A stretch of 64,000 nucleotides of DNA. It comes from an uncultured Gemmatimonadales bacterium (lineage in GTDB: Bacteria > Gemmatimonadota > Gemmatimonadetes > Gemmatimonadales > GWC2-71-9). The stretch is from the NCBI GenBank assembly GCA_963748815.1, contig CAVVKJ010000010.1, positions 960,001-1,024,000 of the forward strand, given 5' to 3'. Below, in pieces: positions 1 to 64,000 of the stretch (the stretch's first letter is position 1; the number at the start of each line of letters is the position of its first letter). A program made the translations under genes and the position numbers. The notes below the pieces were generated by a model. That model saw nothing but the letters and a program-made list of their open reading frames with translations. It was not told where the DNA came from and did not search any database.

Positions 1-1
1 C

Positions 2-175
2 CTCGAGAAGGTCTGGGACATGCACTTCGATCCCGAGAGCAACGTGGTGGATGTGCACGTCGGCAACCTGCGCCGCAAGCTGGCCGCCTCGGCGGGCGGC
101 AACCTGATCTCCACCGTGCGGGGCGTCGGATTCTGCCTCCGCGCGGCCAACACGGTCGCCACCCGCTCCGCATGA
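2..175 (+). CDS. C-terminal winged-helix part of an OmpR/PhoB-family response regulator (5' truncated by window)
   Basis: Frame 2 reads LEKVWDMHFDPESNVVDVHVGNLRRKL...ISTVRGVGF, the typical Trans_reg_C motif; stop TGA overlaps the next ATG (ATGA). Confidence 0.9.
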   Translation, partial: LEKVWDMHFDPESNVVDVHVGNLRRKLAASAGGNLISTVRGVGFCLRAANTVATRSA

Positions 176-2037
176 CCCGGCGCGTGCCCCCGGCGTTGTT
201 GCCGGGGGCGGCACTCCTGTTCATCCTTGCGGGGCTGTTCCTTCGGCTCCAGCCCGACCTTTCCGGCTGGAGCCGTTCTGTGTGGATGGTGGGGCTGGTG
301 CTGACGGGTGTCCCCGTGGCGCTCCGAACGCTGCGCGGGCTTTTCCGGGGCCGGGCGGCCGCCGACATTGTCGCGACCCTCGCCATCGTTACCGCGGTCC
401 CCCTCGGTGAGCCGCTCGCCGGCCTCGTGGTCGTCCTGATGCAGACCGGGGGCGAGGCACTCGAACGATTCGCCGAGGGACGGGCGAGCGCCGCGGTGCG
501 CGCGCTCGAGGAGGCGGCTCCGCACGAGGCGCACCGGCTGGGTACCGATGGTGCCGTCGAGGACATCGACGCCGATGATGTGGCCATCGACGATATGCTC
601 CTCATCCGCCCGGGGGAAATGGTCCCCTGCGATTCGGTCGTCGCCAGGGGATCGTCCCACGTCGACGTCTCACGGCTGACGGGGGAGCCGGTGCCGGTGA
701 GCGCCGGGCCGGGGACCAGGCTGCCGAGCGGCGCGGTCAACGGCGAGAGCCCGCTGACGGTGCGCGCCGAGGCCCTGGCGTCACAGAGCCTTTACGCCCG
801 GATCGTCGAACTGGTTCGCTCCGCCCAGGCGAGCAAGGCTCCGCTGCAGCGGCTCGCGGATCGGTACGCCGTCTGGTTCACGCCACTCACCCTGGCCGTC
901 TGCGTGGTGGCGTATGTCATCTCCTTCGATCCCGTCCGTGTGCTGGCGGTGCTGGTCGTCGCGACACCCTGCCCCCTGATCCTCGCCACGCCCGTGGCCA
1001 TCATCGGGGGGTTGAACCGGGCGGCGCGGCGGCAGATTGTCATCCGGAACGGCGGGGCGCTGGAGCAGCTGGGAGGGGTGACGGTCGCGATGTTCGACAA
1101 GACCGGCACGCTGACGGTCGGGCGCCCGGCGCTCACGAGGGTGGTCCCGGTGGCCCCCTTTACCGAGCCGGAGTTGCTGGCCCTCGCGGGGTCGGTCGAG
1201 CACGGTTCCGGCCACCTCCTGGCCCGGTCGGTAGTCGAGGCGGCCCGCGCCCGCGGCGTCGGTCTCCCTTCGGCCACGAACATTCGCGAGGCGCCCGGGG
1301 AGGGGGTCGAGGGGTGGTCGGACGGCCGGGCGGTGGCGGTGGGGGCGCTGGAATTCGTCCGCCGGCTGGCCCCCGGTTCCGTCGAGGCGCTGATCTCGGC
1401 CGACGGGGACCGTGCCGCGCTTCGGGCGTTCGTAGCGGTGGACGGCGCGGCGGCAGGGTTCCTGGAGTTTGCCGACGCGATTCGACCGGAGGCCGCCCCC
1501 CTGCTCCGCCGGTTGAGCGAGCTCGGCATCGTCCGGATGGCGCTGCTGTCGGGCGACCGGCGCCAGAACGTCGAGGCGCTCGGGGCGACGCTCGGATTTA
1601 CCGAGACGCACGCCGACCTGCTGCCGCACGACAAGGTGGCGCTGATCGAGGCGGCGATGGCCGGCGGGGAGTCGGTGCTCATGGTGGGCGACGGCACCAA
1701 CGACGCCCCCGCGCTCAGCACCGCCACGGTGGGGATCGCCCTCGCCTCGCACGGCGGCGGGATTACTGCCGAGGCGGCCGATATCGTCATCCTGGCCGAC
1801 GACCTCGGCCGGGTGGCCGAGGCGGTGGAGACCAGCCGCTGGACGATGCGGATCGCGCGGCAGAGCATCTGGGCCGGCCTAGGGATGAGCGGGGTGGCGA
1901 TGCTCGTGGCGGCGGCAGGCTACATTCCTCCGATCGCCGGCGCCGTCCTGCAGGAAGTGATCGACATCGCCGTGATTCTCAACGCGCTCCGGGCCGCGGC
2001 ACCGGCCCCGGCGCATTCACCTCAGGCGGTCGCCTGA
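172..2037 (+). CDS. Heavy-metal P1B-type ATPase, P1B-5-like
   Basis: TGEP, TPCPLILA, DKTGT, GDGTNDAP and C-terminal QEVIDIAVILNALR; no N-terminal metal-binding domain. Confidence 0.9.
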   Translation: MTRRVPPALLPGAALLFILAGLFLRLQPDLSGWSRSVWMVGLVLTGVPVALRTLRGLFRGRAAADIVATLAIVTAVPLGEPLAGLVVVLMQTGGEALERFAEGRASAAVRALEEAAPHEAHRLGTDGAVEDIDADDVAIDDMLLIRPGEMVPCDSVVARGSSHVDVSRLTGEPVPVSAGPGTRLPSGAVNGESPLTVRAEALASQSLYARIVELVRSAQASKAPLQRLADRYAVWFTPLTLAVCVVAYVISFDPVRVLAVLVVATPCPLILATPVAIIGGLNRAARRQIVIRNGGALEQLGGVTVAMFDKTGTLTVGRPALTRVVPVAPFTEPELLALAGSVEHGSGHLLARSVVEAARARGVGLPSATNIREAPGEGVEGWSDGRAVAVGALEFVRRLAPGSVEALISADGDRAALRAFVAVDGAAAGFLEFADAIRPEAAPLLRRLSELGIVRMALLSGDRRQNVEALGATLGFTETHADLLPHDKVALIEAAMAGGESVLMVGDGTNDAPALSTATVGIALASHGGGITAEAADIVILADDLGRVAEAVETSRWTMRIARQSIWAGLGMSGVAMLVAAAGYIPPIAGAVLQEVIDIAVILNALRAAAPAPAHSPQAVA

Positions 2038-2066
2038 GACCACCACACGCTGTTCCGGGAGCCTCC

Positions 2067-4276
2067 ATGAATCCACAGCTGGAATCGTTCCGCTATGACG
2101 ACGCCATCGTGCGGAAATTCCTCTGGGCCACCTTCATCTGGGGCCTGATCGGCATGATGGTCGGATTGCTCATCGCCCTGCAGCTGGCGGTGCCGGCCCT
2201 CAACTTCGACATCCCGCTGGCTCAGCTTCGGCCGGCTCCGCCCGCTGCACACCAACGCGGTGATCTTCGCGTTCGCGGGCAACGCGATCTTCACCGGCGC
2301 GTACTACTCCATCGCAGCGCCTGCTCAAGACGCGGATGTTCAGCGACGTGCTCAGCGCGCTCCACTTCTGGGGCTGGCAGCTGATCATCGTCGCTCGCCG
2401 CCATCACCCTCCCGCTCGGCTTCACGCAGGCCAAGGAATACGCCGAGCTCGAGTGGCCGATCGACATCGCTGATCGCCGTGGTCTGGGTCATCTTCGCGA
2501 TCAACTTCTTCGGCACGCATGGCCAAGCGGCGGGAGCGGCACCTCTACGTGGCGCTCTGGTTCTACATCGCCAGCGATCGTGACCGTGGCCATCCTGCAC
2601 ATCTTCAACAACCTGGTCGGTGCCCGGCCGGGACCCTGAAGAGCTACTCGATCTACGCCGGCGTGCAGGACGCCTTCATGCAGTGGTGGTACGGCCACAA
2701 CGCCGTGGCGTTCTTCCTGACGACGCCGTTCCTCGGGCTGATGTACTACTTCATGCCCAAGGCCGCCGACAGGCCGGTCTTCAGCTACCGGCTGTCGATC
2801 CTGCACTTCTGGTCGCTCGTCTTCCTCTACATCTGGGCCGGCCCGCACCACCTGCACTACACCGCGCTGCCGGAGTGGGCCTCCACGCTCGGCATGATCT
2901 TCTCGGTCATGCTCTGGATGCCGATCTGGGGCGGCATGATCAACGGCCTGCTGACGCTGCGCGGCGGCGTGGCAGAAGGTCGTGGACGACCCGATCCTGA
3001 AGTTCTTCGTGGTCGCCATCACCGCGTACGGCATGTCGACCTTCGAGGGGCCGATGCTCTCGATCAAGAGCGTCAACGCGCTGGCGCACTACACCGACTG
3101 GATCATCGCGCACGTCCACACCGGGGCCCTCGGCTGGAACGGCTTCCTGACCTTCGGCATGATCTACTGGCTGCGCGCCGCGGCTCTTCCAGACCAAGCT
3201 CCACAGCGAAGAAGCTGGCGGAGGTGCACTTCTGGATCGCCACCTTCGGCATCATGCTCTACGTCGTCGCGATCTACAGCGCCGGCGTCACGCAGGGGCT
3301 GATGTGGCGTGCCTTCGACGAGACCGGCCGCCTGAGTATCCCGACTTCGTCGAGACGGTCATCCGGCTGATGCCGATGTACTGGGTGCGCGTGGCCGGCG
3401 GCACGCTCTACCTCGTCGGGCATGCTGCTCTTCGGCTGGAACATCCTGATGACCTGGCAGGCGCGCCCGGCGACGTACGAGGAGCCGGTGATCCAGGCCG
3501 CGCCGCTCTCGACGGCCTACGTGGCGGAGCCGGCGCCCGCGCCGGCGGGCGACGGGCTCATCGGCTGGATCCGCGGCGATGCGCTGCCACCGCACCTGGG
3601 AGCGGATGCCGGTCATCTTCACGGTGCTGGTCGCGCTCGCGGTGGTCGTGGCCTCGCTGTTCGAGATCATCCCGACCTTCCTGATCAAGTCGAACGTGCC
3701 GACGATCGCGTCGGTCAAGCCGTACACGCCGCTCGAACTGGCCGGACGCGACATCTACATCCGCGAGGGGTGCTTCAACTGCCACTCGCAGATGATCCGC
3801 CCGCTCCGCTACGAGACCGAGCGCTACGGCGAGTACTCCAAGCCGGGCGAGTTCGTGTACGACCACCCGTTCCTCTGGGGCTCGCGCCGCATCGGGCCGG
3901 ACCTGGCGCGCGAGGGCGGCAAGTATCCCGACCTCTGGCACGTGCGGCACTTCGCCGAACCCGCAGCGACCTGGACGGCCAAGTCGATCATGCCGGCGCT
4001 ACCCGCACATCGCTGACCAACCCGACTCGACTTCGACGGGATCCAGAAGCGCGTGGACGCGATGGCGATGCTCGGCGTGCCCTACGGCGACGCGGTCAAC
4101 GACGCCCCCGGCATGGCCCGGGCGCAGGCGGCGCACGATCGCGGCAGTCCATCGCCTCGCAGGGCGGCCCCGCCGATCTCTCCGACAAGGAGATCGTGGC
4201 CATCGTGGCCTACATCCAGCGGCTCGGGCGCGACATCAGCGCCCCCTCGGCGGCCGGCGCCGCGGGAGCGCCGTGA
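2067..4276 (+). CDS. ccoNO: cbb3-type cytochrome c oxidase, fused subunits I/II (CcoNO); multiple apparent frameshifts
   Basis: Fragments in different frames: [49 protein letters not shown], then [20 protein letters not shown] and [14 protein letters not shown]; no separate ccoO start is evident. Confidence 0.85.
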
Positions 4277-4277
4277 C

Positions 4278-4481
4278 ATGCGCCTCTCCGACATCATGAG
4301 CAACGCCGGACTCTCCACCTACGCGGAGGTTGCGCTGGTCCTCTTCCTGATCGCCTTCCTGCTGATCACCCTGTCGGTGTTCGCACCGTCACGCAAGCAG
4401 GAGTTCGACGAGGCCAGCCGCATGCCGCTGGATGACACCCACCCCCAGACACCGCGCCACGGCCGAGGAGATGCGTCATGA
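4278..4481 (+). CDS. ccoQ: cbb3 oxidase subunit CcoQ
   Basis: MRLSDIMSNAGLSTYAEVALVLFLIAF...ASRMPLDD: one TM helix with the typical xPLxD tail, between ccoO and ccoP. Confidence 0.8.
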   Translation: MRLSDIMSNAGLSTYAEVALVLFLIAFLLITLSVFAPSRKQEFDEASRMPLDDTHPQTPRHGRGDAS

Positions 4482-5066
4482 GCGCCTCGCACGACGAAGA
4501 TCGGCTGCTCGACCACGACTACGACGGCATCCAGGAGTACGACAACCCGATGCCGCGCTGGTGGCTGTACATCTTCTGGGGGTCGATCGTCTGGGCCGCG
4601 CTGTTCTGGTTCAACGTGCCCGGCATCGGCGTGGGCAAGGGCATGATCGCCGACTACGACGCGTCCGATGGCGGCTGCCGCGGCCGAGTTCCCGCCGACG
4701 CCGCATACCGCCCCCGTCGCCGACCAGTTGCTGGCCATGGCAAGCCGACCCGGCGGCGCTCGGCGCTGGCAAGGCGGTCTTCGATGCACGAACTGCGTGG
4801 CCTGCCACGCCGCCGACGGCGGCGGCGTCATCGGCCCCAACCTGACCGACGACTTCTGGATCCACGGCGGATCGCCGGAGGCGATCTACACGACGGTCGC
4901 ACGATGGCGTCCTCGCCAAGGGCATGCCCGCCTGGGGCCAGAGCCTGAAGCCGGACGAGGTCACCGCCGTGACGGCCTACGTGATTTCCCTGCAGGGCAC
5001 CACCCCGGCGACCCCGAAGGCGCCGGAGGGGACGGCCGCCGACGTCCCCCACCCAGCGGGAGTTGA
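4478..5066 (+). CDS. ccoP: cbb3 oxidase subunit III CcoP (monoheme type), frameshifted; 3' end approximate
   Basis: DHDYDGIQEYDNPMPRWW N-terminus, CVACH, GPNLTDDFWIHGG, GMPAWG. Confidence 0.8.
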
Positions 5067-5082
5067 GGAGCAGCTGAACCAC

Positions 5083-6543
5083 ATGAGCACCACGAACGCG
5101 TCCCACCCCACCGCCCCCGGGCGGGTGCTGCCGACCCTGAACGAGGACGGGTCGCGCCGCTGGATCCGCCCGAAGCTCTCGCCCGGCGGCTTCTGGCGGA
5201 CGCGGCGTGTCGTGGCGTACGCCCTGATGGTGATCTTCTTCGTGATCCCCTACCTGCGGCATCAACGGCAAGCCGCTCGATCCTGCTCGACGTGCCGCGC
5301 CGGCAGTTCACCCTCATCGGCTACACCTTCCTGCCGACCGACACGCTGCTGCTTCATGCTGCTGCTGATGAGCATCGCCATCTCCATCTTCCTGCTTCAC
5401 GGCGCTCTTCGGGCGCGTGTGGTGCGGCTGGGCCTGTCCGCAGACCGTCTACATGGAATTCCTCTTCCGCCCGATCGAGCGATTCTTCGAGGGGGGCCGG
5501 AGCGGGTCGGCGGCGATGGACAAGGCGGGCAGCACTTCCAGCCGCGGCGCCTGGCGAAGAACGCCGTGTACCTGCTGCTGGCGCTCTTCCTGGCCCACAC
5601 CTTCCTCGCCTACTTCGTCGGCGTCGAGCAACTGCTCGCATTGGGTGCGGCAGTCGCCCGTTCGAGCACCCGACGCTCGTTCCTGATCATGGCGGGGACG
5701 ACCGCGCTGATCTTCTTCGACTTCGCCTACTTCCGCGAGCAGACCTGCCTGTCGCCTGCCCCTACGGCCGGCTGCAGTCGGTCCTGCTCGACCGCCAGTC
5801 GCTCATCGTCGGCTACGAGCCGCGGCGGGGCGAACCGCGCACGCTCAAGATGAAGGGCCGCCCGGACGACGCCGGCGACTGCATCGACTGCGGCGCCTGC
5901 GTCGCTGACCTGCCCCACCGGCATCGACATCCGCGACGGGCTGCAGATGGAGTGCATCCACTGCACGCAGTGCGCGGACGCCTGTGACGCCATCATGGAC
6001 AAGGTCGGGAAGCCCCGCGGACTCATCCACTACACGTCGCAGAACACGGTCGAGGGGAAGCCCACCCGGTTCCTCCGACCCCGCGTGGTCCTCTACCCGG
6101 CCGCCCTCGCCGTGGCCGTCGGGCTGCTGGCGTTCAACCTCGGCACCAAGGCGGACACCGACGTCACGCTGCTGCGCGGCGCCGGCGCGCCCTTCACCCG
6201 GCAACCGAACGGCAGCGTGGTCAACCAGATCCGCGTGAAGATCACCAATCGCGCGGCGGTCGAACGCGCCTACCGCCTCGAGATTTCCGGCGTGGCGGGC
6301 GCATCGCTGATCACGCCCCGCAACCCCGTCACCGTCCCCGGCGACAAGACGGTCGAGACCAGCATCTTCGTGGTGGTGCCGGAGACGAGTTTCGAGGACG
6401 ACCGGCTCCCCTCCACGATCCGGGTCACCGACGGCGCCGGATTCAGCATCGACATCCTCTTCGAACTGGTCGGCCCGGAACGGGAGCACGACGACGACGA
6501 ATCGCCGATGGCGCGCGGGCCGGCGGGCACCGCGATCCCGTGA
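5083..6543 (+). CDS. ccoG: Cytochrome c oxidase accessory polyferredoxin CcoG/FixG, frameshifted
   Basis: GRVWCGWACPQTV, CPYGRLQSVL, DCIDCGACV..CPTGIDIRDGLQMECIHCTQCADAC, Ig-like C-terminus. Confidence 0.85.
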
Positions 6544-7025
6544 ACGCCTCCAAGCTGTGGCCCGCCGCGCTCGTGGCGGTGCTGGGCATCACGGTCCTCG
6601 CGAACGTCGCCATCTATTGGACCGCCAACCACGACACCTCCTTTGCCGTGGAGCCCGACTACTACCAGCGCGCCATCGACTGGGATTCCACCGTCGCGCG
6701 CGGGCAACGAAGCGCCGCCCTCGGCTGGGATACCAAGGTCCAGCTCGCTCCCCCCGAAGGGGGCCACGCCACCTTGTCCGTGACGATCACCAACCGCGAC
6801 GGGCTCCCGCTCGACTCCGCCGACGTCCGGGCCGTCCTCAGTCACAACGCGCAGGGCGCCACCGTCTACTCCCTGCGACTCCTCGCCGCCGGCCCAGGCC
6901 TCTACGCCGCCCGGGTTCCCTCCACCGCCCAGGGGCTCTGGCGCCTCGACCTCGCGGCCACGCGCGGGGACGACGCCTTCGTCGAACGCATCACCGTGGA
7001 CAACGGCACCCCGCACGCGCCATGA
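6540..7025 (+). CDS. ccoH: FixH/CcoH family protein
   Basis: N-terminal TM helix, VEPDYYQRAIDWD motif, position in cco operon. Confidence 0.8.
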   Translation: MNASKLWPAALVAVLGITVLANVAIYWTANHDTSFAVEPDYYQRAIDWDSTVARGQRSAALGWDTKVQLAPPEGGHATLSVTITNRDGLPLDSADVRAVLSHNAQGATVYSLRLLAAGPGLYAARVPSTAQGLWRLDLAATRGDDAFVERITVDNGTPHAP

Positions 7026-7726
7026 ACGCCCTCGTGCTCTCGGTCCTCGGCGCGAGCCTCCTCGGCAGTCCGCATTGCGCCGCCATGTGCGGTGGATTCG
7101 TCTGCTTCTTCAGCGGCCAGCAAGGCGCCAGGACGAACTGGCTCACCCACGCCACATACCACGCCGGGCGGCTCGTCGCCTACGCCCTGCTCGGCGCTGC
7201 CGCCGGCATGGCCGGCGCGGGGTTCGACCTCGCGGGCCGCATGGCCGGGTTCCAGCGCCCCGCCGCCGTGGCCGCCGGCACCTTGCTGATCCTCTGGGGC
7301 CTGGCAGGCCTCGCCGCGGCCGCCGGATTCGGCCGGACCGCGACCGCGGCACCCGCCGGCTTTCGGATGCTCCTCAGCCGCGCCATCGCCCGCGTGGCGG
7401 ACAAACCTCCCATCATCCGTGCCCTGACCGTCGGGCTGCTCACCGCGCTGCTCCCCTGCGGTTGGCTCTACGTTTTCGTCGCCACAGCGGCCAGCACCGG
7501 ATCGGCGCTGAGTGGCGCCATCGTGATGGCGGCGTTCTGGGCGGGGACCGTGCCTGTCCTGGCCGGCGTCGGCGCGCTGGCCCAGCGCGCCGCGGGCCCT
7601 CTCCGGGCCAGGTTGCCGGTCGTGACCGCCGCCGTCCTCCTCGTGCTCGGCGTCCTGACCGTGGCCGGGAAGTTCCAGATGCCGCACGCCGCCGCCCACC
7701 CCCCCGCGGCCCATGACAGCCACTAG
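7022..7726 (+). CDS. DsbD_2/TauE-like membrane protein for cbb3 oxidase assembly
   Basis: GSPHCAAMCGG and LLPCGWLY motifs, multiple TM helices; ATG at 7022 overlaps the ccoH stop. Confidence 0.85.
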   Translation: MNALVLSVLGASLLGSPHCAAMCGGFVCFFSGQQGARTNWLTHATYHAGRLVAYALLGAAAGMAGAGFDLAGRMAGFQRPAAVAAGTLLILWGLAGLAAAAGFGRTATAAPAGFRMLLSRAIARVADKPPIIRALTVGLLTALLPCGWLYVFVATAASTGSALSGAIVMAAFWAGTVPVLAGVGALAQRAAGPLRARLPVVTAAVLLVLGVLTVAGKFQMPHAAAHPPAAHDSH

Positions 7727-10135
7727 CGCCCTGAGCCAGTCGGCTCGGACCACCGCCTGCGTCCACTGCAGCCTCCCGGTGCCAACGGCGCTGATCAGGT
7801 CCGACGGCGAGTCGTCCTTCTGCTGCGGCGGATGCGCCACCGCCTACGCCATCATCCATGAGGGCGGGCTCGACAGGTACTACGACCTGCCGGACAAGCG
7901 GTTCGCCCCCGTCGCGCCGAGCGGTCGCTCGCTTCGACGAGTTCGACCACCCCACATTCCAGGAGCTGCTATGTGCGGTCCCGCGCCGACGGGACCGTCG
8001 ACACCGAGCTCTACCTCGACGGTGTGCATTGCGCCTCCTGTGTCTGGCTGGTGGAGCGGGTCCCGCTGCTTGTTCCGGGCGTCATCCGGGCGGAGCTCGA
8101 AGTGGGACGCGCGCTCGCGCGCATCGCATGGAATCCCGCCGACACCTCGCTGAGTGCCGTCGCCCGGTTTCTCGATACGCTGGGCTATCGGCCGCATCCC
8201 TTCCGCGCCCAGCGGGTCGAGGAATTGCGCCGCCTCGAGGACCGGACGGCGATGCTTCGGATCGGCGTGGCCGGCGCGCTGGCCGGCAACGTGATGATGC
8301 TCGCGGTGGCGCTCTACAGCGGGTGGTTCGCGGGGATGGAACCGGCCTTCGTGCGCTACTTCCGCTGGCTCAGCCTGCTCCTGACGGCTCCGGTGCTGCT
8401 CTGGCCGGGCCGGGTGTTCTTCCAGGGGGCGCTCGCCTCCTTCCGGACTCGCCGCCTCCACATGGACCTGCCGATCGCCATCGCCCTCGGCGCGGGGTTC
8501 GCGCGCGGCGTGGCGAACACCATCACCGACACGGGGCCGATCTACTTCGACGGCGTGGCGATGCTGGTCTTCCTCCTGCTGGTCGGACGGTTTCTCCAGC
8601 AGCGGGCGCAGCGCGCCGCCACCGACGCCACGAGCCTGCTGCACGGCCTCACCCCATCCGTGGCCCGTTTGATCGACGGCGACGCCATCCGGGAGGTGCC
8701 CGTCGAGGCGCTCCTGCCGGGGGTCACGGTGGAGGTGCGCGCCGGGGAGACCTTCCCCGCCGACGGGACCGTGACGGTGGGGGTGTCGCAGGTCGACCTC
8801 TCACTCCTGACCGGCGAGTCGCGCCCGGTGCGCGCGGCGCCGGGGTCGAAGACGTGGGCCGGCACCGTCAACCTTGCCGCCGCGCTCAGGATGGAAGTCA
8901 CGCAGGCCGGCGAGGAGAGCCGCGTCGGGCGACTGGTGCGGGAGGTGGCCGCCGGGGCGGGCCGCCGCGCGCGCATCGTGCTGCTGGCGGACCGCGTCGC
9001 CGGGTGGTTCGTGGCGGCGGTGTTGCTGCTCGCCGTCGGGACCTGGTGGTACTGGAGCGGTGTTTCCCCGGACGCGGCGCTCGACAACGCCATCGCCCTG
9101 CTGATCGTGACCTGCCCCTGCGCGCTGGCTCTGGCCACGCCGCTGGCCGTGACCGTGTCGATCGGCCGGGCCGCCCGGCAGGGGATCCTGATCCGCGGCG
9201 GCGACGCGCTCGAGGCGCTTGCACGTCCAGGCACGATGTACCTCGACAAGACGGGCACCGTCACGGAAGGGAAGTTCCGGCTCACGAGCTGGAGGGGCCA
9301 TGAAGGCGTCCGGCCGCTTGTCGCCGCGCTGGAGCGTCACTCCAACCACCCGGTGGCTTCGGGGTTCCTGGCGGCGTGGCCCGACCTGGATGCTCCCCTC
9401 GCGTCCGGGGTACGGCAGACGCTGGGCGGCGGGATCGAGGGGCATGTGGCGGGGCGTGACGTCATCGTCGGGTCACCGACGTTCGTGCGCGCGCACGCGA
9501 CAGGCGCGCCTCCCGTGGGCGCTCCGGTCCCTGGCGATACACCGGTCTGGATCGCGGTGGATGGCACGGTCGTGGCCGGCGCGACCTTCGGTGATCCGCT
9601 CCGCCCCGAGGCCCCGGCCGTCGTCGAGCGCCTGCGGCGGCACGGGTGGTCGGTGCAACTGCTTTCCGGTGACGCCTCCGAAGTCGTGCGGTCTGTTGCA
9701 GGCCAGCTCGGCATCGGCGCCGGCGCCTGGCGGGGCGACGTCACGCCGGAGGGAAAGCTGCAGGAAGTCGAGCGGGCGGCGGCGACCGGCGCGGTGGCGA
9801 TGGTGGGCGACGGCGTCAACGATGCAGCCGCCATGGCGCGGGCCACCGTCGGCGTCGCGGTACGTGGGGGCGCCGAGGCGTCGCTGGCAGTGGCGGATGT
9901 ATATCTCTCGCGCCCGGGGCTCGATGCGCTGGCCCAGCTGGTGGAAGGGGCCGAGCGGACGCTCGGGGTCATCCGACGCAACGTCGCGTTGTCGCTCGTC
10001 TACAACGTCGTGGGGGCGGGACTGGCCATGGGGGGATGGATCAACCCGCTGGTGGCGGCGTTCCTGATGCCGGCGAGTTCGATCACCGTGGTGCTGGCGT
10101 CGTGGCGGAGCCGCACCTTCGAGGGGGACGCGTGA
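7713..10135 (+). CDS. ccoI: Copper-translocating P-type ATPase CcoI/FixI (frameshifted near 7930-7975)
   Basis: CVHC..FCCGGC N-terminal domain, HCASC, CPCALALATP, DKTGT, GDGVND, YN and MPASS motifs. Confidence 0.9.
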
Positions 10136-10302
10136 GCGTCATCTACCTGGTCCTGCCGATTGCGCTGCTGCTCCTGGCCGGGGCGATCGCCGCCTACGCC
10201 TGGGCGGCGCGGCGGGGGCAGTTCGACGATCTCAAGACGCCCGCAATGCGGGCGCTGCATGACGATGACAAACCTGCTCGGGGGGGCAACCCGAAGGCTT
10301 GA
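10132..10302 (+). CDS. ccoS: cbb3 oxidase maturation protein CcoS/FixS
   Basis: VSVIYLVLPIALLL...WAARRGQFDDLKTPAMRALHDD; GTG overlaps the ccoI stop. Confidence 0.9.
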   Translation: MSVIYLVLPIALLLLAGAIAAYAWAARRGQFDDLKTPAMRALHDDDKPARGGNPKA

Positions 10303-10318
10303 GTCGTCGAGCAGGCGA

Positions 10319-10801
10319 TCAGGGGTACTTTCGCTTCCAGCTCTGGACCCGTGCGCCGACAAAGCCGCCGAGAACGGCGCCAACGGTCGCCCCGACAAGG
10401 AAGCTCCCAACCACCGCAACGCCATCCGACCCGCAATCCGACTCGCACAAACTGGCGGTAGCCGCGTAAGCCGCCACTCCAAGGACACCAACTGCCGCCC
10501 CTCCAATGATGGCACCGGTCTTGGCCGATCCACCCCGCACCCAGAGCGTATCGATTGCCGGGATCGGAATCCGCCGGACCATGTCGTCCTCAGCGAAGTC
10601 GAGGGTGTCGTTCACCGCGACCCCCGCCTTGCCGACCAGCCGGTTCATCGCCTCGCCGCTGATGCGGATCTGCTGACCGGTGTTGAGCTTCGCGACGGCG
10701 CTGTCGCGTTTGGCAGCGGCCTCCTGCGCGGAGGCGGAGACTGGAAGATGAGCCGCCGCGATCAGGACACCGAGTGCCACCCAGCAGCGTGTCCGGATCA
10801 T
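10319..10801 (-). CDS. Hypothetical exported/membrane protein with Gly-rich hydrophobic C-terminal helices
   Basis: Signal peptide (ASAQE), GAIIGGAAVG and GATVGAVLGG segments. Confidence 0.6.
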   Translation of the reverse strand: MIRTRCWVALGVLIAAAHLPVSASAQEAAAKRDSAVAKLNTGQQIRISGEAMNRLVGKAGVAVNDTLDFAEDDMVRRIPIPAIDTLWVRGGSAKTGAIIGGAAVGVLGVAAYAATASLCESDCGSDGVAVVGSFLVGATVGAVLGGFVGARVQSWKRKYP

Positions 10802-10814
10802 GGGACTCCCGTGC

Positions 10815-11876
10815 CTATTTGGTGAGCGCGGCCCGTGCCGCCAGGATGGCGTCGATCAGCGGAGCGGAGTCGAACCGGACCGGGTCGGTGCACGGCAATC
10901 CCGTTTCCCTGGCGGCCTTGGCGATGGCCGCCTTCGCCGCCACGTCGTCAAGGTCGTAGGTGTTCAGGCAAATGCCGATCACCTTGGTCGGGTGCACCGC
11001 CGAGCCGATGTCTTCATACCAGCGGATGTAGTCGGTCAGCGGGGGAATCTTGACCCACGCTCCCGCGCGGTAGTCGCCCACGTGCTGGCGGCTGGCCTGG
11101 TGGCAGAGGATCAGCGCATCGGGGCAGGAGCCGTGGAGCAGGCTCAGCGTGACCCCGGAATAGCCGGGGTGGTTGATGCTCCCCTGCCCCTCCACCAGCA
11201 CGATGTCGGCATCCTTGCTCCCCTGCAGCACCAGTTGCTCCGCGGCGCCGCCGGTAAAGTCGGAGACCACCGCATCCACCGAAATGCCCCACCCCTCGAT
11301 CATGATGCCGGTCTGTCCGGTGGCCACGAAGGTGGTCCGCTGGCCGCGTGCCTTGAGCTGTTTCACCAGTTGCAGCTGCGCGGTCATCTTGCCGACGTTG
11401 CAGTCGGTCCCGACCGTCAGCACCACCAGCGCGTCCACATCCTTGGCGAGGCCGCTGGAGACGGGGATGTCGGCGGGGGGCTTCCGGAGGTCGAGCAGCT
11501 TGGCGCCGCTGGCCCGGGCCCGCTCCACCAGCATCGGGTCGTCGGCGAGGAAGCTGTGCAGCCCGCTCCAGATGTCGCACCCGGCGTCGAGCGCCTCCGC
11601 CAGCCAGGTCCGCCACTGCTCCGGCAGTCGCCCGCCGACCGGGGCGATCCCGATCAGCACCGCATCGGGCTTGAACGCCAAGCCTTCGCGCATCGTGCCG
11701 ACCACCGGAATCGGTCCGCCGTAGCCGAGGACATCCTGCGCGGTCTTCCCGACCAGCTGGCTGTCGAGGACCGCCACGGTGCGGTCCGGGAGGTACCGGA
11801 TGATCGAGTTGGCGGTCTTGGAGGTGAGGGGGCCGAAATCGCGATCGGCCAGGATCAGGAAGCGGGTGGCGCTCAT
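10815..11876 (-). CDS. DUF1611 family P-loop protein
   Basis: KTANSIIRY, VGTDCNVGKMT, ATGQTG, DAVVSDF, VEGQGSINHP, LLHGSCPD. Confidence 0.85.
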   Translation of the reverse strand: MSATRFLILADRDFGPLTSKTANSIIRYLPDRTVAVLDSQLVGKTAQDVLGYGGPIPVVGTMREGLAFKPDAVLIGIAPVGGRLPEQWRTWLAEALDAGCDIWSGLHSFLADDPMLVERARASGAKLLDLRKPPADIPVSSGLAKDVDALVVLTVGTDCNVGKMTAQLQLVKQLKARGQRTTFVATGQTGIMIEGWGISVDAVVSDFTGGAAEQLVLQGSKDADIVLVEGQGSINHPGYSGVTLSLLHGSCPDALILCHQASRQHVGDYRAGAWVKIPPLTDYIRWYEDIGSAVHPTKVIGICLNTYDLDDVAAKAAIAKAARETGLPCTDPVRFDSAPLIDAILAARAALTK

Positions 11877-11931
11877 CGGTATGGGTGCCCGTTGGCAGGT
11901 TGGGGAATGGACAAAGTTACCGATGCCACAA

Positions 11932-11966
11932 GGGGCGTGGAAGGGGGGAATCCCCTTGCACGCCCC
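11932..11966 (-). terminator. Probable intrinsic terminator downstream of pspA
   Basis: Inverted repeat GGGGCGTG-G-AAGGGG / CCCCTT-G-CACGCCCC about 25 nt past the pspA stop; short U tract. Confidence 0.6.
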
Positions 11967-11990
11967 GTGCGACCGCGACAGACGGACCCG

Positions 11991-12767
<777 letters not shown>

Positions 12768-12773
12768 CGGGCA

Positions 12774-13169
12774 TCACCTTTCGCGATACGGCGCCAGGGC
12801 GCCCAGGTGGGTCGCCAGCGCCAGCGTGAGCGAATCGAAGCTGGCCTCGAACTCGCTGAAATCCAGATTGTCCAGCTCGAGGGTGTCCGTCAGGACGACG
12901 TGATCACCCTCCACCCCGTAGGATCCGTGCACCAGGTCGGTCGCGTTGTACTCCAGCAGCTGCCGATAGAGCTCCGCGCGGCGGGCCGGTTCGCCCGGCA
13001 GCGCCATCACCCGCACGCGGAGGATCAGGACGGGTGGGGAGAAGCTGACCACCACCTCCGACTCCTCCGACGTCCGCACCTTCCAGAGCCCGTCTTCCAG
13101 TTCTTCGACAGTCCCCCCGGCCGCTTCCATGCGGTCCAGGAACGACTGGACGTCATCCCGTGTGACCAT
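12774..13169 (-). CDS. CesT/YbjN-like chaperone-fold protein
   Basis: Acidic 131-aa protein, LYRQLLEYNATDLVHGSYGVEGDHVVLTDTLELDNLDFSEF; 6 nt upstream of pspA. Confidence 0.7.
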   Translation of the reverse strand: MVTRDDVQSFLDRMEAAGGTVEELEDGLWKVRTSEESEVVVSFSPPVLILRVRVMALPGEPARRAELYRQLLEYNATDLVHGSYGVEGDHVVLTDTLELDNLDFSEFEASFDSLTLALATHLGALAPYRER

Positions 13170-13221
13170 GACACCCCCTCTGCAAGAATCTAACCGCGGC
13201 GGTGACGCCGCCAAACGCCCC

Positions 13222-13569
13222 TCAATTGGGGGGGAGTCGCGATGGCTCCTCGGCGCGCTGCCGCGCCAGCAGCCGTTCCGTGAAGTCCAGGCGCTCCTCA
13301 AGTTCGACCATCCGGTTTCGCATGTCGTACAGCTCGTCCAGTACCTCCGGATGGGGCTCGGCCTGGGCCATCGTCCCCTGGTGGATGCGGGCCGCCAGCG
13401 CCTTGCCGAGTGGCCCCTTCAGCACGACCGCCCCGACCACCCCGCCGGTGATCAGCGCCGGAATCGCGAAGTCCTCGCCGATCACGACGGAGAGCGCGAT
13501 GAACGCGCCGAGCATGACGACGCTGACGATCGTGATGGCGGTGTACAGCGGGACGTTTGATTCCCTCAT
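13222..13569 (-). CDS. PspB-like membrane/coiled-coil paralog 11
   Basis: Two TM segments, GPLGKALAARI, ELEERLDFTERLLA. Confidence 0.8.
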   Translation of the reverse strand: MRESNVPLYTAITIVSVVMLGAFIALSVVIGEDFAIPALITGGVVGAVVLKGPLGKALAARIHQGTMAQAEPHPEVLDELYDMRNRMVELEERLDFTERLLARQRAEEPSRLPPN

Positions 13570-13901
13570 GACAGTCGCTCCGGTTCGCGGGCCTGTGCCA
13601 GCAGCCGTTCGGCGAAGTCGAGCCGCTCCTCAAGCTCCAGCACGCGGTTTCGAACCTCGTCCAGCTCCTCGATCAGCTCGACCGGTACCTCGCTGGGCGC
13701 GGTGGCCACGCTGCCAATGCGCTGGGCGAGGGCCTTGCCCAGCGGGCCCCGGAGGACGACGCCCCCCACCACGCCGCCGGTGATCAGCGCCGGAATCGCA
13801 AAGTCCTTCCCGATCACGAGCGAGAGCAGGATGAACGTTCCGAGCAAGACCCCGCTGATGACTCCGCTGGTGATGTAAAACGCTTCGTTGGGCGACTTCA
13901 T
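13566..13901 (-). CDS. PspB-like paralog 10
   Basis: Two TM segments, GPLGKALAQRI, ELEERLDFAERLLA; close paralog of copy 11. Confidence 0.8.
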   Translation of the reverse strand: MKSPNEAFYITSGVISGVLLGTFILLSLVIGKDFAIPALITGGVVGGVVLRGPLGKALAQRIGSVATAPSEVPVELIEELDEVRNRVLELEERLDFAERLLAQAREPERLS

Positions 13902-14255
13902 CTCAGCCGTTCCGGTTCGCGGGCCTGGGCCAGGAGCCGTTCGGCGAAGTCGAGCCGCTCCTCGAGTTCGTGCAGCCGAAGTTCGCCCTGTTCCAGCTGC
14001 GCCAGCCGTGCCTCCACGTCTGCAAGCCGCTCAGCGGTGAACTCCCCGCTCGATGCGGGCGGGAGTGCCCGGAGCGCGAAGTGCCGGCGCACCCCAAGCA
14101 CGACTAGGGACGTGCCGCCGACCGCGGCGAGCATCGCCGACGCCGCGCCGTGGCTGAGGAACTGGGCACCGACCGTCATCACGGCCACGGTGACGCCGAT
14201 CGTGAATCGTCAGGTCGATTCCGTCGAGTCCGAATGTCCGCCTGATCCAGCTCAC
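13898..14255 (-). CDS. PspB-like paralog 9 (one frameshift near 14200)
   Basis: MSWIRRTFGLDGIDLTIH in one frame continues as ...ELEERLDFAERLLAQAREPERLR in another. Confidence 0.75.
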
Positions 14256-14632
14256 CGGGGCGCCTCCAGCCGATGGGGCTCTTCCCGCGCCTGCGCCAGC
14301 AACCGCTCCGCGAAGTCGAGCCGTTCCTCCAGTTCGTGTACGCGATAGTTCAGGGCGTCGACTTCGTTGAGTCGGGCGTCGAGCTCGGCCAGCCGGTCGG
14401 TAATCACCTCGCCGGTGATCTCCCCGATACCGCCCTGGGGTCCGCGTTTCAGGGCAAGATGCCGGCGGATGCCGAGGACGACCATCGAGATCGCTCCGAC
14501 ACCGGCCACCAACGTCTCCGGGTTCTCCGGGCCGGCCAGACTTCCGGCGACGATCATCATGAAGCCGGTCACGCCGACCTGAATGACGATGTCCACCCCG
14601 TCCAGTCCGACGAGCCTTCGGATCCAGCTCAC
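14252..14632 (-). CDS. PspB-like paralog 8
   Basis: MSWIRRLVGLDGVD, two TM segments, ELEERLDFAERLLA. Confidence 0.8.
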   Translation of the reverse strand: MSWIRRLVGLDGVDIVIQVGVTGFMMIVAGSLAGPENPETLVAGVGAISMVVLGIRRHLALKRGPQGGIGEITGEVITDRLAELDARLNEVDALNYRVHELEERLDFAERLLAQAREEPHRLEAPR

Positions 14633-15000
14633 CGCCCCTCCTCGAGCCGGGCGCGCTTCTCCCGTTCGCTCACCAGCATCCGCTCGGCGAAATCCACCCG
14701 CTCCTCGAGTTCGTGGAGCCTGGCCCGTTCCTGCTCCAGCTGATGGAGCCGGTCGTCGAGCTCCTCCAGCCCCGCCTGGCCGCCGGCGGGCGGGAGGGCG
14801 CGCTGCCTGGCCCGTCCGACAAAGATTCGGGCAACCAGCAGGGCGGCCGACGCCGATAACAGCATCGTGGCGAGAAAGTCGCCGTCGTAGTTGAACTCGC
14901 CGCCGGCACCGCCCACGATGACCGCCACGACGACCGACACGCCCACGTGAATCGTGATGTCCTTGCCGTCGATGCCGAAGATTTCACGAATGCGGCTCAT
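14629..15000 (-). CDS. PspB-like paralog 7
   Basis: MSRIREIFGIDGKD, two TM segments, ELEERVDFAERML; ATG at 15000 overlaps the upstream stop. Confidence 0.8.
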   Translation of the reverse strand: MSRIREIFGIDGKDITIHVGVSVVVAVIVGGAGGEFNYDGDFLATMLLSASAALLVARIFVGRARQRALPPAGGQAGLEELDDRLHQLEQERARLHELEERVDFAERMLVSEREKRARLEEGR

Positions 15001-15290
15001 TTGCCCTCCTCGATTCTTGCCGGCTCCCGACCCTGCGCCAGCAGCCGCTCTGTGAAGTCGAGGCGCTCCTCCAGCTCGGCCATCCGTTGGTAGACCAGGT
15101 CGGTCTCGCCGGTCACCGGCCGCGTGGCCTCGAGCGCCTCGAGGCGCGCCTCCAGCGCCGCCGGCACCGCCCCGCCGCGCACCCGGTCGGCCAGCGCCTT
15201 GATGACCGGCGACATCGCCGCCCAGAAGGCGACGTTGATGACGCCGATCGCGATCCAGAACGCGAAGTCGCCGATGCCGTCGCCCATCAC
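14997..15290 (-). CDS. PspB-like paralog 6
   Basis: One TM, SPVIKALADRV, ELEERLDFTERLLA. Confidence 0.8.
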   Translation of the reverse strand: MMGDGIGDFAFWIAIGVINVAFWAAMSPVIKALADRVRGGAVPAALEARLEALEATRPVTGETDLVYQRMAELEERLDFTERLLAQGREPARIEEGK

Positions 15291-15574
15291 TCGCTCCTGG
15301 CGTGAGGGTCGGGCCGCCGGGGCTCTGCGCCGGGAGGCGGAAGAATCCGCTCGGCAAAGTCCACCCGCTCCTCCAATTCGAGCATCCGGTGCCGCAGTGC
15401 CTCGACCTCCGCCAGGCAGGCGTCGAGCTCGGCGGCCAGCGCCGGGTCCGTCCCTCGGCCCGCGATCCGCTCTGCGATCGCCTTCCCGATCGGCCCGGCC
15501 AGGATGAAGGAACCAGCCCAGGCCAGCACGAAGACACCGAGAATCGAGACGCCGAAAATCACACCAGGTTCCAC
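15287..15574 (-). CDS. PspB-like paralog 5
   Basis: One TM, GPIGKAIAERI, ELEERVDFAERIL. Confidence 0.8.
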   Translation of the reverse strand: MEPGVIFGVSILGVFVLAWAGSFILAGPIGKAIAERIAGRGTDPALAAELDACLAEVEALRHRMLELEERVDFAERILPPPGAEPRRPDPHARSE

Positions 15575-15586
15575 GTCGCCCCCCGC

Positions 15587-15874
15587 CTACGAACCGATCC
15601 GCGGCTGCTCACGCTGCTGCGCGAGGAGCCGCTCGGTGAAGTCCAGCCGCTCCTCGAGCTCGTGGAGCCGGTCGACCTGCTGCTCCAGCTCGGCCACGCG
15701 CCCCTGGAGCTGCTTCGAGGTCTGGCAACGCCTGCGCATCCGCTTGCCCATTGGTGCCCTCGATCCGACGGGCCCACGCCTTTCCCAAGCGGGCCGCGGA
15801 GAATGATGACCCCCGCGACGGAGAACATCAGAAGATCCGCTCACAAAGATGCTCGCAATGTCGCCCGACCCCAT
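15587..15874 (-). CDS. PspB-like paralog 4 (several compensating frameshifts)
   Basis: Fragments MGSGDIASIFVS / MFSVAGVIILRGPLGK / LQGRVAELEQQVDRLHELEERLDFTERLLAQQRE. Confidence 0.7.
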   Translation of the reverse strand: MGSGDIASIFVSGSSDVLRRGGHHSPRPAWERRGPVGSRAPMGKRMRRRCQTSKQLQGRVAELEQQVDRLHELEERLDFTERLLAQQREQPRIGS

Positions 15875-15886
15875 GGTGCCCCGTCG

Positions 15887-16249
15887 CTAGTGTGGGAGCC
15901 GGGCCTGCTCACGCTGCTGCGCGAGGAGTCGCTCGGTGAAATCCAGTCGCTCTTCGAGCTCGTGGACGATGCCCTGGCGCTGCTCGAGGTCGGCCACTCG
16001 CGCGCGCAGATCCTCGAGCTCAGCCAGGACCATCGGATCCAGACGCTGCTTCCCCTCGATCCGCCGCGCGATGGCGCGGATGAGCGGGAAGGTGATCAGC
16101 GCCGTCGCGGCGAAGAACCCCAACGCGATCATGACGACCGCCGGCGTCCCGAGGAACGCCCAGGGTGGCAGGACTTCCATGGGGGGCAACGGCGGAATCG
16201 GTGCGACCACCACCTCGCCCTGCGCCAGCAACGGCCAAATTCCGATCAT
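15887..16249 (-). CDS. PspB-like paralog 3
   Basis: Pro-rich N-terminus, one TM, PLIRAIARRI, ELEERLDFTERLLA. Confidence 0.8.
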   Translation of the reverse strand: MIGIWPLLAQGEVVVAPIPPLPPMEVLPPWAFLGTPAVVMIALGFFAATALITFPLIRAIARRIEGKQRLDPMVLAELEDLRARVADLEQRQGIVHELEERLDFTERLLAQQREQARLPH

Positions 16250-16509
16250 CGTGCACCTCCAGGCGGCAATCCGGCCACGTCCCGCTGTTGGGCAATCAGT
16301 CGTTCGGCAAAATCCAGCCGCTCCTCCAACTCCAACATCCGATCACGCAGCGCGTCGACCTCCTCGGGCAGGTGCGCATCGTGTGACGGCACACCGCCAC
16401 CTTCGAGTTTCCGCAGCAGCGCCTTCCGTATCGGCACCGCGAAGAAGAAGACCAGCGCGATGCCGGAAGAGAGCAGCATCATCATGGCGATGAATTCTTC
16501 GTGCGGCAC
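16246..16509 (-). CDS. PspB-like paralog 2
   Basis: One TM, PIRKALLRKL, ELEERLDFAERLIA. Confidence 0.8.
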   Translation of the reverse strand: MPHEEFIAMMMLLSSGIALVFFFAVPIRKALLRKLEGGGVPSHDAHLPEEVDALRDRMLELEERLDFAERLIAQQRDVAGLPPGGAR

Positions 16510-16520
16510 GGCGCGCTCCT

Positions 16521-16778
16521 CTAGCTCGGCGGAAGTTGAGACGGGTCGCGGCGCTCGGCCAGCAGCCGCTCGGTAAAGTCCACTCGCTCGTGCAACTCCG
16601 ACATCTGCGCCCTCAGATCGTCAATCTCTGCGAGGAGCTGCGGGTCGGGCGGGGCCAGTTCATGGGTCTTGGCCCGGATCCGCTCGGCGTACGCCTTGCC
16701 GATCGGGCTGATGGAGAGCAGGAAGACGGTTCCGCCCCCAAAGATGAAAATGATGGCCAGTACGCCTTCCATGTCCAC
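16521..16778 (-). CDS. PspB-like paralog 1
   Basis: One TM, SPIGKAYAERI, ELHERVDFTERLLA. Confidence 0.8.
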   Translation of the reverse strand: MDMEGVLAIIFIFGGGTVFLLSISPIGKAYAERIRAKTHELAPPDPQLLAEIDDLRAQMSELHERVDFTERLLAERRDPSQLPPS

Positions 16779-16806
16779 TGCCTTCTCCAGGGGTGAATAG
16801 TGGAAG

Positions 16807-16833
16807 TACGGGGTAACGTTTCAATTTGTTTCA
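16807..16833 (-). promoter_or_regulatory. Putative ECF sigma-dependent promoter (TGAAAC-N17-CGTA)
   Basis: Minus strand TGAAAC aaattgaaacgttaccc CGTA in an AT-rich gap about 30 nt upstream of paralog 1; resembles the SigW/SigM-type consensus. Confidence 0.5.
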
Positions 16834-16853
16834 TTGCCGTCAATCAGCAGTGG

Positions 16854-17738
16854 TTAACTGCTTTTGCCAGAATGCTTTATCTGGACGAGTCGCTCTCTGG
16901 CCAAGCGCCTCCCGGTCGGGGTCGCGGCCAGCCCACCCCCGGCTGTCTCACGATACCGCACGTCCATCGAGCGGCCAATCTCCCCCATTGTATCGATCAC
17001 CTCGTCGGCCGGGATGGGGAACTCGATCCCGGCGAGCGCCATCTCGATGGCCGCCAGCGCAATCGCCGCCCCCGTCGCGTTCCGAAAGACGCAGGGGATC
17101 TCCACGAGCCCCCCGAGCGGGTCGCAGACCAGCCCCAGGGTGCCCTGCATCGCCAGGGACACGGCGTGCGCCGCCACCGTCGGCGATCCGCCGAGCACCT
17201 CCACCCCGGCCCCGGCGGCCATCGCCGCCGCGGCGCCGGTTTCCGCCTGGCAGCCGCCTTCCGCCCCGCTGAGCGAGGCCCGCACGGCCACCACCGCCCC
17301 GATCAATCCCGCCGTGGCCAGCCCCCGCACCAGCTGCTCGTCCGTCGCGCTGCCGCGTCCGGCCAAACCGAGGAGCACACCGGGCAGCACCCCCGCCCCA
17401 CCGGCGGTCGGCGCGGCCACGATGACCCCCATGGCCGCGTTGACCTCCTGCACCGCGAGGGCACTCGCGAGGACCTCCGTGAAGAGGGTCCCGGAGAGCG
17501 GTCCCGTCAAGCGGTTCAGCTTGGCGGCGTCGCCCCCTACCAGCCCGCTCACGCTTCGCAGATCGCCCGGGAGTCCACGGGCCACCGCCCCACGCATCAC
17601 CTCGAGCGCGCGCGCCAGCCCCCCTTCCAGCTCGGCCCGGCTGCGCAGCCCGTGCGCCACCTCGCGCCTGAGCGCAAACTCGCCCAGCGAGATCCCTGCC
17701 GCTTCGGCCTGGGTCACCGCGTCGTTCAGGGACTCCAT
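16854..17738 (-). CDS. sdaAA: L-serine dehydratase, Fe-S dependent, alpha subunit
   Basis: IVAAPTAGGAG, SGAEGGCQAE, GLVCDPLGGLVEIPCVFRN, YRETAGGGLA. Confidence 0.95.
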   Translation of the reverse strand: MESLNDAVTQAEAAGISLGEFALRREVAHGLRSRAELEGGLARALEVMRGAVARGLPGDLRSVSGLVGGDAAKLNRLTGPLSGTLFTEVLASALAVQEVNAAMGVIVAAPTAGGAGVLPGVLLGLAGRGSATDEQLVRGLATAGLIGAVVAVRASLSGAEGGCQAETGAAAAMAAGAGVEVLGGSPTVAAHAVSLAMQGTLGLVCDPLGGLVEIPCVFRNATGAAIALAAIEMALAGIEFPIPADEVIDTMGEIGRSMDVRYRETAGGGLAATPTGRRLARERLVQIKHSGKSS

Positions 17739-18406
17739 CAGCCGTCCACCCTTCCGATCGCCCGGACGCTCTGCACGCGAGGCAGGGCGAGCAACGCCGC
17801 CAGCGCCTCGGCGCCGACGGCCTCGTCGAGCTCGTAGATGTGAATCGCGTGCCCGCCCTTTTCGCGTCGGGACACCTTGATCGTCGCGATATTGCCGCCC
17901 TGCGCCGCCAGCGTGGTCGTGATGGCGGCGACGGCGCCCGGCTGATCGATGGCGACCACCACGAGCGCAGGGAGGGTGCCGGTGATTTCCACCGGGTAGC
18001 CGTCGATGCTCGTGATCACGATGCGGCCGGCACCGATGGACGACCCGACGACGGTGACCTGGCGCTCGTCGCGCGCGAGGGTGAGGCGGGCGGTGTTGGG
18101 GTGGTGATCGCCGCGCAGCTTCGTGTTCTCGAAGGTGACGGCCATGCCCGCGTCGGCCGCCAGCTCGAGGCTCTCGCGCAGCCGCTCGTCGTCGGGCCGG
18201 AAACCAAGCAAGCCCCCGACGAGGGCGCGGTCGGTGCCGTGCCCCTGCCCGGTGCGCGCGAACGAGCCGTGCAGCTCGATGCGCGCCCGATCGGGCTGGC
18301 CGCCGAGCAGCGCCCGGGCGAAGAGGCCGATGCGGCAGGCCCCCGCCGTGTGGGACGACGAGGGCCCGACCATCACCGGTCCGATGATATCAAGGAGTGA
18401 GATCAT
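17738..18406 (-). CDS. sdaAB: L-serine dehydratase beta subunit with ACT domain
   Basis: IIGPVMVGPSSSHTAGA, GSFARTGQGHGTD, HPNT, SIGAG; C-terminal DQPGAVA ACT domain. Confidence 0.95.
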   Translation of the reverse strand: MISLLDIIGPVMVGPSSSHTAGACRIGLFARALLGGQPDRARIELHGSFARTGQGHGTDRALVGGLLGFRPDDERLRESLELAADAGMAVTFENTKLRGDHHPNTARLTLARDERQVTVVGSSIGAGRIVITSIDGYPVEITGTLPALVVVAIDQPGAVAAITTTLAAQGGNIATIKVSRREKGGHAIHIYELDEAVGAEALAALLALPRVQSVRAIGRVDG

Positions 18407-18409
18407 TCG

Positions 18410-18625
18410 TCAGAGCAGTTCCACCTGCTGGATGTCGCCGAGGGACAACGCGATTTCCGTGTCCTCGACGCCGAGAGGCCGCAGGTAGACCTCGTGGGCG
18501 GTCACGTGGGCGTCGAGCGACGTCGGGATGCCCGAGATCTCGGTCGTGTCGGAGAGGACAATCCGGACCGGCTGGTCGTGGTCCCCCGCGTACCCCAGCA
18601 GGCTGACCACTTCGTCAAACGTCAT
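18410..18625 (-). CDS. Small acidic hypothetical protein (71 aa)
   Basis: MTFDEVVSLLGYAGDHDQPVRIVLSD...; AGGAGG RBS upstream; fits the uvrA-sdaAB gap. Confidence 0.65.
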   Translation of the reverse strand: MTFDEVVSLLGYAGDHDQPVRIVLSDTTEISGIPTSLDAHVTAHEVYLRPLGVEDTEIALSLGDIQQVELL

Positions 18626-18696
18626 CTTCGCCTCCTGGTCAGGGTCTCCGATCAATGTACGGATGCCGTCAGGGTGCCGCCAGCGACCTGCCGGCC

Positions 18697-21567
<2,871 letters not shown>

Positions 21568-21690
21568 AGCCTTGGAGGATACCCCGGACCGGCATCGGGA
21601 TTCAACTCTCCCCGCGAGACGCCGGGAGGCCGGCCGTTCCCTTTTCCGGCGCCCCCAGACACTTTTCCTCATTCCGGGGTTCGTGAACCC

Positions 21691-21718
21691 CTTCCCGCTT
21701 CCCCGCTTCCCCGCCTCC
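21691..21718 (-). repeat. GGGGAAGC octamer tandem in the uvrA/TPR divergent intergenic region
   Basis: Plus strand cttccc gcttcccc gcttcccc gcctcc. Confidence 0.7.
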
Positions 21719-21719
21719 A

Positions 21720-22521
21720 ATGCGCCGTTCGAAACACAGCAGGACCAGCGGTCGCCAGCAGGCACTGGGAGACCTCTTCGCCCCCGACACGCTCGAGGGC
21801 GACCCGACACCCCGGGCCGCGGACGCGCATTTCTCGCTTCGCCCGTTCGCGGGGGAGATGCCGCAGGCGGTCGGGGTCGATCCGCACGCGGAGGCGGCGG
21901 AAGAACCGCCGGCGCGGCTCCTGCGGCTGGCGCGGGAGGCGGCCAAGCCGGGACCGCCGCGCGGAGGCCGAGGCCTTCTTTTTGGAGCTGCTCGAACTCG
22001 CGCCCTCCCACCTCGAGGGGCGAGTGGAAATCGCCCGACTCCACGAGCGCCAGGGCCGGGAGGAAGAGGCCTATGTGCACCTGAGCAAGGCGGTCGAGTT
22101 GAATGCCGAGCTTGTCGCCCCGCTCGTGGCCCGCGGCGCCTTCCTTGCCCGCCTGAAACGGCACGCCGACGCGGAGGCGGACCTCCACCGCGCACTTCGG
22201 CTGGCCCCCCAGGACGTCGATGCGCACTTCGAGCTGGGCTTCGCGCTGTGGCGCAAGGGACTTGCGACCGAGGCAGCGGAATACCTCCGCCGGGCCGCCA
22301 CCCTGGCGCCGGAGCGCGCCGACGCCGAGCACTACCTCGGCGAGTCGCTGCACCAGCTCGGGGACGACATCGGCGCGCTGGCGGCCCTCGAGCGCGCAGC
22401 GACACTCGACGCCGGCAATCCGAAGCCGCTGCAAATGATGGGGCGGGTGCTCGACCGCCTGGGCCGGCCGGAGGAGGCCCGGGAGATGTACCGGCGGGCG
22501 CGGGAGGCGGCGCCACGATGA
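21720..22521 (+). CDS. Tetratricopeptide repeat protein (frameshift near 21950; start approximate)
   Basis: Repeated TPR helices: [40 protein letters not shown]. Confidence 0.75.
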
Positions 22522-23021
22522 TCGAGGTGGTGGTCGACGACCTGGCCTTCCTCCAGGTCGACGCCGTGCTGCGCCCCGCGAGCGACACCCTCGACCCGGT
22601 CGCGTCGGTCTCCAGTCGGCTGGATCAGCTCGCGGGCCCGGCGTTCGCCGAGGAACGGCGGATCCAGTCGGCCATGGAGGTCGGCTCGGCGGTGGTGACC
22701 GGGGCCGGCGAGCTGAACGCGCAATTCGTCATCCACGCCGTGATCCAGGGCGACCGGTCGAACGCGACCACCGATTCCGTCCGCCGCGCGCTCACCTCGG
22801 CGTGGCAACGCGCGGCGGCCTGGGGATTGGACCGGATTGCCGGACCGCCGATCGGCGCCGGGGCCGGCCAGCTGGGATTGGCCGATGCCGCCGAGCTGAT
22901 GGCCCAGACGTTCGTGGCACATTGCCGCACCGGGCGCCCACCGACGTCGCTGCAGATCGTCGTCGACCGGGACGACGAGCGCGACATCATCGAGGCCGCC
23001 ATCCGGCGGGTCGACCGCTGA
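22518..23021 (+). CDS. Macro domain protein (degenerate motifs)
   Basis: [45 protein letters not shown]. Confidence 0.8.
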   Translation: MIEVVVDDLAFLQVDAVLRPASDTLDPVASVSSRLDQLAGPAFAEERRIQSAMEVGSAVVTGAGELNAQFVIHAVIQGDRSNATTDSVRRALTSAWQRAAAWGLDRIAGPPIGAGAGQLGLADAAELMAQTFVAHCRTGRPPTSLQIVVDRDDERDIIEAAIRRVDR

Positions 23022-24524
23022 AACGCAAGTACCTGGCGCTCTGGCTCGTGCTCGCCTGGGTCGGCGCGCTCGGCTGGCTGGTGGCGCGCGAATATCGTCC
23101 CGTGTCCGGCGGCGCGAACTCGGCGGGCGCAGAGATTCGCCTCCCGCCGACCACCTCGTTCTATGCGCTGCTGGCGGGCAGCGAGCAAGTCGGATTTCGC
23201 TCGGTCAGCACCGACACCCTGCCGAACGGCATCCGGGTGACCTCCCGCATCGACGTGGATCTCCCCCTCCCCCTGGTGCCGAGGCGGCTCCTTTCGACGA
23301 CGGAGGCACTGTACGATCCGCGGCTTCGCCTTGTCTCCTACACGACGACCATCAGTGGGGAGGCGGGACAGCAGACGTTGAAGGGTACGGTGGGGATGGA
23401 CAGCGTGCTGACGGTGGTGATCACTGGCCGGGGGCAGACCCGGCCCGACACCGTGGCGCTCCCCCTCCCCGCCGACGCGCTCCTGCCGGATGCGGTGTCG
23501 ATCCGGCTCGCCGCAGGCGACGGGCTGAAGGCGGGGGACACTGCCTCCCTCGTCATTTTCGATCCGGTTGAGCTGTCGGTCGCCTCGTGGCACATCGAGA
23601 TCGGCGCGGAGAGCACCTTCGTGGTGGCCGACAGCGCGGTCATCGACTCGGCGTCGGGGCGATGGATCCCGTCGGGGCTCGATACCATTCAGACCCTGCG
23701 CGCCACCTGGTCCGAATTCGGCCTGCCGGTGCGGGCGTGGATCGACCGACGGGGGACGGTCCTCCAGCGGGAGACGCCGTTGGGGCTGACGGAGCGGCGC
23801 GGCCCGTACGAAATCGTCAACACCGGTTACCTTCGGCGGCGATCGCGCAACGTGCAGGCGGTGCCGCTCGAGGTGTCGACCCCCGGCGCAGTGCGTGCCG
23901 GTCCGGGACGGGTAATGCTCGGCCCGGTGGACCTGACACTCGCCGCGCCCGCGCTGACGACGCCCTGGCAGGCCGTCCTGCGGGGAGCGATCGAGACGCG
24001 TCCTGCCGCGACCGTGCCACGGCCGCGTTCGTCGGCCTCCGCCGATTCGATCCCCTTCGGCTATCGCGACCCGCCTTCGGCCGGCTCGATCGTGGTCGAA
24101 GCGCGGCGCATTGCGCGTACCGACTCGGTGGAGCCCGCGGAGGTGGTGCGCCGGCTCACGGCGTGGATCGCGAACAGCATCCGCGCAGGGCAGCCGAACC
24201 CCGGCGGACCCGCCGAGACCTTGCGCGCCCGCAGCGGCGACAGTTCCGACCGCGCCGCACTCCTCGCGGCCATGGCCCGGGCGCTGGGCGTTCCCGCCCG
24301 CCCGGTGGCCGGGTTGCTCTCGACCGGGCGGACGACCGCGGTACCGCGCCTGGACGGAAGTGTGGCTTGGCGAGTGGATTCCGGTGGACCCGACGCTGGC
24401 CCAATTTCCGGCCGACGGCGGGCACATCCGCCTCCTGATCGACGCGACGGCGCGGCCCCTGACGATTGTCCCGATGCTCGGGGCCGTGCATCCCACCCTC
24501 CTCACTATGACGACGGCGCCATGA
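23018..24524 (+). CDS. Membrane-anchored transglutaminase-like protein (frameshift near 24330; start uncertain)
   Basis: N-terminal TM; GDSSDRAALLAAMARALGVPARPVAG and AWTEVWLGEWIPVDPTLAQFPADGGHIRL. Confidence 0.75.
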
Positions 24525-25279
24525 TCCAGTTGCGCGACCTCTCGAAAAACTATGGCCGCTTCACCGCGGTGGATCGCCTGTCGCTGGAAGTGCCGAAGGG
24601 CGAGCTGTTCGGATTCCTGGGGCCAAACGGCGCCGGGAAGACCACCACCCTGCGCATGATTGCCGGCATCCTGCAGCCGACCGGTGGCTCGGTGAGCATC
24701 GGCGGTGCAGACATCCATCAGAATCCGGAAGAGGCGAAGGCCAAGCTCGGGTTCATTCCGGACCGGCCGTATGTGTACGAGAAGCTGACGGGCGCCGAAT
24801 TCCTGCGCTTCGTCGCGGCGCTGTACGGCCAGGAGGGGGCCGGCGTGGAAAAGCGGATGGATGAGCTGCTCGAGCTGTTCGAGCTGGCCCCCTGGAAGGA
24901 CGAGTTGACGGAGTCGTACAGTCACGGAATGCGGCAGAAGCTCCTGATCTCCAGCGCGCTGGTCCACCGGCCGGAGGTGGTCGTCGTCGACGAGCCGATG
25001 GTGGGACTCGACCCGAAGAGCGCGCGCACGCTCAAGGATCTGCTCCGCGCGTTCGTCGACCGCGGCGGCACGGTGCTGATGAGCACCCACACCCTCGAGG
25101 TGGCCGAGGCGATGTGCGACCGCATCGCGATCATCCACCACGGCACGCTGGCGGCCTCGGGAACGATGGCGGACCTGCGGCGGGAGACGGCATCCGAGGG
25201 GCTGACCCTCGAGCGGCTCTTTCTCAAGCTCACCGGCGGCGAGGTGCCGCAGTCGCTGAGCGGCATGTTTGATGACTGA
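24521..25279 (+). CDS. ABC transporter ATP-binding protein
   Basis: GPNGAGKTT, YSHGMRQK, VVDEP, H-loop STH. Confidence 0.95.
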   Translation: MIQLRDLSKNYGRFTAVDRLSLEVPKGELFGFLGPNGAGKTTTLRMIAGILQPTGGSVSIGGADIHQNPEEAKAKLGFIPDRPYVYEKLTGAEFLRFVAALYGQEGAGVEKRMDELLELFELAPWKDELTESYSHGMRQKLLISSALVHRPEVVVVDEPMVGLDPKSARTLKDLLRAFVDRGGTVLMSTHTLEVAEAMCDRIAIIHHGTLAASGTMADLRRETASEGLTLERLFLKLTGGEVPQSLSGMFDD

Positions 25280-26999
25280 GCCGCTGGCGGCGCCGGCTCC
25301 TGCCGGACCGCTCCCGCAGCCTGGGCTGTGGGTCCTGCTTTCGCCCAAGTGGCGCACCGCGATGGCCCGGGTGCGCCAGGAGCGGTCGGGGGCCGGCATG
25401 CGTCTGCTCCTCCTGACGCTGGTCGGCTTTGGCTTCTGGTCGGCGGTCTTCGGCGTTTCCTACCGGGTCCTGAAGTATTTCCAGGGCGTGCCGGAAATCG
25501 GCACCCTCGTCGCCACCAAACTCCTGGCCGTCCTGCTGCTCGCCTTCCTTGGCGTGCTGCTGCTCTCCAACATCATCACCGCGCTCTCCACCTACTTCCT
25601 GGCGTCGGACCTCGACCTCATGGTTTCCGCGCCGGTGGACTGGCTGCGGGTCTACCTCGTCAAGCTCGCCGAGACGACGGTGCATTCCTCGTGGATGGTA
25701 GCGCTGGTGGCGGTGCCGATCTTCACCGCCTATGGCATGGTCTTCGACGGGGGACCGCTCTACCCGCTGATCGTCATCGCGGCGCTGATTCCCTTCCTCG
25801 TGATGCCGGCGGTGCTGGGGACGATGCTCACCCTGTTGCTGGTGAACATCTTTCCCGCGCGGAAGACCCGGGACCTGCTGACGCTGATCGCGGTGGGTGC
25901 GGTGGGCGGGGTGGTGCTGCTGCTGCGGCTCATCCGGCCGGAGCAGCTGGCCCGGCCGGAGGGTTTCCGAAACCTGCTCGATTACTTCTCGATGCTGCAG
26001 GGGCCGACCAACCCGTTCCTGCCCAGCGAGTGGGCCGCGGACATGGTGATGAACTGGCTCCTCCGCATCGGGGATCCGCTCCCGATCCTCCTGCTCTGGA
26101 CCACCGCGGGGGTTCTCGGCGTCGTCGGCTCCGCGCTGCACCAGAAGCTCTACCTGGCGGGCTACAGCAAGGCGCAGGAGGGGAAGGACACCTTTGTCCG
26201 CGGAGGACTCTGGGAGCGGTTGCTGCTGCCGCTGCTCCGCACCGCCGGACCGGCGCGCCGGGAATTCATCCTCAAGGACCTCCGGCTGTTCTTCCGCGAC
26301 ACGACGCAGTGGAGCCAGCTCATCCTGCTGGCCGTGCTGCTGGCGGTGTATGTCTTCAACATCCAGACGCTCCAGCTCTTCTCCGGGGAGCAGGTGCCGG
26401 TCTTCTTCGTCACCCTCGTGGTCTTCCTGAACCAGGGGCTGGCCGGGTTCGTCCTCGCCGCGATTGCGGCGCGTTTCATCTTCCCGGCCATTTCGCTCGA
26501 GGGACGGGAGCTCTGGCTCCTCAAGTCGAGTCCGCTCGACCTCCGCGCCATGTTCTGGAGCAAGTATTTCATCGGAACGCTGCCGCTGATGGTGGTGGCG
26601 CTCACCCTGACGCTCGTGACCAACGCCCTCCTCCACGCCAGCCCGTTCATCATGCTGATGAGCGTCCTGACCATCACGATGTACACCCTGGCGGCGAGCG
26701 CGATGGCGCTCGGCCTCGGCGCGCTCTTCCCGCAGTTCGGGACCGAGAACGCCGCGCAGATTCCCACCAGCTTCGGCGGGCTCGTGTTCATGATGTCGAG
26801 CCTCAGCCTGCTGGCGCTGGTCATCGTCATCGAGGCGCTGCCGGTGGCCAGCTACCTCCGCGCCATCGCGGCCGGGGGCGACCCGGGGTGGAGCAGCGAG
26901 ATGGTGTTGAGCATGCTGGCGGTGGCCGCGCTCTGCGCCGTCTCCACCATCCTGCCGCTGCGCATCGGACTCCGTCGACTGCAGGAACTCGAACTCTAG
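25272..26999 (+). CDS. ABC-2-type exporter permease (large multi-TM)
   Basis: Many TM helices, KDLRLFFRD and AISLEGRELWLLKSSP motifs; follows the ATPase. Confidence 0.85.
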   Translation: MTEPLAAPAPAGPLPQPGLWVLLSPKWRTAMARVRQERSGAGMRLLLLTLVGFGFWSAVFGVSYRVLKYFQGVPEIGTLVATKLLAVLLLAFLGVLLLSNIITALSTYFLASDLDLMVSAPVDWLRVYLVKLAETTVHSSWMVALVAVPIFTAYGMVFDGGPLYPLIVIAALIPFLVMPAVLGTMLTLLLVNIFPARKTRDLLTLIAVGAVGGVVLLLRLIRPEQLARPEGFRNLLDYFSMLQGPTNPFLPSEWAADMVMNWLLRIGDPLPILLLWTTAGVLGVVGSALHQKLYLAGYSKAQEGKDTFVRGGLWERLLLPLLRTAGPARREFILKDLRLFFRDTTQWSQLILLAVLLAVYVFNIQTLQLFSGEQVPVFFVTLVVFLNQGLAGFVLAAIAARFIFPAISLEGRELWLLKSSPLDLRAMFWSKYFIGTLPLMVVALTLTLVTNALLHASPFIMLMSVLTITMYTLAASAMALGLGALFPQFGTENAAQIPTSFGGLVFMMSSLSLLALVIVIEALPVASYLRAIAAGGDPGWSSEMVLSMLAVAALCAVSTILPLRIGLRRLQELEL

Positions 27000-27083
27000 C
27001 CCCAACCCGCACGTTCGCGGTACCAACCCCCCAATCATCCAGACCTACCTTGGGCGCGCCGTCACCCATCCCAAGGAGGTCTC

Positions 27084-28376
27084 ATGCACGTCAGGCACCG
27101 GCTGGCAGCGCTCGCGCTGCTCGCCACCGCGGTCGGCTGCGCCGACCATGAACCATCCGCGCCGGACGACACCCCCGGTGCGGCCGCCAGTCCGGCGGCC
27201 GTCGCCCCCAGCCCAAACCCCTCTCCCGAGGCCCAGCGGCTGGAACGACAGGCCAGCCGGCTGGCCCGGGCGCTCGCCGACCCGGCGCTCCGGCAATACG
27301 TCTACGAGCAGCTGCGGGCGTCGCGCGCCGTCGAGCACAAGGTGCAGTTCCAGCGGTTCCTGGACCGGGACGACCGCCGGGTCGCTGCCGCCATGGCCAG
27401 CGCCGGTGCGGAGCCCGAGGCGGCCGTCCTGGCGGACGCCGCCGCCGGCATCCGGGCGGAGTTCTACCTGCCCGTCCACGGCCAGCTGGAGCGCTGGGCC
27501 GGCGGCCCCGACTTCCTGGTGGCCACCGCCCTGAACGACGGTGACGTGCCGGTCGCCTACAACTCGAGGGGCCAGCGGTTCCTGCTCGACCCCCGCACCC
27601 CGCCCCCGACCCCGGTGCTGGCCCTGGTCCCCCAGGAAACCGACTTCGACCGCTGGCCAGGACCGGACGGGGCCACCTGTCAGCTCGACGACTGCGGGGG
27701 TGGGGGCAATGGGCAGGGGGGCGGCGGGAGCAGCGGCGGTGGGACGGGGGGACCCGGTGGCGCGCCCCCGAGCCAGTCACTCTACCTGACCCGAGCCCAA
27801 TTCGTGGACACGTTTGAGGGCTGGTTGAAGGGCGACCCCGAGTTTGAGCTCCATGTCCTCGGACCGGCGACACCGGGGGACACCTCCGCCATGGTCTCGT
27901 ACCAGTGTGTCGGGGAACATGCGCCGACGGGGTACTACTGGGACATGAACTCGAAGAGCTGGAGCGGCTCGGCCAAGGTCTTCACCCAGGCGCAGATGGA
28001 TGCCCTGGAGCAGGCATATCCGGGGCGCTCCTACCTGATCATGGCGCTCGAGGACGATGATACGGCGTGTGAAATCAAGATGGGCCAGGACAGGATTGGT
28101 GACCTGTTCACGGCGCTGAAAAACGCCTACCAGTCGTACATCGGGGTCAAGGACATCAAGGTCATCAGCATCAACGGCGTCACCCGCATCATCGTGGCGG
28201 CCAAGAGCGGGGCGAAACTGCTCAGCGCGCTGGCCAGCGTCATCAAGACGAACGACGACCTGATCGGCATCGCGGTGGCGGACTCCGTCATCGGGCGGAC
28301 GAGCACGGTGGGCCACTGGGCCGTCATGGAAGGGAGCTCGCAAATCAACGGCTGGCTGAACCTGGAAATGAAGTGA
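27084..28376 (+). CDS. Secreted lipoprotein, possibly DUF3103-like
   Basis: Lipobox AVGC, Gly-rich linker, FEGWLKGDPEFELHV and EDDDTAC segments; AGGAGG RBS. Confidence 0.6.
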   Translation: MHVRHRLAALALLATAVGCADHEPSAPDDTPGAAASPAAVAPSPNPSPEAQRLERQASRLARALADPALRQYVYEQLRASRAVEHKVQFQRFLDRDDRRVAAAMASAGAEPEAAVLADAAAGIRAEFYLPVHGQLERWAGGPDFLVATALNDGDVPVAYNSRGQRFLLDPRTPPPTPVLALVPQETDFDRWPGPDGATCQLDDCGGGGNGQGGGGSSGGGTGGPGGAPPSQSLYLTRAQFVDTFEGWLKGDPEFELHVLGPATPGDTSAMVSYQCVGEHAPTGYYWDMNSKSWSGSAKVFTQAQMDALEQAYPGRSYLIMALEDDDTACEIKMGQDRIGDLFTALKNAYQSYIGVKDIKVISINGVTRIIVAAKSGAKLLSALASVIKTNDDLIGIAVADSVIGRTSTVGHWAVMEGSSQINGWLNLEMK

Positions 28377-28384
28377 CCACTGAC

Positions 28385-28408
28385 GGCGGGGGAGGTGACT
28401 CCCCCGCC
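28385..28408 (+). terminator. GC-rich hairpin after the lipoprotein gene
   Basis: GGCGGGGGAG-GTGA-CTCCCCCGCC perfect 10-bp stem; no U tract. Confidence 0.45.
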
Positions 28409-28425
28409 CCACCCAAGGAGCGCAT

Positions 28426-29053
28426 ATGGTCCGAATGGAAAAATGGAGAGCGGTGCTGCGCGGGATGGTCATCGTGCTGGCGGTTCCCGCCGCCAGTCTC
28501 GCCGCCCAGGGCAGCGCGTGGCACCTGTCGGCCGGCGCGGCGCAGACCTGGTTCAGCGGCGGCCTGGACGACACCACCACGATCGAGGGACACTGGACGC
28601 TCGCGCCAAAGCTCACCTGGGGACTCAGCGCCGACCGCGAGCCTCGGAAAGATCCGGCTCGGGCTCGGCCTGTCCTACGTTTCCTCCCGCGTCCAGGTCA
28701 GCGACGAACAAGTCACGCTCATCGAGGGCACACTCGACGTGAGCCAGGTGGCGGTGGCGGCCCTGGTGACCGTCCCGCTGGCCCGGCTGGGCAGCGATGG
28801 CGCCGCCCTGAACCTCTCCGCCGGCCCGGTGCTCGGCCTCTGGTCGCTGACGGACGCGGACACTCGCACCCGGTTCGGCGGCACCGCGAGCCTGCAGCTC
28901 GCGGCCCCCATCACCCCGAGCTGGCAACTGCTGGCCACGCTGGGGGGCTCCGTGTCCGGATCCCCCTTCAACGCGACCGACGTGCCGGACTTCTTCGACA
29001 CCACTACCCTGTGGGCGACCGGCGCCGGCCTCGGCATCCAGTACGCCTTCTAG
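28426..29053 (+). CDS. Small outer-membrane beta-barrel protein (frameshift near 28640)
   Basis: Signal peptide (LAAQG), alternating beta strands, C-terminal GLGIQYAF. Confidence 0.7.
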
Positions 29054-29055
29054 TG

Positions 29056-31647
29056 TCAGGACTTCGGGTCGAGCGCCTCGCTCACCGCCAGCGACAGGTG
29101 CTGACGGTGGGCCCGCGTCTCGGCGTCGCCCACCGGCGTCGCCACCTGGGCCTGGATCTTCTTCAGGCTCGCGATGGCCGCCGACTGCGACACATAGTCG
29201 TAGTTCTTGGCCGTCGGTCCCTTGATCATCCCGGCCACCTGGCTGACGTACTCGAGCTGCAGGTTCTGCCGGAAGGTGTTGACGTTGCCGCGGGCGTCGG
29301 CCGCAAACACGGCGTCGGTCAAGTCCGACATCATCTGGGCCGACGAGTACTTGTTTCCGTAGAGGCGTGAATCGGTCAGCCGGGCCTGGGTCTGCGGGGC
29401 CAGCAGGAAGGAGAGCACGCCCTTCTGCATGTTGAGGACGCGCGCGTGGATATCCGGCTCGCCCGGTCCGCTGAACCCGCGCCGCGGCTGCTGCAGCTCC
29501 GCCAGCAGTTCGGGCGAGGCGTCCCAGGCATCGGGCGCGAAGAACTCCGTGCGCAGCAGGCGCATCGCGCGCTGCTGCTCGGCCAGCGGCACCGGCGTGA
29601 ACGGCAGGCCGGCGCCCGCCTGTCCATCCACCCCACGGCTCACATAGACCCCGCCGACGTACCGCGACGTCACCACGGCGGCGTTCCCCTTCTCGCCGGT
29701 CGTCCGAAGGTACGCGGTCCTCAGCGTGGCATAGTCCTCACCCGGCTTCGGGTACCGCTGGTCCAATCCCCTGAGCAGGGTGTCCGCCAGGAGCATGCGC
29801 CCCTCGGCCCAGGTGAGGGCGTCGTTGCTCAGGTCGCCGACCATGATGCGTGGGTCGATGCCGCCACTCGGCGAGCGCATGTCGTCGGCGTCGTTGCCGA
29901 AGGCGAGCTCCGGCTCGGTGGAACGGTTGAGCAGCGCCGTCATGCGCGCCGCTTCGGCCGAGGGGCTCGACAACGCCGGCCGGTAGGCGAATTCGATGGC
30001 CCAGTCGTCGTACGGACCCGGATGGGTGTCGAACACCGGCGACCGCTTGCCTCCCGGAGGTGGGACGTTGGCGGCGTGGTAGTCCATGACCGACCCTGAC
30101 ACCCCCCGGGCCGCGACCAGCGCGGAGTCCTGGAGCTGGGCCGGGGAAAGCATCTGGCTCGCCTTCATGTTGTGGTTCAGCCCCATCGTGTGCCCGACCT
30201 CGTGGAGCACGAGGCTCACGACGGCGTCGTAGATGTAGGCGTTCATTTCGGCGTCGGTCGCGCCCAGCGCCCGCAGTGCAGACGCACCGAACGCGGCCTG
30301 CTGCTGCAGATAGCCTTGCGCGGAGCAGGCCAGCAGGTCCGACTCGTCTCCGGGGAGCGCCAGCGAGAACCCGGCGTACTCGAACAACTCCGCCTGCTGG
30401 ATCCGGTTGGTCACGAAGATGAACTCGAGCATGATGTCGGCGCCCAGGATCTGGCCGGTGCGCGGATTCACGAAGCTGGGGCCGTAGCCGCCAAAGGGAG
30501 GATTGGGCGACGCCGTCCAGCGGAGGACGTTGTAGCGCAGGTCGCCGGCATCCCAGGTGGCGGTGTCCGGCTGCTCCCGGACGACCACCGCGTTGGTGAA
30601 CCCGGCGGTCGCAAACGCCTCGTTCCAGCGAAGCACACCCTCGCGAATGGCCGGCCGCAGCTCGACTGGCGTGGTGTTTTCGATCCACCAGGTGATCGGC
30701 TCCACCGGGTCGGACATGGCCGCGTCAGGATTCTTCTTCACCAGGTTCCACCGGTGCACCTGGTCCCGCCACGGCGTGACGCTCGTGGAGGTCAGGTCGG
30801 TCACCTGATCGGTGAAGTAGCCGACCCGGGGGTCGGCGTAGCGCGGCTGGTAGTCGTTGGCGGGCATCTCGATGAAGGTGTGCTGGATCGTCAGGCTCAC
30901 GTTGCGCGGATCGGTGATTTCCGGCCCGCCGCCGTTGGTCGGCGCCGGGTTCACGTAGACGTACTCCACCACGACGTCGGTGTTGAGCGGATACGACTTG
31001 ACCGACACGACGTGCGTCTTCTCCTTGCTCAGGTTGCCGAGCGTGAAGGACGCGCCCGGGGGCGCACCCGGCCGCGGACTCGGCTTCACCTGCCGGAGGG
31101 TCTCGGTCAGGAACAGGTCGTCGGCCTTGATCAGGTATTCGCCCGAGGCCGTGTCCGTCGCCGCGATGTCGATGGAGGCGAGGAGGCCCGGGCTGATGTT
31201 CGCGTCGGCCGCCCGGCTGAGCGGGCTGGCAGGATTGAAGTAGAAGTTGGTGTTCTGCGTGACGAACTCGATCTTGTTGAAGTTCTTCCGGACGGCGAAG
31301 ACCTCGTTCGGGCCAAAGGCGCCGCGGAAGCTCCCGGCCGGGAGCGCTCCCTCGTCGGTGACCGACCAGTAGATGAACTCCTTCCCGATCTGGTCCTTCT
31401 TAACCACCATCTGGAGCGCACCCGTCACCGTGTCCTGGTAGATGGTGAACAGCCCGGCGTACTTGGCGGAACTCTTGGTCAGTTCGGCGATGGTCTTGCT
31501 CGCCCCCGGCTTGTCTCCCGCCGACTTGGCGCCGCCTTGGTTGGCCGCGGGACTCGGGGTGGTGGTCGCGGCACTGCCGGAGGCGCAGGCCAGCGAGACA
31601 GCGCTCAGGGACGCAAGAATGACTCGGACGATTCCTCGACCAGGCAT
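29056..31647 (-). CDS. Zinc-dependent metalloprotease lipoprotein (DUF5117/DUF4953, EcxA-like)
   Basis: Lipobox SLAC, PRYADPRVGYF, HEVGHTMGLNHN zincin motif, SVMDY Met-turn. Confidence 0.9.
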   Translation of the reverse strand: MPGRGIVRVILASLSAVSLACASGSAATTTPSPAANQGGAKSAGDKPGASKTIAELTKSSAKYAGLFTIYQDTVTGALQMVVKKDQIGKEFIYWSVTDEGALPAGSFRGAFGPNEVFAVRKNFNKIEFVTQNTNFYFNPASPLSRAADANISPGLLASIDIAATDTASGEYLIKADDLFLTETLRQVKPSPRPGAPPGASFTLGNLSKEKTHVVSVKSYPLNTDVVVEYVYVNPAPTNGGGPEITDPRNVSLTIQHTFIEMPANDYQPRYADPRVGYFTDQVTDLTSTSVTPWRDQVHRWNLVKKNPDAAMSDPVEPITWWIENTTPVELRPAIREGVLRWNEAFATAGFTNAVVVREQPDTATWDAGDLRYNVLRWTASPNPPFGGYGPSFVNPRTGQILGADIMLEFIFVTNRIQQAELFEYAGFSLALPGDESDLLACSAQGYLQQQAAFGASALRALGATDAEMNAYIYDAVVSLVLHEVGHTMGLNHNMKASQMLSPAQLQDSALVAARGVSGSVMDYHAANVPPPGGKRSPVFDTHPGPYDDWAIEFAYRPALSSPSAEAARMTALLNRSTEPELAFGNDADDMRSPSGGIDPRIMVGDLSNDALTWAEGRMLLADTLLRGLDQRYPKPGEDYATLRTAYLRTTGEKGNAAVVTSRYVGGVYVSRGVDGQAGAGLPFTPVPLAEQQRAMRLLRTEFFAPDAWDASPELLAELQQPRRGFSGPGEPDIHARVLNMQKGVLSFLLAPQTQARLTDSRLYGNKYSSAQMMSDLTDAVFAADARGNVNTFRQNLQLEYVSQVAGMIKGPTAKNYDYVSQSAAIASLKKIQAQVATPVGDAETRAHRQHLSLAVSEALDPKS

Positions 31648-31776
31648 GAACAGCTCCGATACGAAGGTGAACGGAGGAAGGAACTTCGAGGGGCGGGTGC
31701 CGGGGCGCCTTCCAGGATGGCGCCTCCGGACAATTCTACCGCTATATGACGGGACGGGAAGAGGGTGTGGAGGGTT

Positions 31777-32290
31777 TCAGGCCGCCACGCGCCCACCGCA
31801 GGCCGCGCAAAATCGGCTTCCAGCGGGGAGAGTCGGTGCCGCACTTCGGGCAGCCGGCCGGCGAGCCGAGGCGTTTCCCGCATTCGGGACAGAACTGGGC
31901 GCCGGGCCCCGCGTGCGCCCCGCACGAGCCGCATTCCGAGGCGGTGCGGCCGTCGTCCCGCAGCGTGGCGACCCGGGCGGCGACCTGCGCCTCGAGGTCG
32001 GCGGCGGGAGAACCCTGATCCTCGGCGCGAAGCGCCGAGAGCGCCTCCACCGTGTATTTCTGCTTCAGGAAGGCGTAGTCGCCGTCGCTGAGCTTGCCGG
32101 TCTCCCGGTCGAACTCGATTTCCTTGAGCGCCGCGAGCGCGACCCCGCTCCGGGTGTCCTCAAGGTCCTCCAGCGCGTCGAGGTCGATGACATCCACCGG
32201 CCGCGCGCCGTGCGCGGTAAACACCGGCTCGAACACCAGCCAGAGGAGCGACAGTCCCACGAAGGCGGCAGCCACCGCTTCGATCCACAT
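31777..32290 (-). CDS. CcmI-like membrane protein with C-terminal zinc ribbons (frameshift near 31830)
   Basis: TM helix, ALKEIEFDRETGKLSDGDY, CGSCG..FCPECG, CPKCG..FCAACG. Confidence 0.7.
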
Positions 32291-32907
32291 CAGTCCTTCA
32301 CCTCGGAGAGGGCGCGCTGCAGGCGCTCGAGCTCCTCGGACGTGGCGCCCGAGACGGCGGCGATGTCGATCGCCTCCGTGGGGGCCAGCGAAGGCACCGC
32401 GGCAATCTGGCGCTGGCGCCGCAGGATCCACATCGAGAGGATGCCGATGCCGGCCAGCATCAGGAGACCGGGAACGAAGTACCCGGCCAGGTTGAACCCT
32501 TCCGCCTTCGGCGCCATGAGCGCCTGCTCGCCGTACTCGCTGACGAAGGCCTCGCGGATCTGGTCCGCGGTCCGGTTGTCGTCCCAGAGGGCCACGATCT
32601 CGCGATGGAGCGCCGGGGAGGTGGTGCAGGTGAAGTCGGTGGTCCGGCAGGTGTAGATGTCGAGGTTGCACCCGCACTGGCACTTGAGGGTCTTCTCGAG
32701 TTCCATGATCTGGGCGTCGTTGTCGGCGCCGACGGTCGGGGTGCGCTGCTGGACCGCGTTGGGGTTGTAGAGCCGCCCCGCGTCGCCGCTGCCCGGGGCT
32801 CCCTGCGCCGCATCCTGCGCGCGAAGCGCCCCCGCCCCAGCGAGCGCGAGCCCGCCGAGCGCCACCTGCCGGAGAAAGTCCCGCCGTTCGCTGCCAGGCG
32901 TCGTCAT
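32290..32907 (-). CDS. ccmH: Cytochrome c biogenesis protein CcmH/NrfF-like
   Basis: LKCQCGC...CTTS, FVSEYGEQALMAP, C-terminal TM; N-terminal RRDFLRQ. Confidence 0.75.
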   Translation of the reverse strand: MTTPGSERRDFLRQVALGGLALAGAGALRAQDAAQGAPGSGDAGRLYNPNAVQQRTPTVGADNDAQIMELEKTLKCQCGCNLDIYTCRTTDFTCTTSPALHREIVALWDDNRTADQIREAFVSEYGEQALMAPKAEGFNLAGYFVPGLLMLAGIGILSMWILRRQRQIAAVPSLAPTEAIDIAAVSGATSEELERLQRALSEVKD

Positions 32908-32908
32908 C

Positions 32909-34939
32909 TCAGGCATTCTCCGCGCCCACGAGGGTCGCCTCGTAGCCGGCCTGGGTGCGCCGGGTCTCGGCGATCCCGCCGCCGCCGGGCCACATGGTCA
33001 GGATGCCGCCGACCACCAGCACCATCCCGGCAAACCAGACCCACCAGACCAGCGGATTGATGGTGAAGCGGTACACCGCCTCTTCCGTCCCGTTGACCGA
33101 GCCGGCATAGACGATATAGAGGTCCTCCCGCAGGTCGCTCCGGATGCCGACTTCGGTGGACGGCTCGAAGGTGGGGCGGCCGAAGCTGTCCACGTGCTGG
33201 CGCTTTTCGGACTTCATGACGCCGAGCGACTTGCCGTTGTAGTCGACCTGGACGGTGGCGGCCGACACCACGCGATTGAGGGCGTTGTACTGGGACACCC
33301 CGAGGTGGGTCAGCTTGTAGGTGCCGCCGTAGGGGCTCTGCATCTCGATCGATTCACCGGGCTTCAGCGTGGCTTCCTGGTCGACCCGGAAGGCCATCCC
33401 GGTGAAGGCGATGAACATCAGCAGGATGCCGACGTGCACGATGTAGCCGCCGTACCGGCGCCGGTTGCGGGCGATCAGGTTGAAGAAGGCGGTCGGGATC
33501 GACTCGCCGTGCATCCGGCGGCGGGCCCGGATGCCGCGGTAGAACTCCTGCACCACCGTCCCCATGACGAACGCGCCCAGGGCGACGGTCATGATCGGAT
33601 AGACGTCCCGCATGCCGTCGACGACCAGCGCGAGCGCCGTCACCAGCCCCACCGACACCGGGAAGATGAATTGCCGCTGCAGGTTCCGGGCGGACGCCTT
33701 GCGCCACGCGATCAACGGGCCGATGCCGGTGAGCGCCAGCAGGAAGAGCCCCAGCGGAATATTGACCCGGTTGAAGAAGGGGGGACCCACCGTGATCTTG
33801 GTGCCCCGCACCGCTTCCGAGAGGATCGGGAAGAGCGTGCCCCAGAGCACCGAGAAGGCGATGCCGACCAGCGCCAGGTTGTTGAAGAGGAACGCCGCCT
33901 CGCGGCTCAGCATCGACTCCAGCTTGGCGTCGGGCTCGAGCTCGTCCCACCGGGTGTAGAGCATCGTGAAGCTGAGGACGCCGGCCACCAGCAGGAACGC
34001 GAGGAAGAAGTAGCCGACGTTGGATTGCGTGAAGCTGTGCACGCTGGCAATGACGCCGGACCGGGTGATGAAGGTGCCGAAAATGCTGAGGAGGAAGGTC
34101 GCCACGATGAGCGAAAGGTTCCACCGCTTGAGCATGCCCCGCTTTTCCTGGATCATCACGGAATGCAGGAACGCCGTCATCGTCAGCCACGGCAAGAAGC
34201 TGGCGTTTTCGACCGGGTCCCACGCCCAGTAGCCGCCCCAGCCGAGCTCGACGTACGCCCACCACATGCCGAGGACGATGCCGATCGACAGGAAGACCCA
34301 CGAGACGAGGGTCCACTTCCGGATGGCGACGATCCACCCGCTGTCCAGCCGGCGCCGCAGGAGCGCGGCGATGGCGAACGCGAACGGAATGGTGACGCTG
34401 ATGTACCCGAGATAGAGCATCGGCGGGTGCATGACCATGCCGATGTTCTGGAGCTGCGGGTTGAGCCCGCGGCCGTCCTCGGGAATGAACGCCAGCCGCT
34501 CGAACGGGTTGGCGGCAAAGAGCATCACGATGACGAAGAACACCACCACGATGTTGGTGACGCCCGCCACGTAGGGGAGCAGGTCGGCGTAGCGACGCGA
34601 GGTGATCCACTGGGCCACGGCGGAGAACGACGCCAGCACGACCGCCCAGAAGAGGAGCGACCCCTTCTGCCCGGCCCAGAAGGCCGACACGATGTAATAG
34701 GTGGGCAGGTTCCGGGAAGTGTAGGCCGCCACGTACTCGATGTTGAAGTCGTGGGCGAAGAGTCCCTTCCACAGCGACAGCGCCGCCACCAGGAGCGCGG
34801 CCGCGAGCGCGTAGGACGACCGGATGACGGTCCGTTCAAGGTCGGGGCGGTCCTGCCACTTGCCCGAAAAGGAGAGGACCGCGCCGAAGGTACCGATCAG
34901 GAATGCGACCCACAGCGAGAATTGCCCGAGGAGTGTCAT
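32909..34939 (-). CDS. ccmF: Heme lyase CcmF
   Basis: HPPMLYLGY, WAYVELGWGGYWAWDPVENASFLPW, TRSGVIASVHSF. Confidence 0.97.
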   Translation of the reverse strand: MTLLGQFSLWVAFLIGTFGAVLSFSGKWQDRPDLERTVIRSSYALAAALLVAALSLWKGLFAHDFNIEYVAAYTSRNLPTYYIVSAFWAGQKGSLLFWAVVLASFSAVAQWITSRRYADLLPYVAGVTNIVVVFFVIVMLFAANPFERLAFIPEDGRGLNPQLQNIGMVMHPPMLYLGYISVTIPFAFAIAALLRRRLDSGWIVAIRKWTLVSWVFLSIGIVLGMWWAYVELGWGGYWAWDPVENASFLPWLTMTAFLHSVMIQEKRGMLKRWNLSLIVATFLLSIFGTFITRSGVIASVHSFTQSNVGYFFLAFLLVAGVLSFTMLYTRWDELEPDAKLESMLSREAAFLFNNLALVGIAFSVLWGTLFPILSEAVRGTKITVGPPFFNRVNIPLGLFLLALTGIGPLIAWRKASARNLQRQFIFPVSVGLVTALALVVDGMRDVYPIMTVALGAFVMGTVVQEFYRGIRARRRMHGESIPTAFFNLIARNRRRYGGYIVHVGILLMFIAFTGMAFRVDQEATLKPGESIEMQSPYGGTYKLTHLGVSQYNALNRVVSAATVQVDYNGKSLGVMKSEKRQHVDSFGRPTFEPSTEVGIRSDLREDLYIVYAGSVNGTEEAVYRFTINPLVWWVWFAGMVLVVGGILTMWPGGGGIAETRRTQAGYEATLVGAENA

Positions 34940-34945
34940 CGGGCG

Positions 34946-35365
34946 TCAGGCTGCGGGTGCTTCAGGCGTGGCCTCATAGCGCGAACCGCACTTGGCCAGC
35001 ACGTCGGTGGCGTGGAACACGCCATCGGCGCCGAGACGTCCCTCGACCACCACTTCGATGTCACTGGCGTCGGTGAAGGTGTCCGGCACGAGGCCCCGGT
35101 AGGTCACCGGGTAGACCTGCGTGCCGTCGGTCACCTGGAAGTCCACCGTCTGGGTGGCGGCGTCGCGCACGACCGACCCCGGCACCACGCGGGCGCCCAT
35201 CTTTACGCCGACGTTGTGGAAGGTGGGATCCGCGGAGGCCTTGGAGGCCAGCTCCGTCGGGGTGAGGAAGTAGACGCCCGTCTCCTTGACCCCCTGGAAC
35301 ATCAGGAGCCCGACGCTGCCGACGATCAGCACGGCGCCGAAGAGGAACTTGTGGCCAGGCTTCAT
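34946..35365 (-). CDS. ccmE: Heme chaperone CcmE, CxxxY variant
   Basis: N-terminal TM, YFLTPTE, YRGLVPDTF, VVVEG, VLAKCGSRY. Confidence 0.9.
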   Translation of the reverse strand: MKPGHKFLFGAVLIVGSVGLLMFQGVKETGVYFLTPTELASKASADPTFHNVGVKMGARVVPGSVVRDAATQTVDFQVTDGTQVYPVTYRGLVPDTFTDASDIEVVVEGRLGADGVFHATDVLAKCGSRYEATPEAPAA

Positions 35366-35482
35366 GGTCCCGCTCCCTGCGAATAGTTGGATTCCGACTG
35401 GACTCCTCAACAATCGGCGGGCGGCCCCGCGGGAGCAAGCCCCGAACGGCCGCCTAAGGACTTCTTCACGCCGGCTTTACCC

Positions 35483-36286
35483 TCACTGCCCCGAGGTGGC
35501 CGCCTGCTGGAAATCGGTCATCATGCGCTCGTGGTCGCCGTACTCGGACCGCCCCTTCTTCATCTCTGCATCGTAATGTGACAGGAACGCCTTGTAGGCC
35601 TTCTGCAAGGCAGCATCGTCCTTGTTCCAGCGCGCCACCGTGCCCTGGATCACATACCCGAAGAGGTGCCCCGGATCCTTGGCCAGGAGGGTGTCGGCGA
35701 TGGCGCTCGCCCCGGCCACGTCGCCGCCGTGGAGCTTCAGGGTCGCGAGGTGAAACCGGGCGTCGGCATCGACCGCATCGAGCTGCTCGTAGGCCATCAG
35801 CGCCATCGGCGTGAAGGTCGTCACCGTCTGCTGGTCACCCGACTCCGAGGCCCGCATGATCCGGTTGTAGAGGGCGTCGAATCGTTGCCGCGGGGTCATG
35901 TTGCTGATGTCAGGCGGCGTGCCGCCGCCTGCCCCGCCCGCGAAGGGAGCCGCCGACCCACTCGCGCCGACCGCGCCGGCCGCCTCGGCGGGACCCTGAT
36001 TTCCCTTGACCACCAGCGCGAGGACCGCGACCAGGAGGACGGCCGAGATGGCAGCGGCCATCGCCCAGGCCTTCCGCTCCCCCTGAGGGCTCCCGGCGCC
36101 CCCGGCGCCCGCGCCGGCTCCCGGCACGCTCGGTGTCCCGCACTGGGTGCAGAACTTGGCGCCGGCGGCCAGCGGGGCCTGACAGGAGCTGCAGTTCCGC
36201 GGGCCGAGGCTGGCACCACAGTGACGACAGAACTTCCCTTCGGCATCGGCACCGCATGAGGGACAACGGGTGGTCTTGGAGGCCAT
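35483..36286 (-). CDS. Double zinc-ribbon, TM and TPR-like protein
   Basis: CPSCG..FCRHCG..CSSC..FCTQCG, one TM, helical C-terminal domain; upstream of ccmE. Confidence 0.7.
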   Translation of the reverse strand: MASKTTRCPSCGADAEGKFCRHCGASLGPRNCSSCQAPLAAGAKFCTQCGTPSVPGAGAGAGGAGSPQGERKAWAMAAAISAVLLVAVLALVVKGNQGPAEAAGAVGASGSAAPFAGGAGGGTPPDISNMTPRQRFDALYNRIMRASESGDQQTVTTFTPMALMAYEQLDAVDADARFHLATLKLHGGDVAGASAIADTLLAKDPGHLFGYVIQGTVARWNKDDAALQKAYKAFLSHYDAEMKKGRSEYGDHERMMTDFQQAATSGQ

Positions 36287-36376
36287 CGGGCAGAATCCAT
36301 GGTATGAGGGTGGAAGGCGGTCGGCACCAATCTAGCCAGACCGCCGCAATTGCGGGACCGGAATACTACTGATGGG

Positions 36377-37436
36377 TCAGCAGATGCGGGGGAGCTGGTC
36401 TCCCGGCAGCATATCGACGATGCGGGTGCCCCCGAGCCCCGTCCGGAGGACCACCATCCCCGGGTGTTCGGCGACCGCCGTCCCGGCGATGACCGCCTGC
36501 GCGCCGAGCGGGTGGCTGCGGAGCGCCGTGAGGGCGGCGTCCGCCGCAGCCTGGCTCGACGAACGCCACGAGCACCCCCTCATTCGCCACGTACATCACG
36601 TCCAGGCCGAGGAGATCGCAGACCGAGGCGACCGGCCCGGGGACGGGGAGGACGCCGTCCTCCAGCACCACGCCGACCTTCGAGGCGGCGGCAATTTCAT
36701 TCAGGGCGCTGGCCAGTCCACCCCGGGTCGGATCGCGCAGCACGTGGACCGACGACCCCACCGACACGCGGAGCAACTCCACGAGCGGCAGGAGGGTGGC
36801 GGCATCGCTCTCGATGGCGGCCTCGAAGGCAATCCCCTCGCGGGCTGCCATGATTGCCGTACCATGCGAACCGATCGGCCCGCTTACGAGCACGGCGTCC
36901 CCGGCACGCGCGCGGTCGGGACCGGGCCGGAAGGAGGGGTGTAACGTTCCGATACCGGTCGTATTGATATAGAGCTGGTCGGCCTTGCCCCGTTCCACGA
37001 CCTTGGTGTCTCCCGACACCACCGGGACCCCTGCCGCCCCTGCCGCCGCGGCCATCGAGGCGAGCACCCGATCGAGGAGGGCAAGGTCGAGACCCTCTTC
37101 CAGCACGAAGCCGACCGTCAGGCAGACGGGCCTCGCCCCGACCATGGCGAGGTCGTTCAGGGTGCCATGCACCGACAACGATCCGATGTTGCCGCCGGGA
37201 AACTCGACCGGGCTCACCACGAACGTGTCCGTGGAGACGGCGACCTGCTGCCCGTTGAGGTTGAGGACCGCCGCGTCGCCCAGTTGCTCGAGGATCGGGT
37301 TGCGGAGGTGCGGAAGAAAGCGCTCCTGCAGCAGCGCCGCGCTGAGCTTGCCGCCGGAACCGTGCCCGAGCTGGACGCGGTCGGTGGCCACGATGGGCAC
37401 CGGACAGGCGGGACCGCTCCCGATGGTGATGGTCAT
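36377..37436 (-). CDS. hypE: Hydrogenase maturation protein HypE (frameshift near 36550)
   Basis: HGSGGK, GDTKVVE, RDPTRGG, ANEG and C-terminal LPRIC in a second frame. Confidence 0.93.
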
Positions 37437-37437
37437 T

Positions 37438-38547
37438 TCATCCCCCCGGGGCAACGGCCGCCCGATGGCGTCCGAAATTGTAGTACGCGGCGCACGCCCC
37501 TTCCGAGGAGACCATCGGGGCCCCGAGGGGACGCTCTGGGGTGCAAAGTGTGCCGAACGCCGGACACTCGTACGGCTTCAGCGTGCCGCGAAGCACTTCG
37601 CCGGCCCGGCACTCCGCCGGCTCGTCCACCTCGATGTCCTCCAGCCCGAACCGCAGCTCGGCGTCGAAGTCCGAGAACTCGGGCCGCAGGACCAGCCCGC
37701 TCTTCGGGATGGTGCCGACGCCGCGCCATTTCCGGTCGGCCAGCTCGAAGACCTGGCGCACCAGGTCCTGCGCCGGCGGCGTCCCGATCCGGCGGACGGC
37801 GCGGACATACTGGTTCTCCACCTCGTGCCGCCCCTCCTCGAGCTGGCGCACCGCGAGGGCAATCCCTTCCAGGATGTCGACCGGCTCGAACCCGGTGACG
37901 ACGATCGGCACCTTGAACCGCGCGGCGATGGGCTCGTACTCCTTCCATCCCATCACGCTGCAGACGTGACCCGCCGCCAGGAAGCCCTGCACCCGGTTCT
38001 CGGGGGAATCGAGGATGGCCACCATCGCGGGGGGCACCGTCACGTGCGACACGAGCACGCTGAAGTTGGGCACCCCGAGCTCCTTCGCGCGGAACACCGC
38101 CATGGCGTTGGCCGGCGCCGTCGTCTCGAAGCCCACCGCGAAGAACACCACCTGCTTGTCGGGATGCTTGACGGCCAGCTCGAGGGCGTCGAGGGGGGAG
38201 TACACCACCCGCACATTCCCGCCCCGCGCCCGGACCTGCTGGAGATCGCACTCGCTGCCGGGGACGCGGAGCATGTCGCCGAAGGAGGTGAACAGCACGT
38301 CGGGCCGCGCCGCGAGGGTCAGCGCCTTGTCGATTTGCTCCAGCGACGTGACGCAGACCGGGCAGCCGGGGCCGTGAATCATCTCGACGGCCGGGGCGAG
38401 AATTTCATCGAGCCCCTGCTTGACGATGGTATGGGTCTGGCCGCCGCACACCTCCATCAGGACCCAGCGCCGCGTGGCGGAATCGAGAATCTGGCGGACG
38501 AGGGCCCGCGCCAGGGCGGGATCCCGGTACTCGTTGAGGTATCTCAT
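37438..38547 (-). CDS. hypD: Hydrogenase maturation protein HypD
   Basis: [34 protein letters not shown]. Confidence 0.97.
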
Positions 38548-38798
38548 GGCGCCGCTCCCAGCTCCCCCTCGAGGAGGCTCATCTCGCGGAGCATTTCGTA
38601 CGTCCGCTTCGCTTCCTCCTCGTCCACGCGGGAAATCGCGAAGCCGACATGAACCACCACGTAGTCCCCCGCCTTCACCTCATCGGCCACGTAGGCCAGG
38701 CAGACGTCGCGGCGCACGCCCCCGAAGTCCACGGTGCCCATCGGCAGGCCGCGATCGCCGCGGATGTCCACGATCTGTCCAGGTATGCCGAGACACAT
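38544..38798 (-). CDS. hypC: HypC/HybG chaperone
   Basis: MCLGIPG, VHVGFA. Confidence 0.97.
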
Positions 38799-38824
38799 GG
38801 AACGCCTCCTTCAGGTTCAGTCGG

Positions 38825-41107
38825 TCAACGCGCCAGCCGGGCGGCAGCCACCGCGGCCTGTCCAAAGCTGATGCCACCATCATTGGGGCTGAGGCGTCGC
38901 GGCCAGAGCACCGTCATCCCGAATCCCTGCAGCCGGCCCACGAGGGAGGTCAGCAGCCGCGCGTTCTGGAAGGTACCGCCGCCCAGGGTGACGGTGCGGA
39001 TGCCACTCTCCTCTGACACTCGTCGGATCACTTCGGCGGCGGCCCACGCGACGCTGGCGTGAAAATCGGCCGCGAGGTCGGCGATGTCGTCGCCGCGCTG
39101 ACGCCGTGAGCCAAGCACCGCCAGGAGATGCAAAGGATCGATGACCCAGGCCCCCTCGTCGGAGCGCTCCAGTCCCACCCGGATTTCGGAGGCGACCCGC
39201 CGCCCGGCGAGCGATTCAAGTTCCATCGCGGCCTGCCCCTCGTAGTCCGCCTTGAGGCGCAGCCCGAGCACGGCGGCCGCCGCATCGAAGAGCCGGCCCA
39301 TCGACGAGGCCCACGGCGCGTTGACGCCGCGGGTCGCCTGCAGCTCAGCCACCGCGCGTTCCGCCTCCTGGATGCCGTCGAGCGCCAGGGTGAACGCCGG
39401 CCCGAGGTGCGGATCGAGCATCAGGTAGCCGAGGGCGGCGCGCCAGGGGTTGCGGGCCGCGAGGTCGCCGCCCGGAAGCGGGGCAGGGCGCAGGTGGCCG
39501 ACGCGACGGAAGCCGAGCAGGTCGGCCTGCAGCACTTCCCCGCCCCAGACACCGCCATCGGCCCCGTAGCCCACGCCGTCGAAGGCGAGCGCGAGGACCG
39601 GGTCGGTGCGTCCGTGCTCCGCCATGACGGCGGCGGCGTGCGCGTGGTGGTGCTGGACCGGTTCGAGGACCCGAAGTCCCATTTCCTGCGCAATGCGGGT
39701 CGAGAAATATCCCGGATGCAGATCGTGGACGACGGCCTCGGGCGCCAGGCGGAAGAGCGCCTGGAACCGGGCGAGCGCCGACCGAAAGTGTTCGAGCGTC
39801 TCCAGGTTCTCGAGATCGCCGATGTGCTGACTGACCCAGGCCCGCGAGCCGTGCACGAGGGTGAAGGTGTTCTTCAGGTGCGGCCCGACCGCCAGGAACG
39901 GCAACGGGCTCGCGACCGGCAGGTCGAGGGGGAGGGGCGCGTACCCGCGCGCACGCCGCAACAGGATCGGGCCGATCTCGGTGGACCGCACGACCGAATC
40001 GTCGTACCGGGCCACGATCTCGCGGTCGTGGAGGAGAAAGCCGTCGGCGATCCCCTCCAGCCGGGCCAGCGCCTCCGCATTGCCGGTGGCGATCGGTTCC
40101 TCGCTCACGTTGCCGCTGGTCATCACGAGCGGGCGCCGCACCCGGTCGAGGAGGAGGTTATGCAGCGGCGTGGTCGGGAGCATGACGCCCACCCACGCGA
40201 GCCCGGGGGCGACGCCCTCTGCCAGCGGATCCCGATCGCCCCGCTCGAGGAGGACGATCGGACGCCTGGGTGAACGGAGCAGGATCGCCTCGTCCCGGCC
40301 CACGACCCCGAGCTTCCCCGCCTCGTCCAGCGTTCGGACCATGACGGCGAGCGGCTTCGCCTCGCGCCGCTTCCGCCGCCGGAGCTGGGCCACCGCCGAG
40401 CTGTTGGTGGCATCCACCGCGAGCTGGAAGCCGCCGACGCCCTTCAGCGCGACGACACCGCCCTTGAACAGTGTCAGCGCCGCCGCGGAGAGCGCCTCCT
40501 CCGACCCGGCGGTGTGGGAAACCCCGTCCGATTGGGCGTACCAGAGGCGCGGACCGCAGGCGGGGCAGCTGTTCGTCTCCGAGTGGTGCCGCCGGTCGCC
40601 GGGCGAGTCGTACTCGCGCTGGCAGGCGGCGCACTGCGTGAAGGCCGCCATGCTGGTGCGCGCACGATCGTACGGCATCGATTCGATGACGGTGAAGCGC
40701 GGGCCGCAGTCGGTGCAGGTGATGAACGGGTAGCCGTACCGGCGGTCGGCCGGATCCTTCAATTCTGCCTCGCAGGCCGCGCAGACCGCCACGTCGGGCG
40801 AGACCGGCTGCCGGCGGTCGGGCTGGTCCCGGCTGACCTCGATCGAAAACCCCGAGCAGCCCGTCACGGCGCGTGGCTCGACCGCGATCCGTTCGATCTG
40901 CGCGAGAGGTGGCGCCTCGAGCTCGAGCGCGGCCAGGAACTCCTGCAGCGCACCGGGAGCACCCTCGACCTCGATCAGAACTTCCCCGGAGGCGTTGAGG
41001 ACCCAGCCGTCGAGTTGGTGGCGCACGGCCAGCCGATGCACAAAGGGGCGGAAACCCACCCCCTGTACAACGCCAGTGACTCGGACGCGCGCGCCCCTCC
41101 CGGTCGT
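38825..41107 (-). CDS. hypF: Carbamoyltransferase HypF (true start unclear, near 41110)
   Basis: VTGVVQGVGFRPFV acylphosphatase domain, zinc fingers CTDCGPR and CPACGP, HDLHP, QHHHAH, PNDGGISFGQ. Confidence 0.95.
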   Translation of the reverse strand, partial: TTGRGARVRVTGVVQGVGFRPFVHRLAVRHQLDGWVLNASGEVLIEVEGAPGALQEFLAALELEAPPLAQIERIAVEPRAVTGCSGFSIEVSRDQPDRRQPVSPDVAVCAACEAELKDPADRRYGYPFITCTDCGPRFTVIESMPYDRARTSMAAFTQCAACQREYDSPGDRRHHSETNSCPACGPRLWYAQSDGVSHTAGSEEALSAAALTLFKGGVVALKGVGGFQLAVDATNSSAVAQLRRRKRREAKPLAVMVRTLDEAGKLGVVGRDEAILLRSPRRPIVLLERGDRDPLAEGVAPGLAWVGVMLPTTPLHNLLLDRVRRPLVMTSGNVSEEPIATGNAEALARLEGIADGFLLHDREIVARYDDSVVRSTEIGPILLRRARGYAPLPLDLPVASPLPFLAVGPHLKNTFTLVHGSRAWVSQHIGDLENLETLEHFRSALARFQALFRLAPEAVVHDLHPGYFSTRIAQEMGLRVLEPVQHHHAHAAAVMAEHGRTDPVLALAFDGVGYGADGGVWGGEVLQADLLGFRRVGHLRPAPLPGGDLAARNPWRAALGYLMLDPHLGPAFTLALDGIQEAERAVAELQATRGVNAPWASSMGRLFDAAAAVLGLRLKADYEGQAAMELESLAGRRVASEIRVGLERSDEGAWVIDPLHLLAVLGSRRQRGDDIADLAADFHASVAWAAAEVIRRVSEESGIRTVTLGGGTFQNARLLTSLVGRLQGFGMTVLWPRRLSPNDGGISFGQAAVAAARLAR

Positions 41108-41779
41108 TCAGACCGATACGGGGCGCCGCGCCAGCTGCCGGAGAAAGTTGAACCACGTGTCGAGCCCCTCACCGGTAAGGGCGGAGGTCCGGAAGAACTC
41201 CAGCTCCGGATTCACCTCGCGCGCGAAGCCCAGCGCCTGCTCCACGTCGAACGGCACGTACGGGAGCAGGTCGACCTTGGTCAGGACGGCGTACCGGGCC
41301 TGCCGGAACACCTTGGGATACTTGAGCGGCTTGTCCTCGCCTTCGGTGACCGAGAAGAGCACCACCTTGGCGTCCTCCCCGAGGTCCCAGCTCGCGGGGC
41401 ACACCAGGTTGCCGACATTTTCCACGAAGAGCAGGTCGGTGGCGGCCAGGTCGATGGCCTCCAGGGCGGTGTCCACTTGTTTGGCGTCGAGGTGGCAGGC
41501 GCCGCCGGTCACCACCGCCTGCACCAGGCGCGTCGTGTGGCGGGCCAGGCGGTCGGCGTCGTTCTGGGTCTGGACATCGCCGGTGACCACGGCCATCCGG
41601 AGCTCCTCGCCGAGGGCGGCAAGGGTGCGCTCGAGGAGGAGCGTCTTTCCGGAGCCGGGGGAGGAGACGAAGTTGAGCGCTGGCACGCCGGCCGCGGCGA
41701 GCCGCGCCCGGACCGTCTCGGCGATCTCGTTGTTGCGAGCCATGACCGGCTCTCGGAGTTCAATGGTCCTGACGGTCAT
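41108..41779 (-). CDS. hypB: Nickel-insertion GTPase HypB
   Basis: SSPGSGKT, TGGACHLDA, ENVGNLVCP, EGEDKPLKYP. Confidence 0.97.
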   Translation of the reverse strand: MTVRTIELREPVMARNNEIAETVRARLAAAGVPALNFVSSPGSGKTLLLERTLAALGEELRMAVVTGDVQTQNDADRLARHTTRLVQAVVTGGACHLDAKQVDTALEAIDLAATDLLFVENVGNLVCPASWDLGEDAKVVLFSVTEGEDKPLKYPKVFRQARYAVLTKVDLLPYVPFDVEQALGFAREVNPELEFFRTSALTGEGLDTWFNFLRQLARRPVSV

Positions 41780-42020
41780 CGTCCAGCTCCAGGTAAGTGA
41801 CGCGGAGGACATCGCCCGCGCAGCGAGTCATCTCCGGACGCGCCTTGTGGAACGGCGGCGCCGCGAGGAGCGCCTCGAGGCAGAAGAGGAGATTGTCGGG
41901 CTCGAGGCCGGAGTCGTCGCCGACATCGAGCCCGACGGTGATGAGCTGCGGAAGTTCTGCCGGGGAGAGCCGCGCCTCCGCCAGGCGGCAGACCTCCACC
42001 GCCACGCTCATTTCATGCAT
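41760..42020 (-). CDS. hypA: HypA nickel chaperone, short form without the zinc-finger domain
   Basis: MHEMS nickel motif, VGDDSGLEPDNLLFC, GDVLRVTYLE; 86 aa, no CxxC pairs. Confidence 0.8.
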   Translation of the reverse strand: MHEMSVAVEVCRLAEARLSPAELPQLITVGLDVGDDSGLEPDNLLFCLEALLAAPPFHKARPEMTRCAGDVLRVTYLELDDDRQDH

Positions 42021-42522
42021 GGGCCGGCGCGCGCGGCGAGACCCGGATGCCCCAATCCCTGAGTTGACCCGCCATCCGCTCCGGCAGGCGGTGCGTCCCC
42101 CGCTCCACCGCCGGTGTCATGTCGGACCGCATCTCGATCGTGACCGGCTCGACGCCGAGCGCCACGGTCATCTGCGGGAGGGTGCCCCGCACTTGCGCGA
42201 GGGTCAACACGTCGACGATATCGACCTGGTGCGCCGAGAGCTTCTGCCCCAGCACCCTGGGCAGGTCGGGTCCGTCCACGAAGACGTCCGCGCCGGGCGC
42301 GAGCCCGGCACGGATGGCATCGACCAGCAGCAGCTTCCCGGCGGACTCGATGTACGGGAGGAGGTTCATCCCCCAGGTTCCCCCGTCCATGAGCTCGACG
42401 CCCTCGCCCACCTCGAACTGGTCACGGAATCGCTCCAGCGCGATGATGCCGACGCCGTCGTCACCCATGATCGGGTTGCCGAGGCCCAGCACGAGGACCG
42501 GCCGGACACTACTCGTCCACAT
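42013..42522 (-). CDS. Hydrogenase maturation endopeptidase (HyaD/HybD family)
   Basis: VLGLGNPIMGDDGVG, DGGT, VDA, SAHQ. Confidence 0.93.
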   Translation of the reverse strand: MWTSSVRPVLVLGLGNPIMGDDGVGIIALERFRDQFEVGEGVELMDGGTWGMNLLPYIESAGKLLLVDAIRAGLAPGADVFVDGPDLPRVLGQKLSAHQVDIVDVLTLAQVRGTLPQMTVALGVEPVTIEMRSDMTPAVERGTHRLPERMAGQLRDWGIRVSPRAPAHA

Positions 42523-43276
42523 AGTCGTGGTCGGCGCGAACGTAGTGACCACCGCTGACGATCCCCGACAGCCCGCCGCCGTGCTCGGTGATTTCCTTCC
42601 GCATCACGAGATAGATGTGGATGATGGGGAAGATGATGAACCACCAGACGCAGAGATGGTGCACGAGCCGGACCATCTGGATGCCGCCGACGGCGTTGAT
42701 CATCGGCTGCGTGAGGGAGTACCAGAATCCGCCAGGACTGGCCTGGCCGTACATCGAGAATCCGGTGACCACCACGACCACCGACACGACGTAGGTGAAG
42801 GTGTAGCTCAATTGCTGCAGCGGATTGTGCCCGATGTAGTGCACGCCCTCGCCCTCGCCGATCATCAGGTAGTACTTCACCTGCTTCCACAGGTTGACCC
42901 AGTCCCGCACGCGGATCGGGAAGAGCGCGGGCAGCCGCTCGAACTGGTTGCCCGCGAAGAGCCAGTACACCCGCACGAGGCCGGTCATCACAAACACGCC
43001 AGCGGCGATGTAGTGCGCCAGGCGGATGTAGCCCATCAGGTACTGCGGCGGCCCCCCGGTGGTCAGGAAATAGGGGCGGCCGATGTAGAGGCCGGTCACG
43101 ATCAGGACGACGATCGCGAGGGCCGCGATCCAGTGCATGGCGCGGAGCGGGGCGCCCCACGGTTCCACCCAACGGTAGTTTCCACTGGGGGGCGCGAACC
43201 GCGCCCCGAGGGGGAAGAGCGGCGAGTCGGCCATTGGCGGCGGCGCGGGGCCGTGCCGCGGAGTGGATGTCGTCAT
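42509..43276 (-). CDS. Ni/Fe-hydrogenase cytochrome b subunit (HyaC-type)
   Basis: RAMHW, RLAHY, GHNPLQQ, RLVHH..IHIY heme-ligand histidines; four TM helices. Confidence 0.93.
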   Translation of the reverse strand: MTTSTPRHGPAPPPMADSPLFPLGARFAPPSGNYRWVEPWGAPLRAMHWIAALAIVVLIVTGLYIGRPYFLTTGGPPQYLMGYIRLAHYIAAGVFVMTGLVRVYWLFAGNQFERLPALFPIRVRDWVNLWKQVKYYLMIGEGEGVHYIGHNPLQQLSYTFTYVVSVVVVVTGFSMYGQASPGGFWYSLTQPMINAVGGIQMVRLVHHLCVWWFIIFPIIHIYLVMRKEITEHGGGLSGIVSGGHYVRADHDYVDE

Positions 43277-44988
43277 TGGACCTTGACCTCCACGACCGGA
43301 TGTCCGTCGGCATCGAGCACGTGCACGCCGCACGACATGCAGGGATCAAAGGAGTGAATGGTGCGCAGGATCTCGAGTGGTTGCTCCGGCCGCACCAAGG
43401 GGTGGTGGTCCATGAGCGCCGCCTCGTACGGGCCGGGCACGCCCTGCTCGTCCCTCGGCGAGCAGTTCCAGGTGCTCGGCACGACGCACTGATACCGCGA
43501 AATCTTGCCGTCCTCGATCTGGACCCAGTGGCCGAGGGCGCCACGCGCGGCGTCGAGGTAGCCGTAACCCTGGGCCGACTTCGGCCAGGTTTCCGGATCC
43601 CACTTGTCGCCGTTGAAGGTGCGGGTGTCGCCGTTCTTGATGCGGTTCACCAGCTGGCCGTACCAGTTCTGCATCTGGTTGGCCAGCAGGACCGTCTCCA
43701 TGCAGCGGGCGCCGACGCGGCCGAGCGTGGAGAAGAGGGCGGCAGGTGGCACATCGAGCCGGGTCAGGAGTTCGGTGACGATTTCCTTGATGTCCTGCTG
43801 CCCGGCGGCGTAGCCGACCAGCATCCGCGAGAGAGGACCGACCTCCATGGGGCGCCCGTCGTACCGCGGCGACTTCATCCAGGTGTACTTCTTCTCGTCC
43901 TGCAGGTAGGTCCACGGCGTCGGCGGGCCGGTGTACTTCGGCACCGTCTCCCCTTCCCACGGGTGGAGCGAAGCGGCGTCGCCGCCGGAGTACTCGTACC
44001 AGGAACTGGTGATGCCTTCCGTCACCAGCGTGTGGTCGTAGGGGTAGACCTTCGAGAGGTCCCGGTTCAGGACGATCCCGCGCGGGAAGTAGAGCGAATC
44101 GAGGTCGTTGCTGTCCACCGAGGCGTACTCGCCCACGGTCAGGTAGTTGCCGGTGCCGCCGCCGATGGCGCCCCAGTCCTTGTAGAACCCGGCGATGGCC
44201 TGCACGTCGGGCCAGTACACCTCGTCGACGAAGCGCTTGGCGCGGGTGATCATCGCCTGCACATCGGCGAGCCGCGCCGCGTTGATGGTGGCGGTGTCGT
44301 TGAGGTTGATGGCGCTGGCCATGCCGCCGACGAGGAAATTCGGGTGCGGATTCTTGCCGCCGAAGATGGTGTGGAGCCGGATGACGTCCTTCTGCCAGTC
44401 GAGCGCCTCGAGGTAATGCGCCACCGCCAGCAGGTTGACCTCCGGCGGGAGCTTGTAGGCGGGGTGGCCCCAGTACCCGTTGGTGAAGATGCCGAGCTGG
44501 CCGCCGGCGGCGAAGGTCTTGATCCGGTTCTGCACTTCCGCGAAGTAGGTGGCGGAGTTGTTCGGCCAGGGGGAGATGCTCTTGGCGATGGCGGCGGTCT
44601 TGGCCGGATCGGCGCTGAGCGAGCTGATGATGTCCACCCAGTCGAGCGCGTGCAGGTGGTAGAAGTGGATGACGTGGTCCTGGATGGTCTGCATCCCGTG
44701 GACCAGGTTGCGGATGAGGGTGGCGTTGGGCGGGATGGTGATGCCCAGCGCGTCCTCCACCGCACGACAGGAGGCCACGGCGTGCACGACCGTGCAGACG
44801 CCACAGATGCGCTGGGTGAAGGCCCAGGCGTCGCGCGGGTCGCGCCCCGTCATGATGGTCTCGATGCCGCGGAACTGCGTGGACGATGCCCAGGCCGTGG
44901 AGATCATCCCGTTCTCGGCCTGCGCCTCGATCCGGAGGTGTCCCTCGATCCGGGTGATGGGGTCTACGACCACTTTAGTCCTGGCCAT
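43273..44988 (-). CDS. Group 1 [NiFe]-hydrogenase large subunit
   Basis: DPITRIEGH, L1 QRICGVCTVVH, L2 SFDPCMSCGVH plus a cleavable C-terminal extension. Confidence 0.97.
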   Translation of the reverse strand: MARTKVVVDPITRIEGHLRIEAQAENGMISTAWASSTQFRGIETIMTGRDPRDAWAFTQRICGVCTVVHAVASCRAVEDALGITIPPNATLIRNLVHGMQTIQDHVIHFYHLHALDWVDIISSLSADPAKTAAIAKSISPWPNNSATYFAEVQNRIKTFAAGGQLGIFTNGYWGHPAYKLPPEVNLLAVAHYLEALDWQKDVIRLHTIFGGKNPHPNFLVGGMASAINLNDTATINAARLADVQAMITRAKRFVDEVYWPDVQAIAGFYKDWGAIGGGTGNYLTVGEYASVDSNDLDSLYFPRGIVLNRDLSKVYPYDHTLVTEGITSSWYEYSGGDAASLHPWEGETVPKYTGPPTPWTYLQDEKKYTWMKSPRYDGRPMEVGPLSRMLVGYAAGQQDIKEIVTELLTRLDVPPAALFSTLGRVGARCMETVLLANQMQNWYGQLVNRIKNGDTRTFNGDKWDPETWPKSAQGYGYLDAARGALGHWVQIEDGKISRYQCVVPSTWNCSPRDEQGVPGPYEAALMDHHPLVRPEQPLEILRTIHSFDPCMSCGVHVLDADGHPVVEVKVQ

Positions 44989-46111
44989 CGTGACCTCCCT
45001 CCGCCGCCGCAGCCGCCTTCTTGCGCGAGCGAATCTGGTGTACGGTTGTGGCGGCGGCATGGGCGGCCACGCCGGCAATGGCACCGGCGGCCAACGCGGC
45101 GCCGATGGTGTCCGCCGTCTGCTCGATGCCGATTCCGGCCACGTTGGGGAGCCGGGTGTAGAACGGGGTCATCGTGTCCCAGAACCCGCGCTCGGTGCAT
45201 CCGATGCAGGGATGCCCGGCGCCGATGGGCCAACTGGTCTTCATGTTCCACATGAAGATCGGACAGGGGCTGAAGGTCGCCGGACCCTTGCACCCCACCT
45301 TATACAGGCACCACCCCTTGCGGGCGGCTTCGTCGTCAAACTCCTCCACGTACTGGCCGGCGTCGAAGTTGGCGCGGCGCGGGCACTGGTCGTGAATCCG
45401 CGCGCCGTAGGCGAAGAGCGGACGACCGTCGGCGTCGAGTTCCGGGAGCCCGCCGAAGGTCAGGTAGTGCACCAGCGTCGCGGTCACCGTCTCGGCGATC
45501 GGGGGGCACCCGGTCAGGTGGACCACCGGCTTGTCCTTGATGATCTCGGCGATGCCCACCGCCCCGGTGGGGTTCGGCTTGGCGGCCTGGACGCTGCCCC
45601 AATGGGCGCAGGCGCCCACGCCGATGACGGCCTTGGCGCCCGCGGCGGCCTCGATCAGCACCTCCTTGGCGGTCCGGCCACCGATCACGGTATAGATGCC
45701 GTCCTCCGCCAGCGGCACCGATCCGGTCACCACCAGGAGGTACTCCCCCATGTTGGCCTTCATCGAGGCGTGCAGCGCATCCTCCGCCGCCGTGCCCGAT
45801 GCCGCCATGAGGGTGTGGGAGTAGTCGAGGGAGACGATGTTGAGGATCAGCTCGCCGATGGAGGGATCGGCGCTGCGCAGGACACTCTCGACGCAGCCGG
45901 TGCATTCCTGCAGCTGGATCCAGATGACCACCGGCCGTTTGACGCCTTCCAGCGCGGCGGCCACGCGCGGGGCGGCCATTTCGGTCAGGCCGAGGAGGAC
46001 GGCCATCTGGCCGCAGAACTCGAGGAACTCGCGGCGCGACACGCCGCTCGCCTCGAGATGCTCTCCAAGGGTCTGGTCCTTGGCCCAGGGGAACTGCGTC
46101 GGAAAGAACAT
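44975..46111 (-). CDS. Group 1 [NiFe]-hydrogenase small subunit, Tat-exported with C-terminal TM anchor
   Basis: SRREFLEFC, ECTGCVES, GACAHWG, GCPP, HDQCPRR..CLYKVGC, HPCIGC. Confidence 0.97.
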   Translation of the reverse strand: MFFPTQFPWAKDQTLGEHLEASGVSRREFLEFCGQMAVLLGLTEMAAPRVAAALEGVKRPVVIWIQLQECTGCVESVLRSADPSIGELILNIVSLDYSHTLMAASGTAAEDALHASMKANMGEYLLVVTGSVPLAEDGIYTVIGGRTAKEVLIEAAAGAKAVIGVGACAHWGSVQAAKPNPTGAVGIAEIIKDKPVVHLTGCPPIAETVTATLVHYLTFGGLPELDADGRPLFAYGARIHDQCPRRANFDAGQYVEEFDDEAARKGWCLYKVGCKGPATFSPCPIFMWNMKTSWPIGAGHPCIGCTERGFWDTMTPFYTRLPNVAGIGIEQTADTIGAALAAGAIAGVAAHAAATTVHQIRSRKKAAAAAEGGHDGQD

Positions 46112-46299
46112 CGTGTCGACCTCCGGTCCACTGGTGCGGGATGGACCGGCGGCGGGAGGAGCCCGCCGTCGGGGGGAATCCAACTGCCGCAACATCTGTG
46201 GCGGCCGATAAATGCGGTCTGAATAGTTTCTGAAGATGCGTTCAGTATTTCTACGTACTGACACGAAGGAGTTCCGGGCCCATCACCAGGAGTCGCCTC

Positions 46300-46315
46300 T
46301 TGAAGAGCTCATCAA
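46300..46315. promoter_or_regulatory. Imperfect palindrome in the divergent hydrogenase/cytochrome intergenic region
   Basis: TTGAAGAGCTCATCAA (14 of 16 positions palindromic). Confidence 0.35.
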
Positions 46316-46496
46316 AGTGGTCGCGTGGCGCTGCGGATCCGGTGATTGCCGTGCCCGAACCCAAGATTCTCCAAAGAGTTAGTGAAGGAACCATGAACTT
46401 TGTAACGAGACCCCCGTATTGCCACGGAGACCCATTGCGCGAAAGCCCGGATAGGGGAAAATTGCCTGCGTCCTCCCTCACTCAAGGGTCATTCTT

Positions 46497-48180
46497 ATGA
46501 CGTCTCGCACCGTTCGCTCCCGCTCCTTCGCCGCCATCCTCGGCACCCTGGCGCTCTTCGTACTGGCCGGCTGCACCGAGACCAACACCGAGTATGTCGA
46601 GCGGCCGCAGTTCAACCCGCCGCCGGACTCGGTCAACGGCTACATGGGCTACTACAACGCCGCGACGAAGCAGACCACCTGCGGCAACTGCCACTCGGGG
46701 TATCAGGGCGAGTGGGTCACGACCGCGCACGCCGACGCATACGACGGGCTGGTCAACTCCGGCCACGCCCAGTCGTACTGCTTCGGCTGTCATACCGTGA
46801 GCGACCTCGGCAACACCGGCTCCGCCTCGGGCGAGCCGGGCGGGTGGGGCGTCGTCGAGAGCCCGGCCTATCACGACGTGCAGTGCGAGAGCTGCCACGG
46901 CCCGGGCTACGACCACGTGTCGAACCCGACCGACGACAACCATCCGCTCGCGCGCGCCGGCCTCAAGGACACCGTGGCCAGCTGCGGCGGTTGCCACAGC
47001 GGCGAGCACGAGCCCTTCACGGAGCAGTGGTCGCAGACCGGCCACGCCGACTCCACGGCCAACGCCAGCCCGGCCGGCAACGCGGCCGGCGGGTGCACGG
47101 CCTGCCACGAAGGTCGGACCGCCATGGCCCGATTCAACGGCGGCAAGCCGAGCACCTACATTGAGCTCGATTCTGTCGGCGAGATCACCACGCTGCCGCC
47201 GGCCACCTGCGCCGTCTGCCACGACCCGCACGGGAGCCCCTACCAGGCACAGCTGCGGCTGCCGGTGGATGCCCCCGACCTCACCGCCAACCTCTGCATG
47301 AACTGCCACAACCGGGGCACGGCGCCGCCGAACAACTTCTCCAATTCGACCGCGACCAGCACCAAGCGCGGCGCGCACGCGTCGCAGGGGCCGATCGTGC
47401 TCGGGCAGGGCGCCGGATACATCCCACGGTACTTCTCCTACGACACCGTCCGGGCGTACACGTCGCACGCCTCCATCAACAACCCGCGGCTTTGCGCCGG
47501 CTGCCACGTCAACTCCTTCGAAGTGACCGACGCGAACGGGTTCGTGTTCCAGTCGGTCGGACACCTCTTCTCGCCCGATCCCTGCCTCGACGCCAGTGGC
47601 GTCCCGACTACCGACAACAGCTTGCGCCTACCTGCCCAGTACCACCCGCAACTGGACCGGCTGTCTCGCCGCCGGCTGCCATGCCAGCGCCGACGTGGCG
47701 GCCACCGCGCTCACCAACAGCCGAAACCTGGTGGCCAGCCTCGCCGACCAGCTCTGGAACGACGTGAACCCGACGCTCAACAACGGCGGTGAGCCGTACA
47801 TGGATGCGGGGGACACTGGCGCGCTGGTTTACCTGCTCTTCACAGCCGGCAATCCGTATACGATGATCAATGCCACGGATAGCGTGCAGGCCTTCAACGC
47901 CAATGACAACATCGTCTCCCCGGCGGAAGGCGCCCTCTTCAACATCATGATGTTCGCCGAGGACCTGTACGATCACAACGACGGCTCCTACGGCGTCCAC
48001 AATCCCTTCTACTACCAGTCGCTGCTCGCGGCCAGCATCGCCGAAGTCAACGACGTCTACAATGCGTTCCTCCCGAGTCCGCCGAGCCCCGCCATCAAGG
48101 CGCTCATGGACAAGGCGCTGAGCCGCCCGGGGGTCACCTACAATCCACCGTCACGCACGAAGTTGAGCGCCGCACGTTAG
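46497..48180 (+). CDS. Lipoprotein multiheme cytochrome c, about 9 hemes (one frameshift near 47622)
   Basis: Lipobox LAGC; 8 CxxCH plus CLAAGCH; C-terminal helical region with DGSYGVHNP. Confidence 0.88.
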
Positions 48181-48184
48181 CCGC

Positions 48185-50185
48185 GTGATCGCCCAGACAC
48201 TGCACTCGCTCTATCCGACCATGGCTCCCGGCACCACGCCGGGAGCCATGGTCGATTCTTTGCAGGCCGCCCAGGCCGACAGCGGACTGGTGCCCACGCC
48301 GCTGCCGGACCCGGTGGTCAACCTGGTCCAGTGGATCTTCCAGCGCCCGGGCTGGGTCATGGTCTCGGGGATCGTGATTGGCGCCGTCGTCGGCGTCGTG
48401 GCCGCCTGGTTCCTCTGGAAGCACCGCAGGGACATCTGGACCTGGCTCGCCACCCGGAGCCGCGGCACCAAGCTCCTGATGGTCTCGACCGCGGGTGTGT
48501 TCCTCCTCGCCGCCGGCACGGTGGGCTACAAGGTCAACCACTACATGGAACACGACAACGACTTCTGTCGCGGTTGCCATGTGTTCATTCCGTACGGCCA
48601 GCCGTTCGTCCGGCCCGATACCGGCACCTACCTGATCGTCAACCAGCTCGAGGGGAAGCACGACACCCTCGAGTGCCACGACTGCCACCTCCCCGACAAG
48701 ATCGCCCAGGCGCAGGAGCTGATCCTGTGGATGGTGGACCGGCCCGACAAGGTGCCGGAACACGCCAAGGTGCCGCCCACGGTCTGCAAGAGCTGCCACG
48801 AATCGGGGGAGGCCAAGGAAACCTGGCAGGAAATCGTCACCACCGCAGGGCACCGGGTCCACTTCGAGTCTGATTCGCTGAAGGACAAGAATCTGGAGTG
48901 CCTGACTTGCCACGCGCGGTCGGCGCACCGCTTCGAACCGGTGGACTCCACCTGCGCCCAGCAGGGATGTCACCTGACCGACGAGGTGACCATCAAGCTC
49001 GGCAAGATGACCGACGCGGTGGGGCTCCACTGTGCCGTCTGCCACGAGTTCACCGCCGCAGTGCCCAGACTGGCCACTGTTGATTCAGCCTCCGGGACCC
49101 TGGTCCCCGGGGACAACCAGTGCTTCAGCTGCCACGAAATGCAGCAGCGGCTCCAGGACTTCGACCCGACGCATGACCCGCATAACGGGAAGTGCGGGAT
49201 GTGCCACAACCCGCACACCAACGTCCAGCCGGACGACGCCCTCAAGAGCTGCGCGACAGCCGCCTGCCACGGCGACTGGCGCAAGGTCGAGTTCCACACC
49301 GGGGCGGCGCACCGCAAGGGGATCGAGGACTGCGAAACGTGCCACACGCCGCATGCCGCACGGGTGGACGCCAGCGCCTGCGCCAGTTGCCACGAACGGG
49401 TGCGCGGATCGGCCACCGGAAAGGCGGCGGGACGAAAGCCTCCCCTGCCCTTCGACACCACCAAGGCGCTCCGGTCGAGTTCGGCGCAGCCAGACCCGAC
49501 CAGCCCCCACGGAAAGGGCGATGCGCCGCCGGATGACGACCCTCCGGCGGCGTTGGTCTCTCAGGCCCCCGCCGACAGCTTCGAGCACGCCCGGCACAAG
49601 GACCTGAGCTGCATCACCTGCCACACGACCTCCAACCCGACCTCGACCCTGAACTTTGCCGCGCCGCGCGGGTGCCAGATCTGTCATCACACCGCCACCG
49701 CGAAGCGCGATTGCGCCGTCTGTCACACCCCCGCCGAGCAGGGCCCCGAGACGGTGCGCGTCACGGTCACCGTGCCGGAACATGCCCCCCGGCCCCGGGA
49801 GGTGTCGTTCGAGCACGCCAAGCACACCGAGGTGGCGTGCAAGGAGTGCCACGCCACGCCGGTGACGCTCGCCCCCGAGGCGCCGGTCAAGGGGTGCATC
49901 TCCTGCCACGACCAGCACCACACCGAGGCGAAGGACTGCGCCGCCTGTCACGCCGGCGGCGACATCGACACCCCCCATGCGCCCCCCGCCGTCGCCCATG
50001 AAGGGTGCGACGCCTGTCATACTCCGGCGCGTATCGCGCAGCTGACGCCGTCGCGGCCGTTCTGCCTGACCTGCCACCAGCCGCAGCGAGCCGATCACTA
50101 CCCGACGAAGGAGTGCACGCCGTGCCACCTCGACGCGACGCCGGCCGAATGGCGGTCGCGACTGGTGGGTGGGAGGGGCATGTGA
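48185..50185 (+). CDS. Membrane-anchored NapC/NirT-like cytochrome fused to a long multiheme extension (about 20 hemes)
   Basis: Two N-terminal TM helices, then FCRGCH and CHDCHLP; 18 CxxCH plus 2 CxxxxCH in total. Confidence 0.88.
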   Translation: MIAQTLHSLYPTMAPGTTPGAMVDSLQAAQADSGLVPTPLPDPVVNLVQWIFQRPGWVMVSGIVIGAVVGVVAAWFLWKHRRDIWTWLATRSRGTKLLMVSTAGVFLLAAGTVGYKVNHYMEHDNDFCRGCHVFIPYGQPFVRPDTGTYLIVNQLEGKHDTLECHDCHLPDKIAQAQELILWMVDRPDKVPEHAKVPPTVCKSCHESGEAKETWQEIVTTAGHRVHFESDSLKDKNLECLTCHARSAHRFEPVDSTCAQQGCHLTDEVTIKLGKMTDAVGLHCAVCHEFTAAVPRLATVDSASGTLVPGDNQCFSCHEMQQRLQDFDPTHDPHNGKCGMCHNPHTNVQPDDALKSCATAACHGDWRKVEFHTGAAHRKGIEDCETCHTPHAARVDASACASCHERVRGSATGKAAGRKPPLPFDTTKALRSSSAQPDPTSPHGKGDAPPDDDPPAALVSQAPADSFEHARHKDLSCITCHTTSNPTSTLNFAAPRGCQICHHTATAKRDCAVCHTPAEQGPETVRVTVTVPEHAPRPREVSFEHAKHTEVACKECHATPVTLAPEAPVKGCISCHDQHHTEAKDCAACHAGGDIDTPHAPPAVAHEGCDACHTPARIAQLTPSRPFCLTCHQPQRADHYPTKECTPCHLDATPAEWRSRLVGGRGM

Positions 50186-51672
50186 ACCTGCGGAGCGCCG
50201 CCGCCGCGGTCGTGCTGGTGGTTTTCCTCCCGGCCGCCGGTTCGGCCCAGGGCTACAACCTTCGCCTCACGGGCGGCATCCAGGGGGTGAGCTTCCGCGG
50301 CTACACCGCGGACAGCATCCCCATCGACAGCGTGGTCACCACCGGCAACGGAAGCCTCGAGACCCCCACCGGCTACGCCGTGTCCTGCACCTCGGGCGTG
50401 GCCTACTGCAACTACTGGGTCCCGGGTCCCATCAACACCACTGCCCCCGCCGTGGCGCAGGCCGCGCTGACGATGTGGGGCCTCGGCCTCCCCGGCCTGC
50501 GCGTGCAGGTCAACGGCTACGCCACCACCGACTTCAACACCGCCGCCTCCTGGCCGGGCACCTCGCCCAACTTCCAGCTCATCGAGGGCTACGCCGAATA
50601 CGCCGCCCCCGCCTGGACGCTCGTCGCCGGGCGCAAGCTCATTGCCGGGCGCCTGGGGGCGTACGGCTTCGACGGCGGGCAACTCACGGGACGGCTCCCG
50701 AGTGCCGGGCTGGCGCTCTCGGGCTATGTCGGCTGGGGGCTGGCGCAGGGCTCGAACCTCCTCTTCACCTCCAGCGAGGCGAATCCCCAGGAGGACTACC
50801 AGCCGGCGGAGAGCCCGATCGTTGCCGGCTTGATCGGCACCTGGAATTCGCCGCACGCTGAACTGAGCGCCGAATACCGGAGGGAAGTGGACCAGACCAC
50901 CGACTACTTCGGGTCCGAGCGGATCGCCGCGTCGGCGACCCTCCGACCCTACGGAAGCTGGAGTCTGGTCGGCGGCGCGATTTACGACATGGCCAGCGGG
51001 CTGTGGGGCAGCGCAGACGCCGCTCTCCGCTTCGCCACCCCCAAGCTTGGCGTGGTGGCCGGGTATCGGCGCTACGCCCCGTTCTATGAGCTCTGGACCG
51101 TCTGGGGCGCCTTCAGTCCCGTACCGTACAACGCCCTCTACGGGTCCGTGTCGTACCAGGCCACGAAGCGGCTCCAGCTCCGGCTCCGCGGGGAGACCTA
51201 CCAGTTCGAGGATTCCGAGACCCTGACGCCGCTGGTTTCCATCGGCGACTCGGGATGGCGGTATTCGCTCGGTGGGACCTACCAGATTTCGAACGCCTGG
51301 CAGGCCCAACTCGGGTATGAGAACGAGTTCGGCACCGGCGCCTCGTCGAGCGGCTGGGACGGCAACGTCACCTTCTCGCCCAACGGCAAGTACTCCATCA
51401 TGGTGTACGGGAATTCGCTGTCACGACCGCTGGAATACCGCTGGGACCAGTCGGTGGTCCTCGTGTACGGGATGCAGGCCTCCGTGGTGGCGCGGGACAA
51501 CGTGAGCGTCGCCTTCACGATGGCCCGGTACGATGAAAACCGGGAACGTCCCGACGCCGCATCGTTCGAGTGGGACCAGATCCGCTTCGGGGCCAAGGTC
51601 GTCATGACCTTCAGCTCGGCCGACCGGCTGCCCCTCCCCAAGGCCATCACCAACCGACCGGCGGGGTACTGA
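50182..51672 (+). CDS. Outer-membrane beta-barrel protein (putative cytochrome porin)
   Basis: GTG overlapping the upstream stop, signal peptide ending GSAQG, 496 aa rich in G/Y/W/S/T with alternating amphipathic strands, no heme motifs, sits between cytochrome genes. Confidence 0.75.
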   Translation: MNLRSAAAAVVLVVFLPAAGSAQGYNLRLTGGIQGVSFRGYTADSIPIDSVVTTGNGSLETPTGYAVSCTSGVAYCNYWVPGPINTTAPAVAQAALTMWGLGLPGLRVQVNGYATTDFNTAASWPGTSPNFQLIEGYAEYAAPAWTLVAGRKLIAGRLGAYGFDGGQLTGRLPSAGLALSGYVGWGLAQGSNLLFTSSEANPQEDYQPAESPIVAGLIGTWNSPHAELSAEYRREVDQTTDYFGSERIAASATLRPYGSWSLVGGAIYDMASGLWGSADAALRFATPKLGVVAGYRRYAPFYELWTVWGAFSPVPYNALYGSVSYQATKRLQLRLRGETYQFEDSETLTPLVSIGDSGWRYSLGGTYQISNAWQAQLGYENEFGTGASSSGWDGNVTFSPNGKYSIMVYGNSLSRPLEYRWDQSVVLVYGMQASVVARDNVSVAFTMARYDENRERPDAASFEWDQIRFGAKVVMTFSSADRLPLPKAITNRPAGY

Positions 51673-51673
51673 A

Positions 51674-53113
51674 ATGCGTCGCGTACTCCTGCCCCTGATA
51701 CTGGCGCTCGCCGCGCTCTCGGCCCCCGCGGCCGCGCAGCAGGGTGACCATTTCGACCACCCGCAGCACGCCAAGGTCTTCCCGACCTGCACCGCCTGTC
51801 ATGCCGGCGCTCTCAATCCCTCCCGGCCGCTCCTCCCCTCCGGGCAATCGTGCGCCAGCTGCCACGACGGCACCATCGAGCGCCGGGTGGACTGGAAGGC
51901 GCCCGCGCCGACGGGAACCAACCTTCGATTCACGCACGCCGAGCACAGGCAGGAGGTGCTCGCCAAGGCAGGAGGCGACTCCACGCTCACCTGCCAGGCC
52001 TGCCACATTCCCGAGGGCAGCGCCTGGATGACGGTGGAGCCGGCGGTCATGCCGCAGTGCCTGGCCTGTCACGGCGTCAAGGCGGCGCACCTCGCCGCCC
52101 CCGACACCGCGTGCGCCACCTGCCACCTCACGCTGGCGCAGGCGACCACGCTGACCTCGGCGCAGGTGAAGGAGTTCCCGGCACCGCCGTCGCATGAGGC
52201 GGCCGGGTTCATGGGCGCCGACGGGCACGGCGCGCAGGCGCAGGCCGGCACCGGGCCGACGACCTACCTCGTGGCACCAAGCTGCGCCACCTGCCACGCG
52301 CAGGAGTTCTGCATTACCTGTCACGTGAACGCCCCGGAAACACCGACCATCCAGGCGCTGGCCCAGGACCCCCGATCGCTCGCCATTCCGGCGCGTCTCG
52401 AGGAACCCGCCACGCACGAGCAGCCCAATTTCGTGACGACCCACGGCAAGTCGGCGCGCAAGAGTGCCGCCGCCTGCCAGACCTGTCACACCCAGGAGAG
52501 CTGCCTCTCCTGTCACATCACGCCGCCGCGGTCGGTCGCCACGCTCTACGCGAGCGGTCCCGGTCGGGGGGCGGGCGCCCAGGTGGAGCGGAGCCGTCCG
52601 GCCAGCCACATGGCCGACTTCAGCACCATCCACTCGCCAGTGGCCAACAGCAACCCGCAGTCGTGCGAGGGGTGCCACGCGCGCCCGCAGTGCCTCGATT
52701 GCCATCGCGGGACGCCCGACCGCACGCCGCAGTACCACCCGCAGACCTTCCTCGAGCGGCATCCGGCGGCGGCGTACGCGCGCGAGACCAACTGCAGCGA
52801 CTGCCACAACCCCGGCGCCTTCTGCCAGACCTGTCACGTACAGTCGGGCCTCGGCAGCCCCAAGGGAGCGCTCCAGGCGGGCTACCATGACGCCTACCCG
52901 GCCTTCCTGCTCAACCACGGCCAGGCGGCCCGCCAGAGCCTCGAAAGCTGCACCTCGTGTCACGTCGAGAAGGACTGCCTGAGCTGCCACTCGGCGCTCT
53001 ACGGCCGCGGCTTCAACCCGCACGGCCCCGGGTTCGACCCCGAGCAGCTCCGCTCCAAGAACCCGCAGATGTGCACTGTATGTCACGGACAGCGGGTGCC
53101 GAGTTCGAAGTGA
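51674..53113 (+). CDS. Secreted 16-heme cytochrome c
   Basis: Sec signal ending AAAQQ; 16 CxxCH motifs. Confidence 0.92.
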   Translation: MRRVLLPLILALAALSAPAAAQQGDHFDHPQHAKVFPTCTACHAGALNPSRPLLPSGQSCASCHDGTIERRVDWKAPAPTGTNLRFTHAEHRQEVLAKAGGDSTLTCQACHIPEGSAWMTVEPAVMPQCLACHGVKAAHLAAPDTACATCHLTLAQATTLTSAQVKEFPAPPSHEAAGFMGADGHGAQAQAGTGPTTYLVAPSCATCHAQEFCITCHVNAPETPTIQALAQDPRSLAIPARLEEPATHEQPNFVTTHGKSARKSAAACQTCHTQESCLSCHITPPRSVATLYASGPGRGAGAQVERSRPASHMADFSTIHSPVANSNPQSCEGCHARPQCLDCHRGTPDRTPQYHPQTFLERHPAAAYARETNCSDCHNPGAFCQTCHVQSGLGSPKGALQAGYHDAYPAFLLNHGQAARQSLESCTSCHVEKDCLSCHSALYGRGFNPHGPGFDPEQLRSKNPQMCTVCHGQRVPSSK

Positions 53114-53160
53114 GGGAAGCGGGGAAGCGGGGAAGCGGGGAAGCGGGGAAGCGGGGAAGG
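53114..53160 (+). repeat. (GGGGAAGC)x~6 tandem octamer
   Basis: gggaagc, ggggaagc x4, ggggaagg immediately after the cytochrome stop. Confidence 0.9.
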
Positions 53161-53205
53161 AAGATGCGAATGGAAGGCGAGCGCGCAAGGTCCAGCCAGC
53201 AGAAT

Positions 53206-53231
53206 GGCCCCGGGTAGAATCACCCGGGGCC
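53206..53231. terminator. Probable terminator between the convergent cytochrome operon and hsp20
   Basis: GGCCCCGGGT-AGAATC-ACCCGGGGCC followed by GTTT. Confidence 0.7.
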
Positions 53232-53250
53232 GTTTGTCCGTCAGGACATG

Positions 53251-53703
53251 CTACTTGATCAGAATCTTGCTGGTGACCGCCGACGGCACCTTCGGCAGAT
53301 GCACGAGCAGCACTCCATCCTGATAGGTTGCCGTGACGTTCTCCGCCATTGCGGGCGCGGGAAGCCGGATCATGCGGTGGAACTCGCCCCACTCCCGCTC
53401 GGCGTGCAGGTAGCGCTCGGTCGGTTCCGCCCCCGGGAATTCACGGCGACCGCTCAGCGTCAGCAGGGTCCCGACCAGCGTGATGTCGAGATTTTCCCGG
53501 TGGGCGCCGGGCACGTCGAGGCGGACGAGGTACTCCGCGTCGGTCTCGAGCAGATCGAAGGGAGGGAGCCACGCCGCAGGCTCCGCCTCACGGGTCCGCA
53601 GCAGGGCCTCGGGGGCGAAGGTGTTGTGGAAAAGCCGGTCGAACACCTGGTCGATGTCGTTGCGCACCTTGGCCATGACGGGTGCGGCCTTCACGATTCT
53701 CAT
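53251..53703 (-). CDS. Hsp20/alpha-crystallin small heat-shock protein
   Basis: WLPPFDLLET, LDVPG, EREWGEFHRMIRLP, ATYQDGVLLVHLPK. Confidence 0.93.
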   Translation of the reverse strand: MRIVKAAPVMAKVRNDIDQVFDRLFHNTFAPEALLRTREAEPAAWLPPFDLLETDAEYLVRLDVPGAHRENLDITLVGTLLTLSGRREFPGAEPTERYLHAEREWGEFHRMIRLPAPAMAENVTATYQDGVLLVHLPKVPSAVTSKILIK

Positions 53704-53778
53704 GATTCCTCCTGATAGAGACCGTGCCACCACGATAGCATCCCGGCGCTGAAGCCGGTGTGAAGCGGGGTTGAAACC

Positions 53779-54690
53779 ATGGCCACGAAGTTCGCGCAGG
53801 GGTTCTGGCGGCTCGCCGATCCGAAGATTTCGCTCGCCTCCGCCGCCGGCATGCTGCTGGGAGCCTCCTCCGCGGCCGCTGCCGGACCGATCGCGATCGG
53901 CTGGCTCCTGCTCACGGTGCTGGGGATCTTCGCGGTGGAGGTGGCAAAGAACGCCTCTGGAGAAGTGTACGACTGGGACTCCGGCACCGACCTCAAGGTG
54001 CGGGACGAGGACCGCAGCCCATTCTCAGGGGGCAAGCGCGTGCTCGTGGACGAATTGCTCACGCGAGGCCAGACCTGGGGAATCGCCCTCGGCGGCTACC
54101 TGATCGGCGCGGCGGCGGGGCTGGTGATCGTGGGATGGAGGGAGCCCACGGTGCTCTGGTTCGGGATGGCGGGAATGGCCATCGCCTTCTGCTATCACGC
54201 CCCGCCCTTCCGATTCAGCTATCGCGGCCTCGGGGAACTCGCGGTGGCCATCAGCTACGGACCGCTGGTCTGCGTCGGTACCTACCTGGTGCAGCGCGGG
54301 GCAATGCCGATAGAAATCATCCTGCTTTCGCTCCCGCTCGGCATCCTGATCGCCGCTTTCCTCTGGATCAACGAGTTTCCTGACTACTCCGCCGATGCCC
54401 TCTCCGGCAAGCGTACGCTGGTGGTGCGCCTCGGCCGCGCCCGGGCCGCCCGGGGGTTTGCGTGGCTCGGCGTGACGGCCGCCCTGATCCTGGTGTTCCT
54501 GCCGGCCGCGGGCGTTCCAGCGACGGTCTGGCTCGGCGGCGTCGCCGCGCTGCGCTACATCCCGGCCGCACGGATCCTGCTGGCCACTCCGGAGGACACC
54601 TCCCGAGTTATTCCCGCCCAGGCGATGGCGCTGCAGGCCTTCCTGCTCTACGCCGCCGGCGCCTCGGTCGGGATGCTCATCGGGCGGTGA
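53779..54690 (+). CDS. menA: UbiA-family prenyltransferase, MenA-like (DHNA prenyltransferase)
   Basis: YDWDSGTD, SPFSGG, YHAPPFRFSYRGLGE, NEFPDYSADALSGKRTLVVRLG. Confidence 0.8.
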   Translation: MATKFAQGFWRLADPKISLASAAGMLLGASSAAAAGPIAIGWLLLTVLGIFAVEVAKNASGEVYDWDSGTDLKVRDEDRSPFSGGKRVLVDELLTRGQTWGIALGGYLIGAAAGLVIVGWREPTVLWFGMAGMAIAFCYHAPPFRFSYRGLGELAVAISYGPLVCVGTYLVQRGAMPIEIILLSLPLGILIAAFLWINEFPDYSADALSGKRTLVVRLGRARAARGFAWLGVTAALILVFLPAAGVPATVWLGGVAALRYIPAARILLATPEDTSRVIPAQAMALQAFLLYAAGASVGMLIGR

Positions 54691-54792
54691 GCGTTGCCGC
54701 GCTCCACGAAGCAAGGAAATTTCGCCGGCGGTTCACAGTCGTTTCACCCCCTGCGTGCCATCTTGGAGTCGCACCATTCACCAGGGGGCTTT

Positions 54793-55233
54793 ATGAAACT
54801 CGCCAAGCTCAACCCGATCCTCGGCAACGTGGAGAAGATCGATCGCCTGTTTGATCCCTTCCTCACGGGGCCGCTCTTCCCCGAACTCGCGACCAGGGGA
54901 TTCGAAGGCGCCTGGGTACCGACACTGGACCTCGCCGAGAACGACAAGGCGTACATGGTCCGGCTCGAAGTCCCGGGCATGCCGAAGGAAAACCTGGACG
55001 TGAAACTGACCGGTGAAGTGCTGACCATCACCGGCCATCGCGAGGCCGTCAAGGAAGTTCCCGGCGAGAACTTCCTGTACAGGGAGCGGGAGACCGGCAA
55101 GTTCGTCCGGACGATCCGCCTGCCGGCCGCCGTGATCGAGGGGAAGATCGAGGCGCACTACACCGACGGCGTGCTCAACGTGACGCTGCCGAAGGCCGCA
55201 CCGGAAGTGCGGAGCAAGATCACCATCAAGTAG
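54793..55233 (+). CDS. Hsp20/alpha-crystallin small heat-shock protein
   Basis: WVPTLDLAE, LEVPGM, ERETGKFVRTIRLP, AHYTDGVLNVTLPK. Confidence 0.93.
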   Translation: MKLAKLNPILGNVEKIDRLFDPFLTGPLFPELATRGFEGAWVPTLDLAENDKAYMVRLEVPGMPKENLDVKLTGEVLTITGHREAVKEVPGENFLYRERETGKFVRTIRLPAAVIEGKIEAHYTDGVLNVTLPKAAPEVRSKITIK

Positions 55234-55253
55234 GTGATCGCGCCTCGAACGGC

Positions 55254-55286
55254 GAAGGGCCCCGGGCAGAGTGCCCGGGGCCCTTC
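55254..55286. terminator. Hairpin between convergent hsp20 and glpK
   Basis: GAAGGGCCCCGGGCA-GAG-TGCCCGGGGCCCTTC perfect 15-bp stem. Confidence 0.75.
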
Positions 55287-55329
55287 TGCGATTCTGTCAT
55301 TGCAAGGCCACGCAGTGGCCGAAGCCATC

Positions 55330-56811
55330 TCACCCCTCAAACCGCGCCCATGCCAGGGTGGCATGCACCGCCCGCTCCCAGCCGGCACGCCAGGCGTTTC
55401 GGTCCGCCGGAGTCGAGACGGGCTCGAACCGGGTAAACCGCCTCCCCTCCAGAAACTGGTCGGAATCCCTCCAGAGCCCAAGGGTGATCCCCGCCAGCCC
55501 GGCGGCACCGAGCGCCGTCGTTTCGAACATGTCGGGCCGTTCGACCGGCGAGCCCAGGACGTCGGCCAGGAACTGCATGAGCCAGCCGTTGGCGCTGGCG
55601 CCGCCGTCCACCCGCAGGGCCCCCGCCGCGAGGCCCGCATCCGCCCGCATCGTCTCGACCAGTTCGGCGCTGCTGAACGCCATCGCCTCCAGGGCGGCGC
55701 GCACGAGGTGCGCCCTGGTCGTGCCCCGCGTGAGTCCGGTGACGGTTCCGCGCGCCTCCGCCTCCCAGTGCGGCGACCCCAGCCCGACGAACGCAGGGAC
55801 GAAGTGCACCCCGCCGGTGTCCGGCACGCTCCGGGCCAGCGCCTCCGATTCGTCGGCCCGGGCCACGAGCCCGAGCCCGTCCCGAAGCCACTGCACCGCG
55901 GCGCCCGCAATGAAGACGCTCCCCTCGAGGGCATAGGCCGGCTCCCCGCGAGGTCCGCAGGCGGCGGTGGCCAGGAGCCCGTGCGCGGAGTGCGGCCGCT
56001 TCGCGCCGGCGTGCATCAGGAGGAAAGTTCCCGTCCCATAGGTGTTCTTGGCGCTGCCGGCCGTCACGCACCCCTGCCCGAAGAGGGCGGCCTGCTGGTC
56101 GCCGGCAATCCCGGCGATCGGCATCGCGACGCCAAAATGGTCGGGACGGCATTCCCCGCACACCGAGCCGGAGGTCACGATCCGAGGCAGCAGCGTCGGA
56201 GGCACCTGGAAGAGCGTGAGGAGCTCCGGATCCCAGCCGCGCTCCTCCAGCCCGTAGAGCATGGTCCGCGAGGCGTTGGTGTGGTCGGTGACGTGGCTCG
56301 CACCGTCGGTGAGCCGCGCCACGAGCCAGCTGTCCACGGTGCCCGCCGCCAGCTCACCCTGCTCGGCCCGCCGCCGCACCTCGGGATCGGTGAGCATCCA
56401 CTCCAGCTTGGTCGCCGAAAAATAGGGATCGGGCACCAGCCCGGTCCGTTCCCGCAGCATCTCCGCGAGCCCAAGGGCGCGGAGCTCGGCGCAGCGCGGC
56501 GCGGTCCGGCGATCCTGCCAGACGATGGCCCGTCCGAGGGGCGCGAGCGTCTTCCGATCCCAGAGGAGGATCGTCTCGCGCTGGTTGGTGATGCCGAGGC
56601 CCTCGGGCCGCTCACCGGATTGCGCGATCGCCTCACGGCCGGCCTCCAGCGCGCCCTGCCAGATGTCGCGCGGATCGTGCTCGACCCACCCCGGCCGGGG
56701 AAAGTGCTGCGGCAGCTCCCGATAGCCGCGACCGAGCACGGTGCCGTCCTGGTGGATGACCAAGGCCGTCGTGCCGGTGGTGCCTGAGTCGATGGAGAGG
56801 ATGGAGGACAT
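55330..56811 (-). CDS. glpK: Glycerol kinase
   Basis: IDSGTTG, GITNQRET, IVWQDRRT, TDHTNASRT, GDQQAALFG, KNTYGTG, DGGA. Confidence 0.96.
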   Translation of the reverse strand: MSSILSIDSGTTGTTALVIHQDGTVLGRGYRELPQHFPRPGWVEHDPRDIWQGALEAGREAIAQSGERPEGLGITNQRETILLWDRKTLAPLGRAIVWQDRRTAPRCAELRALGLAEMLRERTGLVPDPYFSATKLEWMLTDPEVRRRAEQGELAAGTVDSWLVARLTDGASHVTDHTNASRTMLYGLEERGWDPELLTLFQVPPTLLPRIVTSGSVCGECRPDHFGVAMPIAGIAGDQQAALFGQGCVTAGSAKNTYGTGTFLLMHAGAKRPHSAHGLLATAACGPRGEPAYALEGSVFIAGAAVQWLRDGLGLVARADESEALARSVPDTGGVHFVPAFVGLGSPHWEAEARGTVTGLTRGTTRAHLVRAALEAMAFSSAELVETMRADAGLAAGALRVDGGASANGWLMQFLADVLGSPVERPDMFETTALGAAGLAGITLGLWRDSDQFLEGRRFTRFEPVSTPADRNAWRAGWERAVHATLAWARFEG

Positions 56812-56821
56812 AAGCGTCGGC

Positions 56822-56845
56822 GGGGAAGCGGGGAAGCGGGGACGC
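56822..56845 (+). repeat. GGGGA(A/C)GC octamer x3 between the DMT gene and glpK
   Basis: ggggaagc ggggaagc ggggacgc. Confidence 0.7.
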
Positions 56846-56848
56846 GGC

Positions 56849-57766
56849 TCAGCGCGTCGGCGCGGGGACGGGGCGGGCCGGCGGTGATGTTCTCCGCGAC
56901 AGCAGCACCCCAGTGACGATGAGCACGGCGCCTCCGATCTGGATGGGACGCGGATGTTCGCCCAGCAGCGGCCAGGCCACGAGCATGGCGATGAGCGGGA
57001 TCATCGAATTGAATATGGCGGTGCGGCCGCTGCCGACGACGCGGACCGCGTTGTTCCACAGGAGGTAGGCGACGACGATGGCGAGGAGGGTCGCGTACCA
57101 GACACCAGACCAGGCGCGCACACTCAACCCGCCCCAGTCGAGTCCGATGAGGCCCGGCCCCCCCAGCAGGAGCAGTCCGGGGGCGCCGGTCGCCATGGTC
57201 CACGCCGTGAGCCGCAGCGTCGAGATCCGGAGGCGCATCGCCCGGACCCCCAGCGTGAAGAAGGCCCAGCAGAGCGTGGCGCCGAAGATGGCGAGGTCGC
57301 CCGTCAGCCGGCCGACACCGAGCTCCACGCCCTTCCCTGCCAGGATGAGCGCGACGCCGGCGAAGCCGAGCACCCCCCCGGTCACCACCGGCCGGCGGAG
57401 CGCCTCGATGCCGGTAACGGCGCCGAGGAGCGCCACGATCAGAGGCGTGGTGGCGATGATCAAGGAGGCGTTGGCCACCGAGGTGTGGGTGAGCCCGTAC
57501 ATGAAGAAGACCTGGTAGAGCGTGTTGCTGAGGACGCCCATCCAGACGAGGGTCCACCACGCCTCCCGGGGCAGCGCGATCGACCCTTCCCGCCACCGCA
57601 GCACGGCGAGGAGGATCACCGCGGCCAGGGAGAACCGCAGCCCGGCGAAGCTCATCCCCGACATTTCGGCGAGTGCCATCTTCATGAAGGAGAAGTTGGC
57701 GCCCCAGATGAGGACCACGACCACCATCGCCAGCTCGGCGCGCGCGGCCTGGCGGGTCTCGCTCAC
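56849..57766 (-). CDS. EamA/DMT family transporter
   Basis: IWGANF, about 10 TM helices in two repeats, LLGEHP. Confidence 0.9.
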   Translation of the reverse strand: MSETRQAARAELAMVVVVLIWGANFSFMKMALAEMSGMSFAGLRFSLAAVILLAVLRWREGSIALPREAWWTLVWMGVLSNTLYQVFFMYGLTHTSVANASLIIATTPLIVALLGAVTGIEALRRPVVTGGVLGFAGVALILAGKGVELGVGRLTGDLAIFGATLCWAFFTLGVRAMRLRISTLRLTAWTMATGAPGLLLLGGPGLIGLDWGGLSVRAWSGVWYATLLAIVVAYLLWNNAVRVVGSGRTAIFNSMIPLIAMLVAWPLLGEHPRPIQIGGAVLIVTGVLLSRRTSPPARPVPAPTR

Positions 57767-57887
57767 GCGGACGCCTGATCGCGTCGGGGGCTGCGGGATT
57801 CCGCTCGGACGGGCACGCGAGGCGTCATGGCATTAAAATGCTCTCGTTCCGGACCGTTGGCCACCGCCCTCCAACCCCACCCCACCC

Positions 57888-58670
57888 ATGTCCTACGAAA
57901 CGCTGCTCCTCGACGTGCGCGACGGCATCGGATTCCTCACCGTCAACCGCCCCGACAAGCTCAACGCGCTCAACGACGCCGTCATCGCCGACCTGGACCG
58001 GGCAGTCACGCAGATCGAGGGAGACGACGCCATCAAGGGGGTCATCCTGACCGGCGCCGGGCCGAAGGCATTCGTGGCGGGCGCCGACATCGGCGAACTG
58101 TCAAAGCAGAACCAGATCACCGGGAAGGCCCGCGCCATGCGCGGGCAAGCGGTCTTCCGCCGGCTGGAACAGTGCGGCAAGCCGGTCGTGGCCGCGGTGA
58201 ATGGCTTCGCGCTCGGCGGCGGCTGCGAGCTGGCCATGGCCTGCCACCTCCGCGTCGCCAGCGAGAGCGCCAAGTTCGGGCAGCCGGAAGTGAAGCTCGG
58301 TATCGGCCCTGGCTACGGCGGCACCGTGCGGCTTCCGCGCCTGGTGGGCAAGGGGCGCGCGCTGGACCTGCTCATGACGGCACGCATGGTCGGCGCCGAG
58401 GAGGCGCTGCAGATGGGGCTCGTCAACCGGGTCGTCCCCGCGGACCAACTGATGGCCGAAGCGGAGCAGCTCCTCCGTGGCATCCTGGCCAACGGCCCGC
58501 TCGCCGTCGGGCTCTGCATCGAGGCGGTGGATGCCGGGCTGGAGATGAGCCTCGACCAGGCGCTGCTGCTGGAGGCCAACCACTTCGGCCTGCTGGCGTC
58601 GACCGACGACATGCGCGAGGGCATGAGCGCTTTCCTCGAGAAGCGCCCGGCGTCGTTCCGCGGCAGCTGA
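57888..58670 (+). CDS. Enoyl-CoA hydratase/isomerase
   Basis: NRPDKLNAL, AFVAGADI, GFALGGGCELAMAC, FGQPEVKLG. Confidence 0.95.
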   Translation: MSYETLLLDVRDGIGFLTVNRPDKLNALNDAVIADLDRAVTQIEGDDAIKGVILTGAGPKAFVAGADIGELSKQNQITGKARAMRGQAVFRRLEQCGKPVVAAVNGFALGGGCELAMACHLRVASESAKFGQPEVKLGIGPGYGGTVRLPRLVGKGRALDLLMTARMVGAEEALQMGLVNRVVPADQLMAEAEQLLRGILANGPLAVGLCIEAVDAGLEMSLDQALLLEANHFGLLASTDDMREGMSAFLEKRPASFRGS

Positions 58671-58676
58671 GCCGAC

Positions 58677-59759
58677 GTGCATCTCGACCGCATCGTCCTG
58701 CGGGGGTTCCGTAACCTCCGCGATCTCGACCACCCCCTTCCCCCGGAGGGGGTGGTGCTCCTGGGTCCCAACGCGCAGGGGAAGACCAATTTCCTCGAGG
58801 CAATCGGATACCCGGTGCTCTTCCGAGCGGTGCGCGGAGCGACCGACGCGGAAGTGGCCGGGTTCGGTGGCCCCGGATTTCGCCTTGAGGCGGCATTTCA
58901 CGACGGGGATCGGGACCGCACCGCCGAGGTGACCTACACCGCCGGGAACCGCCGGAAGCGCATCCTGCTGGACGGCGCGCCGGTGGCGCGGCTTTCGGAG
59001 GCGGTAGGCGCCTGGGTCGGGGTCGCCTTCCTCCCGAGAGACGTGGCGCTCGCGGGGGGACCGGCCACGGAACGACGGCAGTACCTCGACCGGATGCTTT
59101 CGCTGGCCTCCGCCGACTACCTCCGTGCGCTCGCGCGGTACCGGGCGGCGCTCGCGCAGCGGAACGCGGCGCTGCGGCAGGGGCAGGAGACGCTGGCGCG
59201 GGCGTTCGATGCCCCCATGGCGGCGGCCGGAAGCGAAGTCACCGCGCTGCGGCTCCGCTGGGTGGCCGGTGCCGCGACCCGGTTCGCGGAAGGGTTCGCC
59301 TCGCTGGGAGAACAGGGGCCGACCGCCCTCTCCTACCGCACCGACGCCGTGCTCGCGGATCCGGCGGGTTGGGTGGACGCGCTGCATCGGGCTCGGAGTC
59401 GTGATCTTGGAAGGGGCATGACCACCATCGGACCGCACCGGGACGACCTGATCATGACCGTCGACGGCCGGTCGCTTCGCGACTTCGGTTCGACGGGACA
59501 ACTGCGCAGCGCCGCGGTGGCGCTCCGGCTCCTCGAACTCGCCACCATCCAGGAGGCGCGCGGAGTCCCCCCGGCGCTCCTCCTCGACGACGTCTTTGCG
59601 GAGCTCGATTCCGACCGCCAGGCTCGGCTGGCCGACCGGCTGCTGGCCCAGCGGGTGGGGCAGGTGTTCATCACCGCGCCGCGGCGCGATGAACTCCCGG
59701 CCGGATTGAACTTGCCGGTCTGGTCGGTCCACCAGGGCGTCGTGACGGAGGCCGCGTGA
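58677..59759 (+). CDS. recF: DNA replication/repair protein RecF
   Basis: FRNL, GPNAQGKTNFLEAI, GPHRDDL, GSTGQ, LLLDDVFAELD. Confidence 0.96.
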   Translation: MHLDRIVLRGFRNLRDLDHPLPPEGVVLLGPNAQGKTNFLEAIGYPVLFRAVRGATDAEVAGFGGPGFRLEAAFHDGDRDRTAEVTYTAGNRRKRILLDGAPVARLSEAVGAWVGVAFLPRDVALAGGPATERRQYLDRMLSLASADYLRALARYRAALAQRNAALRQGQETLARAFDAPMAAAGSEVTALRLRWVAGAATRFAEGFASLGEQGPTALSYRTDAVLADPAGWVDALHRARSRDLGRGMTTIGPHRDDLIMTVDGRSLRDFGSTGQLRSAAVALRLLELATIQEARGVPPALLLDDVFAELDSDRQARLADRLLAQRVGQVFITAPRRDELPAGLNLPVWSVHQGVVTEAA

Positions 59760-60094
59760 GCAGGCGACCAGATCCGGAGGGGAAGAAGCGCCCGCTCGCC
59801 CCGCTGGCGCAGGTGCTGGAGGAGTATCTCACCTCGTCAGGACTCGGGAAGGGTGTGGAACGCGCCGAGGTGGTGCAGCGCTGGCCGGAGCTGGTCGGGC
59901 CGCAGATTGCGGCGGTGACGCAGGCGGAATCGGTGTCGGAGGACGGGGTGCTCCGGGTGCGCGTCGCGACGGCGCCATGGGCAACGGAATTGAGCCTGAT
60001 GACGCCGCGGATCCTCGCGAAGATCAACGCAGGACGGAAGGGACGGATCAACTCCGTCCGCTGGATTGCGGGGCCGCTGGAGCGGCGGGACTGA
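59756..60094 (+). CDS. DUF721/DciA family protein
   Basis: WPELVGPQIAAVT..GVLRVRVATAPWATEL; directly after recF. Confidence 0.85.
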   Translation: MSRRPDPEGKKRPLAPLAQVLEEYLTSSGLGKGVERAEVVQRWPELVGPQIAAVTQAESVSEDGVLRVRVATAPWATELSLMTPRILAKINAGRKGRINSVRWIAGPLERRD

Positions 60095-60122
60095 AGAGCC
60101 GGTCGGGCAAGTGCCCTCGGCG

Positions 60123-60524
60123 CTACGCCGCCGCGCCCGTCCCGTAAATCCCGCCAACCACCGCGCCGTACACCATGTGCCCGATCAGGCTTCCCATCCA
60201 GCCGGCGAAGATCCCCATTCCCATCATCGGCATGACCACCAGCATCGCCATGAGCCACGGCGCGAGCCCGAAGATGGCGCCACGCATCGGTGCCGGGCCG
60301 GGGAGCCTGCCCGCCACGACCGCGTAGCCTACGGCGAGCACCACACCGATCATCAGGTGCGCCATCCAGCCGGCCAGGATTATCCCGCCCATCTGCATCG
60401 CCAGCATGTCCGCCGGGTTCATCGGCGGCATCCCCATCATCGGGGCCACAAATAGACCGACGCCCGTCATCACCAGCGTACCCACGATACCGGCCAGGAT
60501 GGCCTTGCCCCAATTGATCTGCAT
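60123..60524 (-). CDS. Small Met/His-rich four-TM membrane protein
   Basis: AGIVGTLVMT, GWMAHLMIG, GHMVYGAVVG; GGAG RBS before MQINWGK. Confidence 0.7.
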   Translation of the reverse strand: MQINWGKAILAGIVGTLVMTGVGLFVAPMMGMPPMNPADMLAMQMGGIILAGWMAHLMIGVVLAVGYAVVAGRLPGPAPMRGAIFGLAPWLMAMLVVMPMMGMGIFAGWMGSLIGHMVYGAVVGGIYGTGAAA

Positions 60525-60699
60525 GAAATCTCCTCCGGGAGGATGAAGTGACTCGTGTCTCCCTACCAAGCCGGCCCGGCTCGGAATAGTTCCCGAGGCT
60601 GAAGCCACCGGCACGGGAACTATTGTGGGACGCTGGGTGTTTCTTTCTGCATGGCGGGTGAGGCGACGACGTACGAGACCATTTTCGAGGGCGGACGGC

Positions 60700-61080
60700 G
60701 TGACGATTCAGCAGCTAGGTGATCCGGATGTCCCGCCCTGGCCGGAGGTGCTCCGCTCCGCACCGCTGCTTGTGTTGTATAAGCACAGTCCCATCTGCAT
60801 GACGTCGTCCGTGGCGCGGTCGGAGATTCGGACCCTCCACAAGGCGCGCCCGACCCTCCCCATCTACCAGGTCGACGTCATTCGCGAGCGCGGGCTGGCG
60901 CACCGGATGGCTGCCGACCTCCAGGTGCGACATGAGTCGCCCCAGGTGCTCGTGATTCTTGAGGGCCGGGTCGTCTGGCATACCTCTCATTTTGCCATCA
61001 AGGCGGGCACGCTGCTCGCCCAGATCGACCGTGTTCAGCAGCGGGACGAAGCCCCGGCCTCCGAGGCAGTCTCCCGCTGA
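60700..61080 (+). CDS. YtxJ/BrxC-like monothiol thioredoxin-fold protein
   Basis: LYKHSPICMTS, VRHESPQVL, WHTSHFAI. Confidence 0.85.
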   Translation: MTIQQLGDPDVPPWPEVLRSAPLLVLYKHSPICMTSSVARSEIRTLHKARPTLPIYQVDVIRERGLAHRMAADLQVRHESPQVLVILEGRVVWHTSHFAIKAGTLLAQIDRVQQRDEAPASEAVSR

Positions 61081-61661
61081 TGCACGGCTCCGAGCGAGAT
61101 GCCCAGTTCCGCGCCGAGGCCCTCCCCTGCTTCGAGGACGTGGCGCGCTATGCGCTTTCCCTCACCCAGGACCGGGACGAGGCGGACGATCTGACGCAGG
61201 AGACCTACCTGCGGGCGTTCCGGGCGTGGCATCAATACACGCCGGGCACCGGGTGTCGGCGCTGGCTCTTCACGATCTGTCGCAACCATTTCCTCCGGAG
61301 AGAGGAACGGGGGAAGCGGGTGGTGTCGTTTGACGACCCAGAGGTCGAGGCGTTGGCTGCCGCCTCCGTGCACGCCTCGGCGGTGCAGTCGGGTTGGGTG
61401 GACGTGTTCGATCGCGTGGACCTCCGCGACGCCCTGACGAAGGCGCTGGCCACCTTGGCAGAGCCGTTCCGCGAAGCGGTGGTGAGCGTCGACCACCTGG
61501 ACCTCTCCTATGAGGCGGCGTCGGAGCTCCTGGGCGTCCCGATTGGCACCGTGCGCTCCCGGCTCTTCCGCGGTCGGCGCCTGTTGCAGGAACAGCTGTT
61601 GACCTTCGCACGAGACGCCGGCCTGGCCATGGAGCGGCGGGAACAGGGAGAGGGCTCATGA
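61080..61661 (+). CDS. ECF RNA polymerase sigma factor
   Basis: ADDLTQETYLRAF, WLFTICRN, LSYEAASELLGVPIGTVRSRLFRGR. Confidence 0.95.
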   Translation: MHGSERDAQFRAEALPCFEDVARYALSLTQDRDEADDLTQETYLRAFRAWHQYTPGTGCRRWLFTICRNHFLRREERGKRVVSFDDPEVEALAAASVHASAVQSGWVDVFDRVDLRDALTKALATLAEPFREAVVSVDHLDLSYEAASELLGVPIGTVRSRLFRGRRLLQEQLLTFARDAGLAMERREQGEGS

Positions 61662-61927
61662 TGCCGATGGACGGAATGCTCGACTGTGACGCCGTGATGC
61701 GACAGCTCTGGGACTATCTCGATGAGGAGCTGACTCCGGAGCGGATGAAGCAGATCGGCGCCCACCTGGCAGTCTGCCAGCGCTGTTTTCCGCAATACCA
61801 GTTCGAGCGGAGTTTTCTGGACGTCCTGGCCACCGCCAGGCCCGACCACCCGGCGCTGGAACCACTGCGCCAGCGGGTCCTCGCCGCCTTGGAGGCGGAG
61901 GGGTTGTCAGGCGACCTAATGGCTTGA
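61658..61927 (+). CDS. Zinc-binding (zf-HC2/ZAS) anti-sigma factor
   Basis: DCDAV..LWDYLDEEL..HLAVCQRC; soluble, coupled to the sigma gene. Confidence 0.9.
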   Translation: MMPMDGMLDCDAVMRQLWDYLDEELTPERMKQIGAHLAVCQRCFPQYQFERSFLDVLATARPDHPALEPLRQRVLAALEAEGLSGDLMA

Positions 61928-61942
61928 CCCGCAATGGGTTAA

Positions 61943-63946
<2,004 letters not shown>

Positions 63947-63968
63947 GACCCTCCGACCGGGACGGTCA

Positions 63969-63999
63969 GACGCTCCTCGCGCTCCGCGCGGGGAGCGTC
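63969..63999 (+). terminator. Hairpin downstream of gyrB
   Basis: GACGCTCCTCGCGC-TCC-GCGCGGGGAGCGTC; any tail lies beyond the window edge. Confidence 0.55.
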
Positions 64000-64000
64000 C

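Follow-up and report, generated by a model that had tools for sequence, protein, structure and literature searches.

Do four adjacent genes of a Gemmatimonadota bacterium encode a complete path for electrons from the quinone pool to the cell surface? Gemmatimonadota are usually regarded as aerobic heterotrophs. In the window, the whole stretch of 64,000 nucleotides analysed here, a preliminary description had recognised a tight four-gene operon with about 45 hemes and had read it as such a path. The features are listed in Table 1.

Table 1. Features of the operon and its surroundings (positions within the window)
Feature	Position	Strand	Characteristics
ccmE and ccmF	32909..35413	-	Heme attachment; needed for cytochrome maturation
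Uptake [NiFe]-hydrogenase genes (small, large, cytochrome b)	42509..46264	-	Divergent from the operon
Gene A, nine-heme lipoprotein	46497..48180	+	Lipobox LAGC; 8 CxxCH and 1 CX4CH; OcwA/OmhA-like fold
Gene B, predicted inner-membrane wire	48185..50185	+	2 predicted transmembrane helices; NrfH/NapC-like head; 18 CxxCH and 2 CX4CH
17-bp hairpin at the start of gene B	48216..48254	+	Base-pair-preserving changes; kept in 12/12 same-genus copies examined
Gene C, 496 aa	50182..51672	+	Signal peptide and predicted 22-strand outer-membrane beta-barrel, plug-less; no curated family above cut-off
Gene D, 16-heme protein	51674..53113	+	Sec-type signal; 16 CxxCH; 30 aa per heme; 17 further His
Gene D hemes 10-16	52601..53083	+	Predicted within the barrel lumen (complex model)
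UbiA-family prenyltransferase	53779..54690	+	Best matches MenA (below cut-off); 3' of the operon in this genus

Operon structure and assembly

The operon occupies 46497..53113 on the forward strand in the order A-B-C-D. The ORF positions, the spacing of 4, -4 and 1 nt and the 45 heme motifs (A 9, B 20, C 0, D 16) all agree with the preliminary description. A chance origin of the motifs is excluded, because only nine six-frame segments of the 3.16-Mb genome hold at least two CxxCH; operon genes are three of these nine. Genes B and C both start with GTG. A sigma-70 scan upstream of gene A returned no promoters, and a search for a plasmid match gave none.

Gene A is broken by a +1 frameshift near 47620 into ORFs 46497-47792 and 47596-48180. 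The extra base is absent from a 460-nt contig of run X2, which has one other mismatch. Nine same-genus loci span the whole gene: six have an intact ORF with all nine motifs and three are broken at other positions. The frameshift is very likely an assembly error, and true pseudogenisation is unlikely given the run X2 contig and the intact same-genus copies. In this assembly, of an 86%-complete genome, other genes are in pieces as well, a cbb3-type oxidase in five and a nosZ-like gene in three.

The barrel and its predicted cytochrome partner

The proposal that the 496-aa protein is a barrel was followed up by a strand count. The gene C model has 22 strands, no plug domain, a pLDDT of 90.4 and a pTM of 0.82. 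In structure it is closest to 22-24-strand barrels (Z 17-18), and MtrB aligns at Z 15.6 (rmsd 6.0, 356 aligned). PF11854 was absent from the gene C protein, 44 family members and the whole genome. The gene C profile found no PDB chain at E≤1, and no Pfam or NCBIfam family scored above cut-off. An assignment to MtrB was rejected on these grounds and on strand number. A TonB-dependent receptor or an usher was rejected as well: the fold matches follow the strand number, the model is plug-less, and two TonB receptors of the same genome, used as hhalign controls, reached 0.9% and 0.5% against the barrel profile.

The PCC3-type porin of the same genome reached 88.6% over 332 columns in hhalign and was second-best among 16,200 ORFs. 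Given this remote relationship, gene C probably represents a distant Pcc-type branch. An OmbB-based HMM has picked up a PCC3-like porin (PMC7399161). Six distant barrels used as profile queries found 11 proteins without names, none of which connects them to the named Pcc porins. A cluster look-up of ten distant barrels returned a single taxon name, Gemmatimonadaceae. The atlas look-alikes of a distant barrel include Thermodesulfobacteriota. Family-based conduit screens likely miss barrel C because it has neither a Pfam/NCBIfam family nor an MtrB match.

The preliminary description required that the barrel be able to host a cytochrome, and complex modelling predicts that it does. The complex of C and D had a median score of 0.82 (runs 0.42, 0.82 and 0.84) against 0.00 for the best of three controls, a score to which likeness to the solved MtrAB could have contributed in part. 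The mark for this score is reached by 116/157 solved pairs and 2/215 mismatched pairs. At least 65% of contacts agree between runs, and the partner pLDDT is at least 69. In the complex model, hemes 10-16 of gene D contact 21 of the 22 barrel strands, and its C-terminal end is placed at the long loops of the barrel. Gene D is thus predicted by the model to thread barrel C.

Gene D has a c3/c7-like N-terminal part followed by diheme repeats, and the heme count in its family varies from 12 to 18. It has no match to the DmsE/MtrA family TIGR03508, for which genes A and B score within 32-34 bits (cut-off 192). HmcA was rejected with 19 bits against a cut-off of 400; the c3-type likeness is limited to the N-terminal 120 residues.

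The lipoprotein

The top matches of a gene A profile search are OmhA (3.9e-18) and then OcwA (2.1e-15). The structure model was built from the intact copy of a relative and has a middling pLDDT of 66.9. It aligns with OmhA and OcwA at Z 11.6 and 11.4 (336 and 325 aligned; rmsd 4.7 and 4.4), followed by ONR (Z 8.5), NrfA (Z 8.1) and MccA (Z 7.0). Foldseek with this model gave no matches at E≤0.001, with OcwA at E 0.08. A c554 module, an NrfA-like module, a C-terminal helical bundle and nine hemes are arranged as in the OcwA/OmhA clade. In the alignment, eight His columns outside the motifs are conserved at ≥70%; the model is an apo structure. By sequence and model, the nearest proteins to gene A are the Gram-positive surface Fe(III) reductases OcwA and OmhA.

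Every heme motif of gene A ends in His and CxxCK is absent. Gene A differs from the NrfA/ONR nitrite reductases in lacking this catalytic heme motif, and its fold is nearer to OcwA/OmhA; PF02335 (NrfA) was not found in a search of the 86%-complete genome. OcwA works at the cell surface as a terminal reductase for iron oxides and electrodes, and it also reduces nitrite and hydroxylamine (PMC6703420). A would likewise be located at the cell surface; its route there is a point against this placement, since a search of the 86%-complete genome for the type II secretion protein GspK found none.

The membrane protein

Gene B is likely an inner-membrane anchored wire. Its start is uncertain because the conserved hairpin covers two in-frame ATGs. 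Searched against the PDB, the head profile matched NrfH at 5.7e-6 as the sole family. PF03264 is found in 24/25 gene B members (E≤0.01; best 1.9e-9). The head in this genome scores 22.3 bits (cut-off 24.1) and is absent from the genome-wide family search. The Met of the NrfH-type CxxCHxM motif is a heme ligand. At heme 1 the motif is CxxCHxF in gene B of this genome; the last residue among 96 gene B copies is M in 53, F in 42 and R in one. Judged by its sequence, the NrfH/NapC-like membrane head appears weak in this genome, with Phe in place of Met.

Loci without gene B have a distinct NrfH-headed 22-heme protein in its place (NrfH 3.2e-13), with M in the CxxCHxM motif of all 14 matches. All 56 GTDB loci whose flanks are long enough contain either gene B or this substitute. 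The earlier view of a conduit from the quinone pool to the surface stands for the conduit; its quinone link is a weak NapC/NirT-type match here.

Distribution

Barrel C was matched in 151 of 301 sampled genomes of the phylum, with 133 strong matches, and in 88/125 genomes of the host's family. In the synteny survey suggested by the preliminary description, gene D follows gene C wherever the flank was long enough, in 79/79 GTDB loci and 14/14 other class-level loci. All six distant barrels retrieved from other classes adjoin multiheme cytochromes; the distant relatives precede an 11-14-heme D-like protein and another multiheme protein. Of the barrel-positive genomes, 40/42 have gene A; of the barrel-negative ones, 0/19 do. 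The negative half of this count is its only genuine test, because the profiles of A, B and D came from barrel-adjacent genes of the same genomes; in addition, kin are non-independent. Gene A is retained in genomes without B, for example G024, G025, G029, G032, G035, G039 and G055.

Comparison with known conduits

Two general features of porin-cytochrome systems were found: the barrel gene adjoins a multiheme gene, and a cytochrome is inserted into the lumen by prediction. The Geobacter-type Pcc (OmbB-OmaB-OmcB and its relatives, among them the Ignavibacterium 14-heme type) has an 18-22-strand porin, a 5-14-heme periplasmic cytochrome and a lipoprotein cytochrome in which atypical CXnCH motifs are frequent; Gemmatimonadota are not among its published hosts (PMC4245776). 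The operon resembles it in porin strand number, the adjoining periplasmic multiheme and the lipoprotein cytochrome. It differs by the 16 hemes of gene D, the inclusion of a 20-heme NrfH-headed membrane protein and an OcwA/OmhA-like lipoprotein.

With MtrCAB/MtoAB (Shewanella, 6R2Q), the operon shares a lipoprotein cytochrome and, by prediction, a multiheme that threads a barrel. The NapC-family quinol oxidase of that pathway, CymA, may have its counterpart in gene B with its weakly matching head. The barrel has 22 strands here and 26 there (26-28 in the MtrB/PioB family), the hemes number 9, 20 and 16 instead of decaheme MtrA plus decaheme MtrC, and the fold of gene A is not MtrC-like. The putative quinol-side protein lies in the operon and is extended by 16 hemes. 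The earlier claim of a barrel size unlike MtrB is true for the strand number; the size itself is within the Geobacter Pcc range, with a remote kinship to the PCC3-type porin, which makes the design less novel than that claim suggested. Of the systems proposed there for comparison, MtrAB gave no match and PCC3 gave this kinship.

PCC3, described from iron oxidisers (He et al. 2017; PMC5566968), is also a single cluster proposed to cross the whole envelope, with very large multihemes and remotely related porins. None of the four operon proteins is its inner-membrane protein with SGxxG and two WX3HX13H, and its repetitive 21/34-heme pair is absent from the operon. Both occur in a second multiheme cluster of this genome with about 54 hemes (G000:C5:266923-273892). 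In both sequence and fold, gene A matches OcwA (Thermincola potens, 6I5B) and OmhA (Carboxydothermus ferrireducens, 6QVM) best, and OcwA has nine hemes as well. OcwA and OmhA are Gram-positive cell-wall proteins without a porin, with 20-24% identity to gene A over the aligned part. The Desulfovibrio ferrophilus clusters DFE_448-451 and DFE_461-465 are likewise large-multiheme clusters for extracellular electron exchange, with homolog matches reported in Gemmatimonadota MAGs (PMC11316326). They have NHL beta-propeller proteins instead of a barrel (PMC5815863). Family and profile searches comparing the operon proteins with known periplasmic enzyme complexes gave no match; a match would have refuted the preliminary description. 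On sequence grounds, barrel C is neither of the MtrB type nor of any curated family, and the kind of system, a porin-cytochrome conduit, is already known.

Electron flow and alternatives

The operon likely encodes a conduit that is complete in itself, leads from the quinones to the cell surface and carries electrons outward (probability about 0.6). Gene B would take electrons from membrane quinol and hand them to gene D by direct contact. The 16 distal hemes of B and nine unshielded hemes of D could span the periplasm. Gene D is predicted to carry electrons through barrel C, and under scarce oxygen lipoprotein A may deliver them to acceptors outside the cell, such as Fe(III)/Mn(IV) oxides or humics. 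H2 may be one electron donor, and the direction is likewise presumed to be outward. The uptake hydrogenase, the MenA-like gene and ccmEF as neighbours fit with a quinol-fed pathway. The divergent hydrogenase is a likely source of electrons; its link to the operon is mostly genus-specific, with 9/48 GTDB loci and 1/13 class loci.

The same conduit could run mainly inward, with reduced humics, Fe(II) or conductive minerals feeding oxygen or N2O respiration via A and D. Genes that fit this direction are those for aa3- and cbb3-type oxidases, an ACIII-like cluster and a nosZ-like gene. Both porin-cytochrome systems and CymA-type proteins can be bidirectional (PMC6295460), and the remote relative PCC3 comes from iron oxidisers. 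This direction is nevertheless unlikely: the closest characterised relatives of gene A are terminal reductases, the hydrogenase and the MenA-like gene adjoin the operon in this genus, and RuBisCO was not found in the 86%-complete genome.

A slightly less probable alternative separates the operon into two systems. Gene A would be periplasmic and form an NrfHA-like pair with B for nitrite or hydroxylamine reduction, next to an MtrAB-like two-part conduit of C and D. The NrfA-family fold of A, the NrfH-like head of B, the side activities of OcwA and the searches of the 86%-complete genome that found neither NrfA nor GspK are consistent with such a pair. The missing CxxCK and the greater proximity of A to surface OcwA/OmhA than to NrfA/ONR argue against it, as does the occurrence of A, which tracks the barrel and persists without B.

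The sequencing runs sharing most with this genome are biofilter and activated-sludge metagenomes; the host is a soil/sludge-type bacterium. No RNA run was listed among those that carry the sequence, which is uninformative about expression. The metagenome origins, and the hemes of both clusters in an organism with aerobic oxidases, would suit cytochromes whose main role is to store electrons like a capacitor, or to link cells, during redox swings, with minor mineral respiration. This reading is improbable because a store needs neither a heme-threaded barrel nor an OcwA-like lipoprotein.

Implications for Gemmatimonadota

The literature on porin-cytochromes and electroactivity in Gemmatimonadota does not describe the operon, as far as the sources were accessible. 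Figure 6 of PMC13264449 gives 36 PCC clusters from a Gemmatimonadales-rich site, which might include a copy; its supplement text has none of the terms PCC, multiheme or porin. The lineage had been called not established as electroactive. A physiological demonstration was indeed not found, and genomic hints of iron cycling had already been published (PMC11316326).

Tentatively, about half of the Gemmatimonadota may carry an unrecognised modular single-operon wire across the envelope. It would combine an NrfH-fused 20-heme arm, a new family of 22-strand barrels, a 16-heme cytochrome threaded through the barrel and a Gram-positive-type surface reductase. The phylum, which is abundant in soils and sediments, might then make a large and so far overlooked contribution to the respiration of iron, manganese and humics, coupled to H2 oxidation in this genus. 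An OcwA-type reductase would here be combined with a porin conduit, and a single protein would cover both the quinol-side step and the crossing of the periplasm. This design lends itself to a direct test of a four-gene conduit in a laboratory host. The barrel C profile provides a specific marker for metatranscriptomes and enrichments. If the predicted function is true, Gemmatimonadota contribute to the redox cycling of iron, manganese and humics.

Operon structure

The operon lies in a source genome of 3.16 Mb (completeness 86%) and encodes a lipoprotein cytochrome (gene A), a membrane-anchored cytochrome (gene B), a predicted barrel (gene C) and a secreted cytochrome (gene D). The genes lie 4, -4 and 1 nt apart and carry 42 CxxCH and 3 CX4CH motifs in total, in agreement with the tight packing and the approximately 45 heme motifs of the preliminary description. 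Only nine six-frame segments in the whole genome had at least two CxxCH motifs.

One extra base near 47620 breaks the reading frame of gene A. This is read as an assembly error, because the base is absent from a 460-nt contig of sequencing run X2, the gene is whole in six of the nine same-genus loci covering it and other genes in the assembly are also fragmented. The cbb3-type oxidase genes of the window, present as many fragments, and a nosZ-like gene on contig C11 are probably broken by assembly errors, too. Two in-frame ATGs at the beginning of gene B lie within a 17-bp hairpin. It recurs in 12/12 same-genus copies, where z against block-shuffled sequence lies between -5.2 and -8.2, compared to -2.1 to +1.9 in 30 windows of the gene body. 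The copies in loci L027, L028 and L057 show changes that preserve the pairing. The hairpin may tune the expression of A relative to B-C-D.

Positions of the operon genes and of associated features (window coordinates unless a contig or locus is named)
Feature	Position	Strand	Heme motifs
Gene A	46497-48180	+	9
Gene B	48185-50185	+	20
Gene C	50182-51672	+	0
Gene D	51674-53113	+	16
Hairpin in gene B	48216-48254		
cbb3-type oxidase and associated genes	about 2000-10100		
ccmEF	within 32909-36286		
Uptake hydrogenase and apparent maturation genes	36366-46264		
Second multiheme cluster, contig C5	G000:C5:264379-273892 (= L059:4380-13893)		
8-heme cytochrome, other class	L145:9359-11416		

The predicted barrel and the secreted cytochrome

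A signal peptide precedes the gene C protein, for which neither Pfam nor NCBIfam offered a family above cut-off. A generic porin model accepted one of 44 diverse members, and no member matched MtrB. The presumed beta-barrel is supported by an AlphaFold2 model from a 135-row alignment, with 22 strands and no plug (pLDDT 90.4, pTM 0.82). In structure it comes closest to barrels of 22-24 strands (Z 17-18); MtrB reached Z 15.6 at an rmsd of 6.0. A PDB search with the gene C profile gave no match at E<=1, and PF11854 was not found anywhere in the genome. Mature residues 48 and 55 are a nearly invariant cysteine pair in the first long loop, probably a disulfide; the pair was not found in the distant barrels of other classes.

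Gene D has a Sec-type signal and 30 amino acids per heme. Its 17 further histidines, almost all conserved, suggest bis-His wire hemes. The idea that the barrel hosts a cytochrome held in prediction: three runs of C with D scored 0.42, 0.82 and 0.84 (median 0.82; best of three controls 0.00). This mark was attained by 116 of 157 solved pairs and by 2 of 215 mismatched ones, a calibration only approximate for the alignments used here; the score measures confidence in the model rather than binding, and some of it may stem from likeness to MtrAB. The runs share at least 65% of contacts, with a partner pLDDT of at least 69. In the model, residues 288-448 of mature D (hemes 10-16) contact 21 of the 22 strands. 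The closest pairs advance from mid-strand to the long loops along the D sequence, from which we infer that the C-terminal hemes would face outwards and hemes 1-9 the periplasm. C and D very likely form a trans-outer-membrane conduit, whichever the direction of flow. Inward flow feeding O2 or N2O respiration could draw on the oxidases, an ACIII-like cluster and the nosZ-like gene of the genome, but is unlikely.

A second, PCC3-type cluster on contig C5 encodes a ferredoxin/FAD oxidoreductase, an inner-membrane protein, proteins with 23 and about 31 hemes, and a barrel that is a remote relative of gene C. The inner-membrane protein carries SGxxG and two WX3HX13H, described as PCC3-defining motifs (PMC5566968). 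The C5 barrel was the second-best match of the gene C profile among 16,200 genome ORFs (E 3.9e-4); hhalign gave 88.6% over 332 columns for this pair, while two TonB receptors reached 0.9% and 0.5%. Pcc porins are described with 18-22 strands (PMC4245776), and a PCC3-like porin was once caught by an OmbB-based HMM (PMC7399161). Gene C thus probably represents an outlying branch within the Pcc/PCC3 porins. In L091, L112, L126 and L140, the four-gene operon is directly followed by C5-like pairs of 23- and 17-19-heme proteins.

Distribution and synteny

The barrel was matched in 42/61 near relatives and in 151 of 301 genomes of the phylum with a completeness of 85% or more (133 strong, 18 weak), including 88/125 of this family. 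It matched 496 GTDB stretches; titles of the best 80 read Gemmatimonad* in 76 cases and otherwise in four, and these named homologues assign the source genome to Gemmatimonadales. Close copies (43-76% identity) come from records bearing the titles Vicinamibacterales, Bacillota and proteobacterium (L082, L113, L131, L062), which could reflect transfer or mis-binning.

The synteny survey found D after C in 79/79 GTDB, 14/14 class-level and 37/37 relative loci, sets that overlap slightly and of which the relative set provided the profiles; one of 80 GTDB loci was left out for its short flank and one of 38 relative loci was dropped. With sufficient upstream flank, gene A was present in 50/56, 10/13 and 27/30 loci, and B or a substitute in 56/56, 11/13 and 28/30, respectively. 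Counted by genome, A was encoded in 40/42 barrel-positive and 0/19 barrel-negative cases; the figures for D were 42/42 and 2/19, the latter two being partial matches, and those for the B head 33/42 and 0/19. Eight variant clusters (L034, L035, L038, L040, L042, L067, L157, L159) replace B by 9-, 22- (NrfH-headed) and 11-heme proteins, in some cases together with a further protein of 19 hemes and a D shortened to 12 hemes. Modularity is thus confined to the upstream part, around a fixed core of barrel and D.

All six distant barrels retrieved from other classes, out of 15 weak matches, adjoin 10-14-heme cytochromes; their alignment against gene C gave 99.6%. Divergent from a distant barrel of another class, in L145, is an 8-heme cytochrome with what we take to be a C-terminal secretion-sorting domain. 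The window operon sits in a redox island with an uptake hydrogenase and ccmEF; in this genus, it is followed by two Hsp20 genes and one gene resembling MenA. A divergent uptake hydrogenase adjoins 11/26 relative, 9/48 GTDB and 1/13 class loci, ccmF 3/26, 9/48 and 2/13.

The probable inner and outer cytochromes

Gene B starts with two hydrophobic helices and a head domain, whose profile had NrfH as sole PDB match (5.7e-6); 24/25 members matched PF03264. An NrfH-like reading is weakened by the window copy, which scored below the family cut-off, was missed in the genome-wide search and has CxxCHxF for the NrfH-type CxxCHxM, as do 42/96 copies in all, itself included. It is favoured by the 22-heme substitute in clusters without B, which has a clearer NrfH head (3.2e-13) and CxxCHxM in 14/14 matches. 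As the 10 hemes of MtrA are quoted to cover about 100 A and the periplasm 170 A, the 16 distal hemes of B and nine of D may suffice to cross it.

Gene A encodes a lipoprotein whose lipobox cysteine is almost invariant. Its profile ranked OmhA (3.9e-18) and OcwA (2.1e-15), surface Fe(III) reductases of Gram-positives, before MtrA (2.1e-11) and HAO (PDB entries identified from PMC9250108 and PMC6703420). Modelling of the unbroken gene from L022 (pLDDT 66.9) gave Z of 11.6 for OmhA and 11.4 for OcwA, followed by ONR (8.5), NrfA (8.1) and MccA (7.0); Foldseek placed OcwA on top, yet at E 0.08. OcwA acts on iron oxides and electrodes and also on nitrite and hydroxylamine (PMC6703420). That A and B form a periplasmic NrfHA-like reductase alongside a C-D conduit is slightly less probable than inward flow, and electron storage is improbable. 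The surface position of A is putative, and GspK, a type II secretion component, was not found in the genome. Gene A is duplicated in L043 and L154, in tandem, and in genomes G044 and G046. Known metal reducers likewise carry multiple surface cytochromes.

Proposed route and known systems

An outward route from quinol to an outside acceptor is most likely, with a probability of about 0.6. Quinol supplied by organic substrates, in this genus also by H2 through the neighbouring hydrogenase, would reduce B. Electrons would pass to D, which would bring them through C to A for reduction of the acceptor. This way of working resembles MtrCAB with CymA, or Pcc. By membership tests, the operon belongs to neither Mtr nor PCC3. 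Three MtrABC operons and matches to Cyc2 and DFE_461-465 homologs are reported from Gemmatimonadota MAGs (PMC11316326; also PMC13055281); DFE clusters differ by beta-propellers (PMC5815863). A description of the operon was not found in the literature text searched; PMC13264449 lists 36 PCCs, and its figure of them may include a copy. The operon stands out by its breadth across the phylum and its combination of parts.
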